Below are positions 1 through 64,000 of a stretch of 64,000 nucleotides of DNA, in pieces (within the stretch, counting starts at the first letter, position 1; each line of letters starts with the position of its first letter). The notes below the pieces were generated by a model. That model had not been told where the DNA came from. It searched no databases and saw only the letters and a list, made by a program, of their open reading frames with translations. Location: the IMG/VR virus record IMGVR_UViG_3300022928_002150, positions 1 to 64,000 of that record; one strand, written 5' to 3'. The position numbers were made by a program, and so were the translations under genes. The stretch comes from a virus.

Positions 1-15
1 AATCCATTTTATCCA

Positions 16-237
16 TTACCAATTTCCTTCCTTTAACCAATCCGCATCGTAGATGTGTCCAATCCAACCTCCATACATTTCTAGTACATCGTGGTCAGAA
101 CACCCTTCTGCTTCTTCAGCACCTAACTCTACTAACTCGTCTCTCAGCTCTTTCATAAACTTCTTGAGCTCTCGAAAATCAGGGTGAATAAACACTGCTT
201 CTTGCTGCTCTGGGTCAAATACTACATATAATTTCAT
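16..237 (-). CDS. hypothetical early protein (acidic, 73 aa)
   Basis: ORF with AAGGA RBS and its own sigma70-type promoter (263-292). Confidence 0.75.
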   Translation of the reverse strand: MKLYVVFDPEQQEAVFIHPDFRELKKFMKELRDELVELGAEEAEGCSDHDVLEMYGGWIGHIYDADWLKEGNW

Positions 238-262
238 GGCTTTTCCTTTTATTTATAAAGTT

Positions 263-292
263 ATTATACCACAATTTTGGTATTCTGGTCAA
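263..292 (-). promoter_or_regulatory. sigma70-type early promoter
   Basis: minus strand TTGACC-N18-TATAAT, preceded by an A-rich UP element. Confidence 0.65.
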
Positions 293-518
293 GAATTTTA
301 AACTTCTCACCCTCTTTAAATTCTGTTTTTTTGATTACTGCTTGGCCCAACACTGTAAAGTCTATGAAGTCAAAGGGTATAGACTTTATAGAGTGGTGTA
401 TGTCTTCTACTGTAGAGAAAGCTTTAGCTAAATTGATAGCTGTCTCAAAGTTAGAGTACGCACCTTTTATTGCACAGGTTTTGTCGTCTATCACACAAAA
501 GATCTTTTGCTTTGCCAC
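264..518 (-). CDS. hypothetical early protein (84 aa)
   Basis: GTG start with AGGAG RBS; consensus promoter at 547-575. Confidence 0.75.
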   Translation of the reverse strand: MAKQKIFCVIDDKTCAIKGAYSNFETAINLAKAFSTVEDIHHSIKSIPFDFIDFTVLGQAVIKKTEFKEGEKFKILDQNTKIVV

Positions 519-546
519 TTAATATACTCCTTTTTAATATGTGTAT

Positions 547-575
547 ATTATACTACCATTTGATTACGTTGTCAA
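547..575 (-). promoter_or_regulatory. strong sigma70 early promoter
   Basis: minus strand TTGACA-N17-TATAAT with an upstream A-tract. Confidence 0.8.
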
Positions 576-710
576 ATGTTTTTTCTTTTTTGTCAATAAG
601 CAACCGCAACCTAATTCCCGGGGGCCGCCCTCGACCATTGCGGGGTCAAGTTTTTTGTCAAATTTCGGCGCAAATAAATTTTTTTAAATTGTACCTAACC
701 CTACACGGGC

Positions 711-740
711 TTGACATTACCCCGCTAAAGCCTGTATAAT
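711..740 (+). promoter_or_regulatory. sigma70 promoter with no convincing downstream ORF
   Basis: TTGACA-N18-TATAAT. Confidence 0.65.
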
Positions 741-981
741 ATACCTAATGGGATTCCGTGCACACGGCGGCGATCCTGGGTTTGGCGGGTGTTTGGTAAG
801 ATAAAGCGGGGTTATCTCAAATTAAGTCCGATTTGCTGCATGGTACACTTTTACGTACATATAAGTGTATAAAAGTTACACTTTTACGTACGTAAATTTT
901 GCACTTCATTTTCGCACTTGCTTCGGCGCAGCCGAGACCTGCGCAAATTTAAACTAATTACAACACACCCGCAAAAAGTCC

Positions 982-1016
982 TTGACATCGCATCGATTTC
1001 CCACTATAATCGGCGC
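982..1016 (+). promoter_or_regulatory. sigma70 promoter with GC-rich discriminator, no convincing downstream ORF
   Basis: TTGACA-N17-TATAAT-CGGCGC. Confidence 0.7.
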
Positions 1017-1193
1017 GAGCAAATTTTCTACAAAATTTTCCGCAACTTTCCCCGAAGACTACCTTTTGATCCACCATACACGCACCCGCAAGGACGTAAC
1101 ACCAATCGGATTTGCACTTCGCTTTCGCACTGGCGCCCCCGCGCCAAAAATTTCAAGAAGTCAATGCTTTTTTCAAGAAATTTTTGGCGAGAG

Positions 1194-1209
1194 TGTTTCA
1201 CGTGAAACA
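1194..1209. promoter_or_regulatory. parS: parS centromere-like site (ParB binding)
   Basis: exact palindrome TGTTTCACGTGAAACA, intergenic. Confidence 0.85.
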
Positions 1210-1217
1210 TGCGCGAC

Positions 1218-1835
1218 CTATTCCAAATTTTCAAGTGTGGTATTGAGTGTTTCCAAAAGGGAATAGATGCCTTGCCGCTTGTCGTTGTAGTCGATCACAT
1301 GCCAATCAGAATCAATCACGCGCTCTTTTAATAGAGTCATGCGGTCATAGTATGAGAGCGCATTCTCGTCATTCTCGGAAAATTTCCAGTAGGTCAATGG
1401 CGATTTTTTTCTGCGCTCAATTCGTGCGCGTTGTTCATCCTCGGAAATTGAAAGCCAAAATTTAATCATGCGAACGCCTTGCGATTTTTCCCATGATTTA
1501 TGATTCGCTAGAAAATTCTTATATTGAGTTTCTGAGCACCAACCGTTTAAGCGTTGAACCATTGCGCGGCTATACCATGATCGATCATAAAAAACGATCT
1601 GGTTATATGCTGGCATTCTACGCGACCAATACGCAAGCCATTTTTTCATGGTGGACTTGCTAGGCTTGCGCGATAGATGCACAGAATAAAGCGCAGGATT
1701 CAGATAGTGCGTCACCTCGCGAATCGTCGAGGATTTTCCGGCAGTGTCGCGACCTTCGAGCACCACGCAGATTCTATCGAGCGCTAGATTTTCGAGATTG
1801 CGATTCAGTCGCGCCTGTTCTGTTTTTAATTTCAT
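1218..1835 (-). CDS. ppk2: polyphosphate kinase 2 (single domain)
   Basis: Walker A EGRDTAGKS, Walker B DRSWYSR, KFWLSISEDEQ and WKFS motifs. Confidence 0.92.
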   Translation of the reverse strand: MKLKTEQARLNRNLENLALDRICVVLEGRDTAGKSSTIREVTHYLNPALYSVHLSRKPSKSTMKKWLAYWSRRMPAYNQIVFYDRSWYSRAMVQRLNGWCSETQYKNFLANHKSWEKSQGVRMIKFWLSISEDEQRARIERRKKSPLTYWKFSENDENALSYYDRMTLLKERVIDSDWHVIDYNDKRQGIYSLLETLNTTLENLE

Positions 1836-1836
1836 A

Positions 1837-1947
1837 TTATACAGTCTCCAAAAGAAGCCAGATTATACCGCAAACGAGAATAAAATCAGCGCATAGCGAG
1901 TAAATTATATAAGCCTTGAAAGCTAAAGCGAGCAATTTGGTTTTCAT
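1837..1947 (-). CDS. small hydrophobic protein, 36 aa (MKTKLLALAFKAYIIYSLCADFILVCGIIWLLLETV)
   Basis: read manually; fills the gap between exonuclease and ppk2 with 1-nt spacers. Confidence 0.7.
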   Translation of the reverse strand: MKTKLLALAFKAYIIYSLCADFILVCGIIWLLLETV

Positions 1948-1948
1948 A

Positions 1949-2683
1949 TCATGCAACCTTTTTTGCAGTAAAATGATTTTTTGCTTGATAGTCGCGCCAG
2001 TTATAGCCAACGCAAGAATCTATGATGTCGGACATTTTACCGCGTTTTATGATTGCGTTCAATATAGGCAATTCGTAACCGATAATATCCTCTAACGCTG
2101 TATGTGGCTCGTCTGGCAAATCTTGACCCGTAACGAATCGCGCCATAACCTCGGCGTTGGTTTGGTAAGTCATATTGCCGAAAGCAGTAGGCGGATTAAA
2201 GTAATGATTTTGCATGATGAAATTTTTATATGCCGTAGAGGATGCCCATTTTACGCAGGCCGCTTGCCAGAGGCAGAAGCGCTGAGAAAAAATAGAGTGA
2301 TCTATTCCAGTATTTGACATTTTGCCAGAATCAAAGCCTAGATTGTAAGCGGTCAAGATTGGGTCGTATTTTCCGACCGCCCGCTCTAACCAGCGGTTAA
2401 TCGCGCCCACGCTTGCAATCATGCGCGAGCCATCCTGTACCATTTTTTGATATTTTGCATACCGTCGGTCTGCTGATTTGCGAGACCATAGCGCAGAAGG
2501 GCCAGCATCCTTATTAAAAAAGAGCGGGTGATTTTCTGCATCCGTGAAAATGCCGTCAACCATGACAGCGCATTGAGCGTGAATGCGCCCCTTGCGGTCT
2601 GTGATAGTGCAAGCAAAATCAGCGACCTTGTGATCTTGCGTTGTTTCAACATCGATTGTCGCTATATATTGTTTCTTGCTCAT
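1949..2683 (-). CDS. DEDDh 3'-5' exonuclease family protein
   Basis: IDVETT, AYNLGFD and HTALED (Exo I/II/III) motifs. Confidence 0.8.
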   Translation of the reverse strand: MSKKQYIATIDVETTQDHKVADFACTITDRKGRIHAQCAVMVDGIFTDAENHPLFFNKDAGPSALWSRKSADRRYAKYQKMVQDGSRMIASVGAINRWLERAVGKYDPILTAYNLGFDSGKMSNTGIDHSIFSQRFCLWQAACVKWASSTAYKNFIMQNHYFNPPTAFGNMTYQTNAEVMARFVTGQDLPDEPHTALEDIIGYELPILNAIIKRGKMSDIIDSCVGYNWRDYQAKNHFTAKKVA

Positions 2684-3150
2684 TATGCAGCTACCTTTTT
2701 TGCTTGGTTATATTTTACCGGATCGATTACACGAAAGCCAGCATTTTTTAAAGTTTGTTGCACGTCTGCGTTGTCATCCCAAAGGATAACGCGACGACGA
2801 ATTTCGTCGAACGAAACGCGGCGAGCAATCGCAAGCTCTGACATTTTGGCGAGCTTGAATTCACCAGCGGGTCGATTGTCATCGATTGAACGCGAAAGCG
2901 TAAACGCTGGCAGCATTCCGCGCATGCGTAGCCAAACGCGATCAACGCTACCCATGACGCGAGAAGTACAAATGCCAACGTCTAACCCTTCCGAGATGGC
3001 TTGAATCATTGTAGAAGCAAGCGGAAGCGTAGAGTCGCGCATGACGTTTGCGGGTGTATTCATTCTGCGCCAGTCGCTTAACGTCTCACCTTGACGGTGG
3101 GTCGAGTCGATGACAGTCTCGTCGAGATCAAATAAAAAAATTGGAAGCAT
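2683..3150 (-). CDS. HAD-superfamily phosphatase (possible functional analogue of T5 Dmp)
   Basis: FDLDET motif I, CTSR motif II, conserved K, WDD motif IV. Confidence 0.8.
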   Translation of the reverse strand: MLPIFLFDLDETVIDSTHRQGETLSDWRRMNTPANVMRDSTLPLASTMIQAISEGLDVGICTSRVMGSVDRVWLRMRGMLPAFTLSRSIDDNRPAGEFKLAKMSELAIARRVSFDEIRRRVILWDDNADVQQTLKNAGFRVIDPVKYNQAKKVAA

Positions 3151-3325
3151 AACCGATAATCCCTATTGTGTTTAATATAAGCAGATTGTAGCATTTTTTC
3201 TCGTATGCTTGCAAGCATAACAGAGCAAGTCCAATGATCGCCATGAGTTTACCCGCTGGCATGTCAATGAGGAAGGGAGCCGCGCCAAGCAGCGCGGTGC
3301 CTATCCAAGAGCAAACCGCAATCAC
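3128..3325 (-). CDS. small multi-pass membrane protein (65 aa)
   Basis: about three hydrophobic segments; overlaps both neighbours in the operon. Confidence 0.7.
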   Translation of the reverse strand: MIAVCSWIGTALLGAAPFLIDMPAGKLMAIIGLALLCLQAYEKKCYNLLILNTIGIIGYASNFFI

Positions 3326-3618
3326 GCGAGATGCTCTAAAACGCGGCTTAAGCCATCAACGGTGAGATTTTCGCGGTCACTCTCGGGTAATCCCAGAGAT
3401 CGCTCGATAGCACTCACAAGCTCGCGTTTAGTTGGGCCTTTTGGCCTTTTAGCCGCTGGAGCTTTAGCGATATAGTCAACGCCTTCGCTTTTGGCTTTGG
3501 CGATGATAGAGCGATAAGACACGGAACCGAATTCGTCGGCAAGCGCCTTTGCTTTGTCTAGGTCAAGGGGTGCAAGATCGCGCATTCGCTTAACCATTTT
3601 TTCAGTGTATGTAGCCAT
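3322..3618 (-). CDS. T5 A2-like pre-early DNA-binding protein
   Basis: SYRSIIAK...Y..K and TK.ELV..I patterns recall T5 A2; position in the terminal region. Confidence 0.65.
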   Translation of the reverse strand: MATYTEKMVKRMRDLAPLDLDKAKALADEFGSVSYRSIIAKAKSEGVDYIAKAPAAKRPKGPTKRELVSAIERSLGLPESDRENLTVDGLSRVLEHLA

Positions 3619-3659
3619 AACTTTTTTTCCTTAGTGATTAATGCTTTATTGCATGGGTA

Positions 3660-3703
3660 GGATTTTACAGAGGTATTCTGCAAATGTCCAGTATTTTTTA
3701 TAT
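3660..3703 (-). promoter_or_regulatory. pre-early promoter, copy 2
   Basis: minus strand TGGACA-N17-TAAAAT with A-tract; near-duplicate of 3868-3911. Confidence 0.7.
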
Positions 3704-3726
3704 CAAGATAGAATAACGATATTCCA

Positions 3727-3837
3727 TTATGGTATAAGGTTTAGCAAGAACGATCCTGCTATTGGCATCAGAATTGCTAAGGCAATTACCATGCCAATAA
3801 TTCCTAAGAGCGCTCTAGTGAATAAATCGTGAAACAT
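3727..3837 (-). CDS. small single-TM protein, 36 aa (MFHDLFTRALLGIIGMVIALAILMPIAGSFLLNLIP)
   Basis: read manually; AAGG RBS; directly downstream of promoter copy 1. Confidence 0.65.
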   Translation of the reverse strand: MFHDLFTRALLGIIGMVIALAILMPIAGSFLLNLIP

Positions 3838-3867
3838 TTTTTATACCTTTTGTTTTTATATGTGATG

Positions 3868-3911
3868 GATTTTACAGGGTCTAATTCCAAATGTACAGGG
3901 TTTTTTATATC
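3868..3911 (-). promoter_or_regulatory. pre-early promoter, copy 1
   Basis: minus strand TGTACA-N17-TAAAAT with A-tract. Confidence 0.7.
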
Positions 3912-3939
3912 GATGTGCTATAAGCTTATAACCAAATGT

Positions 3940-3957
3940 GCGTCAATAGTTTGACGC
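3940..3957. promoter_or_regulatory. GTCA-N6-TGAC inverted repeat (FleQ-box-like)
   Basis: GCGTCAATAGTTTGACGC. Confidence 0.5.
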
Positions 3958-3977
3958 GGGGCGTGCCCTAGCTCTTA

Positions 3978-3994
3978 AGCAGGAATCGTGCCAA
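3978..3994 (-). promoter_or_regulatory. sigma54 (-24/-12) promoter
   Basis: minus strand TTGGCACGATTCCTGCT vs consensus YTGGCACGNNNNTTGCW: one mismatch, GG-N10-GC intact. Confidence 0.75.
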
Positions 3995-4012
3995 CTTTAT
4001 TTTTCCCTTATA

Positions 4013-4025
4013 AATCAATAGGTTA
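4013..4025 (+). promoter_or_regulatory. IHF binding site
   Basis: AATCAATAGGTTA matches WATCAANNNNTTR, with a 5' A/T tract. Confidence 0.7.
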
Positions 4026-4059
4026 CGCGCGCCTGCCCAGGAGGGGGCGGTTAAGAGAC

Positions 4060-4075
4060 CGTCAAAATTTTGACG
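4060..4075. promoter_or_regulatory. perfect 16-bp palindrome, candidate bEBP enhancer (UAS)
   Basis: CGTCAAAATTTTGACG, about 100 bp upstream of the predicted sigma54 start. Confidence 0.55.
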
Positions 4076-4089
4076 CGCGCGGCCCCATC

Positions 4090-4185
4090 TTTACGTAAAA
4101 CTTTGTAAAAAACCGAAAAAACCCGAATCGGCGAAAAAACCTGAAAAAACCTCATAAAATTCGAACACGTCCGCAAAAATTTTTC
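4090..4185. repeat. phased A-tract repeats (AAAAAACC) near the putative genome end
   Basis: four AAAAAACC units plus further A-tracts at roughly helical spacing. Confidence 0.55.
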
Positions 4186-4244
4186 CTCTTAATTTTCTTC
4201 AGCATGTCTGAACCTTCCCTTTCCACCTTCCTACCTCACCTTCG

Positions 4245-4284
4245 AAAAATTTTTCTTGACATTCGATCTGCTCGAATGTATAAT
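4245..4284 (+). promoter_or_regulatory. late promoter for terS
   Basis: AAAAATTTTTC-TTGACA-N17-TATAAT. Confidence 0.8.
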
Positions 4285-4291
4285 TTATAGC

Positions 4292-4765
4292 ATGTCAAAA
4301 GAAGTTTCTATAATATCTCCCGAAGGAGTAGAAGTAGCTAATTGCTATCTCCAATACGGCAACATAAAGGCAGTTTGCGAATACATGTCTGTGCCAGAAC
4401 ATAGGGTAGTAGAAATTTTAAATACGCGTGAAGTAAAGCGTTATGTAGACACTGTGTATTTAGATATGGGGTACAGGAATAAAAATAATATTGCAGCTGT
4501 TCTTGACGAAATGATAGCATCAAAGCTAGAAGAGGCTCAAGAGAGCGGTATGTATACATCAAAGGATCTAGCGGATCTGATGGTCATGGCCCATAAAATG
4601 AGAATGGACGAAATTAAAGCGTTGGCAGAAGCTGAAAAGGCGTCCAATGCAGCCACTATTCGTAGTCAAACGAATGTACAGATTAATGAAGGTATTCCTT
4701 TTGGGCAAGGCAACTACGGTAAGTTGATGGAAAAATTATTAAATGGAGCTGGAGCAACAGAATAA
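4292..4765 (+). CDS. terS: terminase small subunit (T5-type)
   Basis: SPEG.EV...YLQ, EVK.Y....Y...GYRN, AHKMRM.E and QTNVQ motifs as in T5 TerS; start moved to ATG 4292 because TTG 4256 is the -35 box. Confidence 0.85.
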   Translation: MSKEVSIISPEGVEVANCYLQYGNIKAVCEYMSVPEHRVVEILNTREVKRYVDTVYLDMGYRNKNNIAAVLDEMIASKLEEAQESGMYTSKDLADLMVMAHKMRMDEIKALAEAEKASNAATIRSQTNVQINEGIPFGQGNYGKLMEKLLNGAGATE

Positions 4766-5033
4766 TCGCATAGATCGAATAGAGAACAAAATTGACAAAT
4801 TAACAGAACTAGTAGTAGCACTAGCAAGAGTAGAAGAGCAAATTTCAGACTTAGATGACGCAAGAGACAAAATTGAATCGAGAGTTACAGATATTGAAAT
4901 TATGCAAACGGTCGCACTTAGAGATATCGATAACCACGGCCATATTCTGCAAAGCATTACTAGACTGCTATGGATCGCCGTCACCGGCTTGATCACCTCA
5001 GGAATCGCAGCAACACTAGTAACTATTGGATAG
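4743..5033 (+). CDS. coiled-coil protein with C-terminal TM helix (XhlA/holin-like architecture)
   Basis: heptad pattern followed by LLWIAVTGLITSGIAATLVTIG. Confidence 0.6.
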   Translation: MELEQQNNRIDRIENKIDKLTELVVALARVEEQISDLDDARDKIESRVTDIEIMQTVALRDIDNHGHILQSITRLLWIAVTGLITSGIAATLVTIG

Positions 5034-5036
5034 AGA

Positions 5037-8000
5037 ATGGCTTTAGTACTACGACTTGTAAAAGGCACAGAACTTACTTTTACAGAGCTAGACGGAAACT
5101 TCACTTACTTAAATACAACTAAGTACGAAAGTGGAGATGACGCCCAATTTGGACAACTGAATTTTAGTACCCTCTCAGACGGTGTGCTACAGATTCTTGC
5201 GTTCACAAATGACCCGACTCTGAATTCTATAGACGGGTCAGTAATACTTCCTACTGAAGAAGCAGTAAAATCTTATGTTGCTTCTTATCACACTAATAAT
5301 CCTTATTCTTTTTCAGAACTCAATGACTCGAGCGGTGCTGGATTTCTCGGTGCCGTACTCATTCATGACGGCAGTAACTACGTTCCAAAAGCTCTTGAAA
5401 TCACAGACTTTTCAGATTTCGATGTTTCTACTGTTTCAGACGGATCTATTCTTGCATACGATGCTCAAACCTCTCTCTGGACCGCAACCTCTGCGGCAGC
5501 TTTAAGTTCCGTTTATTTAAATGATCTTGTAAATGTAAATGTTACAGGTGCCTCTGAAAATGATGTACTCGCTTTTGACGGGTCTTTTTGGGTAAGTACA
5601 AGTCCTGTTCTAGAAATAGAAAACTTAACAGATGTAAACTACCTCACAACTCCGAAGGCTGGCGAATCTTTAATATACGATGACGTTTTAGAACAGTGGA
5701 TTCCTGGAACACCAGCTACTGTCGGAAAACTAACTGTATCAGCCGCACTCAATACTAACATTACTGCAGGAAAGGCTGTTACAGTAGGTAGACAGAATAA
5801 CAGAACTGTAGTCTTTCCTATCTCTTATCTACCTCCTGAGTTTGGTCAATCAGAAACTGTTGGTAATCAGTTAGGCGCTCAAACTCATTCGCTATGGCTA
5901 AGCTCTCAGAAAAAATTTATTGTAGCATTTATTAATGCTACTACAGGTGCGGGCGAGTTTGTAATTGGAGAAGTAGATGATGATGGTGTAGAGATAACTA
6001 TGGACACCACTGTCCATGAGTTTGCTACCGGCGTCGGAGGAGAGTTCTCCGTTACGTATGATATAGCAACTACTCGAGTTATTTTTGCCTGGAAAGATAT
6101 TATTACCAATATTGGATATACTCGTGTAGTTACAATTGCAGGGTTTGCGGTAAGCATGTCGCAGTTTCCTATCGATTTTTCTTTGGGCGAGGCTATCGGC
6201 TCTCACTCCGTCTCTTCTGACACACAAAGCGGAAATTTAATTTTTCATTATGCGGATAACTCTTTAAACGGAGGAGGCGTAGGTATAGGTCGAGTAGGTG
6301 AAATAGATGGCTTAGACGTACTTTTTCAGCCGCCCACTGCTTTTACAACCAGGGAAGTTTACGACCTTCATACTGTTTATGCTCCTACAACTAATAGGCA
6401 CGTTACTGTATTTACTGACCAAATCAGTGAAGGCTACTCGATGGTCACTTTACTTACGGGGGTATTTGCAACTTATAGAACACCAAGAACATTTGATGAT
6501 GACTTAAGTTTTCCTTTTGTAACTATACTTCCAGACGGTAGCTCTTGCTGGGTTGCTTATAAAGATAATACGGTTAGTCCCCCTCGTGGAAAGGTCACAA
6601 GGTTTACTGCTAGCGCCACAGGTACTAGCACGGTAACAGACAACTCGTTGTACTCCAGATATTTCTTCGAAGATGGAACTGGCTCAGGGCCTACCCCGTA
6701 TAACATGTCAAATATTAGGCCTGCAGTCTTAGCATCCACTACAGATAGGGCGGCAGTTATTTTATGGGGGAGAGAGAACTCTGACACCAATGATATAGAA
6801 CTCTTTACAACAACTATTGCATATAGTGAATGGAGTGGCCGCCCCATTGTAGATATAGACGGAGCTGAGGCAGCTTCAGACGATACTTATGATTCTTTTA
6901 TAATAAATGGAAGCATACATCCCGCTTCTACTAGTGGGCTAACAGAAAGTAGAATGATAGTTCCGTTAGATTTAGCTACGGGAGTACGGGCTATAACCTA
7001 TGGGAACAATCCAGTAACTAATATTAAAGACTGGTTTGGTATCGCAGATGAAAGTTTTTCTAGTGGTTCAAGTGACTATAATTCTGGAATTATAACTATT
7101 TTAGGGGGCCAGACGAAGGTTACTAGTTGGATAGGTGGTTCACAGCCGAGTAATTTTGTTCCTGGTACTCCAATTTATATTGATAATTCAAGGTTATACC
7201 GAGGAAGTCTTCGCACCAGTGATGTAGGAAGCGGCGCCATTGGCATAAGTATAGATGCAAGCACCGTTCTTATTACCGGTGATGTCGAGCCAAATCCTAG
7301 CATAGCAGGTATACCCAAAAGCATAACAGAACTAGAGGATGTGGATACACTATCGACAGCTCCTCTTTCTCAACAATTTCTTCAATGGAATACCAATGCA
7401 CAAAAATGGGTTCCAGCCTATGCCTCAGTAACTGGTCAAATAAGTAATCTTGATGATGTCGATACTTATAACGGTTTTGAAGCTGGCATACCTAAAAGCC
7501 ACTTACTTGCTTGGGATAATTTTAACATAGAATGGGTTCCTAAATCAATAAATCAAATTTTAATTGATGAGCCTGTAGAGCTGGGAGAACTTAGTAATGT
7601 AAATTTTGTTCAAGTAAATGATGGAGATCTGCTCACATACAATGGTCCTACTCAGACTTGGATTTCATCCCCGGTAAATTTAGAAACCGATCTTGGAGAT
7701 ATAAATGATGTAGATTTAACAACCGGATTAGCTACAGGAACATATCTTCAGTATGATGGTGCTAATTGGGTTCCTGGCCAAGCCGTTTCAACTATGCCCA
7801 GGTTTAGAGATCTTGCAGATACCGGAGGCCAGTGGAGTGGCCAACAAGGTATGGTACCTATATTTAATACAACGGGTACCTATGCAAACCAGTTCACCTT
7901 AGGCTTTGTTAGTAATTTTGGCGGCATTGGAGACTTGTTTGATGTAGATACTTCTACTATTTCGCCCCAACCCGGTCAGTCTCTTGTTTGGAATGGAACT

Positions 8001-11000
8001 AAGTGGGCGCCTGCTACTATTACTGGTGGTGGAGGAGGAAGTACTGGCGGTGGCGATACTGGAGGGGGTACTACTACTACTCCTAGCCCAAACCCTGACG
8101 GGGGTGGAGGAAGTACTGGCGGAACCGTTGAAACGGAAGACGGGGATATAATAGAAATTCCCTCTTTAGACGTTGATGAAGATATAGAAGAACCTATCGA
8201 AACTGGAACTGGGTTTGTTTCTGAGACTGTTACTAATACTGATACTGTACCTGCAACGGATGTTATTCCTGAAAACGTAAAGCCGGGCGACTTATTTCAA
8301 ACACCCTCATTATCTAAGCCGTATCCTGTTGTATACAGCATATCTGAAGACAGGACAGAGCTCACTCTTTCTGAAAATATATCAACTAGTCAATTTGAGG
8401 CTATTATTTTTGCAACTCCTCCTGTCTACCAAGTAGTTGCAACTACTGGCACTGTAGAGGTTGGTCAGGGGGTTGTAGGTACTGAATCCACTAGTGAGAT
8501 CTTTCTTGATACTCCTTTGCCTGAAGAAATTGTTCCTGGTCACGCTGTTTACATAGGAAGCAATGTAAATATTCCTATTGTAAGTGGAATAAGTGGAGAC
8601 AGATTAAGCTTTGCTGTAAGTTATGATATAGATATAACTGCAGGCGCTACTATTATATTTAAAGTAGTAATTCCTATGGCAATCTCTCAGGATGTAGGAT
8701 CATTCGTAAATAACAATCCTGCAGGGACTACTGGTAGCAACACTATTGTACTGAACGACCCTGTGGGCCCAGATGTAGAAGTTAATCATTATGTAATGCA
8801 CTCGGAACTAGAGTCTGCTCCTAGAGTAGTATTTATATCTACAGACAGACTTAGCATTACTGTAAATAAAAATGTAGACGCTTTAGTAGACGGTCAATTT
8901 ATTACCTTTGGTAGTACTACTAGCAAGCAGCAAGAAGTAACGTTTACTCTAGCGGAACTATCAGATACAGATATTCAAACAGCTGCTTTGCAAGATGGAG
9001 AGGTTTTACTGTGGAACTATGAAAACCAAGTATGGACTACTAGTGACGTCCAACTATCTAATTCATTAGACGCATTAAATGATGTTCGTATCGACAACCC
9101 TCAAGAAGGTCAAATACTTAGATATACTACACTAGCTGATGCAAACAGATATGAAAATATAGATCCCAGTTTTGGAGCAGGCGCTCTAGCAGATTTTAAT
9201 TACAATATAGCGAATCAGGCATCGAACAATATTCTTACGTGGCACGCCCCTTCTTCCGCCTTTATCAGTACTCCTATAGGCGAGGTCATGAGAGCAAGTG
9301 ACTATACCATGAACAACCTTGCAGACGTTACTGGTGTGCCCTTTGATGGATCTGCTTTAGTATACGACAGTAACACAGGATTCTATAGCTCTGCGTCCTT
9401 CCCAGACAGCATATATGATTTAGCTGATGTCGCAGGTTTGCCAGAACCGTCTGATGCTCTTGTATGGAACGGCGCAAGCTGGAGCCCTGCGCCCATACCC
9501 AGGGCTTTAGAAGACCTAAACGAAAGATCTATTTTTCTATTAAACCAGCTAAACGAGAACGGTTTTCAAAATCTGGGAAATACACCTTCTTCTAAGTTTT
9601 TAAAATGGACGGGAACTACTATAGATACTGTAGTTACGGGCAGCATAGAAGGAATAGGACTTAGATTAGAAGATTTAGACGATGTTTCAATAACTGAACC
9701 CTACAATTCGGATTTTATTTCTTGGGATCCCGATACAAACTCATGGGTAACTAGAAGTGTAGAAGGTGCAGTAATTTCTATAGGTTTGGATGTTTTAACC
9801 GATGTAGATTTTCAGGCAGTGCCTCCACAAAACAGAAACACATTAGAGTATAACGCGTCTACAGGGGAGTGGAGACCTGCAACTCGCTCAGGTGTAGCCA
9901 ACTATATAGCCGCTGAAAACCTTTCAGCAGGTGACCTACTAGCTTTAAGATCAGACGGCGAAGTCGAAAAAATAGCAGAAATAGAAAGTAGTGTATCCAG
10001 CATCTTTCAAGCTTCAGGTAGCCCTTCAGTAAGTTCTGATTACTATGGTAAAAGTGTATTTGTATCTGATGACTATTATATTGTGGGAGCTCCAGGGTAT
10101 GAGTACTTAACTGTTGGGGGTAAGGTAGAAATATTCTCTACAAGTACTAACACCCTTGTACAAACTATAAACAACCCCAATGCAACTGCCAATGATAAAT
10201 TTGGAGAATCGGTATCAATTTCAAGCCAGTTTTTTACTATTGGGGCTCCAGGCTACGACTCTAATGCAGGCCGAATATATGTATATAGTTTACCAGGGTT
10301 CATACTAGAACATACTATCGACAACCCAAATGCAGCAACATCAACGTTAGACGACCAATTTGGCTTTAGAGTACAGAATACAAATACTTATGTAGCGGTT
10401 ACTGCAATTAATGAAGAGCCTCAATCCTTGTCAGATACTAACTCTGGCACAGTGTACGTATTTAACACTGCAACTGGAAATCAGTTAGGCTTTGTAGAAA
10501 ATCCCTCTCCCAGCATAACAGGGTTTGGTAGTGCTATATCAATATCTACTTCAGGCGATTTAGCTATTGGAAGCCCTAGCGAGGAAAAAGTATATGTCTA
10601 TGAGGCAGCTACTTTAAGCTCTATCTATACTATTTCTAACCCTGGCGGTGCAGGAGACTTCGGTAGCTCTATTGCAATTTCTTCTGACGGACGTATGGTG
10701 GTTGGTGCTCCTACTGCTGATACGGGCAGCGGAAAACTGTATATATACAATTTAAATAATGGCGATTTTAACTATACTCTTAACAACCCTAATAGAAACG
10801 CAGACGTACCCACAGGCGATAATTTTGGTAGTAGCGTTGCTGTAACAACTGAGTATATACTTGCTTCTGCCAGTGGAGAGAATGTAGGGAGTGTTTATTT
10901 GTTCGAGGCCGCCTCGGGAGCTTTTAGAAATGAATTTTTATCAGATGAAGGAGCAACAAATATAAATTGGGGATTTGGTCTAGCTCTTACGAACGACTAT

Positions 11001-14000
11001 CTTATTATTGGTTCGCCTAGACTAACCGTTGCAGGTACAGGTAAAATTGCAACTTTTGCTAGTGATTCGTTCATAGAAAGTAATGCTGGTGATTGGGTAG
11101 GAATATCAGAACAATCGGTAGAAGCTACTCAACAAGTAACTGTAACAACTGTAGGTGCCGTAAATAAGTTTGTATCCGGTCTGACTATTAATAAAAACTA
11201 TTATATAGACGGTAGAGGCTTTATAACTGAGACTGAGACAGATTACGGTGTGTTAGGAAAAGCTCTTGCTGCTGATGAGTTGCTTATTACAGGAAATGTA
11301 GTATCTGCTGAAACCGGAGTAACTTATATAAATGATATCCGTGATGTAGATACTGTAACTGTTCCTCCCTCTAACAATCAAGGCTTAGTATGGGATAGTG
11401 CTAATAATAGGTGGGCCCCTAAAAATATAGGATATAGTAATATCACTACTTTTGGTGGCTTAACAGATACAAGTGTTGGGGGAGTCCAAGCAGGCCAAGG
11501 TCTTAAATACAGTGGATCTTCATGGGGTCTTGCAACATATATTGAAGCTGGAACTCTATCTCTAAGTAGTCTATCAGATGTTGATACTTCCGGGGTTGTT
11601 GATAATGCCGCCTTAGTTTACAGTTTGCAATTTGATGAGTGGCAGGCAAGTGTTATACCGATCCCAGCAACAATAAACGATTTAAATGATATAGATCTTT
11701 CCACAGTATCTGCGGTTAATAATGATGTATTAGTTTATAATGCCAACAGCGAGCTGTGGGAGCCAGGTCAAGTTTCTAGAGTATCTGCGCTTGGGGACTT
11801 AATCGATGTAGATTTAGCTTCTCAGCCGCCTGTACAAGATAATGTTATTGCTTATCAAGCGGGCGTTGGCTGGACACCTGTTCAAATTACTAATATTACC
11901 GTAACGCAGTTAGATAACATGGATGATGTTAGAACTGCGGGACTTTATGCACCTGTTCCAGGAGAAACTTTAATTTGGAACGGTATTGAAGGCGTATGGG
12001 AGCCAGGCTCTCCAGCCTTAGACACTATTAGTATAGGATCTCTTTCAGACGTAGATACTACGCCCGGCACTGCAAGTGAGCCTAGTTTCGGAGAATTTTT
12101 AGCCTGGGACGGAGTTAATTGGTCTCCTGGCTCAACAGCACCTACTGCTGCAACTCTTAATAGTTTGCTAGATGTAGAGGTAATTGCAAACCCAGCAAAA
12201 GAAAAGGAAGTACTTACTTATGATGCTACTACCCAGAAGTGGTACCCTAGAGCAGGGCACTCGGGTGGTATAGAAAACTTCATAGCAAATGGAGATATTA
12301 GTGATGGAGATATAGTTTCTATTACCCCTCCTGGAAAAGTTAAAAAGACAGGTCAAGAGCCCTTTTTACCTGCTTGGAATGTAGAAAACCCTACTATATT
12401 TGGTACGGCTACCAGTGATCAATTTACTAGTGCAGTTGTTGCATCAGGAGATTATATTATTGCTGGTGCTCAATATGAGGACGAGATAGAAGGAAGTAGT
12501 TCTGGGGTTGTATACGTATTTAATAATTTTGGTACTCAACAGTATTATATTAAAAATGAAAATATAAATAATCCTGTAACAGGGGACCGATTTGGTAATT
12601 CTTTAGACGCTAGCGGTAACCTTCTAGCGGTAGGATCTCTTCTTGCTGATGATCTAACAGGGTATAATCAAGGAGCAGCTTATGTCTACCGCTTGGCTAC
12701 AGGAACATCCCCTAGTGGAGACTTATGGCTATCAATACAAAATCCTGATGGTACAAACAACGCGCAGTTTGGCACTGACGTAGCTATAAGCGATTATAAT
12801 GGTGAGGCTCGTTTAGCCGTCGGCGCACCACTAGAAGATATGAGTGACCAATACTCAGAAGCTGGATGCGTATACTTTTTCGATCCTGACATAGGTGTAG
12901 GAGACCCTCAATATGGGTTTTTATACCGTATTGATAATCCTAATACAGTCGGTAGTATATCAGGGGATTACTTTGGCCAAAGAGTGTCTCTTACTCAAGA
13001 TAGAAAATACTTAGCTGTTACTGCGTCCAGAGAAGGTACAACTAGCGTAAAGGGATATGTCTATATATATGACGTAAGCAGTGACTCTCTTCCCGTTTTA
13101 TTACATACTATATCAAATCCAAATCCGGGTGGAGGTTCAGATGCAACGCATGGGTTTGATATAGTATGGGATAGAAATCCATCAATTAAAAGATTAGCTA
13201 TATCTGCACCAGAGCAGGATTTTACGGGTGCTAATGAAGGTCTTGTTTATATATATGATGTAACCGATGAAGCTTGTACTCTTATAAATACTATTCAAAA
13301 CCCTGATACTTATCCTCTTCCGCAGGGAGATGAGTTCGGCTACTCCATCGATATGAAAGATAACAAAATACTAGTAGGTGCAAGAAGAGAAGATCAGGGG
13401 TACATAGGAGGAGTATATACTAATGCTGGTAAGGCTTATTATTTCGAAGCCGATACCGGTACTCCTATTGCATATTTTGACAATCCTAATATATATGGGA
13501 ATAGTACAACTGAGTACTTTGGTTCAAGTGTTGCTATTGGTAATGATAAATTATACGTAGGTGCTCCTTTTGCTAGGAATACTATTTCAGGTGACTTTAA
13601 CTCTGGACACCTTACAGCTTTTGATATTAATATAACTAGTAATGCTTCATCTTGGATAGGAGTAGCTTTTGAAGATATTTTAGATGGAGATGTAGGACAA
13701 GTAACCCTGTTTGGTGGTATAGCACACAATCAAGTTAATCTATTGCCGGGACAGAATTATTATTTAAATATTGATGGTACTCTTAACAGTTCTCCCACAA
13801 ATTTAGGTATTTTTGGTAAAGCTTTAAGTGCAAACGACATTTTAATAACAGGGGACGTTGAATCTAATACTGCTGACCAAGTAAATAATTTAAATGATCT
13901 TGGAGATGTTACTGCATTTGCTTCAGACGGCCAGGCGCTTGTTTGGAACGCACAAAGCTCTCAATGGGTAGCAGGAGATGCGGCTGGGGGTGTTAGTAGC

Positions 14001-17000
14001 TTATCGGATTTAGATGATATAAATTTACCTATACCTTCAAATATTCAAACAGGGGAGGTTTTAACTTGGAACGCGGTATCTCAGTCTTTTGTTAATGCTG
14101 TAACTGGTTCAAGTAACGTAGACGTATTAGATGATTTAACAGACGTAGATCTTAGTAGTGTTTTACCTTCAGCTTTGCAGATATTGCAATATAATGGCTC
14201 AATATGGTCTCCTCAAGACTTACCCGAGGGACAGCGTATTACTGGTATTGCAGCGGAGCAAATATTACAAGGCGGCTTAGTAGTACTAAATAGTTCTGGT
14301 CAGTTTGAAAATCCCACAATAACTGCAGGGGAGCTGGTATCTTCTTTCCCATCTAGCTCAGATTTGGGACTTTTTGGGCATACAATTGCAGAAGAAGGCG
14401 GCCGTGTCGCAGTTTCAGCACCTTATCATAGAATTGGCCCCAACAGCGGAGTCGCAACCGGCCTAGTAAGGATTTATGATACAGATAACTCTACTTTAAT
14501 ACGTACATTACAACCCTCCCTAAGCCTCACAACGCCCGCGGCTTGGCGAGGAGAAACTAATCAGGCGTTTGGATTTGCAGTAGCAATAAAAGATGATTAT
14601 GCAGTTGTAGGCTCTCCTCTTAAGGATTTAGATGCGGTTAATTCTGGCGTTGTATACGTATATAGAATAAGCTCAGGTACTTTAATAGCAGTTCTAGAAA
14701 GCCCTGAGCCTCTTCTCCAAGGGCAGTTCGGTTCCTCAGTAGCTATTAACTCAACCTATGTAGCAGTGGGCGCACCACGAGTAGATATAGGGAATAATGC
14801 ATTAGTAGGTAAAGTATATAGATATCCTATCTCGTTATTAGAGTCATCAGAGTATGGAATACCAGAAGGAGAAACAGAAGCAAGATGGGATCCTCTTTTA
14901 GTTCCTGATTTTACATTCAACAATAATAATGATGATGGAGGCACTGGAGGAGACCTGTTTGGGTCTGCACTGAGCGCAACAGATACTTACTTGTCTATTG
15001 GAGCTCCTGGGGAGGATACTGGAGGACAGCTATCAACCGGTAGAATATACGTTCGTAATATTAATACTGGGTCTACTATACACACTCTGCAGGATACTAA
15101 TATAGGATCTAACGGACTAGGTTTTACCTTCGAAATGGATGATTCTATCATAGTTGCAGGAACCCCAGACTTTAATGGAGGTTTGGGAAGGGTATTGGTA
15201 TATTCTACAACCTCGGGTGCAGTGCTTGCAGAAATAAACAGTCCAGATCAGATAGGAGATAAATTCGGTAGGTCAGTAGGGCTGGGATCGAGTCAAATCG
15301 TTGTAGGTTCAGAAGCAAATAATGACGTATTAGGTTACAATGACTCAGGAAAGTTTTATAGCTATAATAGAGCATCCACTACTTCGTACCCCCTATATGC
15401 GGCATTTGAAAACCCGGGTTATGTTGTCAACCCTTCCGGAAGTTTATTTGGATTTTCTGTAGCGGTAACAAATTCTGGTCGTGCTATTGTTGGTGCTCCG
15501 TATAATGATAATGTTCAGGGAACTCAACAGTTCCCCGCAACAGATAGAGGGGTATTCTTTATATACGATGTAACACTGCAAGCTACACAATCAAATGCAG
15601 CAGACTGGATGGGCATTGCAGAACAGACAGCAGTTACAGGAGAACAACTAGAAGTGGTAATTCTAGGAGGAAAAACTTCTAGTATTTACTCTAATTTAGT
15701 TCCTGGAGAATATTACTATGCTGGGGCTGACGGAAGTCTAACCCTTGAAGAAACTTCTTACGGAATAGTAGGTCCTGCAGCAAGTGTTTCTGAAATATTA
15801 ATACTTGGAAGTATTTCAGGCGTATCTGATATGGCTGACTTAGCTGATGTTGATTTTTCTGCGGGATTAGTTCCCCAACATGGATTAACTTGGAACGGTC
15901 AAAAGTGGGTAGCAAGCTATGTATCAACAGTAACTAATTTACTAGATCTTGAAGATGTAAATTTACTAGACTCTCCTCCAGAAGATGCACAAGGCTTAGT
16001 TTATGATAACAACACGTCTAAATGGGTTCCTGCTAATATAGGCTACTCTAATGTAGCTCAGTTTAGTGATCTTAATAATGTAGATGTTAGTAATGCTACA
16101 GTAGGCCAAAGCATTGAATGGAACGGAGTAAATTGGATTCCTACTACGTTTTCTTCTGTTAATAGTATAAATGATTTAACGGATGTAAACACTACTACTC
16201 TTAAAGTTGATTACGATATACTTACTTGGAGCGAGTCTGCAGATGAGTGGATAATAGACAAACGTAATTTTGGCAATTTTTTAAACCTAGAGGCTTATGC
16301 TCCAACACAACCAATACAAGCTGGAGATCCTGTTTATATTACGGACGATGGTAAAGTTGCTGCAATCAAAGGCACGGAGACTGTTCTAGGCACAGAAAGC
16401 CTAGTAAATACTTTATATCCTCCTGTATCGAATTCTAATTTTGGAACTAATTTAGCGGTTAGTAAAGATATTATAGTTGTAGGTAACCCGTATTTTACCA
16501 GCGGAAATATTCTGAGTACAGGTAGAGCATACATCTATAATGCTACTAGTGGGCAGCTTCTATATACTTTGGAGCCTCCTACTGATTATTCATTACAAAG
16601 TTTTGGCTGGGGAGTAGCTACAAATGGCAGCGAAGTAGCTATTACTGCTAAAGAGTCTCCCTCTAATAATGATTACGGGCGTATTTATTTATACGATGCT
16701 TATACAGGAGCTTTATTAAGACAAATAGTAAACCCAGAAGACTCTGTATCTACGAATGGCCCTTTTGCTCAGCATAATTCAGTAGTAATGACGTCATCTT
16801 ATTTAATTGTAGGTAACTCTAATTGGAGAGATGCTACGTTAGGAACTACTCCGGGTAAGGCATACGTATTTAATATATTTACAGGCACTCAGGAGTATAG
16901 TTTTAATAACCCAAATCCTTCTAATGGAGCAGATTTTGGTCGATATATTAATATAGATGAAAGTGAAAGTATCATTTCAATAACAGATACAGGCACTGGA

Positions 17001-18980
17001 TCTAGTTTAACACATATTTATGAGCTATCTGATTATTCCTTTAGGACTACTATAGACCATAGTCTGGTAGGTGTAGTAGCAGATAAGTTTGCCCTTAATA
17101 CAAACTACCTTATTACAGGGTCTAACCAGCACGGTTATTTATCGGTATGGAGCACTGTAAGTGGCGCAAACTTGTATAGCAAACCTATTATTTCTTCTTC
17201 CGGTAAAGATATTGTTTGTAATGATAAACAAGTAGCAGTAATTACTGGATCAAGTGATGGAGTAAAATATTACGATATTGCTTCAGGACTAGAACTAGCT
17301 AATTTTAGTGTTGGTAGCTCTTTTCAATCGGGAGCTATGTATAAAACTAAATTAATACATAAGAGCAACCTAGGAGAAGTATTAAACTATAATTTAAGTG
17401 GTATTAAGACTAACACTAGAGCAGCAGATTGGGTAGGTATTAATGAATCTTTAACATATGATGGAGACATAGCAAAAATTAATACAGGGTCTGGTGTTAC
17501 TAGCTCTGTAACTAATCTTGTTACTGGTTTAAACTACTATGTGTCTATTGACGGTAGCTTATTTCCCGGGCCTACAGGATTTGGTAAAATAGGTAGAGCA
17601 ATAGATTCTACCACTATATTAATTAGCTCTAATACTAGCAATATAGATTTGGACGAAGAAAGTACAGCCGCTCTTATCGCAGGAATAAACGATTTAACAG
17701 ACGTTGATATTTTTACTTCATTTCCCGCAGATAATAATTTCTTACAATACGATTCGTCCTCAGCTCTTTGGGTACCTGGTACAGCAGCTATTACTCTGCT
17801 GAATGATGTTACTATATCTAACTTACAAGATAAAAATTTATTAGTATATTCTACAGACACTAGTTCCTGGGAAAATTCTTCAATATCTACATCAGAGTTA
17901 TCGGATGTAGATTATACAACACCAATCGAATCTGGCCAAACGCTAGTCTGGGATGGAAACACAAGCTCTTTCAAACCTGGAGTTACTGATAGATCAATAA
18001 CTAGTTTAAATGACGTAGACGATCAGGCACCTAGCGTAGGACAAATTTTAATATGGGACGATATATCTACCCAGTGGGTAGCCCAAGATAACGTTAGTAC
18101 TTTAGAAGGCTTGACGGATGTTGATATTTCGGGGGTCAGTAATAATCAGTTCTTACAATATAATAATGTAACATCCCTTTGGGAGCCAGGAGATGTAGCA
18201 ACTTCTATAGCTGAGTTAACAGATGTAAATGTAAGCGGCGGTATAACAGATGGCCAATATTTAGTATATAACTTAAATACTAGCGTATGGCTTCCGCAAG
18301 ACTTACCGGAATTTGCTGCAGCAATTGTTGACTTAACAGATGTAAATGCGGATTCTCCAACACAGGGGCAAGGACTAATATTCGATGATCAAACTAATAA
18401 ATTTGAGCTCGCAATAGTAGGCACTTCCAATGTTGATACTTTAGATGACCTATCTAATGTGTCAGTGCCCGCCCCAAATGATGGCGATGTTTTAAAATAT
18501 AATTCAAATTCAAGTGCTTGGGAAGCTACGCCGACCCCAAGCCCAGCAGTAATCTATGCAACTAGAGCCTCGTTTCCTTCTTTAGGTAACTTAGGTGATT
18601 TATCTTTTGCACAGGACACAGGCGCACTATACGTATGGGAAGGTACAGTTTGGTATAATCTAAAGAGAACTAATGCGTTCTACTTAGTTCGAGCCGGAAA
18701 CTTTACTGGACCATTAGAGGGTCAACAGGTATTTCAACCACAGCAAGCAATAACATTGCATGAAATAAGAGCTCAAGTCGATCAACCGTCAGGAGAGACT
18801 CTTATTTTTGCAGTTATGAAAAATTCCGTAGAAGTTCAACAATTTGTAATGCCTTCAGCGCAAGGTATTGTAGAGGCTGCTTTTACTAGCGGAGTAACTG
18901 TAGGTTTGGTGGATGAAATAACTCTTGACATAATATCAGGACCAGGTACAAACTTGTCCGTGAAGTTCATTTACTCATAA
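5037..18980 (+). CDS. giant 4647-aa virion fibre/adhesin-like protein with LxDLxDV repeats and FG-GAP-type beta-propellers
   Basis: one uninterrupted ORF; dozens of L..L.DV...G..L.W.G..W.P repeats; FG.SVA...VGAP...G.VY.Y blades. Confidence 0.8.
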   Translation: MALVLRLVKGTELTFTELDGNFTYLNTTKYESGDDAQFGQLNFSTLSDGVLQILAFTNDPTLNSIDGSVILPTEEAVKSYVASYHTNNPYSFSELNDSSGAGFLGAVLIHDGSNYVPKALEITDFSDFDVSTVSDGSILAYDAQTSLWTATSAAALSSVYLNDLVNVNVTGASENDVLAFDGSFWVSTSPVLEIENLTDVNYLTTPKAGESLIYDDVLEQWIPGTPATVGKLTVSAALNTNITAGKAVTVGRQNNRTVVFPISYLPPEFGQSETVGNQLGAQTHSLWLSSQKKFIVAFINATTGAGEFVIGEVDDDGVEITMDTTVHEFATGVGGEFSVTYDIATTRVIFAWKDIITNIGYTRVVTIAGFAVSMSQFPIDFSLGEAIGSHSVSSDTQSGNLIFHYADNSLNGGGVGIGRVGEIDGLDVLFQPPTAFTTREVYDLHTVYAPTTNRHVTVFTDQISEGYSMVTLLTGVFATYRTPRTFDDDLSFPFVTILPDGSSCWVAYKDNTVSPPRGKVTRFTASATGTSTVTDNSLYSRYFFEDGTGSGPTPYNMSNIRPAVLASTTDRAAVILWGRENSDTNDIELFTTTIAYSEWSGRPIVDIDGAEAASDDTYDSFIINGSIHPASTSGLTESRMIVPLDLATGVRAITYGNNPVTNIKDWFGIADESFSSGSSDYNSGIITILGGQTKVTSWIGGSQPSNFVPGTPIYIDNSRLYRGSLRTSDVGSGAIGISIDASTVLITGDVEPNPSIAGIPKSITELEDVDTLSTAPLSQQFLQWNTNAQKWVPAYASVTGQISNLDDVDTYNGFEAGIPKSHLLAWDNFNIEWVPKSINQILIDEPVELGELSNVNFVQVNDGDLLTYNGPTQTWISSPVNLETDLGDINDVDLTTGLATGTYLQYDGANWVPGQAVSTMPRFRDLADTGGQWSGQQGMVPIFNTTGTYANQFTLGFVSNFGGIGDLFDVDTSTISPQPGQSLVWNGTKWAPATITGGGGGSTGGGDTGGGTTTTPSPNPDGGGGSTGGTVETEDGDIIEIPSLDVDEDIEEPIETGTGFVSETVTNTDTVPATDVIPENVKPGDLFQTPSLSKPYPVVYSISEDRTELTLSENISTSQFEAIIFATPPVYQVVATTGTVEVGQGVVGTESTSEIFLDTPLPEEIVPGHAVYIGSNVNIPIVSGISGDRLSFAVSYDIDITAGATIIFKVVIPMAISQDVGSFVNNNPAGTTGSNTIVLNDPVGPDVEVNHYVMHSELESAPRVVFISTDRLSITVNKNVDALVDGQFITFGSTTSKQQEVTFTLAELSDTDIQTAALQDGEVLLWNYENQVWTTSDVQLSNSLDALNDVRIDNPQEGQILRYTTLADANRYENIDPSFGAGALADFNYNIANQASNNILTWHAPSSAFISTPIGEVMRASDYTMNNLADVTGVPFDGSALVYDSNTGFYSSASFPDSIYDLADVAGLPEPSDALVWNGASWSPAPIPRALEDLNERSIFLLNQLNENGFQNLGNTPSSKFLKWTGTTIDTVVTGSIEGIGLRLEDLDDVSITEPYNSDFISWDPDTNSWVTRSVEGAVISIGLDVLTDVDFQAVPPQNRNTLEYNASTGEWRPATRSGVANYIAAENLSAGDLLALRSDGEVEKIAEIESSVSSIFQASGSPSVSSDYYGKSVFVSDDYYIVGAPGYEYLTVGGKVEIFSTSTNTLVQTINNPNATANDKFGESVSISSQFFTIGAPGYDSNAGRIYVYSLPGFILEHTIDNPNAATSTLDDQFGFRVQNTNTYVAVTAINEEPQSLSDTNSGTVYVFNTATGNQLGFVENPSPSITGFGSAISISTSGDLAIGSPSEEKVYVYEAATLSSIYTISNPGGAGDFGSSIAISSDGRMVVGAPTADTGSGKLYIYNLNNGDFNYTLNNPNRNADVPTGDNFGSSVAVTTEYILASASGENVGSVYLFEAASGAFRNEFLSDEGATNINWGFGLALTNDYLIIGSPRLTVAGTGKIATFASDSFIESNAGDWVGISEQSVEATQQVTVTTVGAVNKFVSGLTINKNYYIDGRGFITETETDYGVLGKALAADELLITGNVVSAETGVTYINDIRDVDTVTVPPSNNQGLVWDSANNRWAPKNIGYSNITTFGGLTDTSVGGVQAGQGLKYSGSSWGLATYIEAGTLSLSSLSDVDTSGVVDNAALVYSLQFDEWQASVIPIPATINDLNDIDLSTVSAVNNDVLVYNANSELWEPGQVSRVSALGDLIDVDLASQPPVQDNVIAYQAGVGWTPVQITNITVTQLDNMDDVRTAGLYAPVPGETLIWNGIEGVWEPGSPALDTISIGSLSDVDTTPGTASEPSFGEFLAWDGVNWSPGSTAPTAATLNSLLDVEVIANPAKEKEVLTYDATTQKWYPRAGHSGGIENFIANGDISDGDIVSITPPGKVKKTGQEPFLPAWNVENPTIFGTATSDQFTSAVVASGDYIIAGAQYEDEIEGSSSGVVYVFNNFGTQQYYIKNENINNPVTGDRFGNSLDASGNLLAVGSLLADDLTGYNQGAAYVYRLATGTSPSGDLWLSIQNPDGTNNAQFGTDVAISDYNGEARLAVGAPLEDMSDQYSEAGCVYFFDPDIGVGDPQYGFLYRIDNPNTVGSISGDYFGQRVSLTQDRKYLAVTASREGTTSVKGYVYIYDVSSDSLPVLLHTISNPNPGGGSDATHGFDIVWDRNPSIKRLAISAPEQDFTGANEGLVYIYDVTDEACTLINTIQNPDTYPLPQGDEFGYSIDMKDNKILVGARREDQGYIGGVYTNAGKAYYFEADTGTPIAYFDNPNIYGNSTTEYFGSSVAIGNDKLYVGAPFARNTISGDFNSGHLTAFDINITSNASSWIGVAFEDILDGDVGQVTLFGGIAHNQVNLLPGQNYYLNIDGTLNSSPTNLGIFGKALSANDILITGDVESNTADQVNNLNDLGDVTAFASDGQALVWNAQSSQWVAGDAAGGVSSLSDLDDINLPIPSNIQTGEVLTWNAVSQSFVNAVTGSSNVDVLDDLTDVDLSSVLPSALQILQYNGSIWSPQDLPEGQRITGIAAEQILQGGLVVLNSSGQFENPTITAGELVSSFPSSSDLGLFGHTIAEEGGRVAVSAPYHRIGPNSGVATGLVRIYDTDNSTLIRTLQPSLSLTTPAAWRGETNQAFGFAVAIKDDYAVVGSPLKDLDAVNSGVVYVYRISSGTLIAVLESPEPLLQGQFGSSVAINSTYVAVGAPRVDIGNNALVGKVYRYPISLLESSEYGIPEGETEARWDPLLVPDFTFNNNNDDGGTGGDLFGSALSATDTYLSIGAPGEDTGGQLSTGRIYVRNINTGSTIHTLQDTNIGSNGLGFTFEMDDSIIVAGTPDFNGGLGRVLVYSTTSGAVLAEINSPDQIGDKFGRSVGLGSSQIVVGSEANNDVLGYNDSGKFYSYNRASTTSYPLYAAFENPGYVVNPSGSLFGFSVAVTNSGRAIVGAPYNDNVQGTQQFPATDRGVFFIYDVTLQATQSNAADWMGIAEQTAVTGEQLEVVILGGKTSSIYSNLVPGEYYYAGADGSLTLEETSYGIVGPAASVSEILILGSISGVSDMADLADVDFSAGLVPQHGLTWNGQKWVASYVSTVTNLLDLEDVNLLDSPPEDAQGLVYDNNTSKWVPANIGYSNVAQFSDLNNVDVSNATVGQSIEWNGVNWIPTTFSSVNSINDLTDVNTTTLKVDYDILTWSESADEWIIDKRNFGNFLNLEAYAPTQPIQAGDPVYITDDGKVAAIKGTETVLGTESLVNTLYPPVSNSNFGTNLAVSKDIIVVGNPYFTSGNILSTGRAYIYNATSGQLLYTLEPPTDYSLQSFGWGVATNGSEVAITAKESPSNNDYGRIYLYDAYTGALLRQIVNPEDSVSTNGPFAQHNSVVMTSSYLIVGNSNWRDATLGTTPGKAYVFNIFTGTQEYSFNNPNPSNGADFGRYINIDESESIISITDTGTGSSLTHIYELSDYSFRTTIDHSLVGVVADKFALNTNYLITGSNQHGYLSVWSTVSGANLYSKPIISSSGKDIVCNDKQVAVITGSSDGVKYYDIASGLELANFSVGSSFQSGAMYKTKLIHKSNLGEVLNYNLSGIKTNTRAADWVGINESLTYDGDIAKINTGSGVTSSVTNLVTGLNYYVSIDGSLFPGPTGFGKIGRAIDSTTILISSNTSNIDLDEESTAALIAGINDLTDVDIFTSFPADNNFLQYDSSSALWVPGTAAITLLNDVTISNLQDKNLLVYSTDTSSWENSSISTSELSDVDYTTPIESGQTLVWDGNTSSFKPGVTDRSITSLNDVDDQAPSVGQILIWDDISTQWVAQDNVSTLEGLTDVDISGVSNNQFLQYNNVTSLWEPGDVATSIAELTDVNVSGGITDGQYLVYNLNTSVWLPQDLPEFAAAIVDLTDVNADSPTQGQGLIFDDQTNKFELAIVGTSNVDTLDDLSNVSVPAPNDGDVLKYNSNSSAWEATPTPSPAVIYATRASFPSLGNLGDLSFAQDTGALYVWEGTVWYNLKRTNAFYLVRAGNFTGPLEGQQVFQPQQAITLHEIRAQVDQPSGETLIFAVMKNSVEVQQFVMPSAQGIVEAAFTSGVTVGLVDEITLDIISGPGTNLSVKFIYS

Positions 18981-18992
18981 AGGAGATCAATT

Positions 18993-19271
18993 TTGAGCAA
19001 TTATAATATTAGGTGTCTAGTTCCCGTCTTCGGAGAAGATGGCGAGCGGGCAAAAGATGAAGATGGAATAGGCTTGGACGAGTTTCGAGCTCTGCCAGTA
19101 GAGGTAGTATGGGAAGACCCATATTACATATTTAACTGTGAGGACCCTTTAGTTCCTTGGGGTAATAGCGTAGGAGTTGCATATAGCAATCTGGATGCAA
19201 AAATTGCCATAACTTCCGAAGAAGAAGCTGTGTCTGTTTTTTGTGAACGATATGAAGTGGAGGTGGTATAA
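18993..19271 (+). CDS. hypothetical acidic protein
   Basis: AAGGAG RBS, TTG start, operonic. Confidence 0.7.
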   Translation: MSNYNIRCLVPVFGEDGERAKDEDGIGLDEFRALPVEVVWEDPYYIFNCEDPLVPWGNSVGVAYSNLDAKIAITSEEEAVSVFCERYEVEVV

Positions 19272-21221
19272 ATGGCTAAAATTATAGACTATCAAGGTCA
19301 CAGCGGGCAATTTTGTGTATTTGAAGACCCTCGTGTTTCAAGTAATGATTTCTTTTTGTTTGACGCTCAGCACGACTTCAGTACATTAAGCCCTATTTAT
19401 AATAAAATGTATGGTACCAGCGCGGCGCGATCGAATGGAATTACCGGCACCAATGCGATGAACCAAAGAAGTAATACCAGTCTTACAAATGGTAGGTACC
19501 AAATTGGAAGCTTGATGAAGCCTTGGACAGAGTTTAAACAGTACACCAGTGTCTCTAGTAACTATCTTAATCAGGCTACTAGAAAGTTTGATATTTCAAT
19601 GGATAGAAATAATCCAGCAAAAGCGGGAGCTTTTGTAATTAATAATGGATCTAACGATGCAGTATTTCATTCCAGTGGTAATAACACTACTCAGGCGTAT
19701 TTTTACATAGATAGTTACAAAATTAGTTCTGATCAAGGATTTAATGATATTCCTTTTCAGGGAGGAGTAACCACAAACACCATCACCAGTTCACCATTCA
19801 ACTCTAGGGCTTACAGTTTTATACTTGATTATTATCAACCTACCTCGAGGCTGATTTGGAGTAGAATGAATTATGAGAATAATACTAGTAGTTGGTATAG
19901 ATATGGTTTCGGTCTTATACCTGTTAGTTGGCCGACTGCGAATACACCCCAGGCCGGATTCATACTTACAGCGTACTCCGAGTTTTCATATCTTGGATTC
20001 AGTGAAGTTGATGGTCTACCTCACTGGCTCATGGATGATTGGAGCGGTAGCAGGAGCGTAGATATTCAGAAATGTACTTCATCATCGTTGAATACGTCGA
20101 CGATCGTCAAGACCACTGGAGGCATTACTAATTCAAATCTTGCGTTCCAGACCGGCGGCGCTGATCTAGAAGGCCTTGCATCTGATGGTACGATGGTTGG
20201 CGACGTAAATGGGAGGATGTACGGTAGTTCTACTTATCAAACGCGAAATAGGCCTACTAAATATTTTACTGATCCACGAGATGTCTCAGGGAATACAGTG
20301 CTTTGGTATACCAACTATGTAGACGAAGAAAGTAACTTTCATCCAATTCTTTGGACGTGGGATAAGTCGGATGACACCTTCAAGTTCCAAACAGATACGC
20401 AAATGAATCCACATGCGGGTGCTACGGTGGGATTTACAGGCAAATCATCAGAGGTAGACGCCTGGAATCAAACAAACCTGTTTGAAGGAGCTTACACAAC
20501 TTATATGTTTAGTGCTAGTACTAGTGAACAGAGTATTACGGGTGCTACACTCTTACATATGTTTGAATTTGGGGGAGAAAGATATCTAACATATATATGG
20601 GTAGATGAGGCGCGAGCTTTTACTTCCTCTACTCTGTTTCGTACTATGCTTACTTGGAAAATAGATGCTGCAGACCCTAGAGTATTTACTTTTCATAGTA
20701 AACATGTTTTAAATGTGCCTTTTCAAGAGTATATATTTTTAAATGATGAAGAAAGTTTAATGGGTTTAAAAGACTATTATTCTTTTCAGATTTATGCTTT
20801 TAACTCAGCTACTGGGTGGGAACAAGCTAACTCGCTTCCTTTTGATGTAGGCTCTATGGGAAGAGACAGTACGGATAGAATATGGTTTATAAAAGGCAGC
20901 ACATCCTTAGGTAGTACAAGCTATCCCGAAGTTCATTTGCTTACACCTACTTTACCTTTAACTGTAACAGTAACTCCTGCACAAACTAGTTATACCTATG
21001 CGGGCTCGCAGATACCCTCAACCGTTGATGTTAGCGCTTATAACGCTACGGGAGATAGAATATCTACAGATGTTAAACTATTAATAGAAGGAACGGGTAT
21101 GACCTTTACTGGAGGAGTTACAGTATTAACAGTAACGACTTCAGCGGTTGCTGAGCTAGCAGTAGATATATTTATAAATAGCGCAGGCTTTTCTAATATT
21201 ACAGCTAGTGTAGACGTATAG
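19272..21221 (+). CDS. putative virion structural protein (beta-rich, C-terminal Ig-like segment)
   Basis: 649 aa, GGAGGTGG RBS, S/T/G/N-rich beta composition. Confidence 0.6.
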   Translation: MAKIIDYQGHSGQFCVFEDPRVSSNDFFLFDAQHDFSTLSPIYNKMYGTSAARSNGITGTNAMNQRSNTSLTNGRYQIGSLMKPWTEFKQYTSVSSNYLNQATRKFDISMDRNNPAKAGAFVINNGSNDAVFHSSGNNTTQAYFYIDSYKISSDQGFNDIPFQGGVTTNTITSSPFNSRAYSFILDYYQPTSRLIWSRMNYENNTSSWYRYGFGLIPVSWPTANTPQAGFILTAYSEFSYLGFSEVDGLPHWLMDDWSGSRSVDIQKCTSSSLNTSTIVKTTGGITNSNLAFQTGGADLEGLASDGTMVGDVNGRMYGSSTYQTRNRPTKYFTDPRDVSGNTVLWYTNYVDEESNFHPILWTWDKSDDTFKFQTDTQMNPHAGATVGFTGKSSEVDAWNQTNLFEGAYTTYMFSASTSEQSITGATLLHMFEFGGERYLTYIWVDEARAFTSSTLFRTMLTWKIDAADPRVFTFHSKHVLNVPFQEYIFLNDEESLMGLKDYYSFQIYAFNSATGWEQANSLPFDVGSMGRDSTDRIWFIKGSTSLGSTSYPEVHLLTPTLPLTVTVTPAQTSYTYAGSQIPSTVDVSAYNATGDRISTDVKLLIEGTGMTFTGGVTVLTVTTSAVAELAVDIFINSAGFSNITASVDV

Positions 21222-21223
21222 TA

Positions 21224-23773
21224 ATGAGTGTCTCGGTTGCTACATCTAAAGTTATTATCGAAATAGGAATACTGACGGAGCAATATACTCCGTCAGCTCT
21301 TGATCGCCCGAAGACTTTTGACGATTCGGTAGCTTCTGTTTTGGTTGTAGACCAACCGGGACAAATATCCGTAGGCGCCGTAGAATATGGTAGCACTACT
21401 ATAGCTACTACTAGACAGCAGTACTACGTATCACCCCCTTCTTTTTCTCAAACAGACATTGAAGTTATTGATAATAATTTAGCTACTCAAATACCTATTT
21501 CTGCTATTTTTCCTGCAAGCCCTACAGTAACTACGCAGTATCCTCGTAGGATTTTATCCCCCTATAACGTATACTGGGGGGAAGAAAGAGCTCAAGGCCC
21601 TCAAGCACAGGTATTTGTAACGGAAGAAGATATTAGATCTCCTGTCGTTGGGGTGTCTACTCAACTAAACATAGGAAGAGATAAGCTGAGAAGTAGGTTT
21701 GTAAATGGAGCAGTAGAGGCGGGTTTATCGTCCTCTACTAGTGTTTATGTAGCTCCTATTTTATCAGGTTTTAATGAAACTATACAACTAGGTCAAAGCC
21801 CTAATATTCGTATGTCTTACGATTATCCATGGGCTTCAGGGCAGAATATATCCGAACTAAGACCTAGCGGGGCTTCTGGTACAACTACTACTTTTGAATC
21901 CGTAGAAATTACATCAACAATATCCCCCTTTGCTGTACCCTTTCCGACAGGAATTTATTCTAATCAAAACGGGCCCGTGAGCGCAGTATACGAATCTGTT
22001 CAAGTTGCTGCTGAACCAGCACACAGACCTACAAGCATAGCAGGAGGTCTAGAAGACATAAGCTCTCCTACGGGAATAACTGCAACTAGTAGGGTTGCTA
22101 CAGGTACGGGGTTTGGAATACTAAATCCCGATGCGGGGGTGTATGCAAGATTTATTAATACTAAACTCAACCCCCAACGAGAAGGAATAGCGTTTAAAAT
22201 TAATGGTGCAGCTATATCAAGAAGATATTTAAGAGTAACTTTTGATTATTACAAAAGTTTTAATGGTACTGCGTATGAGGGTGCTTATCCTCATATATTT
22301 GATGCAGTCATTGGAATTTCAAGTGCCTATAATGGTATACCCTTTAATGCATTGGGGCAGACTGCTCAAAGTTTTCCAACCTTGAATCACGATGCAAGAG
22401 CACAACTACGCCGTAGATTTTATGACAGCATAACGGACTCAGAAGAGTATAGTGCTATTCTTTTGAGTAACGGCGCTCAAACAGCAGATGTAAGATCGAG
22501 AGAGGATAGTACAAATAATACTTATACTAATATGACTATTTTTGATTATCAAAATACTGCGTCTTTGACTGATTTTTTCCCTGCTCCTAATGAGACCACA
22601 ACTGATAAAACTACCGCAAGAATAGTGTATTTAATTGACTTTCAGACTGGCGATCACTATTTTTATTGTCGAAATAAGTATTTAAAGACGACTCTTGAAT
22701 TAATTTGTACGGAAAATACGGGGTTGACTAGTTATGACCAAAACAAAGATACCTATCTTTTATGGGGGTTAAGTCCTTTTGCATATGATACCGACTGCTT
22801 TGTATCTAATGCTTATATAAATCAAATTCATATTACTATGGCGGACACCTGGGATACGGTCGATATTCTAACAGATCCTATGGCGGAACCTACTGGTAGT
22901 TATTCAAATGTTCTTAGAAGCTGGGAAGAAACAGAAGACTCCCCCAACGACCTCTTAAGTGCAGATCAACAGGCCGGAGTAGAAACCACAGAACCAACGC
23001 CTATATCTCCAAGAATAGATTTCGACTTAAGTAAAGTGCCTGCATTTAGTCCAGGAACTGTATATATGTATCCCCAAGTTAAAATAGCTATCGACCAACC
23101 TTGGCCTGGAGATGCTTTTTCTGGAAATAAATGGTCTTTGAAAGAAAGACCTATAAGGGTTTCTATAGGAACTGCTTACTTTACATATCCCTCATTTGTA
23201 TCATCCAATACTACAGGGAAAGCAGAAGTTTATGTAGATTTACCTGTAGAAAAACCAGATATTGAGGCCATATATTTATACAAGCAAAAAGTATCTATAA
23301 CTAACAATAAAAGACAAAACTTACCTAATGTAGCACATAACAGTGCAGAAGCAGAAGTTTATGTAGAAAGCCCCCTTGTAGTATCTACCATAGAAGATAA
23401 TGCTGTATTTGTTGATAGGCAATCCTTGCCGATTATAACAGGCCTAGATAGATACTTTAACCCTGTTAATAATTTTAATAGTATTGATATTATTATTCCT
23501 ATTGATAACATAGATTTCAACGCCGTAGAGATAGCGCCTTTAAATTTTGGCTATGTTACTTTGACAGCTTCTTACGACCGATATGGATATTATTTTATTG
23601 CTACACAGCCCAGAGTGGCAAACGCTACTGTTTTTACTTATGCTCCGGGAGAGGAGTTAGTATTTTTCGAAGATCAATATGGCGTAACTAAATTTGGCTT
23701 AGCAACAGACTTTTTTGAATTACCAGCAGGTGCTGGAGGCTTTAGCAGTTTTGAACTGCTAATTAGTGAATAG
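21224..23773 (+). CDS. putative virion structural protein (849 aa)
   Basis: long operonic ORF, P/S/T-rich. Confidence 0.55.
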   Translation: MSVSVATSKVIIEIGILTEQYTPSALDRPKTFDDSVASVLVVDQPGQISVGAVEYGSTTIATTRQQYYVSPPSFSQTDIEVIDNNLATQIPISAIFPASPTVTTQYPRRILSPYNVYWGEERAQGPQAQVFVTEEDIRSPVVGVSTQLNIGRDKLRSRFVNGAVEAGLSSSTSVYVAPILSGFNETIQLGQSPNIRMSYDYPWASGQNISELRPSGASGTTTTFESVEITSTISPFAVPFPTGIYSNQNGPVSAVYESVQVAAEPAHRPTSIAGGLEDISSPTGITATSRVATGTGFGILNPDAGVYARFINTKLNPQREGIAFKINGAAISRRYLRVTFDYYKSFNGTAYEGAYPHIFDAVIGISSAYNGIPFNALGQTAQSFPTLNHDARAQLRRRFYDSITDSEEYSAILLSNGAQTADVRSREDSTNNTYTNMTIFDYQNTASLTDFFPAPNETTTDKTTARIVYLIDFQTGDHYFYCRNKYLKTTLELICTENTGLTSYDQNKDTYLLWGLSPFAYDTDCFVSNAYINQIHITMADTWDTVDILTDPMAEPTGSYSNVLRSWEETEDSPNDLLSADQQAGVETTEPTPISPRIDFDLSKVPAFSPGTVYMYPQVKIAIDQPWPGDAFSGNKWSLKERPIRVSIGTAYFTYPSFVSSNTTGKAEVYVDLPVEKPDIEAIYLYKQKVSITNNKRQNLPNVAHNSAEAEVYVESPLVVSTIEDNAVFVDRQSLPIITGLDRYFNPVNNFNSIDIIIPIDNIDFNAVEIAPLNFGYVTLTASYDRYGYYFIATQPRVANATVFTYAPGEELVFFEDQYGVTKFGLATDFFELPAGAGGFSSFELLISE

Positions 23774-23782
23774 GAGAGTTAG

Positions 23783-23995
23783 ATGAAAAACATAACTAAA
23801 CGTAGAAACAGGTGGCTTTTACCAGATGGTAAAGGTGGAATTCTTTCCTTTAAATCAGAAAAAGAAGCCATAGCAGCAGCTATGAGTAAAGTTTCTGTAA
23901 AAAGTCCGATTTTGGAACCAAAGTCGGAAACTGAGGCGCACGATGAGTGCGAGGACTGTGCATGTGACCCATGCGAGTGCGACGAGGAGGAGTAA
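23783..23995 (+). CDS. hypothetical protein with C-terminal Cys cluster
   Basis: AGGAG RBS; CEDCACDPCEC. Confidence 0.7.
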   Translation: MKNITKRRNRWLLPDGKGGILSFKSEKEAIAAAMSKVSVKSPILEPKSETEAHDECEDCACDPCECDEEE

Positions 23996-24075
23996 TGAGC
24001 TTAATTAATAAGTACCATAATGGAAAACCTTGGAGTAAGAAGAAAAAGCGTAAAACTAAAAAAAGGAGAAGATAG
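23995..24075 (+). CDS. basic micro-protein, 26 aa (MSLINKYHNGKPWSKKKKRKTKKRRR)
   Basis: read manually; TAATG coupling and GGAGG RBS. Confidence 0.6.
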   Translation: MSLINKYHNGKPWSKKKKRKTKKRRR

Positions 24076-24237
24076 ATGGCTTCTCGGGGTTTGTACGCAA
24101 ATATAAATCGTAGAAAAAAGAAAGGTATAAGTAGGTCTAAAAAGAAATCTACTATATCGGCTAAAGCTTATTCTTTTATGAAGGCGGGGTTTAAAAAAAG
24201 GAAAAAGAAAAATGGCAAGAAAAAAAAGAAGCGTTAA
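24076..24237 (+). CDS. basic micro-protein, 53 aa (MASRGLYANINRRKKKGISRSKKKSTISAKAYSFMKAGFKK...)
   Basis: read manually; AGGAG RBS; abuts the previous stop. Confidence 0.65.
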   Translation: MASRGLYANINRRKKKGISRSKKKSTISAKAYSFMKAGFKKRKKKNGKKKKKR

Positions 24238-24517
24238 AAAGAAACACCCGGCATTAAAAAGAGCCGGAGTAAGTAAATTTAATAAAGCAAAAAGAACTCC
24301 AAAACACCCTAAAAAGTCTCATGTAGTTGTTGCTAAAGTAGGTACCAAAGTTAAAACAATACGCTTTGGTCAGCAAGGAGTTAGTGGTTCCCCTAAAAAG
24401 AAAGGGGAAAGTGCTTCTTACGCGGCTAGGCGAAGATCTTTTAAGGCTCGTCATGCTAAAAATATTGCGAAAGGCAAAATGAGCGCAGCTTACTGGGCTG
24501 ATAAGGTGAAATGGTAA
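24212..24517 (+). CDS. highly basic phage protein (101 aa)
   Basis: KSHVVVAK..KTIRFGQQG...SFKARH...SAAYWADKVKW, a motif set familiar from aquatic phages. Confidence 0.8.
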   Translation: MARKKRSVKKKHPALKRAGVSKFNKAKRTPKHPKKSHVVVAKVGTKVKTIRFGQQGVSGSPKKKGESASYAARRRSFKARHAKNIAKGKMSAAYWADKVKW

Positions 24518-24543
24518 ACACCTAGGTATACCTAAAGGTGGTT

Positions 24544-24583
24544 AAAAATATATATTGACAATTATGTCAATAAGTGATAGCAT
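24544..24583 (+). promoter_or_regulatory. late promoter with inverted repeat over -35
   Basis: TTGACA-N17-TAGCAT; ATTGACA-ATTA-TGTCAAT dyad. Confidence 0.55.
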
Positions 24584-24611
24584 AGCTATATAAAATAAAA
24601 AGAGAAACTTT

Positions 24612-25373
24612 ATGAGAGCACATTTAGGTATTACACAGGTAGATACTAACCCCTTAAATATAGCCAAGGGGAAAGTACCTAGTACTTCTATTCGAAATAT
24701 TTTTGGGTACCACCCTAATGTTACGCCTATTTTTACAGCAGTATGGGAGGGTACGGGAGACGGCGTAGTTATAGGAGATCAATTAGTGCCCTATGTTTTT
24801 CCTTCAGAACCTTTAACTATGAGTATTGTCTCTACCAGTGCGAGCGATACTGCTGTTTCTATTCTTATTAAAGGACTTGATGAAAATTATACAGAAATAT
24901 CTGCCGTAGTAGCACTAACTGGAGACACTCCAGTAGTTGTCCCCCAACCTTTTTTCAGAGTAAATGATCTTATAACGGTGTCAGGCAACGCACTTGGTCG
25001 CGTAGAATTAAAAAACGAAACTACGATATATGCTAGTATTCGTCCCACAGAGGGTAAAAATCAAGCCTCTATATATACAGTGCCAAAAAATTGTTCTTTT
25101 TACTTAACAAGAATAAATGCATTTTCTGCAGAAAGTTCAGGGGCTCCTACGTCTAAAATAGGATTTTTTCGAAACTTTATTACTACTAGTACTGGAGTAA
25201 ACTTAAGAGTGGGTGAGCTGTCTTTTGCAGATAGTTTTACAATTACAAGAACTGCCCCTTTTAAGTATGATGAAGGTACTGATATACAACTTCAAATGAA
25301 AACAGTATCGGGTAATCATGAAGCTTCCTGCTTCGCAGAAGGATACCTAGTAGACATAACTAAAGAGAGATAA
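24612..25373 (+). CDS. hypothetical beta-rich protein, probably structural
   Basis: 253-aa ORF immediately before terL. Confidence 0.65.
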   Translation: MRAHLGITQVDTNPLNIAKGKVPSTSIRNIFGYHPNVTPIFTAVWEGTGDGVVIGDQLVPYVFPSEPLTMSIVSTSASDTAVSILIKGLDENYTEISAVVALTGDTPVVVPQPFFRVNDLITVSGNALGRVELKNETTIYASIRPTEGKNQASIYTVPKNCSFYLTRINAFSAESSGAPTSKIGFFRNFITTSTGVNLRVGELSFADSFTITRTAPFKYDEGTDIQLQMKTVSGNHEASCFAEGYLVDITKER

Positions 25374-25378
25374 ATAAA

Positions 25379-26683
25379 ATGGCAGTAGAAGTTAGTAGGC
25401 AGGACGTAGTAGCAGAAAACTTAGTAGATATAGATAAGACTACTAGGTTTCTTAAGCTACCTGTGGCTCCTTACCTAGAAATGTTAGGAGTCGAGGCACT
25501 ACCTTCACAAAAAGCAATTATTAATGCTATAAATAATCCTAAATATAGGTTCGTTTGTGCAGCGGTATCGAGAAGACAAGGAAAGACGTACATAGCGAAT
25601 ATTATTGGACAATTAGTATCTTTAGTGCCAAATTCAAATATATTAATTATGTCTCCAAATTATGCGCTTTCTCAAATATCGTTTGACTTACAAAGAAACT
25701 TAATTAAACACTTTGACCTAGAAGTAACCAAAGATAATGCAAAAGATAAAGTTATAGAGCTCTCTAATGGCTCTACTATTAGAATGGGTTCTGTAAACCA
25801 AGTTGATTCATGTGTGGGTCGAAGTTACGATCTTATAATTTTTGACGAAGCAGCGTTAGCAGACGGCAAGGATGCCTTTAATGTCGCACTTCGGCCCACC
25901 CTTGATAAAGATAACTCTAAGGCATTATTTATATCTACACCTCGTGGTAGAAACAATTGGTTTGCTGAATTTTTTAATAGAGGTTATGAGGATGCTTTTT
26001 CTGAATGGGCATCTGTTCGCGCAACTTATAAAGATAATCCTAGAATGACAGAAGCAGACATTAACGAAGCTCGTAAAAGTATGTCTGAAGCAGAGTTCAA
26101 ACAGGAATACGAAGCTGACTTCAATACTTATGAGGGGCAGGTATGGAAATTTGATTATGAAAACTGTACAGTTAATCTCGAGGATATTCAGACAAAAGAA
26201 ATGGATGTTTTTGCAGGACTTGATGTAGGCTATAGAGACCCTACTGCTTTCTGTGTTGTTGCATACGATTGGGATGAAGAAAAGTACTTTTTAGTAGACG
26301 AATATTTAGACGCAGAGAGAACAACTGAGCAGCACGCAATAGAAATTCAAGCTTTAATTCAAAAATGGGATATAGATTACATTTATATTGACTCAGCAGC
26401 ACAACAAACAAGATTTGATTTTGCACAAAACTACGATATTAGTACTATCAATGCAAAAAAATCTATACTGGATGGTATATCTCATGTCGCAGGTATAGTC
26501 GACAACAATAACTTATTAGTGTCTCAAAAATGTAAAGAATCTTTAGCTGCTTTGGACCAATATCAATGGGATCCTAATCCTAATCTATTAAAAGAGAAGC
26601 CAAAACATAATAGAGCTTCTCATATGGCAGACGCCATAAGGTATGCTATTTACTCTTTTGAGACTAGCAATACGGGATTCTAA
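25379..26683 (+). CDS. terL: terminase large subunit
   Basis: SRRQGKT Walker A, IIFDEAA Walker B, ISTPRG, GLDVG and HMADAIRY nuclease motifs. Confidence 0.97.
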   Translation: MAVEVSRQDVVAENLVDIDKTTRFLKLPVAPYLEMLGVEALPSQKAIINAINNPKYRFVCAAVSRRQGKTYIANIIGQLVSLVPNSNILIMSPNYALSQISFDLQRNLIKHFDLEVTKDNAKDKVIELSNGSTIRMGSVNQVDSCVGRSYDLIIFDEAALADGKDAFNVALRPTLDKDNSKALFISTPRGRNNWFAEFFNRGYEDAFSEWASVRATYKDNPRMTEADINEARKSMSEAEFKQEYEADFNTYEGQVWKFDYENCTVNLEDIQTKEMDVFAGLDVGYRDPTAFCVVAYDWDEEKYFLVDEYLDAERTTEQHAIEIQALIQKWDIDYIYIDSAAQQTRFDFAQNYDISTINAKKSILDGISHVAGIVDNNNLLVSQKCKESLAALDQYQWDPNPNLLKEKPKHNRASHMADAIRYAIYSFETSNTGF

Positions 26684-26872
26684 ATGAATTATATAGAAAT
26701 TAGAGTGCAGCAACTTATAGAAGAGCGGGATAAGAATCAAGGTACCATGGAAATACAGTGGTATAACCGTCTTATTAATGAGCTTCACTGGGCAAATCAA
26801 ATGACTACTAATAAAAAAGAATTACAAAACTGTAATTTAGATAAAAGAAAGCGGTCAAGAATAAAAAACTAA
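26684..26872 (+). CDS. hypothetical protein
   Basis: abuts the terL stop. Confidence 0.6.
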   Translation: MNYIEIRVQQLIEERDKNQGTMEIQWYNRLINELHWANQMTTNKKELQNCNLDKRKRSRIKN

Positions 26873-26901
26873 CAATATAAGATTATAATTACCACCTGCT
26901 T

Positions 26902-26941
26902 AAAAATAGTAGTTGACAATGTATCTGGTACACGATATAAT
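26902..26941 (+). promoter_or_regulatory. late promoter
   Basis: AAAAATAGTAG-TTGACA-N17-TATAAT. Confidence 0.8.
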
Positions 26942-26970
26942 TTCGTAAGTAAAAAATGGTATTCTAAAAA

Positions 26971-27336
26971 ATGGAGAAGCTAAAAAGAGACCCGATAAAA
27001 TATATACGGGATAAAGCAAAAGCAAGATATGAAAAAGACAATAAATGCTATATCTGCAATGCTACCACTAAGTTAGATTTTCACCACTTTTTTAGTCTAA
27101 GCCCTTTGTTCCATAAGTGGATAAAAGAAATGGGCTATTTTGAAGAAGATATTAGAGAATTTAGAGATGAGTTCATTAATGAACACATTGAAGAATTATA
27201 CGATTATACTGTAACTCTTTGCCATGAGCATCATTTAAAGTTACATAGTATATATGGCAGAAATCCCCCCTTGCACACAGCAAAAAAACAGCAAAGATGG
27301 GTAGAGATTCAAAGAGAGAAAAATGGCTTGGTATAA
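26971..27336 (+). CDS. T5-type nicking HNH endonuclease
   Basis: LKRD.IKYIRD, CYIC, HH and TLCHEHH..LH..YG motifs; between terL and portal as in T5. Confidence 0.85.
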   Translation: MEKLKRDPIKYIRDKAKARYEKDNKCYICNATTKLDFHHFFSLSPLFHKWIKEMGYFEEDIREFRDEFINEHIEELYDYTVTLCHEHHLKLHSIYGRNPPLHTAKKQQRWVEIQREKNGLV

Positions 27337-28519
27337 TAAAATTCTTGGTCGGGAAACAGTAGAAACAGAAGAAAAACTTAATCCTGCCCAGCCATGGTAT
27401 GATCATAAAGTAGAATCGTCTCGTGAATTAACATATTCTTATGAGCTTGCGTATGAGCAACTAGAAATTGTTAATAGGGGCGTCAATATGATTGTAGATG
27501 ATGTTTCTGAAATTACGACCAAGATTGGCCCGTCCCTCCCTATCAATAATCCTTATAAAGGCGTCAAAAGAGCCAAGTTAAATATATTACTTAACAAAGA
27601 GCCAAACCTTTATCAGGATATTAGCACGTTCAAACGAAATTTAGTAACAGACTTTCTGTTAGATGGTAATATTTTTATTTACTTTGATGGCGTACACCTT
27701 TATCATCTCCCAGCAAGCAAGATGATAATACATGCGAGCGAAACTACCTATATAGATCATTATACTTTTAATGAGACTGTACGATACTCGCCAAATGAAA
27801 TTATACATATAAAAGATAATTCTTTTTATTCTATATATCGCGGGATCTCTAGACTTAAGCCCGCGCTCAGGACTATGGTTTTAACCAAGTCTATGAGAGA
27901 TTTTCAAGATAACTTTTTTAAAAATGGTGCTGTACCAGGTTTAGTGTTAAAAAGCCCCAACACTCTTTCAGAGAAAATTAAAGAAAGAATGTTAGCTTCT
28001 TGGCAGCAGCGCTATAGACCAGACGCAGGAGGCAGAAGACCCTTAATACTAGACGGAGGTTTAGAGATTGATGCAGTGTCTAATGTTAATTTTAAGGAAT
28101 TGGATTTTCAAGCAGCTATTGCAGAAAACGAAAAAATAATTCTTAAAGCATTGGGGGTTCCCCCTATTTTGCTGGATTCAGGAAATAACGCTAACTTGCG
28201 ACCAAACATGCGGTTATACTATTTAGAAACCGTACTACCCGTAGTAAGAAAAATCAATTTTGCACTAGAAAGGTTTTTTGGGTTTGAGATAGTAGAAGAT
28301 GCTACTAATATACCTGCACTACAACCGGAGCTTAGAGACCAATCTCAGTATTATACTTCCCTAGTAAATGCTGGGGTTATTTCTCCTAACGAAGCACGAA
28401 ATCATTTAGGGTTTGATCCAGTTGAAGGGTATGATGAACTAAGAGTACCCGCAAATATTGCTGGAAGCGCAGTAGATCCGTCAGAAGGCGGAAGACCTGT
28501 AGAACAAGAGGAAGATTAA
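27323..28519 (+). CDS. portal protein (HK97 family)
   Basis: LLDGN.FI, EIIHIK, FFKNGAVPG, GVPPILL and SPNEAR motifs. Confidence 0.95.
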   Translation: MAWYNKILGRETVETEEKLNPAQPWYDHKVESSRELTYSYELAYEQLEIVNRGVNMIVDDVSEITTKIGPSLPINNPYKGVKRAKLNILLNKEPNLYQDISTFKRNLVTDFLLDGNIFIYFDGVHLYHLPASKMIIHASETTYIDHYTFNETVRYSPNEIIHIKDNSFYSIYRGISRLKPALRTMVLTKSMRDFQDNFFKNGAVPGLVLKSPNTLSEKIKERMLASWQQRYRPDAGGRRPLILDGGLEIDAVSNVNFKELDFQAAIAENEKIILKALGVPPILLDSGNNANLRPNMRLYYLETVLPVVRKINFALERFFGFEIVEDATNIPALQPELRDQSQYYTSLVNAGVISPNEARNHLGFDPVEGYDELRVPANIAGSAVDPSEGGRPVEQEED

Positions 28520-28522
28520 GAT

Positions 28523-28891
28523 ATGGCAACTAGACGACAGACCGTTGCAACTTTAACTAAGCTACGAGATCATATTGTACAATTCGGAGTAAAAGCTCCG
28601 ATATCTTATGAAGAGTATATTAAGTTAAAGCCTACCAATCCTATTACTAAAAGGGAGCTTGGCCGTGTATTTAACGGTAGATGGGCTAGGGTATTAACAG
28701 CCCTGATCAGGAAGTTCCCTACAGTATATGATGACGCTGCAAAAGCTCATGCAAAGCCTGTAATTCAGCCTAAGGCAGAACCTAAGGTAGAGCCTGAAGC
28801 AGCGCCTAAATCAGCACCAAGGAAGCCGGTAACAAAACCTGCTCCTAAGCGGTTCGCTGCTAAGAAGGAGGATGTTAAAAACGATGAATAA
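28523..28891 (+). CDS. hypothetical protein with P/A/K-rich tail
   Basis: lies between portal and protease. Confidence 0.7.
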   Translation: MATRRQTVATLTKLRDHIVQFGVKAPISYEEYIKLKPTNPITKRELGRVFNGRWARVLTALIRKFPTVYDDAAKAHAKPVIQPKAEPKVEPEAAPKSAPRKPVTKPAPKRFAAKKEDVKNDE

Positions 28892-30917
28892 AATTTTTAG
28901 TTTTACATCTACATTTAAAGCGTTAAATGAAGATGATGATGGGATTCACATTTGCGGAATGGCAAGCACTAATGATGCTGATCGTGCAAATGACATAATT
29001 GACGTGGAGGCCTGGACAAAGGGAGGCCTTGCTAATTTTGAAAAGAACCCTATAATTTTATTTAATCACGACTACAATAAACCGATCGGACGAGCTACTG
29101 GGCTTAAAGTTACAGACAATGGTTTGGAACTTAAAGCGAAGATAAGTAAGTCTGCTCCTGATAGTGTAGGTACGTTGATTAAAGAAGGCATTCTTGGAGC
29201 TTTTTCTGTTGGTTTCCGGGTCAAGGATGCGGATTACTTAGAGGAAACTGATGGATTAAAGATTAAGGACGCTGAGTTGTTCGAGGTATCAGTTGTATCT
29301 GTACCTTGCAATCAGGCAGCTACTTTTTCGCTAGCTAAATCTTTCGACTCAGAAGCTGAGTACGAAGATTTTAAAAAAACTTTTTTAAAAAATAGTGTGG
29401 ATCTAGCCGGTCAGTCTCTGGCTAAAGACGAAGTCAATACTTCTAGCGTAGCTAGTGACACACCGGAAACCGCGCAAAGCGCACAAAAGGAGATAGAAAT
29501 GTCTGATGTTAAAAATTCAGAAATTGACTTAGAAGCTTTTGCTAAAAAGGTAGCGGAAGAAACCGCTGCCAAAATCGCAATGAAGCAAGCCGAAGTCAAA
29601 GCTGCAGATGAAAAAGCAGCACTCGAACAACAAGAAAAAGCCTCTCAGGAAGCTGAAGAAAAAGCCGCTCAGGAAGCTGAAGTCAAGTCTGCTATTGTTA
29701 CTGGTGTTCAATCAGGAACTGAAAAGTTGATGGCTGATTTCGAAGAGAAGATGTCTGCATCTAATGCTGACCAGGCTGAAGTTATTGCTAAGTTCCAAAA
29801 AGAACTTACCGAAAAAGAAGAAGAAATCACTAAAATGCGCATGTCTAAAGGGCTTTTCGCTGATCGTGGTTCTGAACAGTCACTTGAAAAGCATGCTAAA
29901 GAACTTATGCACGCGCATCTTGCTGGTGTAATTACTGGTAAAGGTTGGAACACTGACTATGCTAAGTCTGTTTTCGAAAAAGCTGGTGTTACTTACACGG
30001 CTACAGGGGGTCAAAACGATCCCGGTATCGACGTTGTAGTATCTCGCGAAATTGAGAAAGAAATTCAATTAGAGCTTCGCACCGCAGCTTTATTTAAAGA
30101 AATGCCAGTAGAGAGTCAATCTACTGTATTGCCTCTGCAGTCTGATACCAATCTGGCTAAGTGGGCAAATGCACGCGACAGTGCTAACGATGGTACTGGT
30201 AGTGATATTGCTAACCGTGGCAATTCTGACAATACTTATGATGTTGGCCAGAAGGTTGTACAGGTTGATCGTCTTATTTCAACTTCTTTCCTCGATAACT
30301 ACATCGATGAGAAAGTTTTGATTAATATCATGCCTATGCTGACTGCTGGTATTGCACGTTCACATGCCCGAGCTGTTGATGCTGCTATTATTAATGGTAA
30401 CTCTGCAAATATTACAGGTTTGATTGGCCATGCAACTGCTGGTGCTGAATGGGGAGCTCAGGTTGCTGCTAACCTTACGTTTAGTGCTGATGTACTTGTT
30501 AAGTGTCGTCGTAATATGGGCGTATACGGCCTTAACCCACAGGACGTTGTATTTATCGTATCACAAGATAAGTACTATGACCTTTTAGAAGATCCCGACT
30601 TCCAGACTGTTGATGAAGTTGGTTCAGATATGGCAGTACGTTTGACTGGTCAGGTTGGTCGTGTATACGGTTCTCCTGTAGTTCTTACGGACAATATGCC
30701 TGCTGACGCTGAAGATGGATTTGGTGGAGCTTTGTGTGTCAACACTTCAAACTTCATTATTCCTCGTCTCCGTGGAATTACTGTTGAGCAGGACTACGAA
30801 GTAGCTGCACAACGCCGCGTATTAGTTGCTACTCAGCATATGGGCTTTGATGAGCTCTTTGCTGGTGCTGGTGGTAAGTCTGCTGCTACTCACGCAGTAT
30901 ACAATGCCTTAGCATAA
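28872..30917 (+). CDS. prohead protease fused in frame to scaffold + major capsid protein (start 28872 or 28884)
   Basis: NPIILFNHD, FSVGF and L.EVSVVSVPCN protease motifs; coiled coil; HK97-fold capsid C-terminal part; internal RBS/ATG at 29499. Confidence 0.92.
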   Translation: MLKTMNKIFSFTSTFKALNEDDDGIHICGMASTNDADRANDIIDVEAWTKGGLANFEKNPIILFNHDYNKPIGRATGLKVTDNGLELKAKISKSAPDSVGTLIKEGILGAFSVGFRVKDADYLEETDGLKIKDAELFEVSVVSVPCNQAATFSLAKSFDSEAEYEDFKKTFLKNSVDLAGQSLAKDEVNTSSVASDTPETAQSAQKEIEMSDVKNSEIDLEAFAKKVAEETAAKIAMKQAEVKAADEKAALEQQEKASQEAEEKAAQEAEVKSAIVTGVQSGTEKLMADFEEKMSASNADQAEVIAKFQKELTEKEEEITKMRMSKGLFADRGSEQSLEKHAKELMHAHLAGVITGKGWNTDYAKSVFEKAGVTYTATGGQNDPGIDVVVSREIEKEIQLELRTAALFKEMPVESQSTVLPLQSDTNLAKWANARDSANDGTGSDIANRGNSDNTYDVGQKVVQVDRLISTSFLDNYIDEKVLINIMPMLTAGIARSHARAVDAAIINGNSANITGLIGHATAGAEWGAQVAANLTFSADVLVKCRRNMGVYGLNPQDVVFIVSQDKYYDLLEDPDFQTVDEVGSDMAVRLTGQVGRVYGSPVVLTDNMPADAEDGFGGALCVNTSNFIIPRLRGITVEQDYEVAAQRRVLVATQHMGFDELFAGAGGKSAATHAVYNALA

Positions 30918-30930
30918 AAATTAACTTTTT

Positions 30931-30965
30931 ACTTCGGGGGACAGCAATGTCCCCCCAAGTTTTTA
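30931..30965 (+). terminator. intrinsic terminator after capsid gene
   Basis: GGGGGACA-GCAA-TGTCCCCC followed by a T-run. Confidence 0.85.
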
Positions 30966-30979
30966 CTAATTGACTTAAT

Positions 30980-31558
30980 ATGACTGATTTAATTACTATA
31001 GATAAATATAAAGAAATTGAAGGAATTACATCGACTAAAGAAGATGTAAAACTTGAGGTTTTTATTCCCTCTGTAAGTCAATTAGTAAAAACTTACTGTG
31101 GAAATTCGCTTATTGATTTTTACACGACTAATAAAGTCGAAGCTTTTTCCTTAAGTTGGGAGTCTGACATTCTTCAGTTAACAGAGAGCCCTGTAAATAC
31201 AATAATTGAAATACAGGAAAGACGCAGGCCTACAGAAGAATATAAAACAGTGCCTGTAGAAGACTATTATTTAGATAATAAAACAGATAGTGTTTTAAGA
31301 ATAGCACGCACACACAGGTTCTGGCCGACAGGTCCAGGAGCTGTTACTGTTACTTACACTGCAGGATATGCAACAACACCTGCAGATCTCTTATTAGCTG
31401 TAGCAGACTTGATTACTTATTATTTGAAAGATGAGCATAAACAAAGACAGACTTTACAAGGGGCTAGTATTGAAAATGCTAAGCCTAGTGGCTCTAGTGG
31501 AGGCCCTGCTTTTCCTGATCATATAAAAAGAGTCCTAGACTTATATAAGAATTTTTAA
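30980..31558 (+). CDS. head completion / head-tail adaptor
   Basis: VTYTAGY...P.DL and FPDHIKRVLDLY motifs; T5 synteny. Confidence 0.85.
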   Translation: MTDLITIDKYKEIEGITSTKEDVKLEVFIPSVSQLVKTYCGNSLIDFYTTNKVEAFSLSWESDILQLTESPVNTIIEIQERRRPTEEYKTVPVEDYYLDNKTDSVLRIARTHRFWPTGPGAVTVTYTAGYATTPADLLLAVADLITYYLKDEHKQRQTLQGASIENAKPSGSSGGPAFPDHIKRVLDLYKNF

Positions 31559-31560
31559 CC

Positions 31561-32817
31561 ATGGCTAGACCTGTAAAAAATATAGATCAGCTAATACAAG
31601 ATATGATCCAAGGGCAGTATGTTAAAGCAAAGTTGTGGCGGCGAGCTATAGACAAAAATATAGATATTAGACAAAAATTTCAAATGCAGGGAGAGTACAT
31701 AAAAAGATTTGAGGAGTTTACTAGAGCGGCTCGAAAGGCACATTCTAACGAAAATTCTACTTTTAATTTTGAAGGTCAAACGTATCAAGCTAGAAGTGCT
31801 CTAAGGACGGCAGCTGCAGTAAATAATAGGTCTCATAAAGACTTTGGACGAGCTAATTTTAAACAACAAGCTTACACCTTAAAAAAGCTTTTTCCCGAGC
31901 TTGCAGAAGGTCAAGAGTTGGGACATAAGAATATCAGCGTACTTAGAGCGTCTCTTTCTTCCGTACTTGCATCAATGGATACTAAAGATCCTAGAAGACA
32001 ATCTATCAAAGCTTTATTTATTCTTGCACAAAATATAGATCGCATTACAGAAGTAGGTGAAATGAGTTTTGACGACTTATTGGATCAGCTAGAAATGAGC
32101 GTGTCCAAGGGTTATGAGGTTAAAGCTGAGTATACAAAAGATGTAAAATTACTCTCAGGCATCTCAGGTAGTTTAGAGCTAGAGTTTGAACCCAAAGACC
32201 TTAATCAATATAAAGGACGCTTATCAGGTAAAGTAGGAGAGTTATTTAGGAAAGTAATTACTGACGCATCTTTTGATTTAGCTTCACATGAAGGATTTAG
32301 TAGTAATATAGCTAACATTAAAGGGTCTCCTTCTATGATAGAGGATATAACAGCTCAGAGTCTTCAGCTAATAGACCCTACTAAAAAATATGCTCCTGGG
32401 AGAAAAACAAAAGCAAAGTCCAAAACACAAAATATGCGAGGACCAAAAACTAAAATGAAGAGGAATAAAAAAGTTAAAGCCCGTAGCCCCTCTGGTCCAG
32501 GTCGAGGCAAAGGAGCATCTAGTGCTCCTTTAGAGTTATTAGGTATATTGAATCAACAACTACCTAGAGTAGTTGCGAACAATATGGGAGACCCTAGATT
32601 GAATTATGTTACAGGCAGATTCGCAAGTAGTGTCAATGTTACTGATGTTACTCAAACAGCTCGAGGTTTTCCAAGTATAGGATATACATATAGAAGGAAT
32701 CCTTATGAGGTATTCGAAAGAGATCCTGATAGAGATCCTAGAAAACTTATTGATTTATCTATACGCGAAATTGCTGCACAATTCGCTATAGGCAGATTCT
32801 ATACTAGGAGAGTATAA
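31561..32817 (+). CDS. neck / tail completion protein (N-terminally extended)
   Basis: C-terminal L.Y.TGRFA.SV and Y.Y..NPY.VFE....RDPRKLI..SIREIA motifs. Confidence 0.75.
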   Translation: MARPVKNIDQLIQDMIQGQYVKAKLWRRAIDKNIDIRQKFQMQGEYIKRFEEFTRAARKAHSNENSTFNFEGQTYQARSALRTAAAVNNRSHKDFGRANFKQQAYTLKKLFPELAEGQELGHKNISVLRASLSSVLASMDTKDPRRQSIKALFILAQNIDRITEVGEMSFDDLLDQLEMSVSKGYEVKAEYTKDVKLLSGISGSLELEFEPKDLNQYKGRLSGKVGELFRKVITDASFDLASHEGFSSNIANIKGSPSMIEDITAQSLQLIDPTKKYAPGRKTKAKSKTQNMRGPKTKMKRNKKVKARSPSGPGRGKGASSAPLELLGILNQQLPRVVANNMGDPRLNYVTGRFASSVNVTDVTQTARGFPSIGYTYRRNPYEVFERDPDRDPRKLIDLSIREIAAQFAIGRFYTRRV

Positions 32818-33272
32818 TGGCGTATCCAAGAGAGTACGCTACTAGAAGACAGTCTATTGTAGACGCACTTGTAGAAGCCTTAAAGACTATAGACGGTACA
32901 GGAGAGTTTTATACAAATGTGTATAATAATGTAAGTCCGAGATTAAAATTCTGGGATGAGATTGATGACTTTCCAGCGATACATCTAAATGCGGGTTCAG
33001 AGAGAAGAGAGTATCAAGGAGGAGGATATAGAGATAGATTCTTATCGGTTGTTATTAGATGTTATGTAAAAGAAGAAGACGCTATTGAAGCGTTGGATAA
33101 ACTTTTAGAAGACACTGAAACAGTATTAGAACTAAACTCTAGATTAGAATATCTTGATAAACTAGGCTCTAGACAATACACGCACCAAATCTCGCTCATT
33201 AGTATAGATACTGATGAAGGAGTATTAGAACCTTACGGAGTAGGAGAAATATTAGTTGAGGTTCGTTATTAG
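32817..33272 (+). CDS. tail terminator protein
   Basis: SIDTDEGVL.PYG.GE motif; T5 synteny. Confidence 0.85.
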   Translation: MAYPREYATRRQSIVDALVEALKTIDGTGEFYTNVYNNVSPRLKFWDEIDDFPAIHLNAGSERREYQGGGYRDRFLSVVIRCYVKEEDAIEALDKLLEDTETVLELNSRLEYLDKLGSRQYTHQISLISIDTDEGVLEPYGVGEILVEVRY

Positions 33273-33336
33273 AAAATGCTGACACGAATAAATATTCACG
33301 TTCAGGCCTTTTCAAGTTTCATAGGAGATTACAACT

Positions 33337-34497
33337 ATGGCATCAATATTACAATTTAGTAGAAATACTAAAGCCTATCTGCAAATGGGCGCCGATGTGT
33401 GGGAGCTGCCAATTCTTGACGGATTCTCATTTTCACAGGCAACAAATGCATCAGAAATTACTCTTAACGAAGCTGCAAACAGTGCAGGAGTATCAAGACG
33501 AGCTAGACAAATGTTTACCGACTCTTACGCTCCTGCTGAGTGGAGTTTTACTACTTATATTCGTCCTAACGGAGGAGCTGATGGCGCAGCCGGTCTTGGT
33601 TGCATTGAAGAAGCTCTGTGGGCGAACATGATTGCTACAGGCCAAGCCTACGATGATACCACGGGCCTCTTTACTTTAGGTGTTGATAAGAGTACTGCAA
33701 ACACTACTGTTTTTGACTTTACTAATTCTAACAAAACAACACTTAATACTTTTACACTGTGGATGGTTCTTGGAGCATGTGGTACAGATCCTACGGCTGC
33801 TAGCTTTAGTGAAGCCCAAGGTCAGACAGTATATAAAATTAGCAATAGTGTTATTAACTCTGCTGCTATTGATTTTGATATCGATGGGATCGCTCAAATT
33901 ACTTGGTCTGGGTTCGGCTCTTTGGTAGAGGATCTTACAGATGTTGCAGAAGGATCAGGAGGCTGGCCTGATGTTACTGGAGGCGGTTCAAATAATCTTG
34001 TAACTACAGGTATTGACAGCACTGCTAACTTTATTAGAAACAGACTGACTAGTCTTTCTGTTGTGGGAGATTTAGGTGGTGGTAGTACTACATATTCCGT
34101 GGTACTGACTGGAGGAAGTTTATCGATCGAGAATAACCTAACCTTCTTAACTCCAGAAACTCTTTGTAGTGTTAACCAACCTTTAGGTCATATTACAGGT
34201 TCCAGATCTGTTAGTGGAAGTTTCACTTGTTACCTTGACGCTGAAGGTGACTCAAGTGCTCAACTTTTCCAAGATGTACTATCTGCCAACACTATTGTTA
34301 CCAATGAAATGGCTCTTACATTTGGAATAGGAGGAGCTAGTGCTCCTGCATGTTCTGTTACTATGCCTCGCTGTCACTTAGAAGTGCCTAGTCATAGTAT
34401 TGAAGATGTTATTTCAGTAGAGACGTCCTTCCACGCTTTGCCTAGCAGCTTAGACGGAGCGGATGAAGCAACGGTTACATATTTAGGTACTGCATAA
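33337..34497 (+). CDS. major tail tube protein (T5 pb6-like, no C-terminal Ig domain)
   Basis: LQFSRNT, PAEWSFTTYIRP, DIDGIA.ITWSG and NNLTFLTPE motifs. Confidence 0.9.
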   Translation: MASILQFSRNTKAYLQMGADVWELPILDGFSFSQATNASEITLNEAANSAGVSRRARQMFTDSYAPAEWSFTTYIRPNGGADGAAGLGCIEEALWANMIATGQAYDDTTGLFTLGVDKSTANTTVFDFTNSNKTTLNTFTLWMVLGACGTDPTAASFSEAQGQTVYKISNSVINSAAIDFDIDGIAQITWSGFGSLVEDLTDVAEGSGGWPDVTGGGSNNLVTTGIDSTANFIRNRLTSLSVVGDLGGGSTTYSVVLTGGSLSIENNLTFLTPETLCSVNQPLGHITGSRSVSGSFTCYLDAEGDSSAQLFQDVLSANTIVTNEMALTFGIGGASAPACSVTMPRCHLEVPSHSIEDVISVETSFHALPSSLDGADEATVTYLGTA

Positions 34498-34520
34498 AAT
34501 TTAAATAGGTATTTTTAAAT

Positions 34521-34550
34521 AATAAAAGGGGCGCTCAGCCCCTTTTATTT
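34521..34550 (+). terminator. intrinsic terminator
   Basis: AAAAGGGGC-GCTCA-GCCCCTTTT. Confidence 0.85.
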
Positions 34551-34561
34551 ATCCCCACCCC

Positions 34562-34601
34562 AAAAATTTTTCTTGACTTTTATGTTGCCATACTTTATAC
34601 T
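34562..34601 (+). promoter_or_regulatory. late promoter
   Basis: AAAAATTTTTC-TTGACT-N17-TATACT; the same 16-mer precedes terS. Confidence 0.75.
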
Positions 34602-34652
34602 ATGTGGTAAGAAAAATCAATTTCTTTTCTACATATACAAGGAAAATACTTA

Positions 34653-35075
34653 ATGACAGATAAACCTATTTCACTTGCTAGCTTAATGACTCCTAGCAAA
34701 ACTGTGTCTATTTCTTTTCCAGGATGTCCTGGGATGGAAGTAGATCTGTGCTATTTAGCACGAGAAGAATTATTAAAACTTAGAAAAAAATGTCTAACAA
34801 CTAAATTTGACAAACGCACTCGTCAGCCCGAAGAAATCCTAGATGATGATAAATTCTTAGAAGAATATGTTAGTGCGGTAATTAAAGGGTGGAAAGGCTT
34901 CAAACTAGATTATCTAGAAGAGCTCATCCTAGTAGATGTATCTTCTCAAGATGAGAATAGTGAACTCCCTTTTACACAAGAAAATGCACAATTGCTAATG
35001 AAAAACTCAGGTACATTTGATACATGGGTTACAGAAACTGTCGGTGATTTAGAAAATTTTACGGGGAACAAGTAA
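34653..35075 (+). CDS. tail assembly chaperone (gpG-like)
   Basis: between tube and tape measure; IKGWKG and S..FD.WV motifs. Confidence 0.85.
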   Translation: MTDKPISLASLMTPSKTVSISFPGCPGMEVDLCYLAREELLKLRKKCLTTKFDKRTRQPEEILDDDKFLEEYVSAVIKGWKGFKLDYLEELILVDVSSQDENSELPFTQENAQLLMKNSGTFDTWVTETVGDLENFTGNK

Positions 35076-35497
35076 CGAAAATAATATCGTTACTTGAGCG
35101 TTATACGAGAGAAGCAGATAGTACAATAGATATAGAAAAGTATTATGCTATATGTGAAAAACTAGGACAAGAACCCGATCCGGAAAAGCTGCCAATTACT
35201 TTAGATAAATTTCCTGAAGAGGTACAGACTGCGATCGTAATATACGATCTGCTGCCTGATCGGTGGGAAGGAATGTCAGGGAGCTATCTAGGAAAAGAGT
35301 GGGCATCTGTTAATCTTTTACTAGATATTTATGAAGTGCCCTATCGTAAAGACGTAATATATTTTTCTAAGGTTTATGAAAACATAAAAGTGCGATATAT
35401 GTCTGAAAAGGCAGAACAAACTAGAAAGGCCGAAGAACGAAAAAGTCGAGCGGCAGGAGGCAATGGAACAAATTTTGCCCATAATGTATCTGGATAA
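35054..35497 (+). CDS. tail assembly chaperone C-terminal part (gpT-like), reached by -1 frameshift
   Basis: -1 frame open from 35048 to 35497; slippery A AAT TTT at 35054-35060. Confidence 0.75.
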   Translation, partial: KFYGEQVTKIISLLERYTREADSTIDIEKYYAICEKLGQEPDPEKLPITLDKFPEEVQTAIVIYDLLPDRWEGMSGSYLGKEWASVNLLLDIYEVPYRKDVIYFSKVYENIKVRYMSEKAEQTRKAEERKSRAAGGNGTNFAHNVSG

Positions 35498-38400
35498 TGG
35501 CTAAAAGAAATAAGGTATATATTGATGTAGTAATTGATGATAAAGGCACTACCAAAAAAGTAGCACTTTCCCAGAAACAATTAGGAGAAGCAGCTGCAGC
35601 TGCAGGTAATCAAGTACAAAATACTGATAGGCGCCTTAAAGGAGCAGCACAGGCTTCTTCAAATGCTACTAAGAATTTTTCAAAAATGTCCCAGGGGATC
35701 TCGGGGGGTCTCGTTCCTGCTTATGCAACCCTGGCCGCTTCTTTATTTGCTGTATCTGCTGTCTTTCAATTCTTAAAAGACGCAGGAAATCTCGAAACTC
35801 TGCAAGCCGGACAGGTTGCCTATGCAGGTGCTACCGGTATTGCCATGCGCACCCTCACAGAGGACATCATTCAAGCAACTGATGCTCAAATCGCTTTTCA
35901 AGATGCTGCAAGCGCAGCATCTATAGGTGTTGCTGCAGGTCTTAGTGCCGATGTACTAACCCGACTTGGAGCGGCTGCAAAGTCTACTTCAGTAATTCTA
36001 GGTAGAGATGTTACTGACTCTTTTAATCGTCTTGTTCGAGGTGTTACAAAAGCAGAGCCAGAATTACTAGATGAATTAGGTATTATTCTAAGATTAGATA
36101 CCGCCATGGAGAATTATAAGACTCAGCTGGGGTTGGGTGAAGTAGAATTAAATGCTTTCCAAAGATCTCAGGCAGTAGCAAACGAAGTATTGGACCAAGC
36201 CGAAAACAAGTTTGGACGAATACTTAAAATTACAGCGGTTGCTCCAAATAAATTTAATAAATTAGGTAAAGCCTTCGATGATATCTTAATACAAATTAAA
36301 GGTGTGGCAGCGGCTGTTGCTGGACCTTTTGCAGATGTTTTAATAAAAACACCAGAATTAGCAGGAGCTGCTATTTTATTATTGGTATCAGGGCCCTTAA
36401 AGGCCGCCATTCCCGGCCTCCAGAACATGGGAGAGAAGACTAAAGAAGTAGCAAAGCTAGCAGAGGCATCCTTTACAAAAGCTTCTGACGAGTTAGAAAG
36501 ATATAAAAAATCCGCTTCGAACTTTGAATTGCTAGGAACAAAAGGTGCAGGCGGTCTTAAATCGGCAGCGGCCGGAGATGCTGCTGATATTCTGAAAGCT
36601 GCTAATGCTGGTGGCGGAAAAAGAGGCCCCTTACGTAAGCTCACAGGCGACGTAGACAAAATTACTAACGAAGTTGCACTAAAGATGAAAAAAGGCGCTA
36701 TGGCTGGAGAAGGCGCTTATAAAAAAATGAGCCTTAAAATACGTCGTGACTTCATATCTGCAATGGACGATATAATAGCTGCTAATGATATAGCTGCGGG
36801 CAAAGTATCGAGTAGATGGGAAATAGCCACTAAAAAAATGCAGATTGGTATTAAACGAACTGAAGTCGTATTTAAGGGCGTATTTGCTAGTATAAAAGCG
36901 GGTGCTGCAATTGCGGCTCGCGCTGTAAGCATTGCCTTTTCAGCTATTGGTTGGATAGGCATAATTTATACTTTGTATGAAGTTATAGAAGGATTTAGAA
37001 AGACAGAGGAAGTCGCTAAGAAATCTAACGATGTATTTGCAGTACAAAGAGATAGAGTCGCAAGACTAGTAGAAGACTATAAGAACTTTTCAGCTATCCA
37101 GAAAATTTTATCTGAAGAGGGAGGAAACATAATTTCTACCTATGCAGCTTTCGGAAACCTAGCAAACTCACTTTCCAATTCAGCTTTCAAAAATTTTGGT
37201 AAGGCTCTTAGCGAATCCTCTGATGATCTTACAGCAGCCAGAGAGAAGGCGGAGGATGAGGTAAAAAGATTAGAGAGGGCTCGGGATAGGGTGCAGGGCC
37301 GGCGCTCACTTTCGTTCATAGAGGACAGGTCGGCCTTTGATTATGGAGCTGCAGTTGATCTTGAAAGAATCCAAGAACTTACTGAAGAAATAGCAGAAGC
37401 TCAAAAGAAAACTACAGGTAGTACTATAGCTCTTTTAGCAGAAATGAACCCAGAAAAATTCGGAAAATTCAAAGAGTTTTTAGATATTCAAATAGATTCA
37501 TTTAATGCTCAAGATGAATCCTTAATTAAGAATTCTAGATCAGCTAACGAGTATTTTAACAAGCTCCAGGCACTAAGAACCGCGAAAGTTATTGAAAAGA
37601 GTCAGATTGAAGAATTGCTTCAAGCTAGAGAGCTATTTGTTGAAGTAAGTAAAGGCGTGGCAGCTTATGATAAAGCTATTACAGACGTAACAAAAAGCGG
37701 AACTACTTTAGTTAATAAGATAATGCCTGTTTCTGAGGCACAGAAATATTTAACAGCTCTTAACAACCTTGATACAGCTATACAGAAACTGGAAGCAGAT
37801 CAAAACAATCTTAATACAAATGATCCAAGAATAAAAGGGATACAGGACAGAAAAGCTAGGTTAATAGAAGAGAGAGACCTAGTAACAAGCATAATATCTT
37901 TTGAGGGAAAACAGGCTACAGAGTTATTAAATAAACGACAACAAATTACAGCAAATTTACGAAATGCAGATGGTATTACAAAGTCCAGACTCAATACAGA
38001 GCTTAAAATATTTGAAAACGACCAAAAGAAATTAAAGCTAGAAAAAGATATTGCTACGTTAGAGGAAACAGCCCGGATTAATACCTTGAAATTGTCACCA
38101 GAGGAATTGCAGAAAATAAAAAATTTACGAGTTGAAATACAACTACTAGGGGATAGAAATAATCTTGCTAGAGATGCTTTGGCACTTCAAGAACTAAATA
38201 ACGAAATTAGAAAAATAGATACGGCTGCAGATATAGCTAAGACTCAACGACAGGCAGGGTTTTTAATTACTACTCAAAGCTTAACAGGACTACAAAAGCA
38301 GCTTGCTGCCGAAGCAAAGAAAGAAAGCGATCTAACTGCTATCATAGAAACTAATAGGCAAAAGATACTAGAAACAACCGTGGATGAAAACGGTGAGCTT

Positions 38401-39906
38401 AGGGTGTTATCTGACACACAGCAGGAGCTCGTTGATAAACTAAGAGCTGCTAATGTTCTGAGACTAGCGGAACTGAGTCTTCTACCTCTAACGAAAGAAA
38501 GATTGGAGCGCCAAAACGATCTTGCAGATCTTAATAACGCACAAAGTATTAAAAAAATAAAACTACTAACCCGACAGAAAATACTTGAGGCGGGTCTTAC
38601 TGCAGGGCAATCACGTCGTCAACAGATAATAAATCAACAAAGACTATTAGAGTTAGAGATTAGACAAAGTAAAGAAAAAGAGCTAGAGCTGCGTAACGCT
38701 ATAGACGAGAATACTGTCTCGAATGTCGAGAATTCAAAGAGAACCTTAGCGATCGCCACAGCTACAAGAGAGCAGAAGCAGGCTGAACTTGATATTTTAA
38801 TGCGTTCTACTGAAGCAATGGAGCAGTATAGACTAGCCATTGCTAACGGTTTTGAATCAGGGCTACAACAGGCTATAAATGATTTATTAACAGGAGCCGA
38901 AAGCAGCTTCAGAGATAGTTTATTAAACTTAACAAAATCTGTATTTGAAACTTTAGCGGGTAAATTTTCGGAGATTATGGCCGATTCGATGATAGATATG
39001 ATAGCCCGTAGTAATTTGGGGTCTAAAATTTTTCGTGGAATGACTTTAACAGATAAAGTTGCAGAAGGCCATAGAAAGGGTGCAAAAATACTTGACACAC
39101 AACTCGATACAACTAGTACTAATATGGCCACAACACTTAAAGACGCCTTTACAAACGGAGCAGCCGCACTTGCGGAGACTATTAGAGCTGCTTGTGCTTC
39201 TTGTGCCTGTGATAAGGCAAACGACAGTAACATGTCTGAGATACTTAATCCGTCTCCGGCGAACCCTGTAAAAACTGCCCAAGATGTAGGAGAAGCAGCG
39301 GCAAAGCCTTTAGAAACCGCTACTAACGAAGTAAAGAAAGTACTAAACGAAGAGACAACTTTTACAGAAACGATTAAAACTTCTTTTTCTAAGTTTTTTG
39401 AAGGTGCAAAAGGATTAGGAAGTGATCTTGCTGGATTCTTGAAAGGGTTCGGGACAGGTCTAGCAAGTTTCTTGAAAAGCTTTTTAGCTAGTCTTACAGG
39501 AGTAGCATCTGGTGGAGGAAGTATACTTAGCACTGTTTTTGCAGTAATAGGTTCAATATTCACAGGAGGAGCAGCGCCGGTGCCCTTAGCTAATGGAGGT
39601 GTAGTAGATAAGCCGACCTATGCACTAATAGGAGAAGGTAGGTATAATGAAGCTGTTATTCCTATGCCCGATGGGAAGAGAGTCCCTGTAGAGTTAAAAG
39701 ATAAAAGAATAGGGTCAAACCAGAATAATAATGTTACAGTTAATGTTAGTATGGGAGAAGGGGGCAGAACCTCTACTTCCTCAACGCAGGAAGAGTCTGG
39801 TAGAGACGCTGTTAAACTAGGAAATATAATAGCTAAGGCAGTACAAGAGGAACTTCAAAATCAAAAGCGCTCTGGAGGGATACTTAGCCCATACGGAGCT
39901 GCATAA
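35497..39906 (+). CDS. tape measure protein
   Basis: 1469 aa, helical, ELLDELGI motif, TM segments, C-terminal A.GG.V..PT..LIGEG..EAVIP. Confidence 0.93.
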   Translation: MAKRNKVYIDVVIDDKGTTKKVALSQKQLGEAAAAAGNQVQNTDRRLKGAAQASSNATKNFSKMSQGISGGLVPAYATLAASLFAVSAVFQFLKDAGNLETLQAGQVAYAGATGIAMRTLTEDIIQATDAQIAFQDAASAASIGVAAGLSADVLTRLGAAAKSTSVILGRDVTDSFNRLVRGVTKAEPELLDELGIILRLDTAMENYKTQLGLGEVELNAFQRSQAVANEVLDQAENKFGRILKITAVAPNKFNKLGKAFDDILIQIKGVAAAVAGPFADVLIKTPELAGAAILLLVSGPLKAAIPGLQNMGEKTKEVAKLAEASFTKASDELERYKKSASNFELLGTKGAGGLKSAAAGDAADILKAANAGGGKRGPLRKLTGDVDKITNEVALKMKKGAMAGEGAYKKMSLKIRRDFISAMDDIIAANDIAAGKVSSRWEIATKKMQIGIKRTEVVFKGVFASIKAGAAIAARAVSIAFSAIGWIGIIYTLYEVIEGFRKTEEVAKKSNDVFAVQRDRVARLVEDYKNFSAIQKILSEEGGNIISTYAAFGNLANSLSNSAFKNFGKALSESSDDLTAAREKAEDEVKRLERARDRVQGRRSLSFIEDRSAFDYGAAVDLERIQELTEEIAEAQKKTTGSTIALLAEMNPEKFGKFKEFLDIQIDSFNAQDESLIKNSRSANEYFNKLQALRTAKVIEKSQIEELLQARELFVEVSKGVAAYDKAITDVTKSGTTLVNKIMPVSEAQKYLTALNNLDTAIQKLEADQNNLNTNDPRIKGIQDRKARLIEERDLVTSIISFEGKQATELLNKRQQITANLRNADGITKSRLNTELKIFENDQKKLKLEKDIATLEETARINTLKLSPEELQKIKNLRVEIQLLGDRNNLARDALALQELNNEIRKIDTAADIAKTQRQAGFLITTQSLTGLQKQLAAEAKKESDLTAIIETNRQKILETTVDENGELRVLSDTQQELVDKLRAANVLRLAELSLLPLTKERLERQNDLADLNNAQSIKKIKLLTRQKILEAGLTAGQSRRQQIINQQRLLELEIRQSKEKELELRNAIDENTVSNVENSKRTLAIATATREQKQAELDILMRSTEAMEQYRLAIANGFESGLQQAINDLLTGAESSFRDSLLNLTKSVFETLAGKFSEIMADSMIDMIARSNLGSKIFRGMTLTDKVAEGHRKGAKILDTQLDTTSTNMATTLKDAFTNGAAALAETIRAACASCACDKANDSNMSEILNPSPANPVKTAQDVGEAAAKPLETATNEVKKVLNEETTFTETIKTSFSKFFEGAKGLGSDLAGFLKGFGTGLASFLKSFLASLTGVASGGGSILSTVFAVIGSIFTGGAAPVPLANGGVVDKPTYALIGEGRYNEAVIPMPDGKRVPVELKDKRIGSNQNNNVTVNVSMGEGGRTSTSSTQEESGRDAVKLGNIIAKAVQEELQNQKRSGGILSPYGAA

Positions 39907-40544
39907 TGTCAGTAGGATTTGATATAGGGTTTATTATAATTGCAGACGATATTTCTTTTACTAGAATAAGCGGGACAAATGATGGAACTATAGATTCAAT
40001 AACTACAAATTTATCTGTATTTGAACTGGGAGAAATAGTAACTATTGTAAATAGTTTTGAGAGTCAAAATGACGGAACTTTTTTAGTTACTTCATCAAAT
40101 GAATTTACATTAGGAGTAACTAGGTTAACCCCTATAGATAATCAAGGTGTAGAATCTGTACCTGTAGTTCCAATGGTCGCGTCTGCAAGCCCTAGTATAA
40201 ACTTGAGAAGAGTAGACATAATATGTCCTGATAGAAATTTTAAAAAAATAATTACACCACAGATATTATCAGTAAATTTTGGAGATGGATATCAAAGCAG
40301 AATTAAAGACGGAGTATTTACTAGAAATGAAGAGTACTCCGTTTCTTTTATAAACAGAAGCCCAGAAGTTATAGAAAAAATAGTAAGATTTTTTGAAAGA
40401 ACAGAAGGAGTAAAATCTTTTCCCTATGTAGTAAGAGACGAACCCTTTTATCAGATACCTGTCATTTGTCAAGAATTTTCAGTAATTTACATTAGTGATT
40501 ATCATTCTGGCTGTGATGCCAAGTTTAAAAGAGTAAAAAGTTAA
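39906..40544 (+). CDS. distal tail protein, lambda gpM-like, paralog 1 (N-terminal insert)
   Basis: CPDR...FGDGYQSR..DG...F.NR motif. Confidence 0.75.
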   Translation: MSVGFDIGFIIIADDISFTRISGTNDGTIDSITTNLSVFELGEIVTIVNSFESQNDGTFLVTSSNEFTLGVTRLTPIDNQGVESVPVVPMVASASPSINLRRVDIICPDRNFKKIITPQILSVNFGDGYQSRIKDGVFTRNEEYSVSFINRSPEVIEKIVRFFERTEGVKSFPYVVRDEPFYQIPVICQEFSVIYISDYHSGCDAKFKRVKS

Positions 40545-40545
40545 T

Positions 40546-40641
40546 ATGAGAAAAATCAGTAGAAAAGGATTACAGCAGTATATTTTTTTATGTGTACTAG
40601 GTTTTTTCTTTGGTATAATAATAGGACTTGTTCTTTACTAA
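40546..40641 (+). CDS. small single-TM protein, 31 aa (MRKISRKGLQQYIFLCVLGFFFGIIIGLVLY)
   Basis: read manually; starts 1 nt after the upstream stop. Confidence 0.5.
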   Translation: MRKISRKGLQQYIFLCVLGFFFGIIIGLVLY

Positions 40642-40662
40642 GTAGAGAGGCACGTAAAGTGT

Positions 40663-40830
40663 ATGGAGAAAAGTGTGAGCGCTTTAGAAGTTGTAAATAC
40701 GGGCTGGCCTATAGCGGTCGCTTTCGTTACGCTAGTAATTGTACTGGCGAAAATGCACGCTGATATTGAGCAAATAAAAGAGAAAGTAAAAGTTCTTTTC
40801 GAGCTTTGGAATAACAGAAACAATAGCTGA
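40663..40830 (+). CDS. small TM + coiled-coil protein (start ATG 40663 or GTG 40675)
   Basis: read manually: ..GWPIAVAFVTLVIVLAKMHADIEQIKEKVKVLFELWN.. Confidence 0.65.
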   Translation: MEKSVSALEVVNTGWPIAVAFVTLVIVLAKMHADIEQIKEKVKVLFELWNNRNNS

Positions 40831-40858
40831 GATAGATAATGATTAAGAGTATTAAATA

Positions 40859-41305
40859 ATGCCAGTTGGATTTAATATTAGAACTGTTACTAAGCCTAGA
40901 TATGTCTGCCCAGATAGATCTTACACTAGGTCGGCATCTTTTAATGTTCTTAACTCTAAATTTGGAGATGGGTATACTCAAAAATGGAAAAAGTCTCTGT
41001 TAAATCGGCAGGAAACTATTATTTTAAAATTTGAAAATAGGCCTAAAGAAGAAATAGATGCTATTTTTAGGTTTTTTCAGCTATACAAAGGTACATACCC
41101 GTTTCCTTATAGAGTTCCTGTATCTGTAGAAAGTGAGAAAACTATATCTTGCATATGTGAAAATTATGAGGTAGAGTGGACTTCTCCAGAACTAGGTACT
41201 ATAACAGCACAACTAAAAGAGGTATTTGAACTACCTCTATTTATAGATATACAGCCCTACGTTACTGATGGATTTGTAACTACGGCGTATGTAGAAACAG
41301 GATAA
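40859..41305 (+). CDS. distal tail protein, gpM-like, paralog 2
   Basis: CPDR...KFGDGYTQ...F.NR motif. Confidence 0.75.
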   Translation: MPVGFNIRTVTKPRYVCPDRSYTRSASFNVLNSKFGDGYTQKWKKSLLNRQETIILKFENRPKEEIDAIFRFFQLYKGTYPFPYRVPVSVESEKTISCICENYEVEWTSPELGTITAQLKEVFELPLFIDIQPYVTDGFVTTAYVETG

Positions 41306-41315
41306 CATAACTTAA

Positions 41316-44246
41316 ATGTCACAAGAACTAGGCATTAATATAGGATTAGCTTCAGAACGATATATTAGATATGATCGTGGTATTTCTTCGTCTATAAAAC
41401 AGCGAGTAAGGTCTATTAATTTAGGTGGTACCTACGAAGAAAGAACCCCCGACGGTATAAATATTATAGAAGAGACCTTCTCAGCCTCTTTTTCAAATAG
41501 ATCTTACGATGAAATTACGGATTTGATCGATTTTTTTGATTCTAAAAATGGGGTCGAATCTTTTCTACTACATGTAAAAGACTCATCCAGTGTTGATGGA
41601 GCTCGTAGTGTTCCGGTTGTATGTGAAAACTATAATGTAACCTATATTAATAAAGCTATAGCAACATTGACTTGTTCTTTTATTAAAGTAGTTACTACAG
41701 AGTTTAATGATGATATAATATACCAGAATTTAACAGAATTTACACAAGGCCAGTATACAGTATTATCCTCGACTTCTGAGGCGTATCCTGGACAAGAAAT
41801 AACATTTACTATTAATACTATTAATGTACCTAACGGGTCCGAAGTGGCTTTCCAGGTAGCGGGCGTATCAGTTAGTGATTTTACTACTGATTTTGAAACT
41901 TTTCAGGTTTTTGATGGCACTGCAAGCATAGTATTAACTCTTGAACAAAACTATCAAGGGTCTCTTCCTACTGAATTGGTATTTTCACTATCAGACTACC
42001 CTACAGCCAGTGTAACTGTGTCTATATTTGAATTATTACCTGTTGTTCCTACTTTTGAAACAACAAAACAAGGCAATTCCCCGCAGCAAATTGATATTAC
42101 ATTTAAAAGTGACGGACGCGTATTGTTAGACGGAGCCTTCCAGTCTTTTTGGATAAATAATCCAGATAGTTTTGATGCGAGCAACTATCAAATAAAATTT
42201 GATGAAGATGTATCTTCAAGTACAGATGCTACCTCTTCTTCTACTCCGGTAAGTGCGATAGGGTCTTACACCTCTCTATCTTCTGATGTAACATTAAGTG
42301 TAGTAGCGAGTGCTCCCAATAATACACAGTATACGGAAATCCATAACGTATCCATAAAAGATATAGCTAGCCAGCTCGAGTATTCGGGAATATTAACTAG
42401 AATACTTAAGGGCTCTGATTTTGTTACTCCTACGTATACTCTAGAGTTGAGAAACATAGTAGAAAACACAACTGATGCATTATTTGAAGGTTCTACGGTA
42501 GAGATAGATTTAACAAGTAACCAATATAATACGTTATTTAAGTGGGACATCACGCCAGGCACAGCAACTAGCCCCGACTATACCGGTACTATAGCAGGAG
42601 AGATAACAACAGACGGAGCCGGATATGCACTCATAGAAGGGCCTTCATTAGTTGATGATATTGATACAAGTGATGAAGCATTTACTGTAAATTTAAGAGA
42701 CTACAATATAAACACTATTCTTGCAACTCAGCAGGTAACTATTAGGGAACTTGAAGGTGGAATAGTTGCGCCTCCAGCCCCTAAGCTGTTTTATGTAAAC
42801 TTTACTATGTACAACTCTTCCAACCCAAATAAGTCTCCAGAGGCTGGTGATGTATTGTACCCTGTTTATAGTGATGCAGGAATAGGTAATTATACTAGCT
42901 TTAGAGAGATGACAGTAACTGATGAAACTGAGATTTATTACTATATCGGAGAGGGAGATCTTGATATAGCTGATTTTCTAGAACCTGGATTTCCGACTGC
43001 GACAAACCGTGGAACGATTACTTTAGCTCCGGGCGGGAATGTAACTGCAGGGACTGTTACTGTAAAAAATCCTATACCAGAAGATGTAACAATTAAAGTA
43101 TATATTAGCACACCTAACACTCTTGCTTCAGGTACTTTTGCAATGAAATCTTTTGATCTTAAACAGCTTGCCACTGTATCGCCAGGAACTATTACATTTC
43201 CACCGTTCCCTTTTTATTTGGCCGCAGATACTACTACAGTCGCCCCAGGAGTGGGGGGTTCGGTAGGACTAACTTTTAAATTTTCGGAAACAACATTTGG
43301 CAATATTATAACTGCTCAAGCCATCGCCGATGGTCAAAGCTATCTTCTTGCAACAGCTGTCAGCGGAACAGCTACTGACTGGTTTATATCAAGAACTTCT
43401 TCAAATAGCGTTCCTAATAATTTCACTGAAGTTGCCGGCTCATTAGGCATAAATAAAAAAGTTGCTCTTAATTTAAACCCTAAAATTAAATATAATTATG
43501 AAAGCAGTACAGCCGGCGGGCTAGAGTCTTTCGGAGGTTTAATAAAGTTATATCATATAAGCGATCTTAACACTCCTTTAGATATACCTACTAGTCAAGA
43601 TGGCGCTACTGATTGGAACTACATATTAAGTGCAGAGGCCAAAGTAGAAAGACGTACTGTATCCACGCCCATAACCTTTAATATTAGCACTAATGTATCA
43701 GAGGCAGGATATATACAACTAGATATATGGCTATTGAATAACGGGACCTTAGTCGCAAAAGCAATCTATGACTACTTAACATTACCCACTAGCGAAATAG
43801 CACGCCAATTGGGTGTACCTTGGGATTCCGATCCAGACGCGGGGATCAACAGTACTCTTTCTCAGGGTAATGACTTTAGAATAGTATCTACCAGTGCTAA
43901 TGTTAGTGATACTGAAGTTACTAGGCAGGCTAGTGCAAATACTAAATCTCTATATACTCCTCCTGCTTCGAACCTTGCCTTCCCCTCTCAGCTTCCACAC
44001 TTAAGTTATAGATTTACAATGAATCCAACAATATCTGAGGCTAGAAGCGCCAAAGTATCGGACGTGCTTACAATAGATAGTGCTTCTTACGGTGCTGCTA
44101 ATACGGTACAGTTTGTAGTAAATTTTAGGCAAAACGAATTAAGTACAGTAGACGACTCAAGTACACCAGCGTCTACTCCCACCACCGACACAAGTCAGGC
44201 GGCCGGATTTACAGTATCAACCCCGACAAACACAGGACTAGGATAA
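41316..44246 (+). CDS. gpM-like paralog 3 fused to about 850 aa of Ig-like/beta domains
   Basis: YDRG...LGGTYEERTPDGIN...FSNRS N-terminus; Calx-beta/Ig-like segments follow. Confidence 0.7.
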   Translation: MSQELGINIGLASERYIRYDRGISSSIKQRVRSINLGGTYEERTPDGINIIEETFSASFSNRSYDEITDLIDFFDSKNGVESFLLHVKDSSSVDGARSVPVVCENYNVTYINKAIATLTCSFIKVVTTEFNDDIIYQNLTEFTQGQYTVLSSTSEAYPGQEITFTINTINVPNGSEVAFQVAGVSVSDFTTDFETFQVFDGTASIVLTLEQNYQGSLPTELVFSLSDYPTASVTVSIFELLPVVPTFETTKQGNSPQQIDITFKSDGRVLLDGAFQSFWINNPDSFDASNYQIKFDEDVSSSTDATSSSTPVSAIGSYTSLSSDVTLSVVASAPNNTQYTEIHNVSIKDIASQLEYSGILTRILKGSDFVTPTYTLELRNIVENTTDALFEGSTVEIDLTSNQYNTLFKWDITPGTATSPDYTGTIAGEITTDGAGYALIEGPSLVDDIDTSDEAFTVNLRDYNINTILATQQVTIRELEGGIVAPPAPKLFYVNFTMYNSSNPNKSPEAGDVLYPVYSDAGIGNYTSFREMTVTDETEIYYYIGEGDLDIADFLEPGFPTATNRGTITLAPGGNVTAGTVTVKNPIPEDVTIKVYISTPNTLASGTFAMKSFDLKQLATVSPGTITFPPFPFYLAADTTTVAPGVGGSVGLTFKFSETTFGNIITAQAIADGQSYLLATAVSGTATDWFISRTSSNSVPNNFTEVAGSLGINKKVALNLNPKIKYNYESSTAGGLESFGGLIKLYHISDLNTPLDIPTSQDGATDWNYILSAEAKVERRTVSTPITFNISTNVSEAGYIQLDIWLLNNGTLVAKAIYDYLTLPTSEIARQLGVPWDSDPDAGINSTLSQGNDFRIVSTSANVSDTEVTRQASANTKSLYTPPASNLAFPSQLPHLSYRFTMNPTISEARSAKVSDVLTIDSASYGAANTVQFVVNFRQNELSTVDDSSTPASTPTTDTSQAAGFTVSTPTNTGLG

Positions 44247-44252
44247 GACAAA

Positions 44253-45365
44253 ATGACAAACATCATAGCAACAGATGTACAAGGTACTGAAGTAAATACA
44301 GGTATTGTTGAACTTTACGAGCTTTACCTTTCTAATAGTGATAACGACGATCCTTTCTGCTTTCATGCTGGAGTTGACTATTCGTTACGAGAATTACAAT
44401 TTTATAATGCACGAAATCCTAACAAAGTAAATATTTATACTCCTATACCAGTTAAAATGGAAGGACTTAATATTGCAAGTGATGGTGCCTCTTCAAGACC
44501 CACTATAACTATAGCAAATGTAGAACAGGTATTTACATCTACAATAGAAAGTGCTACCGGCAAATATCTAAGGTTTAGAGACCTAGTAGGTTTAAAACTA
44601 GTTAAAAGACAAACTTTGGAAAAATATTTGATAGGGCAGCCCTCTACTTCAAATGTGGAATTTCCTATACAAAGCTACTATATAGATAGGGTAAAAGAGG
44701 AAACAAATACAGAAATACAATTTGAACTAGCAGCACCATATGACTTAGAGAATATACAAATACCTGCAAGAGTGATTATAGGAAAATTCTGTCCTTGGAT
44801 TTATCAAGGCCACGCTCTAGATAGGGTAGGAGGCTGTTACTGGCCTGCTAATAACGAGAAGATAGGAGCTGCAGGTTCCATTCCTATTTTTCTTAATGTC
44901 TATGATGAGCCTTTAATAGAATTAGCTGCACTTACATCAGTTAGTGCCTTTTCGGCAAACACAACCTATGCTATTGATAGTATTGTAACGTTCAATGGGG
45001 ATTACTACAGGGCTGAGACTTTGGCCGTCGGAGGCACTCCAGACGACAATAGAGGCTTTTGGCAGATTATAAGAACCTGGACCCTATGGGAGGATGAACA
45101 ATCATATAATGCTGGTGACTATGTTAGATACGGAAATAATATATGGCGGTGTAGTACCTCTCACGAATCATCTCTTGCCGAGGGGAGGATACCCACTACG
45201 AATAGTAGGTGGTGGTCTAGAGAAGATTATTGTGGAAAAACTTTAAAATCCTGCAAAGCCAGATTTCAGGCTTCTGCAACAGCAAACGGAGTAGTATCTG
45301 CTCGCAGAAATACTACTGTAAAATTACCTTTTGGAGCGTTCCCAGGCAGTGCAAAATTTAGCTAA
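44253..45365 (+). CDS. minor tail protein L-like (tail tip)
   Basis: RPTITIAN, YYIDR, FELA.P.D, CPW.Y....C, CGK.L..CK.RF and LPFG.FPG motifs. Confidence 0.88.
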   Translation: MTNIIATDVQGTEVNTGIVELYELYLSNSDNDDPFCFHAGVDYSLRELQFYNARNPNKVNIYTPIPVKMEGLNIASDGASSRPTITIANVEQVFTSTIESATGKYLRFRDLVGLKLVKRQTLEKYLIGQPSTSNVEFPIQSYYIDRVKEETNTEIQFELAAPYDLENIQIPARVIIGKFCPWIYQGHALDRVGGCYWPANNEKIGAAGSIPIFLNVYDEPLIELAALTSVSAFSANTTYAIDSIVTFNGDYYRAETLAVGGTPDDNRGFWQIIRTWTLWEDEQSYNAGDYVRYGNNIWRCSTSHESSLAEGRIPTTNSRWWSREDYCGKTLKSCKARFQASATANGVVSARRNTTVKLPFGAFPGSAKFS

Positions 45366-46065
45366 CCATTTAATAGATATAGAAACCCACTTTAGAGAAG
45401 AGTACCCTAAAGAGGGTTGTGGACTTTTAGGTATAAAAACGGGACAATTACATTGGTTACCGTGTACAAACCATGCCACTACAAACACAGATTTTCAAAT
45501 GGACTCTGTTCAATATTTGAAATACAGTATGGAGTACACTATAGTAGGAATAGTACATAGCCACCCAGACTTAGACTCAACTCCATCGGAGACAGATATA
45601 AAAGTTTGCAATGCGGTATCTATACCTTATTATATTTTTGGCTATCCTGATATGGATCTAACTGTATTAACACCCGAACACGATAATACTGAGTTATATG
45701 GTAGAAGTTATGAGTTTGGAGTTACAGATTGTTTTGAAGCAATGAGAGATTATCTAAAATCTGTTAATATAGAGTTAAAGCCAAGAATTCTATTTGAGGC
45801 TAACTGGTGGGAAAAAGATGAAAAAATAGACTACTTTAGCCCTGAAGTAATAAAAAACTGGGGAGGAATAGAAGTTCCTCTTAATGAAGCTCAGGAAAAT
45901 GATGTTTTTATATTCTCAGTATATTCTGACGTTGCCAACCACTGCGCAGTATATCTAGGTAATGATATTATTTTTCACCATGCTGAGAACAGATTATCAA
46001 CAAAAGAAAATTTATACCCATACTGGGCTAAATTTCTAACAGGAGTATATAGATATGAAACGTAA
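45331..46065 (+). CDS. tail assembly protein K-like (JAB/MPN + NlpC/P60)
   Basis: YPKEGCG, HSHPD...PS.TD, GVTDCF and NHCAVY motifs; true start may be GTG near 45349. Confidence 0.9.
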   Translation: MERSQAVQNLANHLIDIETHFREEYPKEGCGLLGIKTGQLHWLPCTNHATTNTDFQMDSVQYLKYSMEYTIVGIVHSHPDLDSTPSETDIKVCNAVSIPYYIFGYPDMDLTVLTPEHDNTELYGRSYEFGVTDCFEAMRDYLKSVNIELKPRILFEANWWEKDEKIDYFSPEVIKNWGGIEVPLNEAQENDVFIFSVYSDVANHCAVYLGNDIIFHHAENRLSTKENLYPYWAKFLTGVYRYET

Positions 46066-46705
46066 AATACATCTACAAGGCGAGCTTAAGCATTTATATG
46101 TAGATAGTATACTCGCCGATGTTAGTTCGGTACACGAAGCCATTAAACTACTAGAAGCAAATTTTCCTAGCATTAGAAGGTATTTCTTAGATTGCCATGA
46201 AAAAGGAATAGGATTCGAGATAATAGATGGATCAAAAGTTTTAGAAGAAGAAAGTGATTTAGTGGTTGATCTTAGCTCTACAGATTTATATTTAATCCCC
46301 GTAGTTTCGGGCTCTAGTGGTGGTGTTGGTAAAATATTTACTGCCATATTGCTTGTAGCACTCGCATTTACTCCCATAGGGGGTATTGCTATTTTAGGCA
46401 CCACACTTGGCTCAATTTTAGTGGGTGTTGCTGTTAATCTTGCTTTAACTGGTATAGCAGAGATTTTAGCTCCAGATCCTTCTGTCGATGCCTCTGCTCC
46501 GCAAGCATACTTATTTAGTGGGTCTGAGCAAAATATTATAGAGGGAGATCCTGTGCCTGTTCTATATGGACAACTAGAAATTCCTGGCAGACCCATAAGT
46601 TTTTCTGTAATTAATTCTGCCGCTAAAAATAGTAACAGCCAGAGCTTCTCTGATTCGACCATAGATCCAGATGGAAGCATAAGTATTGTTGGAGGGGCTC
46701 CCTAA
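46055..46705 (+). CDS. tail assembly protein I-like
   Basis: ubiquitin-like N-terminus, hydrophobic centre, EGDPVPVLYG motif. Confidence 0.88.
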   Translation: MKRKIHLQGELKHLYVDSILADVSSVHEAIKLLEANFPSIRRYFLDCHEKGIGFEIIDGSKVLEEESDLVVDLSSTDLYLIPVVSGSSGGVGKIFTAILLVALAFTPIGGIAILGTTLGSILVGVAVNLALTGIAEILAPDPSVDASAPQAYLFSGSEQNIIEGDPVPVLYGQLEIPGRPISFSVINSAAKNSNSQSFSDSTIDPDGSISIVGGAP

Positions 46706-49700
46706 TGAGTGCAAGAGACCAAAAAATAGCAGATAAAAATAGAGGCGTACTTAGCACTTCGTTTAGACCTGATAGGTCACAGATAGTAAATATTACTGAT
46801 ATGCTATCGGAGGGCCCAATTGAAGGCTTGGTTAATGGCGAAGGGTCTATAAAGTTAAATAAAGACCCGATTAAAGATATATTAGTTGAAGGTACTATAG
46901 CTACCAGCAGTTACACTCTTATTAAAGATGGTTCTCCTAGGGATGGTGTTATTACTCCTGCTATATACACAGATGCTATACCAGGAATTACAAAGACAGC
47001 AATTCAAATTCAAGTAAATAATGCCTATGATAGTAATGTTGGCACAAGTGCCCTTATATTTCCAGGAGGCATGGCACAAGCGCAATCCTCTTTTAAGCCC
47101 TATATAGAACTAGATACTACTATCAGCTTTGCTTTCCCTAGCTGGATTAATAATGTTCGCATAGTAAAACAGTACTCTATGAGGTTGGCTCGTGAAGATT
47201 CTCCAAAAACATATTTAAAGGGCAAATTTGAAAGATACTCTGATACAACTGGAAGATTTTATTTCAAGGATACAAATACTTCACTTATACAAGTATTTTT
47301 AGATGAAGCCGAGGAGGCAGGGTCTCAGTTAAAACTACAACTAGATTATGACAATACTGTTATAGCCTCTCTTAACGATACGAATGTACTATTTGTTGCA
47401 GATTGGGATTTAGGCCCAGGAAACTTTAGTAATATAACGATCACTAGAATACTAGCGGGTAGAGGCAACGCTTCTGTTAGTGCGGGTTCAAAGTATAAAA
47501 GTGTATCTACTCAGTTTAGGCCAGGTACGTTTGAACAAGAGCCTATGCTTAATTATGGGAATTCTACAGGGGTATCTTTTGCTCAAGGCCCTTCTTTCCA
47601 GAACCAAGCATTAGAATTCTGGGATGTTTTAAGTCAGGAATATAAAGATTTAGTAGAAGTAGGAGGGGATACTTCTGGTCTTAATCTGAATAATGTTAAT
47701 CCTGTATCTTTTAGAGCCACGTCTCCTACGGGATTTGGTCTAACATATGAACAAGCTCCAGAAGTTGATGAGATTAGATTTACTTTCTCATATAATTCTT
47801 TGTACACTTACCATGCAAAAGACAATGATTATAAAGATGCGGGCGTTTTCTATAATACAAAGCTCAAGTTGTATAGAGGGGCAGATATTTCAGAAGTAAA
47901 TCTTCGAGCAGGAGATACCCAGCTATTACACTCAGCGGGAAAGAATGGCTCTAGAGGCCCCCTTTTAATTGAGGAGAGGGTATGGTTGGAGCCTTTTAAG
48001 CCTTTTGACGATTTTGAATTAATTATTGAAAGAACTACTCGACAAGAGGGAAGAGGCGTGTATCCTAGTGGAAAGAATAGCGGAAGAAGCACAACAATGC
48101 ACGCATCGTCTGCCATTACTAATATATCTTCTATTATTAAAGAACCCCTGAACTACCCCTACACTGCGTATGCTAATGTACGATTCGATAGTACGGAATT
48201 TACATCTGCTCCTCAGCGAACGTATGAATTAAGGGGTATGAGAGTTAAAATTCCTTCAAATTACAGCACCCGAGAAGAAAATAATACTGATGTTGCAACC
48301 TATGAAGGCCTCTGGGATGGTAGTTTTAGGACTGAATTAACTTATACCGATAATCCAGCTTGGGTTTTCTATGATCTAGTTACAAATAACAGGTATGGAT
48401 TAGGGGGTTGGATAAAGGATACTGATATAGATAAGTATGCTTTGTATAGAATTGCAAAATATTGCGATGATTTAGTGCCTGATGGTAAAGGTGGATTAGA
48501 GCCTAGGTATAGAGCTAACCTCTATCTTACTAAAGCGGTTGATGCCTATAAACTTCTTAAAGACATAGCGTCTATATTTGTAGGTCTAGTTTATTGGCTA
48601 GATGGAAAAGTTACTCCTATTGCTGATCAGGCGTCTTGGCCTGTATATACTTTTACAGCCTCCAACGTAGTAGACGGTAAATTTAATTATACTGGTACAG
48701 GGGCTAAAACACGACCAAACCAGATAGTTATAGGATATAATAATCCAGATAAAGACTATATAATAGACCCTATTATTGTAGAGGACAGAACCCGTATATC
48801 TCAAGAAAATAGAGTACAATCAAAGTACGTTAATGCTTTTGGAGCTACTAGTGAGGGACAGGCGCAGAGATATGGAAGATATAAATTATGGACTAGTAAT
48901 TATCAAACAGAGCTTGTAAGCTTTAAAACTTCTTTAAATGCAGCTTTTATTAGGCCGGGAGATGTAATACAAGTACAAGATCAAGCCAGGGATAGACTTA
49001 TTTCCAGCGGTAGGGTAAGTGCTGCCACATCTACTACTATTACTTTAGACAGGAAAGTACCTTTACAAGACGATATAACATACTCTTTATATGGGCTTAT
49101 AACAACTAGTGCAGCTTTTTGTGCGCAAACAACCGCTGAAATTGATGGTGTTGTATATAATAACGCAGAGGTATTACCATTAGAACTATATGTCGATGAA
49201 ACTACCGCATCTAATATATTAGATGATTCTGGTGTTCCTGTAACTGTAAGGTGGGCACCTTATACATTTATGGAAGAACGTAGTATAGACTATGCAACAA
49301 CTACTGGAGGAGTAGCAGGGTCGTATGATGTAGTTACTATTACTAGCCCATTTACGGCTTCTTTAATTCCTTCAAGTATATGGTCTATCGCTCAACTAAA
49401 TACAGAATACCAGCTTGACATTATCGGAAGTCCTCGTCTTTACAAAATTTTATCTATGTCGCAAGAAGATGTGAATATATACTCGATTACTGCAGTCGAA
49501 CATTATAATGAGAAATATGAAGATGTAGAAAGCGGGTTTGATATTTATCAAGCTGATAGATTTGATCCTCCGATAGAGAGGGCGGCCTTACGAGTACCTG
49601 CCCCTACTGCGATTTATGTTGCACAAGACTCTGATTTCAGAACAAGAGCAGATGAAGTAATTGTTAAATGGCTTCCCCCTATAGTAGATGGCGAAGAGTA

Positions 49701-52329
49701 TCAGTATCTAGCTGGATACAAAATTAGTCATAATATACCTGGAGCACCTAATCCTATATTTACAGAGAAGGGGCTAGATGCGTACTCGTTTACTGGTTTA
49801 TCGGAAGGTACGTATCAAATAGGGGTTCAAACCATTAGTACTTTAGGTACTAGCTCAACTATGACTACAGTTACTTATGCTTTAAATGACCCCTTCTCCC
49901 TTTTAATACAACGACTGGCGGATGGAGTAGGCGTAGGAGGCACTAGTTTAAAAAGTCCTTTTATAACTGCTGGAGCAACACCAACATTTAAATTTAACTC
50001 CCCTCAAGAACTTATTGTATTTCCTTCAGCAGCGCCCGAATTACCGTTGTTGATATCAAATACAGACACGCTAGACTTGACTTCGACAGGAATAGAAGAG
50101 GATAAAACATATTATGTTTTAGCCAAAAGCGGTGGCGCTTTACAACCGGATGACGATAGTAGTGTCGCTAGAAATGGATCATTGAAGTTGATTGATTTTT
50201 ACACTGAGGGAGGATTTTGGTATGATGTTATAGATACTGCAGGAGTTCCTGCCGATAATTTTTCTAATACTTCTCTGACTTCTCCCAGCGCTATATCTAT
50301 TAAAAGAGGTGAGGTGTATTTACAAGGAACTGGCACAAGCTTCTCTTCCGAAATAGAGGCTAGAGATTATATAAGAATTATAGATACAAACAGCTCTGAA
50401 GTAGTGCATGACGCTAAGGTTTTAGCAGTAATATCAGATGAATTATTAATCTTAAATAATCCAGCAACTTCTAATTATGATACAGGGTACGAAATAAAAA
50501 AATCTAGTCTTAACTTTCTTTTTGAAGAAGATACTGTAGTTGCTAGTGTGCGTAAAAGTTCTGCAACTAGTGAGTGGACCATTGTTAATTATTTAACCAA
50601 TGACCCAGATGTCGATAAAGCACGTCTAGTAAACATTATCAAGGATGGTGGAGATGCCATAGAATATGATGTTACCGGTACTGCTTTAAGTGACCAGGTT
50701 GTTCTTAACATTGATACTACGGGATACACTAACCCCATAGTTACAGTTACTGGAGACGCTTTTAATTCTTTAGACGAAAGCGAAGATACTGTAGGTACTG
50801 CCGGGGATAATCAGACAAGAACTTTTACTCTATCTGATACTTCCTATGACGCTAGTACTTTAGAGTTTAATGTATCTATAGTAGAGGGCGGAGACCCCGA
50901 TAATGTTACGACTGCAATTGATACTAACTATTATATTAAAAAACAGTATGATGCTAGTAGTTTTATAAGGTTCGAAGACTTAGAAGTTACTGTAGCAACA
51001 GCTTCCGGTACAGGTAATTTAACGTATGATGATGCGGGATTGTTTACATATACTCCTCCAGCCATAAGCACACCTGCAATACTAAGTAATGGAACTAACC
51101 CTTCTTTAAATACAAATATTACAGATTTAGAGATTCGTACTTTAATAGGGGCAGGAACATCTAACTTAGCTCTGGGAACTACAGCGGGTACGGCTTTGGA
51201 AGGAGATACAGCTCTTCTTCAATTGGGAACTACAGCTGGTACAGCTTTAGCTGGAGATACCGCTCTTCTTCAATTGGGAACTACAGCGGGTACGGCTTTG
51301 GAAGGAGATACAGCTCTTCTTGAATTGGGAACTACAGCTGGTACGGCTTTAGCTGGAGATACAGCTCTTCTTCAATTGGGAACTACAGCTGGTACGGCTT
51401 TAGCTGGAGATACAGCTCTTCTTCAATTGGGAACTACCAGTACAACGGCTTTAGCTGGAGATACAGTACTGACTACAACTTTACTTTCTTTAACTGATGT
51501 TGGGGCAGATGGTACTAGTGGACAAGTGTTAACTACTGATGGTAATGGGTCTTTTACTTTTGAAGATGCCGAAGGAGGGGTCACAACTGAAACAGATCCA
51601 ATATTTAATGCACACACTACTAGTAATATTTCAGACGGTACCGGGTTTTTAAAAAACACTGCAGGTACTTGGAGCTATGATAATAGTACATATTTAACTA
51701 CGGAAACTTCTCATGCGGATGTAGTTGTAGATGGTGACTTTACTTCGCAAGGGTTCATGGTAAGGGGTGCTAGTGCGGGAACTTATTCGATTGATAATAC
51801 TACGTACTTAGGCAATATTGTAGAAGATGTAACTCCTCAACTGGGGGCAAATTTAGATGGACAAACTTTTAATATAACTACCACGGGAGATCTTAGTGCT
51901 ACGGATATAACAGCTACTAAAGGTTTATACGTAGGAAACTCTACAGCTACTTTTTCACAAGATGACATTAGAGCAGAAGGAAATATCTATGCGTATTGGT
52001 CTTCGGATATTAATATGAAAACTGACATTCATCCTATGGAAAACGCCCTTTCGAAAGTAATGAATATTAGTGGCGTTAACTTTAATTGGAAAGATAAAAC
52101 TATTCAAGACAGGGGCGGGGAAGACGGCTACTTTGTTAAAAAGAGAGACGTTGGAATTATCGCACAGGAAGTAGAAAAAGTCTTACCCGAAGTAGTAAGT
52201 ACCCGTAAGGATGGTACTCTAGCAGTACGATACGAAGGGCTTGTACCTTTGCTCATCGAAGCAATTAAGGATCTCGAGAAAAAAGTAAGACGTTTGGAGG
52301 GTAAAGATGCCGAATATACCGAAGACTAG
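46705..52329 (+). CDS. tail tip protein J-like with C-terminal fibre and peptidase S74 chaperone
   Basis: LSEGPIEGL, YTDNPAW.FYD, FN3 segment, SD..MK.DI and V.Y..LVPLLIEAIK.L motifs. Confidence 0.9.
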   Translation: MSARDQKIADKNRGVLSTSFRPDRSQIVNITDMLSEGPIEGLVNGEGSIKLNKDPIKDILVEGTIATSSYTLIKDGSPRDGVITPAIYTDAIPGITKTAIQIQVNNAYDSNVGTSALIFPGGMAQAQSSFKPYIELDTTISFAFPSWINNVRIVKQYSMRLAREDSPKTYLKGKFERYSDTTGRFYFKDTNTSLIQVFLDEAEEAGSQLKLQLDYDNTVIASLNDTNVLFVADWDLGPGNFSNITITRILAGRGNASVSAGSKYKSVSTQFRPGTFEQEPMLNYGNSTGVSFAQGPSFQNQALEFWDVLSQEYKDLVEVGGDTSGLNLNNVNPVSFRATSPTGFGLTYEQAPEVDEIRFTFSYNSLYTYHAKDNDYKDAGVFYNTKLKLYRGADISEVNLRAGDTQLLHSAGKNGSRGPLLIEERVWLEPFKPFDDFELIIERTTRQEGRGVYPSGKNSGRSTTMHASSAITNISSIIKEPLNYPYTAYANVRFDSTEFTSAPQRTYELRGMRVKIPSNYSTREENNTDVATYEGLWDGSFRTELTYTDNPAWVFYDLVTNNRYGLGGWIKDTDIDKYALYRIAKYCDDLVPDGKGGLEPRYRANLYLTKAVDAYKLLKDIASIFVGLVYWLDGKVTPIADQASWPVYTFTASNVVDGKFNYTGTGAKTRPNQIVIGYNNPDKDYIIDPIIVEDRTRISQENRVQSKYVNAFGATSEGQAQRYGRYKLWTSNYQTELVSFKTSLNAAFIRPGDVIQVQDQARDRLISSGRVSAATSTTITLDRKVPLQDDITYSLYGLITTSAAFCAQTTAEIDGVVYNNAEVLPLELYVDETTASNILDDSGVPVTVRWAPYTFMEERSIDYATTTGGVAGSYDVVTITSPFTASLIPSSIWSIAQLNTEYQLDIIGSPRLYKILSMSQEDVNIYSITAVEHYNEKYEDVESGFDIYQADRFDPPIERAALRVPAPTAIYVAQDSDFRTRADEVIVKWLPPIVDGEEYQYLAGYKISHNIPGAPNPIFTEKGLDAYSFTGLSEGTYQIGVQTISTLGTSSTMTTVTYALNDPFSLLIQRLADGVGVGGTSLKSPFITAGATPTFKFNSPQELIVFPSAAPELPLLISNTDTLDLTSTGIEEDKTYYVLAKSGGALQPDDDSSVARNGSLKLIDFYTEGGFWYDVIDTAGVPADNFSNTSLTSPSAISIKRGEVYLQGTGTSFSSEIEARDYIRIIDTNSSEVVHDAKVLAVISDELLILNNPATSNYDTGYEIKKSSLNFLFEEDTVVASVRKSSATSEWTIVNYLTNDPDVDKARLVNIIKDGGDAIEYDVTGTALSDQVVLNIDTTGYTNPIVTVTGDAFNSLDESEDTVGTAGDNQTRTFTLSDTSYDASTLEFNVSIVEGGDPDNVTTAIDTNYYIKKQYDASSFIRFEDLEVTVATASGTGNLTYDDAGLFTYTPPAISTPAILSNGTNPSLNTNITDLEIRTLIGAGTSNLALGTTAGTALEGDTALLQLGTTAGTALAGDTALLQLGTTAGTALEGDTALLELGTTAGTALAGDTALLQLGTTAGTALAGDTALLQLGTTSTTALAGDTVLTTTLLSLTDVGADGTSGQVLTTDGNGSFTFEDAEGGVTTETDPIFNAHTTSNISDGTGFLKNTAGTWSYDNSTYLTTETSHADVVVDGDFTSQGFMVRGASAGTYSIDNTTYLGNIVEDVTPQLGANLDGQTFNITTTGDLSATDITATKGLYVGNSTATFSQDDIRAEGNIYAYWSSDINMKTDIHPMENALSKVMNISGVNFNWKDKTIQDRGGEDGYFVKKRDVGIIAQEVEKVLPEVVSTRKDGTLAVRYEGLVPLLIEAIKDLEKKVRRLEGKDAEYTED
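51172..51477 (+). repeat. six tandem 51-bp in-frame repeats (LGTTAGTALxGDTALLQ)
   Basis: near-identical DNA units; the sixth is degenerate. Confidence 0.95.
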
Positions 52330-53281
52330 TGGAAATGGATCGGACAGCGTTGACTTAAACCTAAGAGGTATTTACAATATAACCCGAGGGGCAACTTATG
52401 ATGCCGCTATTAGTTCAGGATTTGATATAGAAGGAGGTGTATTCCCACATATTAGAAGGGGCATAAATCTTACACCCGATTATTATTATGCAGGAGGCTC
52501 TTTGACTGCAGCTGGAACGTCGGATATGGTTAATAATTGGAGAAGATTTGATCATCGTACTGGTAGTTATCAATCTGCTTTTAGTTCAGACCCTAGTTTA
52601 GTTGGCCAAGCAAGCGGTTGGGATGCCGCTCCAAGTGGTATTGGAATTACTCAACCTACAAATAGCGCTGGCCTAATAGGTTTTGTATCTCCTGATAGTC
52701 AGGCACAGCAAAAGTATTATATACGAACTAAGATAACTTCAACTTCCAGCGATAACGATTCTATAGGGGTTATTCTTGCATGGAGAACTGATGGTACTAC
52801 TGAATATACTCTTTATGCTCAGAGGTCTAATAGCGATCTGGGAGGATTAGATGCCTGGTCTATTGTTGAAAATTTCAGAGGGAGTTCTAGTGGGTATAGT
52901 GCTAAGGCTGTGGGTACTTATAACTACGCCACCCCGAGTTCTTGGTCGAATTACACTAATGGTACTGTTATTGAGGTTATTAGTTCTATAGATGATGATG
53001 GAATGGGTAATTTAAGTCGTACTTTTACTTGTAGATCCACCGCTATGAACTCCTCTACTTTAGGTGACGAAATATCTTTCACAGTAAATAGTAGCAGTGT
53101 TTGGTATCCTGCAGCTCCTTATGGTTTTGCGGCTTTTTCTCAAGAAGATTGTGAATTTGGTGAAATCTATATAGGAGAAAATGAGACAGCTGCTACGGCT
53201 AGACCTATGGGCTTTGACCCAGTTGGAACTACTATAGATCCTTGGGATTTAGGAAGATATAGAAATGCTTTTTATACATAA
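52307..53281 (+). CDS. tail-associated protein, possible ConA/lectin-like domain
   Basis: last late gene; DNDSIGVIL motif; beta-rich. Confidence 0.55.
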   Translation: MPNIPKTSGNGSDSVDLNLRGIYNITRGATYDAAISSGFDIEGGVFPHIRRGINLTPDYYYAGGSLTAAGTSDMVNNWRRFDHRTGSYQSAFSSDPSLVGQASGWDAAPSGIGITQPTNSAGLIGFVSPDSQAQQKYYIRTKITSTSSDNDSIGVILAWRTDGTTEYTLYAQRSNSDLGGLDAWSIVENFRGSSSGYSAKAVGTYNYATPSSWSNYTNGTVIEVISSIDDDGMGNLSRTFTCRSTAMNSSTLGDEISFTVNSSSVWYPAAPYGFAAFSQEDCEFGEIYIGENETAATARPMGFDPVGTTIDPWDLGRYRNAFYT

Positions 53282-53283
53282 TT

Positions 53284-53307
53284 AAAAAAGGGGCTTGCGC
53301 CCCTTTA
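53284..53307. terminator. bidirectional terminator between late and early blocks
   Basis: AAAAAAGGGGC-TTGC-GCCCCTTT between convergent genes. Confidence 0.85.
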
Positions 53308-53309
53308 GT

Positions 53310-53579
53310 TTAATTAACAACAGCCTCTGGAGGGGCTTCTTCTGTTTTTGGTTCCGCAATCTCCTTTCGGAGTAGCTCCATAAACCCATTATTTGTTACT
53401 TCATATTGAGTAATTTCAAACTTTAAGTTCTGAATTTTAGCGGCAACAGATTGCAGGTGACTAATGTAATACTTAGCCAACTCTGATAAATCTGCGATTT
53501 TATGGGGAGTTCCATCAATATTAATTGATTCTGGCTCTTCCCCTTCTGGTACTTTAGGTACCGCTTGTAGATCTGTCAT
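53310..53579 (-). CDS. hypothetical coiled-coil protein
   Basis: AAGGA RBS; follows nrdB. Confidence 0.75.
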   Translation of the reverse strand: MTDLQAVPKVPEGEEPESINIDGTPHKIADLSELAKYYISHLQSVAAKIQNLKFEITQYEVTNNGFMELLRKEIAEPKTEEAPPEAVVN

Positions 53580-53588
53580 ATTTTTTCC

Positions 53589-54548
53589 TTATTTAAAAAT
53601 GTCTTGCCAGTTTCCAGTTGTGCTTGCTCTAGAGTACTCTGTTGCTCTATTCTCAAAGAAATTAGCATGCTCAACTCCGTTTAACATAAAATCTAACCAG
53701 GGTAAAGGATTATCTTTGCTGGAAAAGATTTTTTTCATACCCAAACCTAATAGTCTACGATCTGCAATATATCGAATATAGCTTTTTACTTCGTCCGGTG
53801 TTAGGCCTGGGACTACCGCGTCTTCAAAACACAAGTCAATAAAAGCGTCTTCTAGATCTACTGTGCGCTCTGCTGCACAATAAATTTCATATTTTAAATC
53901 ATCATTCCATAAGTCTGGGTTTTCTTGAATGAAAGTTCTAAACAACTGAGACATTCCTTCTACATGAAGAGTTTCATCTCGTATTGACCATGTTACAATT
54001 TGTCCCATGCCTTTCATTAAGTTATGGCGAGGAAAGTTTAGCAAAATAGCAAAACTACTAAATAACTGAACTCCCTCGGTAAACCCTGAGTAGATAGCCA
54101 TTGTTTTAGCAATATCTATAGGGGTATCCATTCCGAAGTTACTTAGATGTTCATGCTTGTCCAGCATAGCTTTATGTTCAAAAAACTTTTGGTATTCGTC
54201 GTCTCCGAAACCTAGAGTTTCAAGAAGCAAAGAATATGCTTCTTGATGAACCGCTTCCATAGCTGCAAAAGCTGATAGCATCATTCGTACTTCGGGTTGT
54301 TTAAATGTAGGTAGATAATGCTTTGCATATCCACAACATACATCAACATCTGCCTGGGTGAAAAACCTAAAAATTTGATTAATAAGTTTTCTACTTTCAA
54401 CAGGTAATTTTTCTCTATAATCTTTTAAATCATCGGCTAAGTTGACTTCATCCGGCAACCAATGCATGTGCTGTTGAGTTTTATAGTGCTCAAATGCCCA
54501 AGGATAATTAAAAGGCTTATAATAAGACCTTTCTTCTAATAAACTCAT
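53589..54548 (-). CDS. nrdB: class I ribonucleotide reductase beta subunit
   Basis: FFTQAD, EAVHQEAY, EGVQLFSSF, RDETLH and NFFE.R.TEY motifs. Confidence 0.96.
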   Translation of the reverse strand: MSLLEERSYYKPFNYPWAFEHYKTQQHMHWLPDEVNLADDLKDYREKLPVESRKLINQIFRFFTQADVDVCCGYAKHYLPTFKQPEVRMMLSAFAAMEAVHQEAYSLLLETLGFGDDEYQKFFEHKAMLDKHEHLSNFGMDTPIDIAKTMAIYSGFTEGVQLFSSFAILLNFPRHNLMKGMGQIVTWSIRDETLHVEGMSQLFRTFIQENPDLWNDDLKYEIYCAAERTVDLEDAFIDLCFEDAVVPGLTPDEVKSYIRYIADRRLLGLGMKKIFSSKDNPLPWLDFMLNGVEHANFFENRATEYSRASTTGNWQDIFK

Positions 54549-54565
54549 TATATTCTCCTAAACTG

Positions 54566-54730
54566 TTACCAGTTGTGTACTACATTTGTCATGATGAAAA
54601 AACACGTTAAAAAATTTACAAATACAATAGCTGTTCTTATTATAGCTACTATATTATCATATTCCTCTGTTTTTTCATCCGAGAAACTTCCTATTGTATA
54701 CTTCCAGATAATCCAAGCCTTAGCCCTCAC
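54566..54730 (-). CDS. small membrane-associated protein, 54 aa
   Basis: read manually: MRAKAWIIWKYTIGSFSDEKTEEYDNIVAIIRTAIVFVNFLTCFFIMTNVVHNW. Confidence 0.65.
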   Translation of the reverse strand: MRAKAWIIWKYTIGSFSDEKTEEYDNIVAIIRTAIVFVNFLTCFFIMTNVVHNW

Positions 54731-56504
54731 AAGCTAGACATCCTTCATCATCTAAGCTATCAAATATATACTGACGAAGAGCCTCATCAGATACATTTTC
54801 TGCTCTTTTGTACGCTTCACTTCTGAGATAGTAAAGAGTCTTTACACCTCTTTTCCATGCCATCATATGAATAGCGTGTAGTTCTTGCTTGGATACATTT
54901 GCAGGAAAGAATACGTTTAATGACTGACTCTGACATATAAACTCCTGCCTATCGGCTGCAAGATCAATAATCCACTTCTGGTCTATCTCTACTGCTGTTT
55001 TAAAAACATCTTTAGTCCAATCATCTAGAAATTCTAGATGCTGCACAGAGCCTCCGTTCGTAGTAATACTTTTCCAAACTTCTTCAGTATCTTGATTTAG
55101 CTCTTGTAGAAGATTTTCAAGATATTCGTTTTTAAGTAAACTGCTACCGCTTTTAGTTTTTTGAGTAAAAGCATTAGCACGATATGGCTCAATAGAAGGA
55201 GATGTATTCCCACATATAATACTACTAGAGGCATTAGGAGCAACGGCCAGCAGATGTGCATTACGGACACCATGGCCCTCTCCATCAGGACACTCTCCTC
55301 GTTCGATGGCGAGTCGTTTTGTTTCATTTACAGCCTCTTCTTTAATTCTCTTGAACATAGTCATGTTCTTTCCTTTTGCCATTGCGCTTTCAAAAGGTAT
55401 ATTCTGCCTTTGTAAGTAGGCATGAAACCCCATAGCACCTAGGCCAATACTTCTTTCATTTTCCGCACTAAAGGACGCTTTCCATAGCTGTGGAGGAGCG
55501 CTCTTAATAAAGTGGGTGAGAACATTATCGAGCATTCTTACTAAGTCTGGTATAAATTGGTCGTTGTTTTTCCACTCGTCAAATTCTTCCAGATTTACAC
55601 TTGATAGACAACATACTGCTGTTCTCTCTTCATTTGTAGGTAAAGTAATTTCCGAGCATAGATTAGATTGATGCACTCGTAACCCAAGTTTTTGTTGAAA
55701 CTCAGGTACTGCTTTATCGACTGTATCCCGAAACACAATATAGGGCTCTCCTGTCTCTACGCGATTTTGAATTAATTTTACCCACAGTGTTTTTGCAGAT
55801 ACAACTTTCTTAACTTCTCCTGAGTGTGGATCAATTAGGGGCCATGAGTCATCAAACCCAGGCTCCCGTGTAGCACCTTCGATGAGTTGCATAAAATCAT
55901 CCCCAACCATAATACCATGATGAAGATTGGTAGATTTACGATTAATGTCTCCACCCGTAGGTTTACGAACATCCAAAAATTCTTCTACTTCAGGGTGAGA
56001 AATATCAAGGTATGCTGCATAGCTTCCACGACGTGTTACGCCCTGAGAGAAAGCAAGCATCTCAGCATCAACAACTTTTAGAAAAGGAATTACACCCGTA
56101 CTTTCGGAGCCATTGCTCGTTTTCGAGCCGACACTCCGAACCCCGGTCCAACAACCTCCGACCCCGCCACCGACTGACGATAAGAAAGCATTTTCAGTAT
56201 AATGGTCTGTTATACCTTCCCTACTATCATCCACATAATTTAAAAAACAACTAATTGGTAGCCCTCTCTTTGTACCTCCATTAGATAGAAGCGGAGTAGA
56301 GAACATAAACCACAGCTTACTAGCGTAGTCATATAATCTCTGTGCGTGCTCCTTATCGTCAGCAAAAGCACAAGCAGCTCTGGCGAAAGAATCTTGTGGA
56401 GAAGTCTCGCCCTCAATCATATATCTATCTTCTAGTGTTTTTAAACTAAACTCGGATAGATAGTTGTCTCTTTTATAGTTAATATTTATATTGTACTTAG
56501 GCAT
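54720..56504 (-). CDS. nrdA: class I ribonucleotide reductase alpha subunit (no ATP cone)
   Basis: PISCF, SNLCSEI, APNASSS, TLYY and C-terminal CLACEG motifs. Confidence 0.96.
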   Translation of the reverse strand: MPKYNININYKRDNYLSEFSLKTLEDRYMIEGETSPQDSFARAACAFADDKEHAQRLYDYASKLWFMFSTPLLSNGGTKRGLPISCFLNYVDDSREGITDHYTENAFLSSVGGGVGGCWTGVRSVGSKTSNGSESTGVIPFLKVVDAEMLAFSQGVTRRGSYAAYLDISHPEVEEFLDVRKPTGGDINRKSTNLHHGIMVGDDFMQLIEGATREPGFDDSWPLIDPHSGEVKKVVSAKTLWVKLIQNRVETGEPYIVFRDTVDKAVPEFQQKLGLRVHQSNLCSEITLPTNEERTAVCCLSSVNLEEFDEWKNNDQFIPDLVRMLDNVLTHFIKSAPPQLWKASFSAENERSIGLGAMGFHAYLQRQNIPFESAMAKGKNMTMFKRIKEEAVNETKRLAIERGECPDGEGHGVRNAHLLAVAPNASSSIICGNTSPSIEPYRANAFTQKTKSGSSLLKNEYLENLLQELNQDTEEVWKSITTNGGSVQHLEFLDDWTKDVFKTAVEIDQKWIIDLAADRQEFICQSQSLNVFFPANVSKQELHAIHMMAWKRGVKTLYYLRSEAYKRAENVSDEALRQYIFDSLDDEGCLACEG

Positions 56505-57339
56505 TGACTGCTACTCTCCTTCCAATATCCCTTAAATTGTCTGTTCCAATAGCATCATCACAATATGTTAATAAGTCCATTAGTTCATAATTTAGTAAAA
56601 TTTGTTCATAATTTTCATTAAGTGACTGAATATATTTATAGCTACCCGGAATGGGGCACGCGTCATAAATATTTAAAGCACTTCCAAACTCTTCTATAAG
56701 TCCTATCCCTCTTTTTGGGCCAATACCAGGAATTCCTGGTACATTGTCACCTTTATCCCCAGTTAAACACTTTAAAGAAATATATTCCTCAGGTTTACAA
56801 TCATAATGCTCCCCCCAGTTATCTAATGTTACTTCTTTTCTGGTAACATATGAAAATCTAGATACATTACTGCCTATAAGAAGGTCCCAATCCCTGTCGC
56901 TAGAGACTAGCCAGATGTTATCTAAATTGTATTTATCTTTATTTTTTACTAAGTGAGCTGCTATATCATCTGCTTCGACTCCCTCATAGCGTAAAATAGG
57001 GTATTTTTCACTTAAAGTTTCAAGAGTTGCTTCATACTCCTCAAAAAACTCCTCAAAAGCAAGTTTCTCTGCTTCTGTTTGATCTGCAAATTTTTCTTTT
57101 CTGTTCATCTTATACTCGGGCAAGATCATCTTTCTATAAGATGAAGAACCCCAATCCGCAGTTATAATAATATCTGCACATTTATAAGACTTTGCTAGAC
57201 TTTCTACAGTCTGAACATAATCATATCTAAAATCAGATCGACCTTGATGTTTCCATCTAAAGGCTAAATTTAAAGAGTCAACTACTAGTGTTGACCCCGC
57301 TGCAGGTTTTTCTACAGTATCTTTAAAATTAAATGCCAT
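56497..57339 (-). CDS. flap endonuclease / 5'-3' exonuclease (T5 D15-like)
   Basis: D.LNLAFR, EADD, SSDRDW and GDKGDNVPGIPGIGPKR motifs; start set at MAFNF (TAATG coupling). Confidence 0.93.
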   Translation of the reverse strand: MAFNFKDTVEKPAAGSTLVVDSLNLAFRWKHQGRSDFRYDYVQTVESLAKSYKCADIIITADWGSSSYRKMILPEYKMNRKEKFADQTEAEKLAFEEFFEEYEATLETLSEKYPILRYEGVEADDIAAHLVKNKDKYNLDNIWLVSSDRDWDLLIGSNVSRFSYVTRKEVTLDNWGEHYDCKPEEYISLKCLTGDKGDNVPGIPGIGPKRGIGLIEEFGSALNIYDACPIPGSYKYIQSLNENYEQILLNYELMDLLTYCDDAIGTDNLRDIGRRVAVNA

Positions 57340-57776
57340 TATATAAACCTTATTTCTTCTTTTTCTAACCACTCATCGGCTAATAGTATATAGCAACCCA
57401 AAAAATTAATATACATATAATCGATAGTATTTACAGGCTTTTCTGCGGTTACTACAAACACAGGGGATCTATTATACTTGAAAAACAACAGAGGTTCTTG
57501 ATCACCTCCCGCAGCTTGTTGTAAAAGTTTTACCCACCATCTAACAAGATTGTTTGTTTTTCTTGCAGTAAAAACCTTATCAGTAAGAGGGGATTCTGCA
57601 TAGTTTTTTACTTCTATACAGAATCTATTCTTTTCGTGGGGTATATATAGATCCCCCTTTAAGTACTCCAAAGCGCCTGAGTTTGGTACTCTCTCAAATT
57701 TAAGATCGGTACATTCCCTCAGCATATCTCTAACGAGGTACTCTCCTCTTGCACCTTTAGCCCTGCTATCTACCAT
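57339..57776 (-). CDS. T5 D14-like PD-(D/E)XK nuclease / Holliday junction resolvase
   Basis: DSRAKG.RGE, RVP.SGA, KGD and IEVK motifs. Confidence 0.88.
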   Translation of the reverse strand: MVDSRAKGARGEYLVRDMLRECTDLKFERVPNSGALEYLKGDLYIPHEKNRFCIEVKNYAESPLTDKVFTARKTNNLVRWWVKLLQQAAGGDQEPLLFFKYNRSPVFVVTAEKPVNTIDYMYINFLGCYILLADEWLEKEEIRFI

Positions 57777-57991
57777 TATGTTAACATCATTTCATAAAAC
57801 TGATTTACAACTTCTAGCTTTTCTTGGCACTCTGCCATTTTTTGTATTTCAGTCTCTATAGCTCCCAACACATCTGGGTGCTCCCCAATCCCTACAGGGT
57901 TATTTAAGTATACTAAAATATTTGCTTTATGGTACGCTATCTCTCCTTCAAATTTATGAGATAGAGCGTCCAATATAACTTCTTGGTGCAT
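57776..57991 (-). CDS. hypothetical phage protein
   Basis: YL.NPVGIGEHPD motif; operonic. Confidence 0.8.
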   Translation of the reverse strand: MHQEVILDALSHKFEGEIAYHKANILVYLNNPVGIGEHPDVLGAIETEIQKMAECQEKLEVVNQFYEMMLT

Positions 57992-57992
57992 T

Positions 57993-59789
57993 TTATTTCT
58001 CCAATCTACTGATATTATTATCTTTTACTACTTCTACTTTTTCTAGTAATGGGTGAGTCCACCCATGGCTTACTATATAAGTATTTAATGGTTCTTCAAG
58101 AAGCACTTCTACCAACTTTTCTCTACCTGTTTCATCTAATACATTTATGACTTCATCCAAGAATAGTATATTTATTCTTGATTTTGATATACTACTCATT
58201 AACTTTCTTATGGCTATTAGAGTGGCTGTGTTTACCCTAGCCAGCTCTCCTGACGAAAGTGCTTGTATATCAACTACATTACCATTATCCGTCACTTCTA
58301 CATTTAACTTATCGTTTTGTACTACAAACTCTAAGGTAAACTTACCGTCAGAAAGTTCCGCCAAATACATATTAGTCAAGTCTTCAAGTTCTTTTACTAA
58401 ATTTTCTATCTTATAAGCTACTAGGCCATTAGTGCTAAAAGCTTTTTTCAATACTTCTAGATTAGAAGAAACTTCTACTTGAGTCTTTAAATTAGTTTTT
58501 AACTCAGTTAACTCAGCTTGCATTTCCTGAGTCTGCTCTAGTATAACTTCTATTTTAGTGTTTTGGCGAGTTCTTCTTTCATTTTCTCTTGCTGTTTTTT
58601 CCAGCTCAGTTCTTGCTGCTCCCAAGCGTCCGCGAACGCTGTTGATGCGATCTTCAAGCTCTTTGCCATCCACAATAGATGTTGGTAAATCTTTATCGAT
58701 TGAACGATAAATTTCTTCCCACTCTCTTTGAATTTTAGCTTTCCTAGAGAAGTCTCTATTGTTTCTTTTAACATCTTCAATTTTTGTTTCAATGTTTGTA
58801 GCTTCTTCATTTAAAATCTCCACTAGACGCTCTTCGCCATGTATTATATGTGCTTTAAATTCTGCGTCTATCTCTTGCTCACATGTAGGACAATTATTGC
58901 CGAGAGACTGCATTTTTTGCAATAACTTTTTAGAAGCCTGGAGTTTACCGGAAATAGTCCCCATAGACTCCTGTAAACTATCATAAGACAGCGTCTCCTT
59001 TGCCTCTATCTTTTGTACCTCAACTATATTTATCTTACTGAGCAGTTCTTTATATTGAATATTCTTTAAAATTTTATTATTATTTTCGGAAATATTTTCT
59101 ATTTCTTTCGTAAGAAAGCGTAACTCCTTTTCGTCATCTTCCGTAGAAATTTGTAAATCTAACATTGGAAGTAGGGTAGTATCCTCCAATTTATTGTTTG
59201 ATAACCACTTTTCAATTGTAGCTACTTTAGCTTCAATTGTAGTCAAATTAGCTACACATTCACGACAAGCCTCTTTAAAAATATCAAAATAATTAACATA
59301 AATTTCTAGGTGCAACAAGTCAATAAGAAACTTCTTCCTATTGGTATCTGTCGCAGTAAGAAACTGTAAACTTGCATTAGTATTTTGATACACTAGCTGA
59401 GAGAAAGTCTTAAAATCTACTCCAAGGATTCCCTGAAGAGTTTTGTAAGTATTAGTAGCTGTATGGCTACTAATATCTTCTCCGTTTTTTGTAAGAACAA
59501 TTTTAATAGAAGTTTTTCTGTCTACACATACCTTGTATTGTGTACCGTCTTTACTAAAATCTAGTTCTATAGAATATCCACTATTGGTATATCTATTAGG
59601 TATATCAGCTTTTTTAATGCCTTTAGAGTTTTTATTATAAAGAGCTTCTTCAATAATTAATGGTATGGACGATTTGCCCATACCATTAGTTCCAACTATT
59701 TGAGTAACTGGACTCTCTGTTAGAATTAGCTCATTGTCTTTTCCGTAACTAAAACAGTTACTCCACTTCAACTTTTGCAGCGTAATCAT
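57993..59789 (-). CDS. SbcC/Rad50-like ATPase (T5 D13)
   Basis: GTNGMGKS, CPTC hook, LSSGE and LFLDE motifs. Confidence 0.93.
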   Translation of the reverse strand: MITLQKLKWSNCFSYGKDNELILTESPVTQIVGTNGMGKSSIPLIIEEALYNKNSKGIKKADIPNRYTNSGYSIELDFSKDGTQYKVCVDRKTSIKIVLTKNGEDISSHTATNTYKTLQGILGVDFKTFSQLVYQNTNASLQFLTATDTNRKKFLIDLLHLEIYVNYFDIFKEACRECVANLTTIEAKVATIEKWLSNNKLEDTTLLPMLDLQISTEDDEKELRFLTKEIENISENNNKILKNIQYKELLSKINIVEVQKIEAKETLSYDSLQESMGTISGKLQASKKLLQKMQSLGNNCPTCEQEIDAEFKAHIIHGEERLVEILNEEATNIETKIEDVKRNNRDFSRKAKIQREWEEIYRSIDKDLPTSIVDGKELEDRINSVRGRLGAARTELEKTARENERRTRQNTKIEVILEQTQEMQAELTELKTNLKTQVEVSSNLEVLKKAFSTNGLVAYKIENLVKELEDLTNMYLAELSDGKFTLEFVVQNDKLNVEVTDNGNVVDIQALSSGELARVNTATLIAIRKLMSSISKSRINILFLDEVINVLDETGREKLVEVLLEEPLNTYIVSHGWTHPLLEKVEVVKDNNISRLEK

Positions 59790-60717
59790 TAAATAATCCT
59801 ACTATATTTGATACGTTTGATTGATCTATTTCTAGTATATAGAGTAGATACTCCATAAGTTCTTCTGAAATAGACATATCTTTATCCATTATAAGTGCTG
59901 CCTCAGAATTTCTTTTAACAATTTTTTTGTCTAAAAGTTCTGAGTTTTTTATGTCTGCAAGTTGTTGTATGTCTCCCTCTATCTCATAAATTGTATGGTC
60001 ATACTCAGAGGAAATCATCTCTTCTTCAGTTAAAACTGTTTTTCTAAGCAACTGAGGAAGATCAAAGGGATCCCACCTCCAGCTCCAGTCACTCTCATTA
60101 ATAACAATATAACCCGTTGATACTTTATTTCTATGAAAAGATGTAGTCATTGGACTACCTGGGTATACTATATTTTTCTGAGTATTACTATGAGCGTGTA
60201 GGTCTCCCGCAAATACAACAGGAAAATCCTCTAACCTCTGTAAGTCCACCTCTGGCTTAACATGGGGAGGTATTTCACCGCGAACGTGAGTAAATAATGG
60301 AAATCTTGAATTAAGCCTCTCTATGCTACCAGGTCTATGTAAGTCTGCATATGGCAGAATACTAAAACCTAGGCTTTCATCAAAATAGGCAATATCTACT
60401 ATTTGTACTAATGGGTTTACATCTCTTGATACTTGTTTAAGCTGCGAGAAAAATGTAGTATTTTTCTTCGTAGCTTCGTGGTTACCATCATATATTATTG
60501 TTGGTATTTTTACATTTTTTATGAAACTGAAGTATAACTGTAGTTCTTCCATATTGGGAAGACGATCAAATAGATCGCCCCCAATAATGTGCATGTTACA
60601 TTCCAGCTCTAGCGAGTAGATTTGACTGAAAAATAGTTTATATCTATTTAAAGCCCAATCTTTAGGTACATTTTTCTGCCCTAATTTTATATGCCAGTCT
60701 GCTGTAAACAGTATCAT
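59758..60717 (-). CDS. SbcD/Mre11-like nuclease (T5 D12)
   Basis: ADWH, GGDLFD, GNHE, GDLH and YPGSP motifs. Confidence 0.93.
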   Translation of the reverse strand: MILFTADWHIKLGQKNVPKDWALNRYKLFFSQIYSLELECNMHIIGGDLFDRLPNMEELQLYFSFIKNVKIPTIIYDGNHEATKKNTTFFSQLKQVSRDVNPLVQIVDIAYFDESLGFSILPYADLHRPGSIERLNSRFPLFTHVRGEIPPHVKPEVDLQRLEDFPVVFAGDLHAHSNTQKNIVYPGSPMTTSFHRNKVSTGYIVINESDWSWRWDPFDLPQLLRKTVLTEEEMISSEYDHTIYEIEGDIQQLADIKNSELLDKKIVKRNSEAALIMDKDMSISEELMEYLLYILEIDQSNVSNIVGLFNDYAAKVEVE

Positions 60718-61349
60718 GCAATTTTAAACTCGTCTTCAATGCTTTCATCTATACCCGTATCTGATCGAGAATTATTAATTCTGTCTAAAAGCTCTTTCTG
60801 CGCATCTGGAGTAGGACGGGGCATAACATCATCCATTGACTTAAGATTTGCTACTAAAGATTTTTCAGTATCATCTAGGGGGCGCTTAGCTTGTTGGCAC
60901 TTAATCTGCTGCAGCTGATACTCTACATTGTAGGGCATGGGGCCTGTTTTTACTCGCTTAAAGCAAATGTCCCAACCATCTTCAAAATCAGTAGGATCGC
61001 CTAAGTCTTCTGCTACAGTGATAATTTGTTCCCACAGCTTCTTCTTGAGATTAATTACTTTTAATTCTCCATTGACCAAGCACTGAGTAGCATAGCTCCA
61101 GCCGCACTTTAAGTCAGGATAAAAGTCTTTAACCCAATCTTTTTCTTTGTTGTTAAAAGCTTCTGCGTTACGGTCAAATGACAGACACTCCAGAGGAATA
61201 TCTTTATCGTTTTCACCTTTTACCCAATACACGTATCTAGCGAGAATATCTCCTACTAAACGTAGTTTATTATCCCCTTCTACATACTGGTAGCTTGAAA
61301 TTGATGATTTTTGTGCGGAACCTTTTTGCTTGTTAAATGAAATTGCCAT
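60714..61349 (-). CDS. ssDNA-binding protein (T5 D11-like)
   Basis: RLVG.IL.RYVYW, LECLSFDR, KTGP...NVEY motifs; acidic tail. Confidence 0.85.
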   Translation of the reverse strand: MAISFNKQKGSAQKSSISSYQYVEGDNKLRLVGDILARYVYWVKGENDKDIPLECLSFDRNAEAFNNKEKDWVKDFYPDLKCGWSYATQCLVNGELKVINLKKKLWEQIITVAEDLGDPTDFEDGWDICFKRVKTGPMPYNVEYQLQQIKCQQAKRPLDDTEKSLVANLKSMDDVMPRPTPDAQKELLDRINNSRSDTGIDESIEDEFKIA

Positions 61350-61350
61350 G

Positions 61351-61755
61351 TTAGTGTATCTCCTTTTTTGTAACTTCTTCGTATTTAAAGTGAACTATGC
61401 CACGATCGTCTATACTAAGTAGTCTGTTTTCTATATATAAATTCCTATCAAGAGGCAGATTTACTGCTTTAATAGTAACGGTTTGTTGCGCTATGTATAA
61501 TGAAGTAAGCCTAAAAGCGGCTATTCCAAAATACTGTACGACTTCTTTTTTTGTATACTTATAACTATTATAAAATACTACTTCAGGGTGCAACATAAAA
61601 GACTGACCCTTAAAATTTATATTTGCCCATTTGTAGAGCCTGTCAAATTTATTGTTAGGTATAGTCTTATGCGTTAACATATCTAACACGTCGAATACAT
61701 CATTGACGTTTTTATTGCACGTTTCTATTATCTTTTCAAAGTCATAAAGTAACAT
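61351..61755 (-). CDS. hypothetical protein (T5-like, between D10 and D11)
   Basis: synteny; NRLL.I....VHFKYE C-terminus. Confidence 0.7.
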   Translation of the reverse strand: MLLYDFEKIIETCNKNVNDVFDVLDMLTHKTIPNNKFDRLYKWANINFKGQSFMLHPEVVFYNSYKYTKKEVVQYFGIAAFRLTSLYIAQQTVTIKAVNLPLDRNLYIENRLLSIDDRGIVHFKYEEVTKKEIH

Positions 61756-61757
61756 AT

Positions 61758-61798
61758 ATTATACCAAAAGTTTACCATATTGTCAAGCAATATTTTTT
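61758..61798 (-). promoter_or_regulatory. early promoter
   Basis: minus strand TTGACA-N17-TATAAT with an A-rich UP element. Confidence 0.75.
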
Positions 61799-63081
61799 TA
61801 AAGCTGTTTAATATTGTAGCCTTGTTTTATGTAGTGTCCCATTCTCTGTGATGCTTGGTTCGACGCAGTTTTTCCTACCAAGTGTATATCTAAAATTACG
61901 GGGGTTAATTTACCTTCCTCTTTTCTAACTACTCGTCCTATTAACTGGGTCAATAAAGGCTCATTATTTATAGGAGTACCTAAAATTAGGCAACTTAAGC
62001 AGTTTAGTGAGATACCTTCAGAGAAAATAGCTTGTGTACCAAATAATACATTAAACCGACCAGCCTCCACCTGAGACATGATTGTTTCTCTTTGATCTTG
62101 TGCTACCTCACCCGTAACACAAGCAGCATTATCCCCAACCAGTTCGGCGCAAGCTTTTAAAAAGCTCACGCGGTCGCTTACTACCAGCACTTTGTGCCCT
62201 CGGGCTGCGTAACTAGAAGCTAACAGGGCTACCGAGTGTCTGTACTCTTCATTATTAGTTAGATTGTTTACTCTATTAGCCCAGGGTATGTTAGCTCCGT
62301 CCATAAAACGCGTTTGAGACCTAAATATATGTATTTCTGGTTGCATAAAGTTTTCTTTGGGTGGTTTAAATACTTTTGATCCAAAGTAATCTTTGAAAAC
62401 TATATGCTTACCGTCTTTTCTTTCAATAGTTCCTGATAGGCCTATTTTATACCTTGCGTGGTTAGCATCTATAATTTTAGCAAAAGTAGGAGAGGACACA
62501 TGGTGCATCTCGTCTAGTATAATACAGCCAAACTCTTTAGAGATTTCTGGCAGTTTTCTATACAGACTTTGAGTATTGCCTATTGTAATTAGATCTCCTA
62601 TTTCAAAATTACCACTACCTATAATTCCTGGAATTATTCCAAATACTTTCTCAACCTCTTTAGCCCATTGAGTCCTTAACGGTACAGTATGAACTACAAT
62701 AAGAGTTTTTTGTTTTAGCTTTCCTGCTATAGCGAGCGCGGTAAATGTCTTACCCCAGCTTACCCAAGCATTAATAATTGAACTATCGTCAATTTCATCA
62801 TAAACATCCTGCTGGCTTTTTCTCAGTGAGAAACGAAACTCAGGAAATTCTACTGGTTTATACACCCTTCTATCTACTATTTCATGGGTTTTAGGGATTA
62901 GATCCTCTCTGCCAGAAGGAATAGATACTAACTCAGAACTAACTCTGCTCATATTTTTAATTACAATGGGAGGGTCTGTAGGCATAGGAGCAGGCACAAC
63001 ATACGTTAGCTGTTTATTGAGCCACTCTTTGTATCTCCCATCTACTGAGAGAAAAATTCTATTGCCTAGTACTGCTTTCAT
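61798..63081 (-). CDS. SF2 DNA helicase (T5 D10/UvsW-like)
   Basis: SWGKT, DEMHH, LSGT and QLIGRVVR motifs. Confidence 0.92.
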   Translation of the reverse strand: MKAVLGNRIFLSVDGRYKEWLNKQLTYVVPAPMPTDPPIVIKNMSRVSSELVSIPSGREDLIPKTHEIVDRRVYKPVEFPEFRFSLRKSQQDVYDEIDDSSIINAWVSWGKTFTALAIAGKLKQKTLIVVHTVPLRTQWAKEVEKVFGIIPGIIGSGNFEIGDLITIGNTQSLYRKLPEISKEFGCIILDEMHHVSSPTFAKIIDANHARYKIGLSGTIERKDGKHIVFKDYFGSKVFKPPKENFMQPEIHIFRSQTRFMDGANIPWANRVNNLTNNEEYRHSVALLASSYAARGHKVLVVSDRVSFLKACAELVGDNAACVTGEVAQDQRETIMSQVEAGRFNVLFGTQAIFSEGISLNCLSCLILGTPINNEPLLTQLIGRVVRKEEGKLTPVILDIHLVGKTASNQASQRMGHYIKQGYNIKQL

Positions 63082-63083
63082 AA

Positions 63084-63788
63084 TTAAAGTCCCAAGGTTT
63101 CTTTTGAAGTTATATATTCTTTTACGAAGTCACTTCTAACTATATCTTTTATTTCAAAATCTATAAAATCGAAACATTCCATAGCTTTAAGTATTCGTAT
63201 AAAGTCTCTTAAGCCGCTCTGACGTAAATCAGACTGTCGAAAGTCTCCACATAATATTACTCTGCAATTCTCTCCTATTCGAGTAATAATTGAGTCTAGC
63301 TCGTGAAAAGACATATTTTGACACTCATCTATAAGAATTGTAGCATTTCTTAGTGTAATGCCACGCACAAAAGAGGTTGTCATAAAATGAACTACGTACT
63401 TACTTTTTAAAACTTCGTATGCATCGCCCCTCTCAAACAGATCTATACATATATCCTTATATGGCTCCTCATATACGGAAGCCTTATCTTTTTCTGTACC
63501 TGGTAAAAAGCCTATATCCCTAGTAGATACTGCACTTCTAACTATCACTAGTTTTTCATACAACCCCTTGAATATATCGTCAAATGCCAGATATGAGGAT
63601 ATATAAGTTTTACCCGTTCCAGCGACTCCATGTAAGATTAAGTTTTTTTCGCTCTCAAATGCGAGTACTTGGTTTCTTGTTAGAGGTTCTACTGTTTTTA
63701 ATTTTAAATTAATAGCATTTAAGGTTTTAGGCTTGTGGCGTCTAGCGCCTCTATTTTGGCCTTTTACATTATTTATTTTGGATACCAA
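63084..63788 (-). CDS. phoH: PhoH-family ATPase
   Basis: GVAGTGKT, IGFLPG, RGITL, DECQN, TRIGE, GD..QSD and DIVRS motifs. Confidence 0.95.
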   Translation of the reverse strand: MVSKINNVKGQNRGARRHKPKTLNAINLKLKTVEPLTRNQVLAFESEKNLILHGVAGTGKTYISSYLAFDDIFKGLYEKLVIVRSAVSTRDIGFLPGTEKDKASVYEEPYKDICIDLFERGDAYEVLKSKYVVHFMTTSFVRGITLRNATILIDECQNMSFHELDSIITRIGENCRVILCGDFRQSDLRQSGLRDFIRILKAMECFDFIDFEIKDIVRSDFVKEYITSKETLGL

Positions 63789-63792
63789 TTTA

Positions 63793-64000
63793 TTATACCT
63801 TTCTGCGCGTATCTTTTTTCGGTCCTTCAGAATACTCGTAGAGCATATAAGGCCATTCTTTTAAATACAAAATCCCTGCGTATCGTTGGCCCGTTTCAGG
63901 AGGCCTCGGTACTCTAAAAGGAGGTATTTTTTTGCATATAATAAAAGAACTACCCTCTGCTTTATGTACTTTGTTAATATGTTTGTATTTTAAAGTACAC
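63793..64000 (-). CDS. partial hypothetical protein (3' end; T5-like gene upstream of D10)
   Basis: read manually: ...PFRVPRPP....YAGILY....YMLYEYSEGPKKDTRRKV*. Confidence 0.65.
   Translation of the reverse strand, partial: CTLKYKHINKVHKAEGSSFIICKKIPPFRVPRPPETGQRYAGILYLKEWPYMLYEYSEGPKKDTRRKV

Follow-up and report, generated by a model that had tools for sequence, protein, structure and literature searches.

A candidate short terminal repeat with host-type sites in an uncultured marine relative of phage T5

A region of approximately 3.46 kb (~623-4086) in an uncultured phage genome is, on balance, probably a short direct terminal repeat that was collapsed during assembly and is the counterpart of the T5 first-step-transfer (pre-early) region. 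As such, it would most likely be the gene module that enters the host first. The region lies in the window, by which we mean the whole 64,000-nt stretch analysed here (positions 1 to 64,000 of IMG/VR record IMGVR_UViG_3300022928_002150). TerL is 47-49% identical, across 97-99% of its length, to those of Demerecviridae phages (Vibrio and Pectobacterium T5-likes), which bears out the original prediction of a T5-like phage; judged from its sequence the source is a distant T5 relative, an uncultured marine siphovirus, and this parS-bearing T5-like phage is probably one of Gram-negative marine bacteria. The two ends of the record share 184 bp, apart from one mismatch, which marks it as a circular or collapsed assembly and would explain why the candidate repeat is found in it once and not twice. 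A module covering roughly 600-4200 and much shorter than that of T5 had been proposed; the difference in length holds (~3.46 kb against 10.2 kb in T5), and the extent predicted here, ~623-4086, is close to that proposal. It comes from homology with the repeat ends of T5 and My1, which is strong on the terS-proximal side and weak on the far side, for a region that is single-copy in the record.

Predicted ends of the repeat

The terS-proximal end is marked by a conserved non-coding element, GGGGGCGGTTAAGAGAC-N26-CATCTTTACGTAAAAC (4043..4105, plus strand), which is present in at least 27 relatives and in 39 of 41 Dmp loci of IMG/VR relatives; an RNA structure was tested for this element and was not supported. 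A profile built from 27 marine relatives was searched by nhmmer and matched the right-repeat junction of T5 (NC_005859, repeat 1-10219) across the annotated boundary at 111532 (E 8.3e-5), as well as nucleotides 43-13 of My1 (NC_018837, repeat 1-12854), within the annotated left repeat (E 8e-6). In T5 and My1, the genome terminus lies 28 nt and 27 nt, respectively, past the AGAC of GGCGGT(T/A)A-NN-AGAC. A cultured Vibrio phage, D342, carries the element as well (E 3.5e-7), in the stretch that separates the end of its A2-A1-Dmp operon from terS, and the orientation of the element with respect to terS is identical in T5, D342 and the window. The homology to the left termini of T5 and My1, with their offset of 27-28 nt, thus predicts a physical end at ~4086, about 27 nt beyond GGGGCGGTTAAGAGAC, with the repeat extending leftward from it. 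Population contigs break at 4051-4080. Phased A-tracts, originally placed in the repeat, are real (4107-4151) but fall outside its predicted end, as do a plus-strand consensus promoter (4256-4284), kept in 80 of 80 relatives examined, and the small terminase gene, terS (4292-4765, plus strand).

The far end is predicted, from a weak match, at ~623 (+/-5). The left block (613..649, minus strand) consists of an orphan -35 TTGACC (649->644) followed by GGCCCCCGGGAATT (630->613) and is conserved in 26 distinct relatives; the T5 and My1 repeats end 20-22 nt past GGGGGCAAAA..TTGACA. Against this assignment, the best nhmmer match of the left block in T5, at 10162-10198, has an E value of only 0.77, and GGGCAAAA..TTGACA is found more generally around promoters in this phage family. 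Just beyond the predicted end, a perfect sigma70 consensus promoter (547..575, minus strand), the equivalent of which is conserved among relatives, serves the neighbouring leftward early genes. The two boundary blocks are 2.3-3.6 kb apart in 22 relatives, and the distance from parS to the far block is 370-571 nt in all 17 of 17 PPK2-positive relatives.

Operon genes and distal non-coding tract

A sigma54-type -24/-12 motif, TGGCACGATTCCTGC (3993-3978, minus strand), points into the operon, and its position upstream of the operon is kept in 6 relatives. Across the loci the strict motif gave 41 matches against 3.7 expected, an enrichment of ~11-fold, and this was specific for the spacing, with 35 matches at the correct spacing against 0-5 at others. 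The predicted twin sigma70 promoters were found as TGGACA-N17-TAAAAT (3690-3662) and TGTACA-N17-TAAAAT (3897-3869), each sigma70-like and each inside one copy of a 59-nt direct repeat (3646..3911, all minus strand); the two copies flank the gene of a 36-aa membrane peptide (3727-3837, minus strand).

The next gene encodes p98 (98 aa, 3322..3618, minus strand), which has an N-terminal three-helix HTH-like bundle and occupies the position of A2 in T5. Its description as A2-like did not hold up, as no significant similarity between p98 and T5 A2 was found and the hhalign probabilities were below threshold, 8% with T5 A2 and 3% with the A2-family protein that the phage itself encodes, both alignments covering the same ~60 residues. 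A clear A2-family gene is located 23 kb away amid replication genes, and T5 A1 is missing throughout the genome, as it is from 121 related IMG/VR loci, in agreement with the proposed loss of A1. Two-step transfer of the T5 type is therefore not to be assumed, and two-step entry of this phage, replacement of A1 by host ParB/SMC, sigma54 or IHF, and fuelling of DNA entry by PPK2 are speculation.

The remaining gene assignments of the original prediction were confirmed. A conserved 65-aa membrane protein (3128..3325) precedes a HAD phosphatase of 155 aa (2683..3150) that belongs to the T5 Dmp (deoxynucleoside-5'-monophosphatase) family, with a BLASTP E value of 1e-10 against T5 Dmp and both proteins in phrog_415; Dmp is encoded in the T5 repeat, and the only Dmp homologue of this phage lies within the candidate repeat. 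The following gene encodes p244 (244 aa, 1949..2683), a DnaQ-like DEDDh 3'-5' exonuclease with invariant D11/E13/D118/H194/D199, an AlphaFold pLDDT of 89 and Foldseek matches to DnaQ, TREX1, RNase T and Orn; it is optional in the sampled population, where contig joints at 1947->2682 and similar remove it. A hydrophobic peptide of 36 aa (1837..1947), for which a membrane location is predicted, completes the three small hydrophobic products and is followed by a single-domain polyphosphate kinase 2, PPK2 (1218..1835; Pfam PF03976, E 5.7e-42), with PDB matches to PPK2 structures down to 5e-42. All of these genes are on the minus strand. Within the candidate repeat the non-coding blocks are conserved and the ORF content is variable, as described for T5-like repeats (10.1101/866236, section 3.3).

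The non-coding tract at 623-1217 contains the predicted parS, an exact match to the host-type chromosomal consensus, TGTTTCACGTGAAACA (1194-1209), 8 nt beyond the PPK2 stop and ~570 nt from the predicted far end. It is the only one in the 95.8-kb genome, where shuffles gave 0.05 expected at up to two mismatches, and the phage has no ParB_N gene. Symmetric, palindrome-preserving variants are found at the same place in 30 of 42 PPK2 loci and in 0 of 79 other loci of IMG/VR relatives, and a co-occurrence analysis of the kind proposed shows that the parS site, PPK2, Dmp and the boundary blocks tend to be found together and do not vary independently. Adjoining parS is an AT-rich inverted repeat with 18-nt arms (1142..1189), conserved in relatives and with a fold z of -3.8 as single-stranded DNA. 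The repeats and counter-oriented promoters that had been noted are also present: direct repeats of 18 nt (at 844 and 877) and 24 nt (at 898 and 1111), a GGCGCCCCCGCGCC hairpin (1133-1146), and two perfect plus-strand sigma70 promoters, TTGACA-N17/18-TATAAT (711-740 and 982-1010), with GC-rich discriminators. These promoters have no downstream gene, are aimed at parS and the 3' end of the operon, and belong to a tandem promoter-plus-hairpin array; relatives carry likewise oriented arrays with 2-5 units of this kind, and units homologous to the 844..1146 repeats and hairpin occur in several of them (L015 and others). No DnaA boxes were found in the tract.

Proposed working and rival explanations

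If the terminal repeat is real, the end at ~4086 would be the counterpart of the end that T5 injects first. Moving inward, the sigma54-type motif and the two sigma70-like promoters would enter first, and could be bound by host sigma54 holoenzyme and RNA polymerase, followed by the leftward operon, with the membrane peptide, the HTH-like protein, the membrane protein and the Dmp-family 5'-nucleotidase ahead of the rest. The distal part of the operon comprises the optional DEDDh exonuclease, a membrane peptide and PPK2. As a whole, the operon probably serves to adapt the nucleotide and phosphate pool of the host during the first minutes after infection. The tract at 623-1217 would arrive last, at the position of the T5 injection-stop region, offering a host-type parS as a putative ParB site, an AT-rich palindrome and a consensus host promoter array instead of DnaA boxes, and its tandem promoters would fire back toward the operon.

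Against a terminal repeat, no physical duplication was seen in the contigs, which were the material examined, and the operon is inverted with respect to T5 and D342. A less probable explanation is a hypervariable accessory ("moron") cassette that lies where the early and structural arms diverge and is swapped among lineages at conserved regulatory or recombination flanks; it would attribute excess depth to sharing among lineages. Most terS relatives indeed lack the region, and its gene content varies. In favour of the terminal repeat, window-identical contigs in four salt-marsh runs, where depth was taken from contigs of mixed strains, had 1.4-6x the flank depth (~2.3x, 1.5-2.5x, 1.4-2.4x and 3.5-6x by run), and long single-copy contigs end at 1144-1169 and begin at 4051. 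The ratios are non-integer and unequal between runs, with some segments below 2x, and do not demonstrate the doubled coverage that had been predicted. The population fragments exactly across 1145-4050, with p244 deletions, many variants and loose ends that match the flanks of other relatives; these variants and loose ends and the run-to-run variation indicate that strain sharing accounts for at least part of the excess. The contig spanning 1-1144 had, in two runs, a mean depth equal to that of the unique right flank, ~10% below expectation if 623-1144 were doubled. There is also a likeness between the promoter-plus-hairpin units and the promoter/stem-loop cassettes that are shuffled in T4-type phages. 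Such a cassette leaves unexplained the homology of the right block to the annotated T5 and My1 termini, with the same offset and terS-ward orientation; moreover, with a large terminase of the T5 type a long direct repeat is expected in some part of the genome, and the sole Dmp homologue is here.

The tract at 623-1217 could, improbably, be a replication-origin and partition module, a reading compatible with the terminal repeat. In such a module, the strong tandem promoters would prime or trigger the opening of the AT-rich palindrome, in the manner of phage origins that are activated by transcription, and parS would bring in host ParB/ParA/SMC, by which phage genomes are organised or segregated, for instance in a carrier state. 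The gene-less promoters aimed at a palindrome beside parS, an arrangement kept in relatives, fit this reading, and bacterial chromosomal parS sites lie near origins. In phi29, by the account in PMC2731898, host Spo0J/parS segregates the genome into spores. However, there are no DnaA boxes, usual iterons or adjacent initiator gene, the annotated genes include none for lysogeny or plasmid maintenance, and T5 origins are mid-genome (10.1101/866236, section 3.3.3). That parS, the sigma54 box and the IHF site are all chance, non-functional look-alikes in an ordinary early operon is very improbable. The single IHF consensus match (4013-4025) is no better than chance, sigma54-like matches at two mismatches or fewer are not enriched across the window (30 against 23.8 expected), and the bEBP sites amount to two GTCAA-N4-TTGAC dyads, so that of the predicted bEBP, IHF and sigma54 sites only the last stands. 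For parS and the sigma54-type motif, this explanation is largely refuted by the exact parS, its positionally fixed variants in PPK2 loci and the spacing-specific enrichment, and it survives for the IHF and bEBP sites alone.

Comparison with known systems

The candidate terminal repeat shares with T5 and other Demerecviridae a T5-like TerL, a location beside the terS side of the structural arm on the circular map, a Dmp-family gene, small membrane proteins, a small helix-rich protein where A2 would lie, and, distally, untranslated DNA in which repeats and palindromes are conserved, the non-coding DNA being better conserved than the ORFs; with T5 and My1 it shares the left-terminus signature GGCGGT(T/A)A-NN-AGAC followed by 27-28 nt. 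Unlike these repeats of 10-13 kb, it is ~3.5 kb long, and compared with T5 it has no A1 and no demonstrable A2, an operon inverted relative to the terminus, and additional PPK2 and DEDDh exonuclease genes, the repeat here being predicted from sequence. It has host-type parS, sigma54-type motifs and a tandem sigma70 consensus array in place of DnaA boxes, which Davison proposed for the T5 stop region (bioRxiv 10.1101/866236), so the idea of host-protein sites in that region is already published.

D342 (OZ195993.1) and other cultured Vibrio T5-likes are the nearest cultured relatives by TerL and Dmp. D342 has in common the terminus element, flanked by the pre-early operon and by terS, and sigma54-type motifs in pre-early non-coding DNA, but has A2-A1-Dmp in T5 order and orientation as well as DnaA boxes, and no parS at up to two mismatches within the 10.5 kb examined. 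In T7, the early promoters A1-A2-A3 point inward from the entering end, transcribe the early genes and pull the DNA in. Strong tandem promoters for host RNA polymerase in the terminal region of a direct-terminal-repeat phage are common to T7 and, by prediction, to this phage, whereas the array here has no downstream gene, is antisense to the operon and, by T5 homology, points toward the entering end. For a host-type parS on a lytic phage there is a published precedent in the virulent Bacillus phage phi29, which according to PMC2731898 (citing Meijer et al. 2005) has five parS (Spo0J) sites that serve to trap its genome in spores. As far as that account goes, both are lytic phages that bear sites for a host chromosome-partition protein (predicted here) and have no ParB of their own, whereas the phage studied here has one PPK2-linked site, fixed in position where the operon predicted to enter first comes to its end.

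Genome layout and the family of related loci

The phage sequence is found in salt-marsh metagenomes and is represented by a 95,808-bp IMG/VR virus record with an estimated completeness of 98%. A 184-bp overlap with one mismatch joins its ends (window 1-184 and 95625-95808 of the whole record, G000), therefore the assembly forms a closed circle whose start coordinate is arbitrary. The mismatch is a C/T difference at position 127, and the T variant was found in three of four sequencing runs. The large terminase, TerL, is of the T5 clade, with 47-49% identity over 97-99% of its length to those of Vibrio T5-like phages and Pectobacterium phage My1 by tblastn, and this similarity together with the gene arms identifies the phage as a distant relative of the T5 group.

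The structural arm starts with the small terminase gene terS (4292-4765, rightward, phrog_3802) and continues in the same direction with a 4647-aa FG-GAP protein, TerL, portal, a protease/capsid protein, tail tube, a tape-measure-sized protein and fibres, and the leftward arms hold genes for RNR, SbcC, helicases, PhoH and ligase. The 4647-aa protein is a single ORF (5037-18980, + strand) that comes immediately behind terS, contains FG-GAP repeats by Pfam (E 3.6e-83) and puts 20 kb between terS and TerL. The 681-aa ORF at 28872-30917 (+ strand) is similar to phrog_80, the head maturation protease, as well as to phrog_617, the major head protein, and may, by sequence, be a fused protease-capsid gene. 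No RNA genes were found in 1-5200 by Rfam and ARAGORN, no tRNA in the window, and a DNA search with window 1-5000 gave no match to cultured phages.

IMG/VR contains 499 terS relatives, 80 of which were fetched. The terS promoter is conserved in these 80, and the upstream cassette is present in a minority only. At 4256-4284 and in essentially all of the 80 related loci, an A-rich upstream tract is followed by TTGACA-N17-TATAAT directly before terS, and this arrangement is conserved even where coding sequence abuts it. A relative of the polyphosphate kinase PPK2 is present in 41 loci, where the gene order is mostly p98 (a 98-aa protein), p65 (a 65-aa protein), the Dmp phosphatase, an optional exonuclease and PPK2. 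Since parS is linked to PPK2, the terminus element to Dmp, and the distal blocks are shared as well, the elements are not distributed independently of each other and make up a single module, 2.3-3.6 kb long.

Terminus element and the predicted terminal repeat

The stretch 590-4200, proposed in the original prediction to be a first-step-transfer repeat that uses host factors in place of A1, is present as a single copy in the record, and we looked for a doubled segment in the depth of Logan contigs from four of the 24 runs that contain the sequence. There the long contigs of base depth break off at 1144-1169 and start again at 4051, and the interval is covered by many short contigs at 1.4-6x the flank depth. 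These show many variants, some lack the exonuclease gene, and their loose ends match the flanks of other relatives. This pattern is compatible with a doubled segment or equally with a module shared by co-occurring lineages, so the depth does not discriminate between the two, and in such contig data neither an uncovered part nor a non-integer ratio speaks for or against a repeat.

The positions of the repeat ends were approached by comparison with phages whose repeats are annotated. On the terS side, opposite to parS, the cassette is bordered by a ~70-nt element, GGGGCGGTTAnnAGAC ... CCCC-CACGTAC-ACTTT (4043-4105), which occurs in 39 of the 41 loci with Dmp and in 9 of the 80 loci without it. 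In T5, whose record annotates the repeats at 1-10219 and 111532-121750, the first 43 nt read toward the end are GGGGGTGGCGGTTAGCAGAC followed by 28 nt, and at the right-repeat junction the sequence runs on as CACCTTCATGTG. A profile built from 27 marine elements only matches the T5 right-repeat junction, and spans it, at E 8.3e-5 (nhmmer), and the same profile matches nt 43-13 of My1 at E 8e-6. The left repeat of My1 is annotated at 1-12854, and the matched stretch in it, GGGCGGTAATGAGACTTATTCTCATTTAGC, is almost identical to several of the marine relatives. The genome ends 28 nt after AGAC in T5 and 27 nt after it in My1. The orientation of the element is alike in all cases, with the GGCGGTTA side toward the pre-early genes and the CACGTA side toward terS, and in Vibrio phage D342 it is found between the end of the A2-A1-Dmp operon and terS. 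The left-terminus signature of T5 and My1 is present, by nhmmer, at the edge of the predicted repeat near terS, and homology would place one repeat end at ~4086 with the repeat extending leftward. If the signature GGCGGT(T/A)A-NN-AGAC followed by 27-28 nt holds in more mapped phages, it would locate repeats on collapsed metagenomic assemblies.

A structured RNA at 4043-4105 was considered and rejected, as RNAalifold on 27 relatives gave -0.09 kcal/mol and no compensatory pairs, so the element is read as a DNA site. Folded as single-stranded DNA, the terminus blocks do no better than shuffles.

In T5 and in My1 alike the repeat has its far end 20-22 nt past GGGGGCAAAA-N3/4-TTGACA, and the left block of the family (613-649 in the window) has a similar orphan -35 with a G/C run ~20 nt on. 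The best T5 match of the left-block profile, at 10162-10198, is weak (E 0.77), and the motif is also generic promoter context. With low confidence we place the far repeat end at ~623, giving a predicted repeat length of 3,464 bp. Compared by eye, the left block was not convincing as an inverted repeat of the right one. T5 itself has two more copies of the GGGCGGTTAT core at 10396-10424, ~180-200 bp outside the right end of the left repeat and on the same strand as the left-terminus copy; these copies may be terminase-binding repeats that flank both cut sites.

Genes of the leftward operon

The gene at 1218-1835 (leftward) encodes a PPK2 (Pfam PF03976, E 5.7e-42; 144 bits over a cut-off of 22.3), and its closest solved relatives are PPK2 enzymes, 3czp at 5e-42 and the class I enzymes 5llb and 3czq at 1e-27 to 1e-31. 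It is preceded in the operon by a 36-aa hydrophobic peptide (1837-1947, leftward) and by a 244-aa protein, p244 (1949-2683, leftward), in which D11, E13, D118, H194 and D199 are unchanged across 16 homologues. The model of p244 (pLDDT 89) matches DnaQ, TREX1, RNase T and Orn with a Foldseek probability of 1.0, and the invariant residues and fold matches therefore identify it as a DEDDh (DnaQ-like) 3'-5' exonuclease; it has no similarity to T5 A1 or to T5 Dmp. Population contigs from the four salt-marsh runs join 1930/1947 to 2682/2708, a precise deletion of this gene, whose presence is therefore polymorphic in the population; it is missing from several relatives too. The 155-aa HAD phosphatase at 2683-3150 (leftward) is a homologue of T5 Dmp (BLASTP 1e-10), both proteins belong to phrog_415, and a dmp gene is hence found inside the predicted repeat. 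The cassette also encodes p98, a second 36-aa peptide (3727-3837, leftward), predicted to be a membrane peptide, and the membrane protein p65, which has no similarity to T5.005. PPK2, exonuclease, phosphatase and membrane peptides, as originally predicted, are thus real by Pfam, by invariant residues and fold, by Dmp homology and by sequence, respectively. From the combination in one operon of a DNA/RNA exonuclease with a 5'-nucleotidase and with a nucleotide kinase that draws on polyphosphate, we infer that it would serve the early manipulation of host nucleotide and phosphate pools, by analogy with Dmp in T5.

The description of p98 as A2-like was not confirmed. Its similarity to T5 A2 is below threshold, not significant by BLASTP and with an hhalign probability of 8%, compared to 3% against the A2-family protein of the phage itself, with the same ~60 residues aligned in both. 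Structure analysis gave a three-helix bundle at the N-terminus of p98, for which Foldseek found weak matches only, to three-helix homeodomain and GcrA-like folds (E >1). The A2-family gene (phrog_1725, E 2e-29) is located at G000 72716-73192 on the - strand (1498-1974 of locus L083), outside the predicted repeat and behind a perfect consensus promoter amid ligase, helicase and regulator genes. A second, weak A2-family match is seen at G000 92916-93299 (-). The loss of A1 was confirmed: tblastn with the A1 proteins of T5 and D342 gave no match in the genome or in the 121 related loci. A search for phrog_1745 also returned no A1 in the 98%-complete genome, a search in which the control likewise found nothing.

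Putative host-protein sites and comparison with T5

The predicted parS was found as an exact 16-bp palindrome, TGTTNCACGTGAAACA, at 1194-1209, the only one in the genome, and the variants in relatives, TGTTCCACGTGGAACA and TGTTCCACGTGAAACA, keep the palindrome symmetry. Of the 42 PPK2 loci, 30 have a parS-type palindrome behind the final gene of the cassette, vs none of the 79 loci without PPK2, and among the 12 PPK2 loci scored without parS several have too little flank or a 3-mismatch variant. Of the co-occurrence that had been proposed for parS, ppk2, the sigma54 box and A1 loss, this pairing of parS with PPK2 and the absence of A1 from the 121 loci were seen. No ParB_N gene was found in the phage, and because a host-type parS is present with no phage ParB, the most economical reading is that host ParB would load at parS. 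ParB loaded there may pause or anchor the DNA, may protect it, or may act with the convergent promoters to silence the operon. Another possible purpose is the segregation known from phi29, a lytic phage that offers a precedent for a host-type parS (PMC2731898).

A conserved untranslated tract is present at the place equivalent to the T5 stop region. In T5 this region has conserved DnaA boxes, from which Davison proposed host DnaA binding (10.1101/866236); window 1-5700 contains no TTWTNCACA, and no paired DnaA boxes were found. Of the 11 perfect sigma70 consensus promoters in the genome, 4 are in the first 4.3 kb, and the twin promoters in a 59-nt repeat, the other repeats, the AT-rich palindrome by parS and the phased A-tracts are all present. 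Past parS, the relatives have an AT-rich palindrome and then 2-5 tandem consensus promoters, all aimed back at parS, followed by a strongly conserved distal block, ...CTTGACA-N~20-GGCCCCCCGGAATT.... These gene-less consensus promoters with GC-rich discriminators may be a source of short RNAs, either antisense or non-coding; they may also be roadblocks to polymerase, or may activate an origin.

Upstream of the operon and oriented into it is a sigma54-type motif, TGGCACGATTCCTGC (3993-3978), with -24 GG and -12 GC at a fixed spacing (consensus TGGCACG-N4-TTGCW). Loose sigma54-like matches are not enriched across the window, whereas the strict form TGGCAYG-N4-YTGC is found 41 times across the family loci (1.28 Mb) vs 3.7 expected, and the spacing is specific, with 35 unique matches vs 0-5 at other spacings. 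One class of the motif, in the window and in six relatives, lies upstream of the operon and points into it, and another adjoins parS, antisense into the end of the operon. The sigma54 part of the predicted activator, IHF and sigma54 sites thus stood; IHF gave one match, at chance level, and candidate activator sites were two GTCAA-N4-TTGAC dyads only. Neither a sigma54 gene nor a gene for its activator (bEBP) was found in the phage genome. At three related loci (L031 3669-3701, L058 3212-3272 and L103 7202-7464) 2-4 sigma54-type motifs are inverted and partly overlapping, an arrangement that could be explained by promoters or equally by a palindromic site for protein binding. The motif is real and a putative promoter.

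The region behaves like a T5-type terminal repeat in its terminase, terminus signature and Dmp, and departs from one in A1, in an A2 gene inside the repeat and in DnaA boxes; it is therefore probably a miniature, A1-less T5-type repeat, with parS, tightly linked to PPK2, in the stop region and sigma54-type motifs in the control region. In T5 the signature-bearing end enters first (10.1101/866236). With T5-like entry, the order here would be terminus element, sigma54-type motif and twin promoters, operon, parS, palindrome, promoter array and far block. A joint reading is that in this marine lineage of T5-like phages the distal host-protein site was swapped from DnaA boxes to a chromosomal parS, making a minimal host-dependent form of first-step transfer, and taken as a whole we consider it unlikely. 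Under this parS swap, host ParB-CTP clamps would load on the incoming repeat and pause, anchor or protect the DNA, or alternatively join the convergent promoter array in silencing the pre-early operon; pre-early expression would depend on a host activator through the sigma54-type promoter, and the repeat-encoded PPK2 would turn host polyphosphate into the NTPs needed then. If true, the A1-less 3.5-kb repeat would be the T5 first-step-transfer system cut down to a minimum and reliant on the host.

A literature search of partial coverage on phage-borne parS, phage PPK2, phage sigma54 promoters and the T5 terminus consensus yielded the phi29 parS (PMC2731898) and the DnaA-box model of Davison (10.1101/866236), and found nothing on this combination and likewise no description of the parS-PPK2 linkage.

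How injection by T5 is halted and started again, and what its conserved non-coding stop region does, are questions of decades' standing. The present family may be a natural experiment for the injection stop, as it combines the same signature and Dmp with no A1 and another host-protein site. It points to RNA polymerase, ParB and sigma54 holoenzyme as concrete candidate partners in the host that lend themselves to testing. D342 has the terminus element before terS, next to an A2-A1-Dmp operon, and three sigma54-type motifs in its pre-early non-coding DNA; these three strict motifs (2900-3670, ~0.03 expected) adjoin three consensus DnaA boxes. T5 shares the terminus signature and the Dmp gene with the phage described here, whose predicted repeat is about one third the size and lacks A1, and at the place where the T5 stop region has DnaA boxes this phage has parS.

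Follow-up and report, generated by a model that had tools for sequence, protein, structure and literature searches.

A single, perfect parS palindrome of the chromosomal type lies beside the end of an operon in an uncultured marine phage in which we detect no partition genes, and the site recurs in about 50 distinct contexts across the phage's family. Judging from comparisons of sequence, we put at roughly two in three the probability that this is a functional parS, under purifying selection, which loads host ParB and couples the phage DNA to the positioning or partition machinery of the host. Host ParB is the best candidate reader because the phage has no ParB of its own and the sequence has no other known reader; that ParB binds, which host is involved and all that would follow from binding are what we infer from the observations below.

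The window analysed here is the whole stretch of bases 1-64000 of a 95,808-bp IMG/VR virus record (G000, 98% complete). At 1194-1209 it matches the tested parS consensus TGTTNCACGTGAAACA, a 16-bp palindrome, at 16/16 positions with 0 mismatches. No further parS with three or fewer mismatches occurs elsewhere in the 64,000-nt window, and the complete 95,808-bp record holds one copy. The site is intergenic, separated from the ppk2 stop codon by exactly 8 bases (1210-1217); the ORFs overlapping it use TTG as start codon and are not conserved in sequence among relatives. A sequence-only reading of this DNA had described just such an intergenic 16/16 match 8 bp beyond the ppk2 stop and had put its chance occurrence in one window at about 1e-5; position and match are confirmed, and the chance figure is right at about 1.5e-5 for one perfect match in 64 kb. 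Since a few perfect matches are expected by chance over ~250,000 windows, a single one is weak proof, and it is conservation that decides. The features on which the argument draws are the following, in window coordinates.

1194..1209, no strand: parS, TGTTTCACGTGAAACA; single genomic copy, kept in ~50 distinct family contexts.
540..1217, no strand: composite noncoding module of ~650 nt, with parS as its first element on the operon side; same architecture in the related genome G003 and in ~30 relatives.
1142..1189, no strand: AT-rich inverted repeat (18-nt arms, 12-nt spacer) adjoining parS; dominant hairpin in folds, with a similar element in relatives.
1129..1151, no strand: GC hairpin beside an A/T run, reading ACTGGCGCCCCCGCGCCAAAAAT on the plus strand; 23 nt identical in G003.
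982..1010, plus strand: sigma-70 promoter, 12/12 consensus, transcribing in the direction of parS and of the ppk2 3' end.
711..740, plus strand: second promoter, 12/12 consensus, directed towards parS.
612-625: GGCCCCCGGGAATT motif, upstream of the promoter at 547..575; similar motif in relatives.
547..575, minus strand: promoter, 12/12 consensus, at the far edge of the tract; serves the small AT-rich gene block.
264-518 and 16-237, continuing at the far end of the contig, minus strand: small AT-rich gene block, with the promoter at 547..575 upstream.
1218..1835, minus strand: gene for PPK2 (polyphosphate kinase 2; Pfam PF03976, 5.7e-42), the last operon gene in this genome.
1949..3618, minus strand: rest of the operon ending at parS, four ORFs, in synteny with relatives.
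1949-2683, minus strand: gene for a 244-aa protein with no assigned function; in many relatives it directly precedes parS.
2683-3150, minus strand: dmp-like HAD phosphatase (phmmer against T5 dmp 1.7e-7, a weak match from a small database).
3128-3325, minus strand: 65-aa ORF, operon member.
3322-3618, minus strand: 98-aa ORF, operon member.
4256..4765, plus strand: small terminase subunit TerS (phrog_3802, 2.6e-37), divergent from the dmp-like operon and ~3 kb from parS.

The sequence-only reading had proposed a scan of related phages for the site, and the relatives do carry it. Among 41 related viral contigs gathered through PPK2 (59-89% amino-acid identity), a parS with at most two mismatches occurs in 29, several of the site-less loci ending 6-90 bp downstream of ppk2, and the exact form TGTT[TC]CACGTG[AG]AACA occurs in 23 of the 41; 300 control palindromes of equal half-site composition match 0.2 loci on average. 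In these PPK2-anchored loci the site lies almost always 10-700 bp downstream of ppk2. When 28 distinct contexts are aligned on the site, the flanks hold ~0.23 bit per column and are clearly unrelated, against 1.77 in the site itself, a figure inflated by ascertainment as the sites were chosen by match. A second scan of IMG/VR, independent of ppk2 and asking for a parS with TTTGGCGC 35-65 nt further on, matched 61 contigs, of which 48 share proteins with this genome and so add 48 family contigs with the site. Given this conservation, set against the 0.2 loci of the control palindromes, we take the site to be genuine and maintained by selection, and not due to chance.

The spectrum of variants is equally informative. 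Across the ~50 contexts, TGTTCCACGTGGAACA accounts for 27, TGTTTCACGTGAAACA for 11 and the hybrid TGTTCCACGTGAAACA for five, while a change at position 1 is found in seven; variation in the family is confined to the pattern given above plus these position-1 changes. Position 5 of the site corresponds to the degenerate position (N) of the B. subtilis parS consensus. The commonest form, TGTTCCACGTGGAACA, is that of the ParB-bound parS2/3 of P. aeruginosa (PMC5098823). By this comparison, the family varies at positions that natural ParB sites tolerate. In a tree of PPK2, every deep clade contains parS, and forms TTTC and TTCC have been interchanged several times, the pattern expected from purifying selection on a ParB site.

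The same variants bear on the idea that the sequence is read by something other than ParB, either as an RNA or DNA hairpin terminating the operon or as the operator of a phage protein that shares the parS sequence. The site does always stand at the end of the operon, inside a module with other hairpins, and the changes of site position T5 to C and A12 to G are formally compensatory. However, as a hairpin the site is only weakly stable (-7.3 kcal/mol, z = -1.1), no U-tract or T-run follows the site in any relative, and a terminator scan was negative. Only two contexts alter the ACGT loop, and there is hardly any variation at positions 2-4 and 13-16, so that it is sequence, and not pairing, that is conserved; moreover, in the operon mRNA the pair is broken by the hybrid form, and the position-1 changes are uncompensated. 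On the strength of the weak fold, the missing T-run, the negative scan and the conservation of sequence rather than pairing we rejected a hairpin or terminator, and since any such reading would leave it to chance that the site equals both the parS consensus and its known natural variants, we regard a non-ParB site of any kind as very unlikely.

The landmark to which the site is tied is the end of the dmp-like operon. The order across the family is constant: TerS, the divergent operon (98-aa, 65-aa, dmp-like, 244-aa and sometimes PPK2), parS, the ~650-nt noncoding module and the small AT-rich genes. Within the operon, profile matches were obtained to phrog_415 (2.7e-18, for the dmp-like ORF) and phrog_20187 (2.6e-12). 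In G003 (IMGVR_UViG_3300020370_000002) ppk2 lies 3.5 kb off, yet the GGTTTCACGTGAAACA site still comes immediately after the 244-aa gene homologue, and in many of the contigs found with the composite pattern parS comes after the 244-aa gene, with ppk2 beyond the noncoding tract. Thus parS is fixed at the end of the dmp-like operon while ppk2 moves (upstream, downstream or 3.5 kb off), and because it is ppk2 whose position shifts in many relatives and parS whose position does not, the link between the two is incidental. We also rejected the possibility that parS had hitch-hiked with ppk2 from bacteria, as no parS lies within 3 kb of ppk2 at 29 bacterial loci (36-43% identical; Porticoccaceae, Cellvibrionales and others) or at one distant bacterial locus (27% identical).

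Two nominally bacterial PPK2 matches (66-68% identity) come from MAGs into which short, phage-like contigs had been binned, and among phage isolates no close PPK2 was found. Short contigs of this phage family occur in a Rubripirellula MAG (L251, JBMYRF010000105.1), where the contig contains ppk2 and a parS, and in the MAG of a Poseidoniales archaeon (L252, CAYMED010000055.1); their placement is probably binning contamination rather than a signal of the host. With regard to the other side of the operon, TerS lies 20 kb upstream of TerL (25379-26683), with a 4647-aa ORF (5037-18980) and two others, of 649 and 849 aa, in between; where relatives lack the 4647-aa ORF, the two terminase genes are only a few kb apart.

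On its other flank, parS opens the composite noncoding module, whose elements follow in a set order: the inverted repeat, the T-run and GC hairpin, the promoters, the GGCCCCCGGGAATT-like motif and, ~50 nt on, the promoter of the small genes. In relatives, the T-run and GC hairpin appear as a TTTGGCGC..GCGCC element 42-61 nt from parS, and one to four opposite-strand consensus promoters lie 100-380 nt from parS and are aimed at the site. The stretch at 747-960 is free of ORFs, and its fold is better than those of 199 out of 200 shuffled versions (z = -2.4); a search of the noncoding tract against Rfam returned nothing meaningful. The promoters at 711-740 and 982-1010 would drive ORF-less transcripts towards parS (711-1190), antisense to ppk2, which may be small RNAs or antisense regulators, and equivalent promoter units exist in relatives. 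A second palindrome, AATGAGAA-NN-ATTCTCATT, resembling a Fur-family 7-1-7 box, is kept in L123, L124, L126, L133, L140-143, L148, L151 and L152 and stands directly beside parS in several relatives; it does not occur in this 64-kb window. Its presence in relatives suggests that other regulators of the host have sites in the tract as well.

A setting of this kind raises the question of whether ParB clamps at the site serve local control, as a roadblock or silencer between the convergent units (the dmp-like operon and the 1-4 consensus promoters aimed at the site) or as a repressor of the early promoter ~600 nt away, such that expression is timed by the state of the host. Silencing by chromosomal ParB is generally mild, which counts against such a role, and ParB clamps are not known to arrest RNA polymerase. 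On the other hand, parS lies exactly between the convergent units, with three 12/12 promoters within ~650 nt, and this arrangement is conserved. Furthermore, ParB is reported to repress the promoters beside parS3/4 in P. aeruginosa (10.1101/151340), and spreading of ParB over ~2 kb (PMC5815017) would cover the tract. Weighing these points, we hold local control as the function of the site to be unlikely.

The phage itself is of siphovirus type in its structural module. Its TerL is ~48% identical to those of Vibrio and Pectobacterium T5-like phages, and the order of RNR, flap endonuclease, D14-like PDDEXK nuclease, SbcC, SbcD, helicase, PhoH and polymerase mirrors that of Vibrio phage X1, D11 likewise falling into the T5-like order between SbcD and helicase. 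Taken together with the weak dmp-like ORF, TerL and the arrangement of these genes for replication make "distantly T5-like" a fair description. No tyrosine integrase, serine recombinase or resolvase was found in G000 or in the related genomes G001, G002 and G003, and the phage accordingly looks lytic by its gene content. The sequence-only reading, which had spoken of a lytic T5-like phage with neither parA nor parB in the window, therefore stands, with the qualifier "distantly" attached to the T5 likeness.

It had also proposed searching the rest of the genome for parAB, and the absence extends to the whole genome and to relatives. Searches for ParB_N (PF02195), HTH_ParB (PF17762) and ParA/AAA_31 (PF13614) found none in four genomes that are 70-100% complete (G000, 98%; G001, 91%; G003, 100%; and G002), and ParB_N was also absent from nine further fragments of the family. 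The same profile searches recovered each family in 9 to 14 of 14 control genomes, with ParA in 14 of 14. A phage-encoded parAB therefore does not explain the site, and because a genuine parS here has no phage ParA or ParB beside it, use of the host's ParB is the natural reading.

At the level of DNA, bases 1-8000 of the window have no match among cultured phages, and a search with the T5 pre-early proteins found no homologue of A1 or A2, the weak dmp match being the only hit. Neither T5 nor Vibrio phage X1 contains a parS when one mismatch to the degenerate pattern is allowed. Resemblance to the first-step-transfer region of T5 consists in a dmp-like phosphatase within an early-looking operon that borders a noncoding tract rich in repeats and promoters; the region differs in that T5 has no parS and that no A1 or A2 homologue was found in the marine phage.

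These comparisons are relevant to a proposal of the sequence-only reading, namely that ParB and SMC loaded onto the DNA of a first transfer step ratchet or reel in the remaining genome, as part of a two-step injection of the T5 type. TerL and the replication module are indeed T5-like and the adjacent operon has its dmp-like gene. Against this, no A1 or A2 homologue was found, T5 and the Vibrio T5-like phage do without parS, and we know of no case of ParB- or SMC-driven DNA import. The start of the contig is, in addition, arbitrary, because in G001 ppk2 and parS are followed without a break by homologues of genes that here lie partly at the far end of the contig and partly in its first 500 bases. 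The labels that this reading gave to the region (first-injected DNA, terminal repeat, injection-stop-like tract) thus find no support in these comparisons, and we consider import driven from the site extremely improbable. Silencing and titration, which it also named as consequences, are speculative.

As regards the genome ends, the direct terminal repeat recorded for G003 was rejected as a biological repeat: bases 1-4911 are identical to 77895-82805, and this 4,911-bp overlap, which contains TerL and the portal gene, is the wrap-around of a circular assembly. Contig ends of relatives are scattered, with no pile-up at one point. In T5 the dmp and terminase genes stand in tandem, whereas here the dmp-like operon is divergent from TerS, so that its orientation relative to the terminase genes presumably differs from that in T5 and the position of the terminus does not follow from T5. 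A terminus or the boundary of a repeat could plausibly fall in the noncoding module. A bolder version, in which the module marks that boundary and ParB-CTP clamps are required there, either holding or orienting the entering end or acting as a checkpoint of host state between the convergent early units, seems to us improbable; were it true, a chromosome-segregation protein would be an obligatory host factor for abundant ocean phages.

A clue to the host is a permuted two-piece tmRNA at 91726-92106 of the contig, on the minus strand (L294:7817-8080), with tag ANDVYEQELALAA. It scores 107.8 bits with the Rfam model tmRNA_permuted and 67.3 bits with alpha_tmRNA, and since it is a permuted tmRNA of the alpha type, it points to Alphaproteobacteria. 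The nearest bacterial PPK2 homologues are gammaproteobacterial, a weak pointer to marine Gammaproteobacteria. Alpha- and Gammaproteobacteria normally have ParABS with this parS consensus. Most bacterial orders have a parB on the chromosome (PMC12704722), and from this prevalence and the alpha-type tmRNA the candidate host probably has ParABS.

The closest precedent for a host-type site on a virulent phage is the Bacillus phage phi29, for which five host-type parS sites and Spo0J-dependent trapping of the genome in the spore are described (PMC2731898). Like the marine phage, phi29 and Nf are lytic, have no partition genes and carry the parS sequence of the host chromosome; phi29 exploits host ParB (Spo0J), and we suggest the same use here. 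Unlike the marine phage, which is large and T5-like with one site at a fixed landmark, phi29 has five sites, Spo0A boxes, entry into spores and a Gram-positive host. As the alpha-type tmRNA indicates a host that is probably a non-sporulating marine proteobacterium, the pay-off must differ from that in phi29. Chromosomal parS sites (B. subtilis, Caulobacter, P. aeruginosa; PMC5098823, PMC5815017) have the same 16-bp sequence and the same natural variants, including TGTTCCACGTGGAACA, whereas the phage site is not origin-proximal, is unclustered and has no cognate parAB operon on its replicon. P1, P7 and N15 are likewise phages with a centromere on the genome, but they are temperate and have their own ParA and ParB with a private parS, while in the marine phage no ParA, ParB or integrase was detected.

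Under our preferred reading, host ParB dimers would recognise the phage parS during infection, bind CTP and close into clamps, which would spread roughly 1-2 kb over the neighbouring phage DNA, covering the multi-promoter control tract on one side and the 3' end of the dmp-like operon on the other. Such a mimic of a partition complex would couple the phage DNA to the partners of host ParB, namely ParA, SMC and, in Alphaproteobacteria, polar PopZ and MipZ. The outcome we favour is that the host machinery positions or partitions phage genomes, which could then persist through the division of slow or stalled hosts, a non-sporulating counterpart of the Spo0J-dependent entrapment of phi29 in spores. 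Titration of ParB from the host and damping of nearby promoters would be side effects or alternative pay-offs.

Several considerations weigh against the loading of host ParB. Each genome has a single site, where phi29 has five and chromosomes have clusters, and sliding ParB clamps run off a free DNA end, which counts against this reading if parS lies near one. ParA-driven partition would be of little gain to a T5-like phage that destroys host DNA. A parS is also dispensable for this type of phage, as T5, the Vibrio T5-like phage and the distant relatives L164 and L165 lack one, and the Vibrio host of that parS-less phage presumably has ParB. Finally, a phage protein could instead read the larger conserved module that always encloses parS.

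The effect on the host may also be the purpose, with parS copies forming a sink that draws ParB, MipZ and SMC off the chromosome and blocks segregation and division, the positioning of the phage being irrelevant. This would fit a host of the kind that the alpha-type tmRNA suggests: in Caulobacter a plasmid carrying parS is lethal, and a parS at an ectopic position upsets both cell length and the foci of MipZ (PMC5815017). One site per genome would be enough at high copy number. A sink would act only after replication, however, and would serve no purpose were the host DNA degraded early, as it is by T5, and the dmp-like gene hints at such degradation; nor does a sink explain the strict landmark or the fixed spacing of 42-61 nt to the next element of the module. 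We find this use of the site rather unlikely as the main function, and we count it, together with the local roadblock or silencer, among the credible alternatives to loading for positioning or partition.

In the literature searched, we found no paper describing parS in T5-like or marine lytic phages, and phi29 and Nf were the only published cases found of host-type parS on a virulent phage. Matches to the TerL of this clade in IMG/VR number at least 600, and the clade is one of very abundant, uncultured, marine T5-like siphoviruses. As far as the sequences can tell, what is new here is the occurrence of the site in an abundant marine clade, as a single copy at a fixed landmark within a composite module, with a rich spectrum of variants and with related lineages that have two or three sites. 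If host ParB does load, very abundant ocean phages depend on or manipulate the chromosome-segregation machinery of their hosts, and the trick of phi29 would be general, with another pay-off (persistence in slow-growing hosts, division arrest or control of early genes). The natural variants of the site constitute a ready-made mutational series for the specificity of ParB, and the variant that a phage carries might help to predict the hosts of uncultured phages.

It is worth adding that two ~96-kb contigs with a perfect parS (L027 and L053) were considered as relatives and rejected, as they are not related. In L301, L303, L316, L321, L340 and L344, a lineage only weakly related to this phage (polymerase 23% identical), twin perfect parS sites lie exactly 181 bp apart with the TTTGGCGC element nearby. 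Three perfect parS sites are packed into 1.8 kb (L314:18-1835) in a more distant T5-like relative, L314 (TerL 56% identical), just upstream of its small genes, TerS and TerL.
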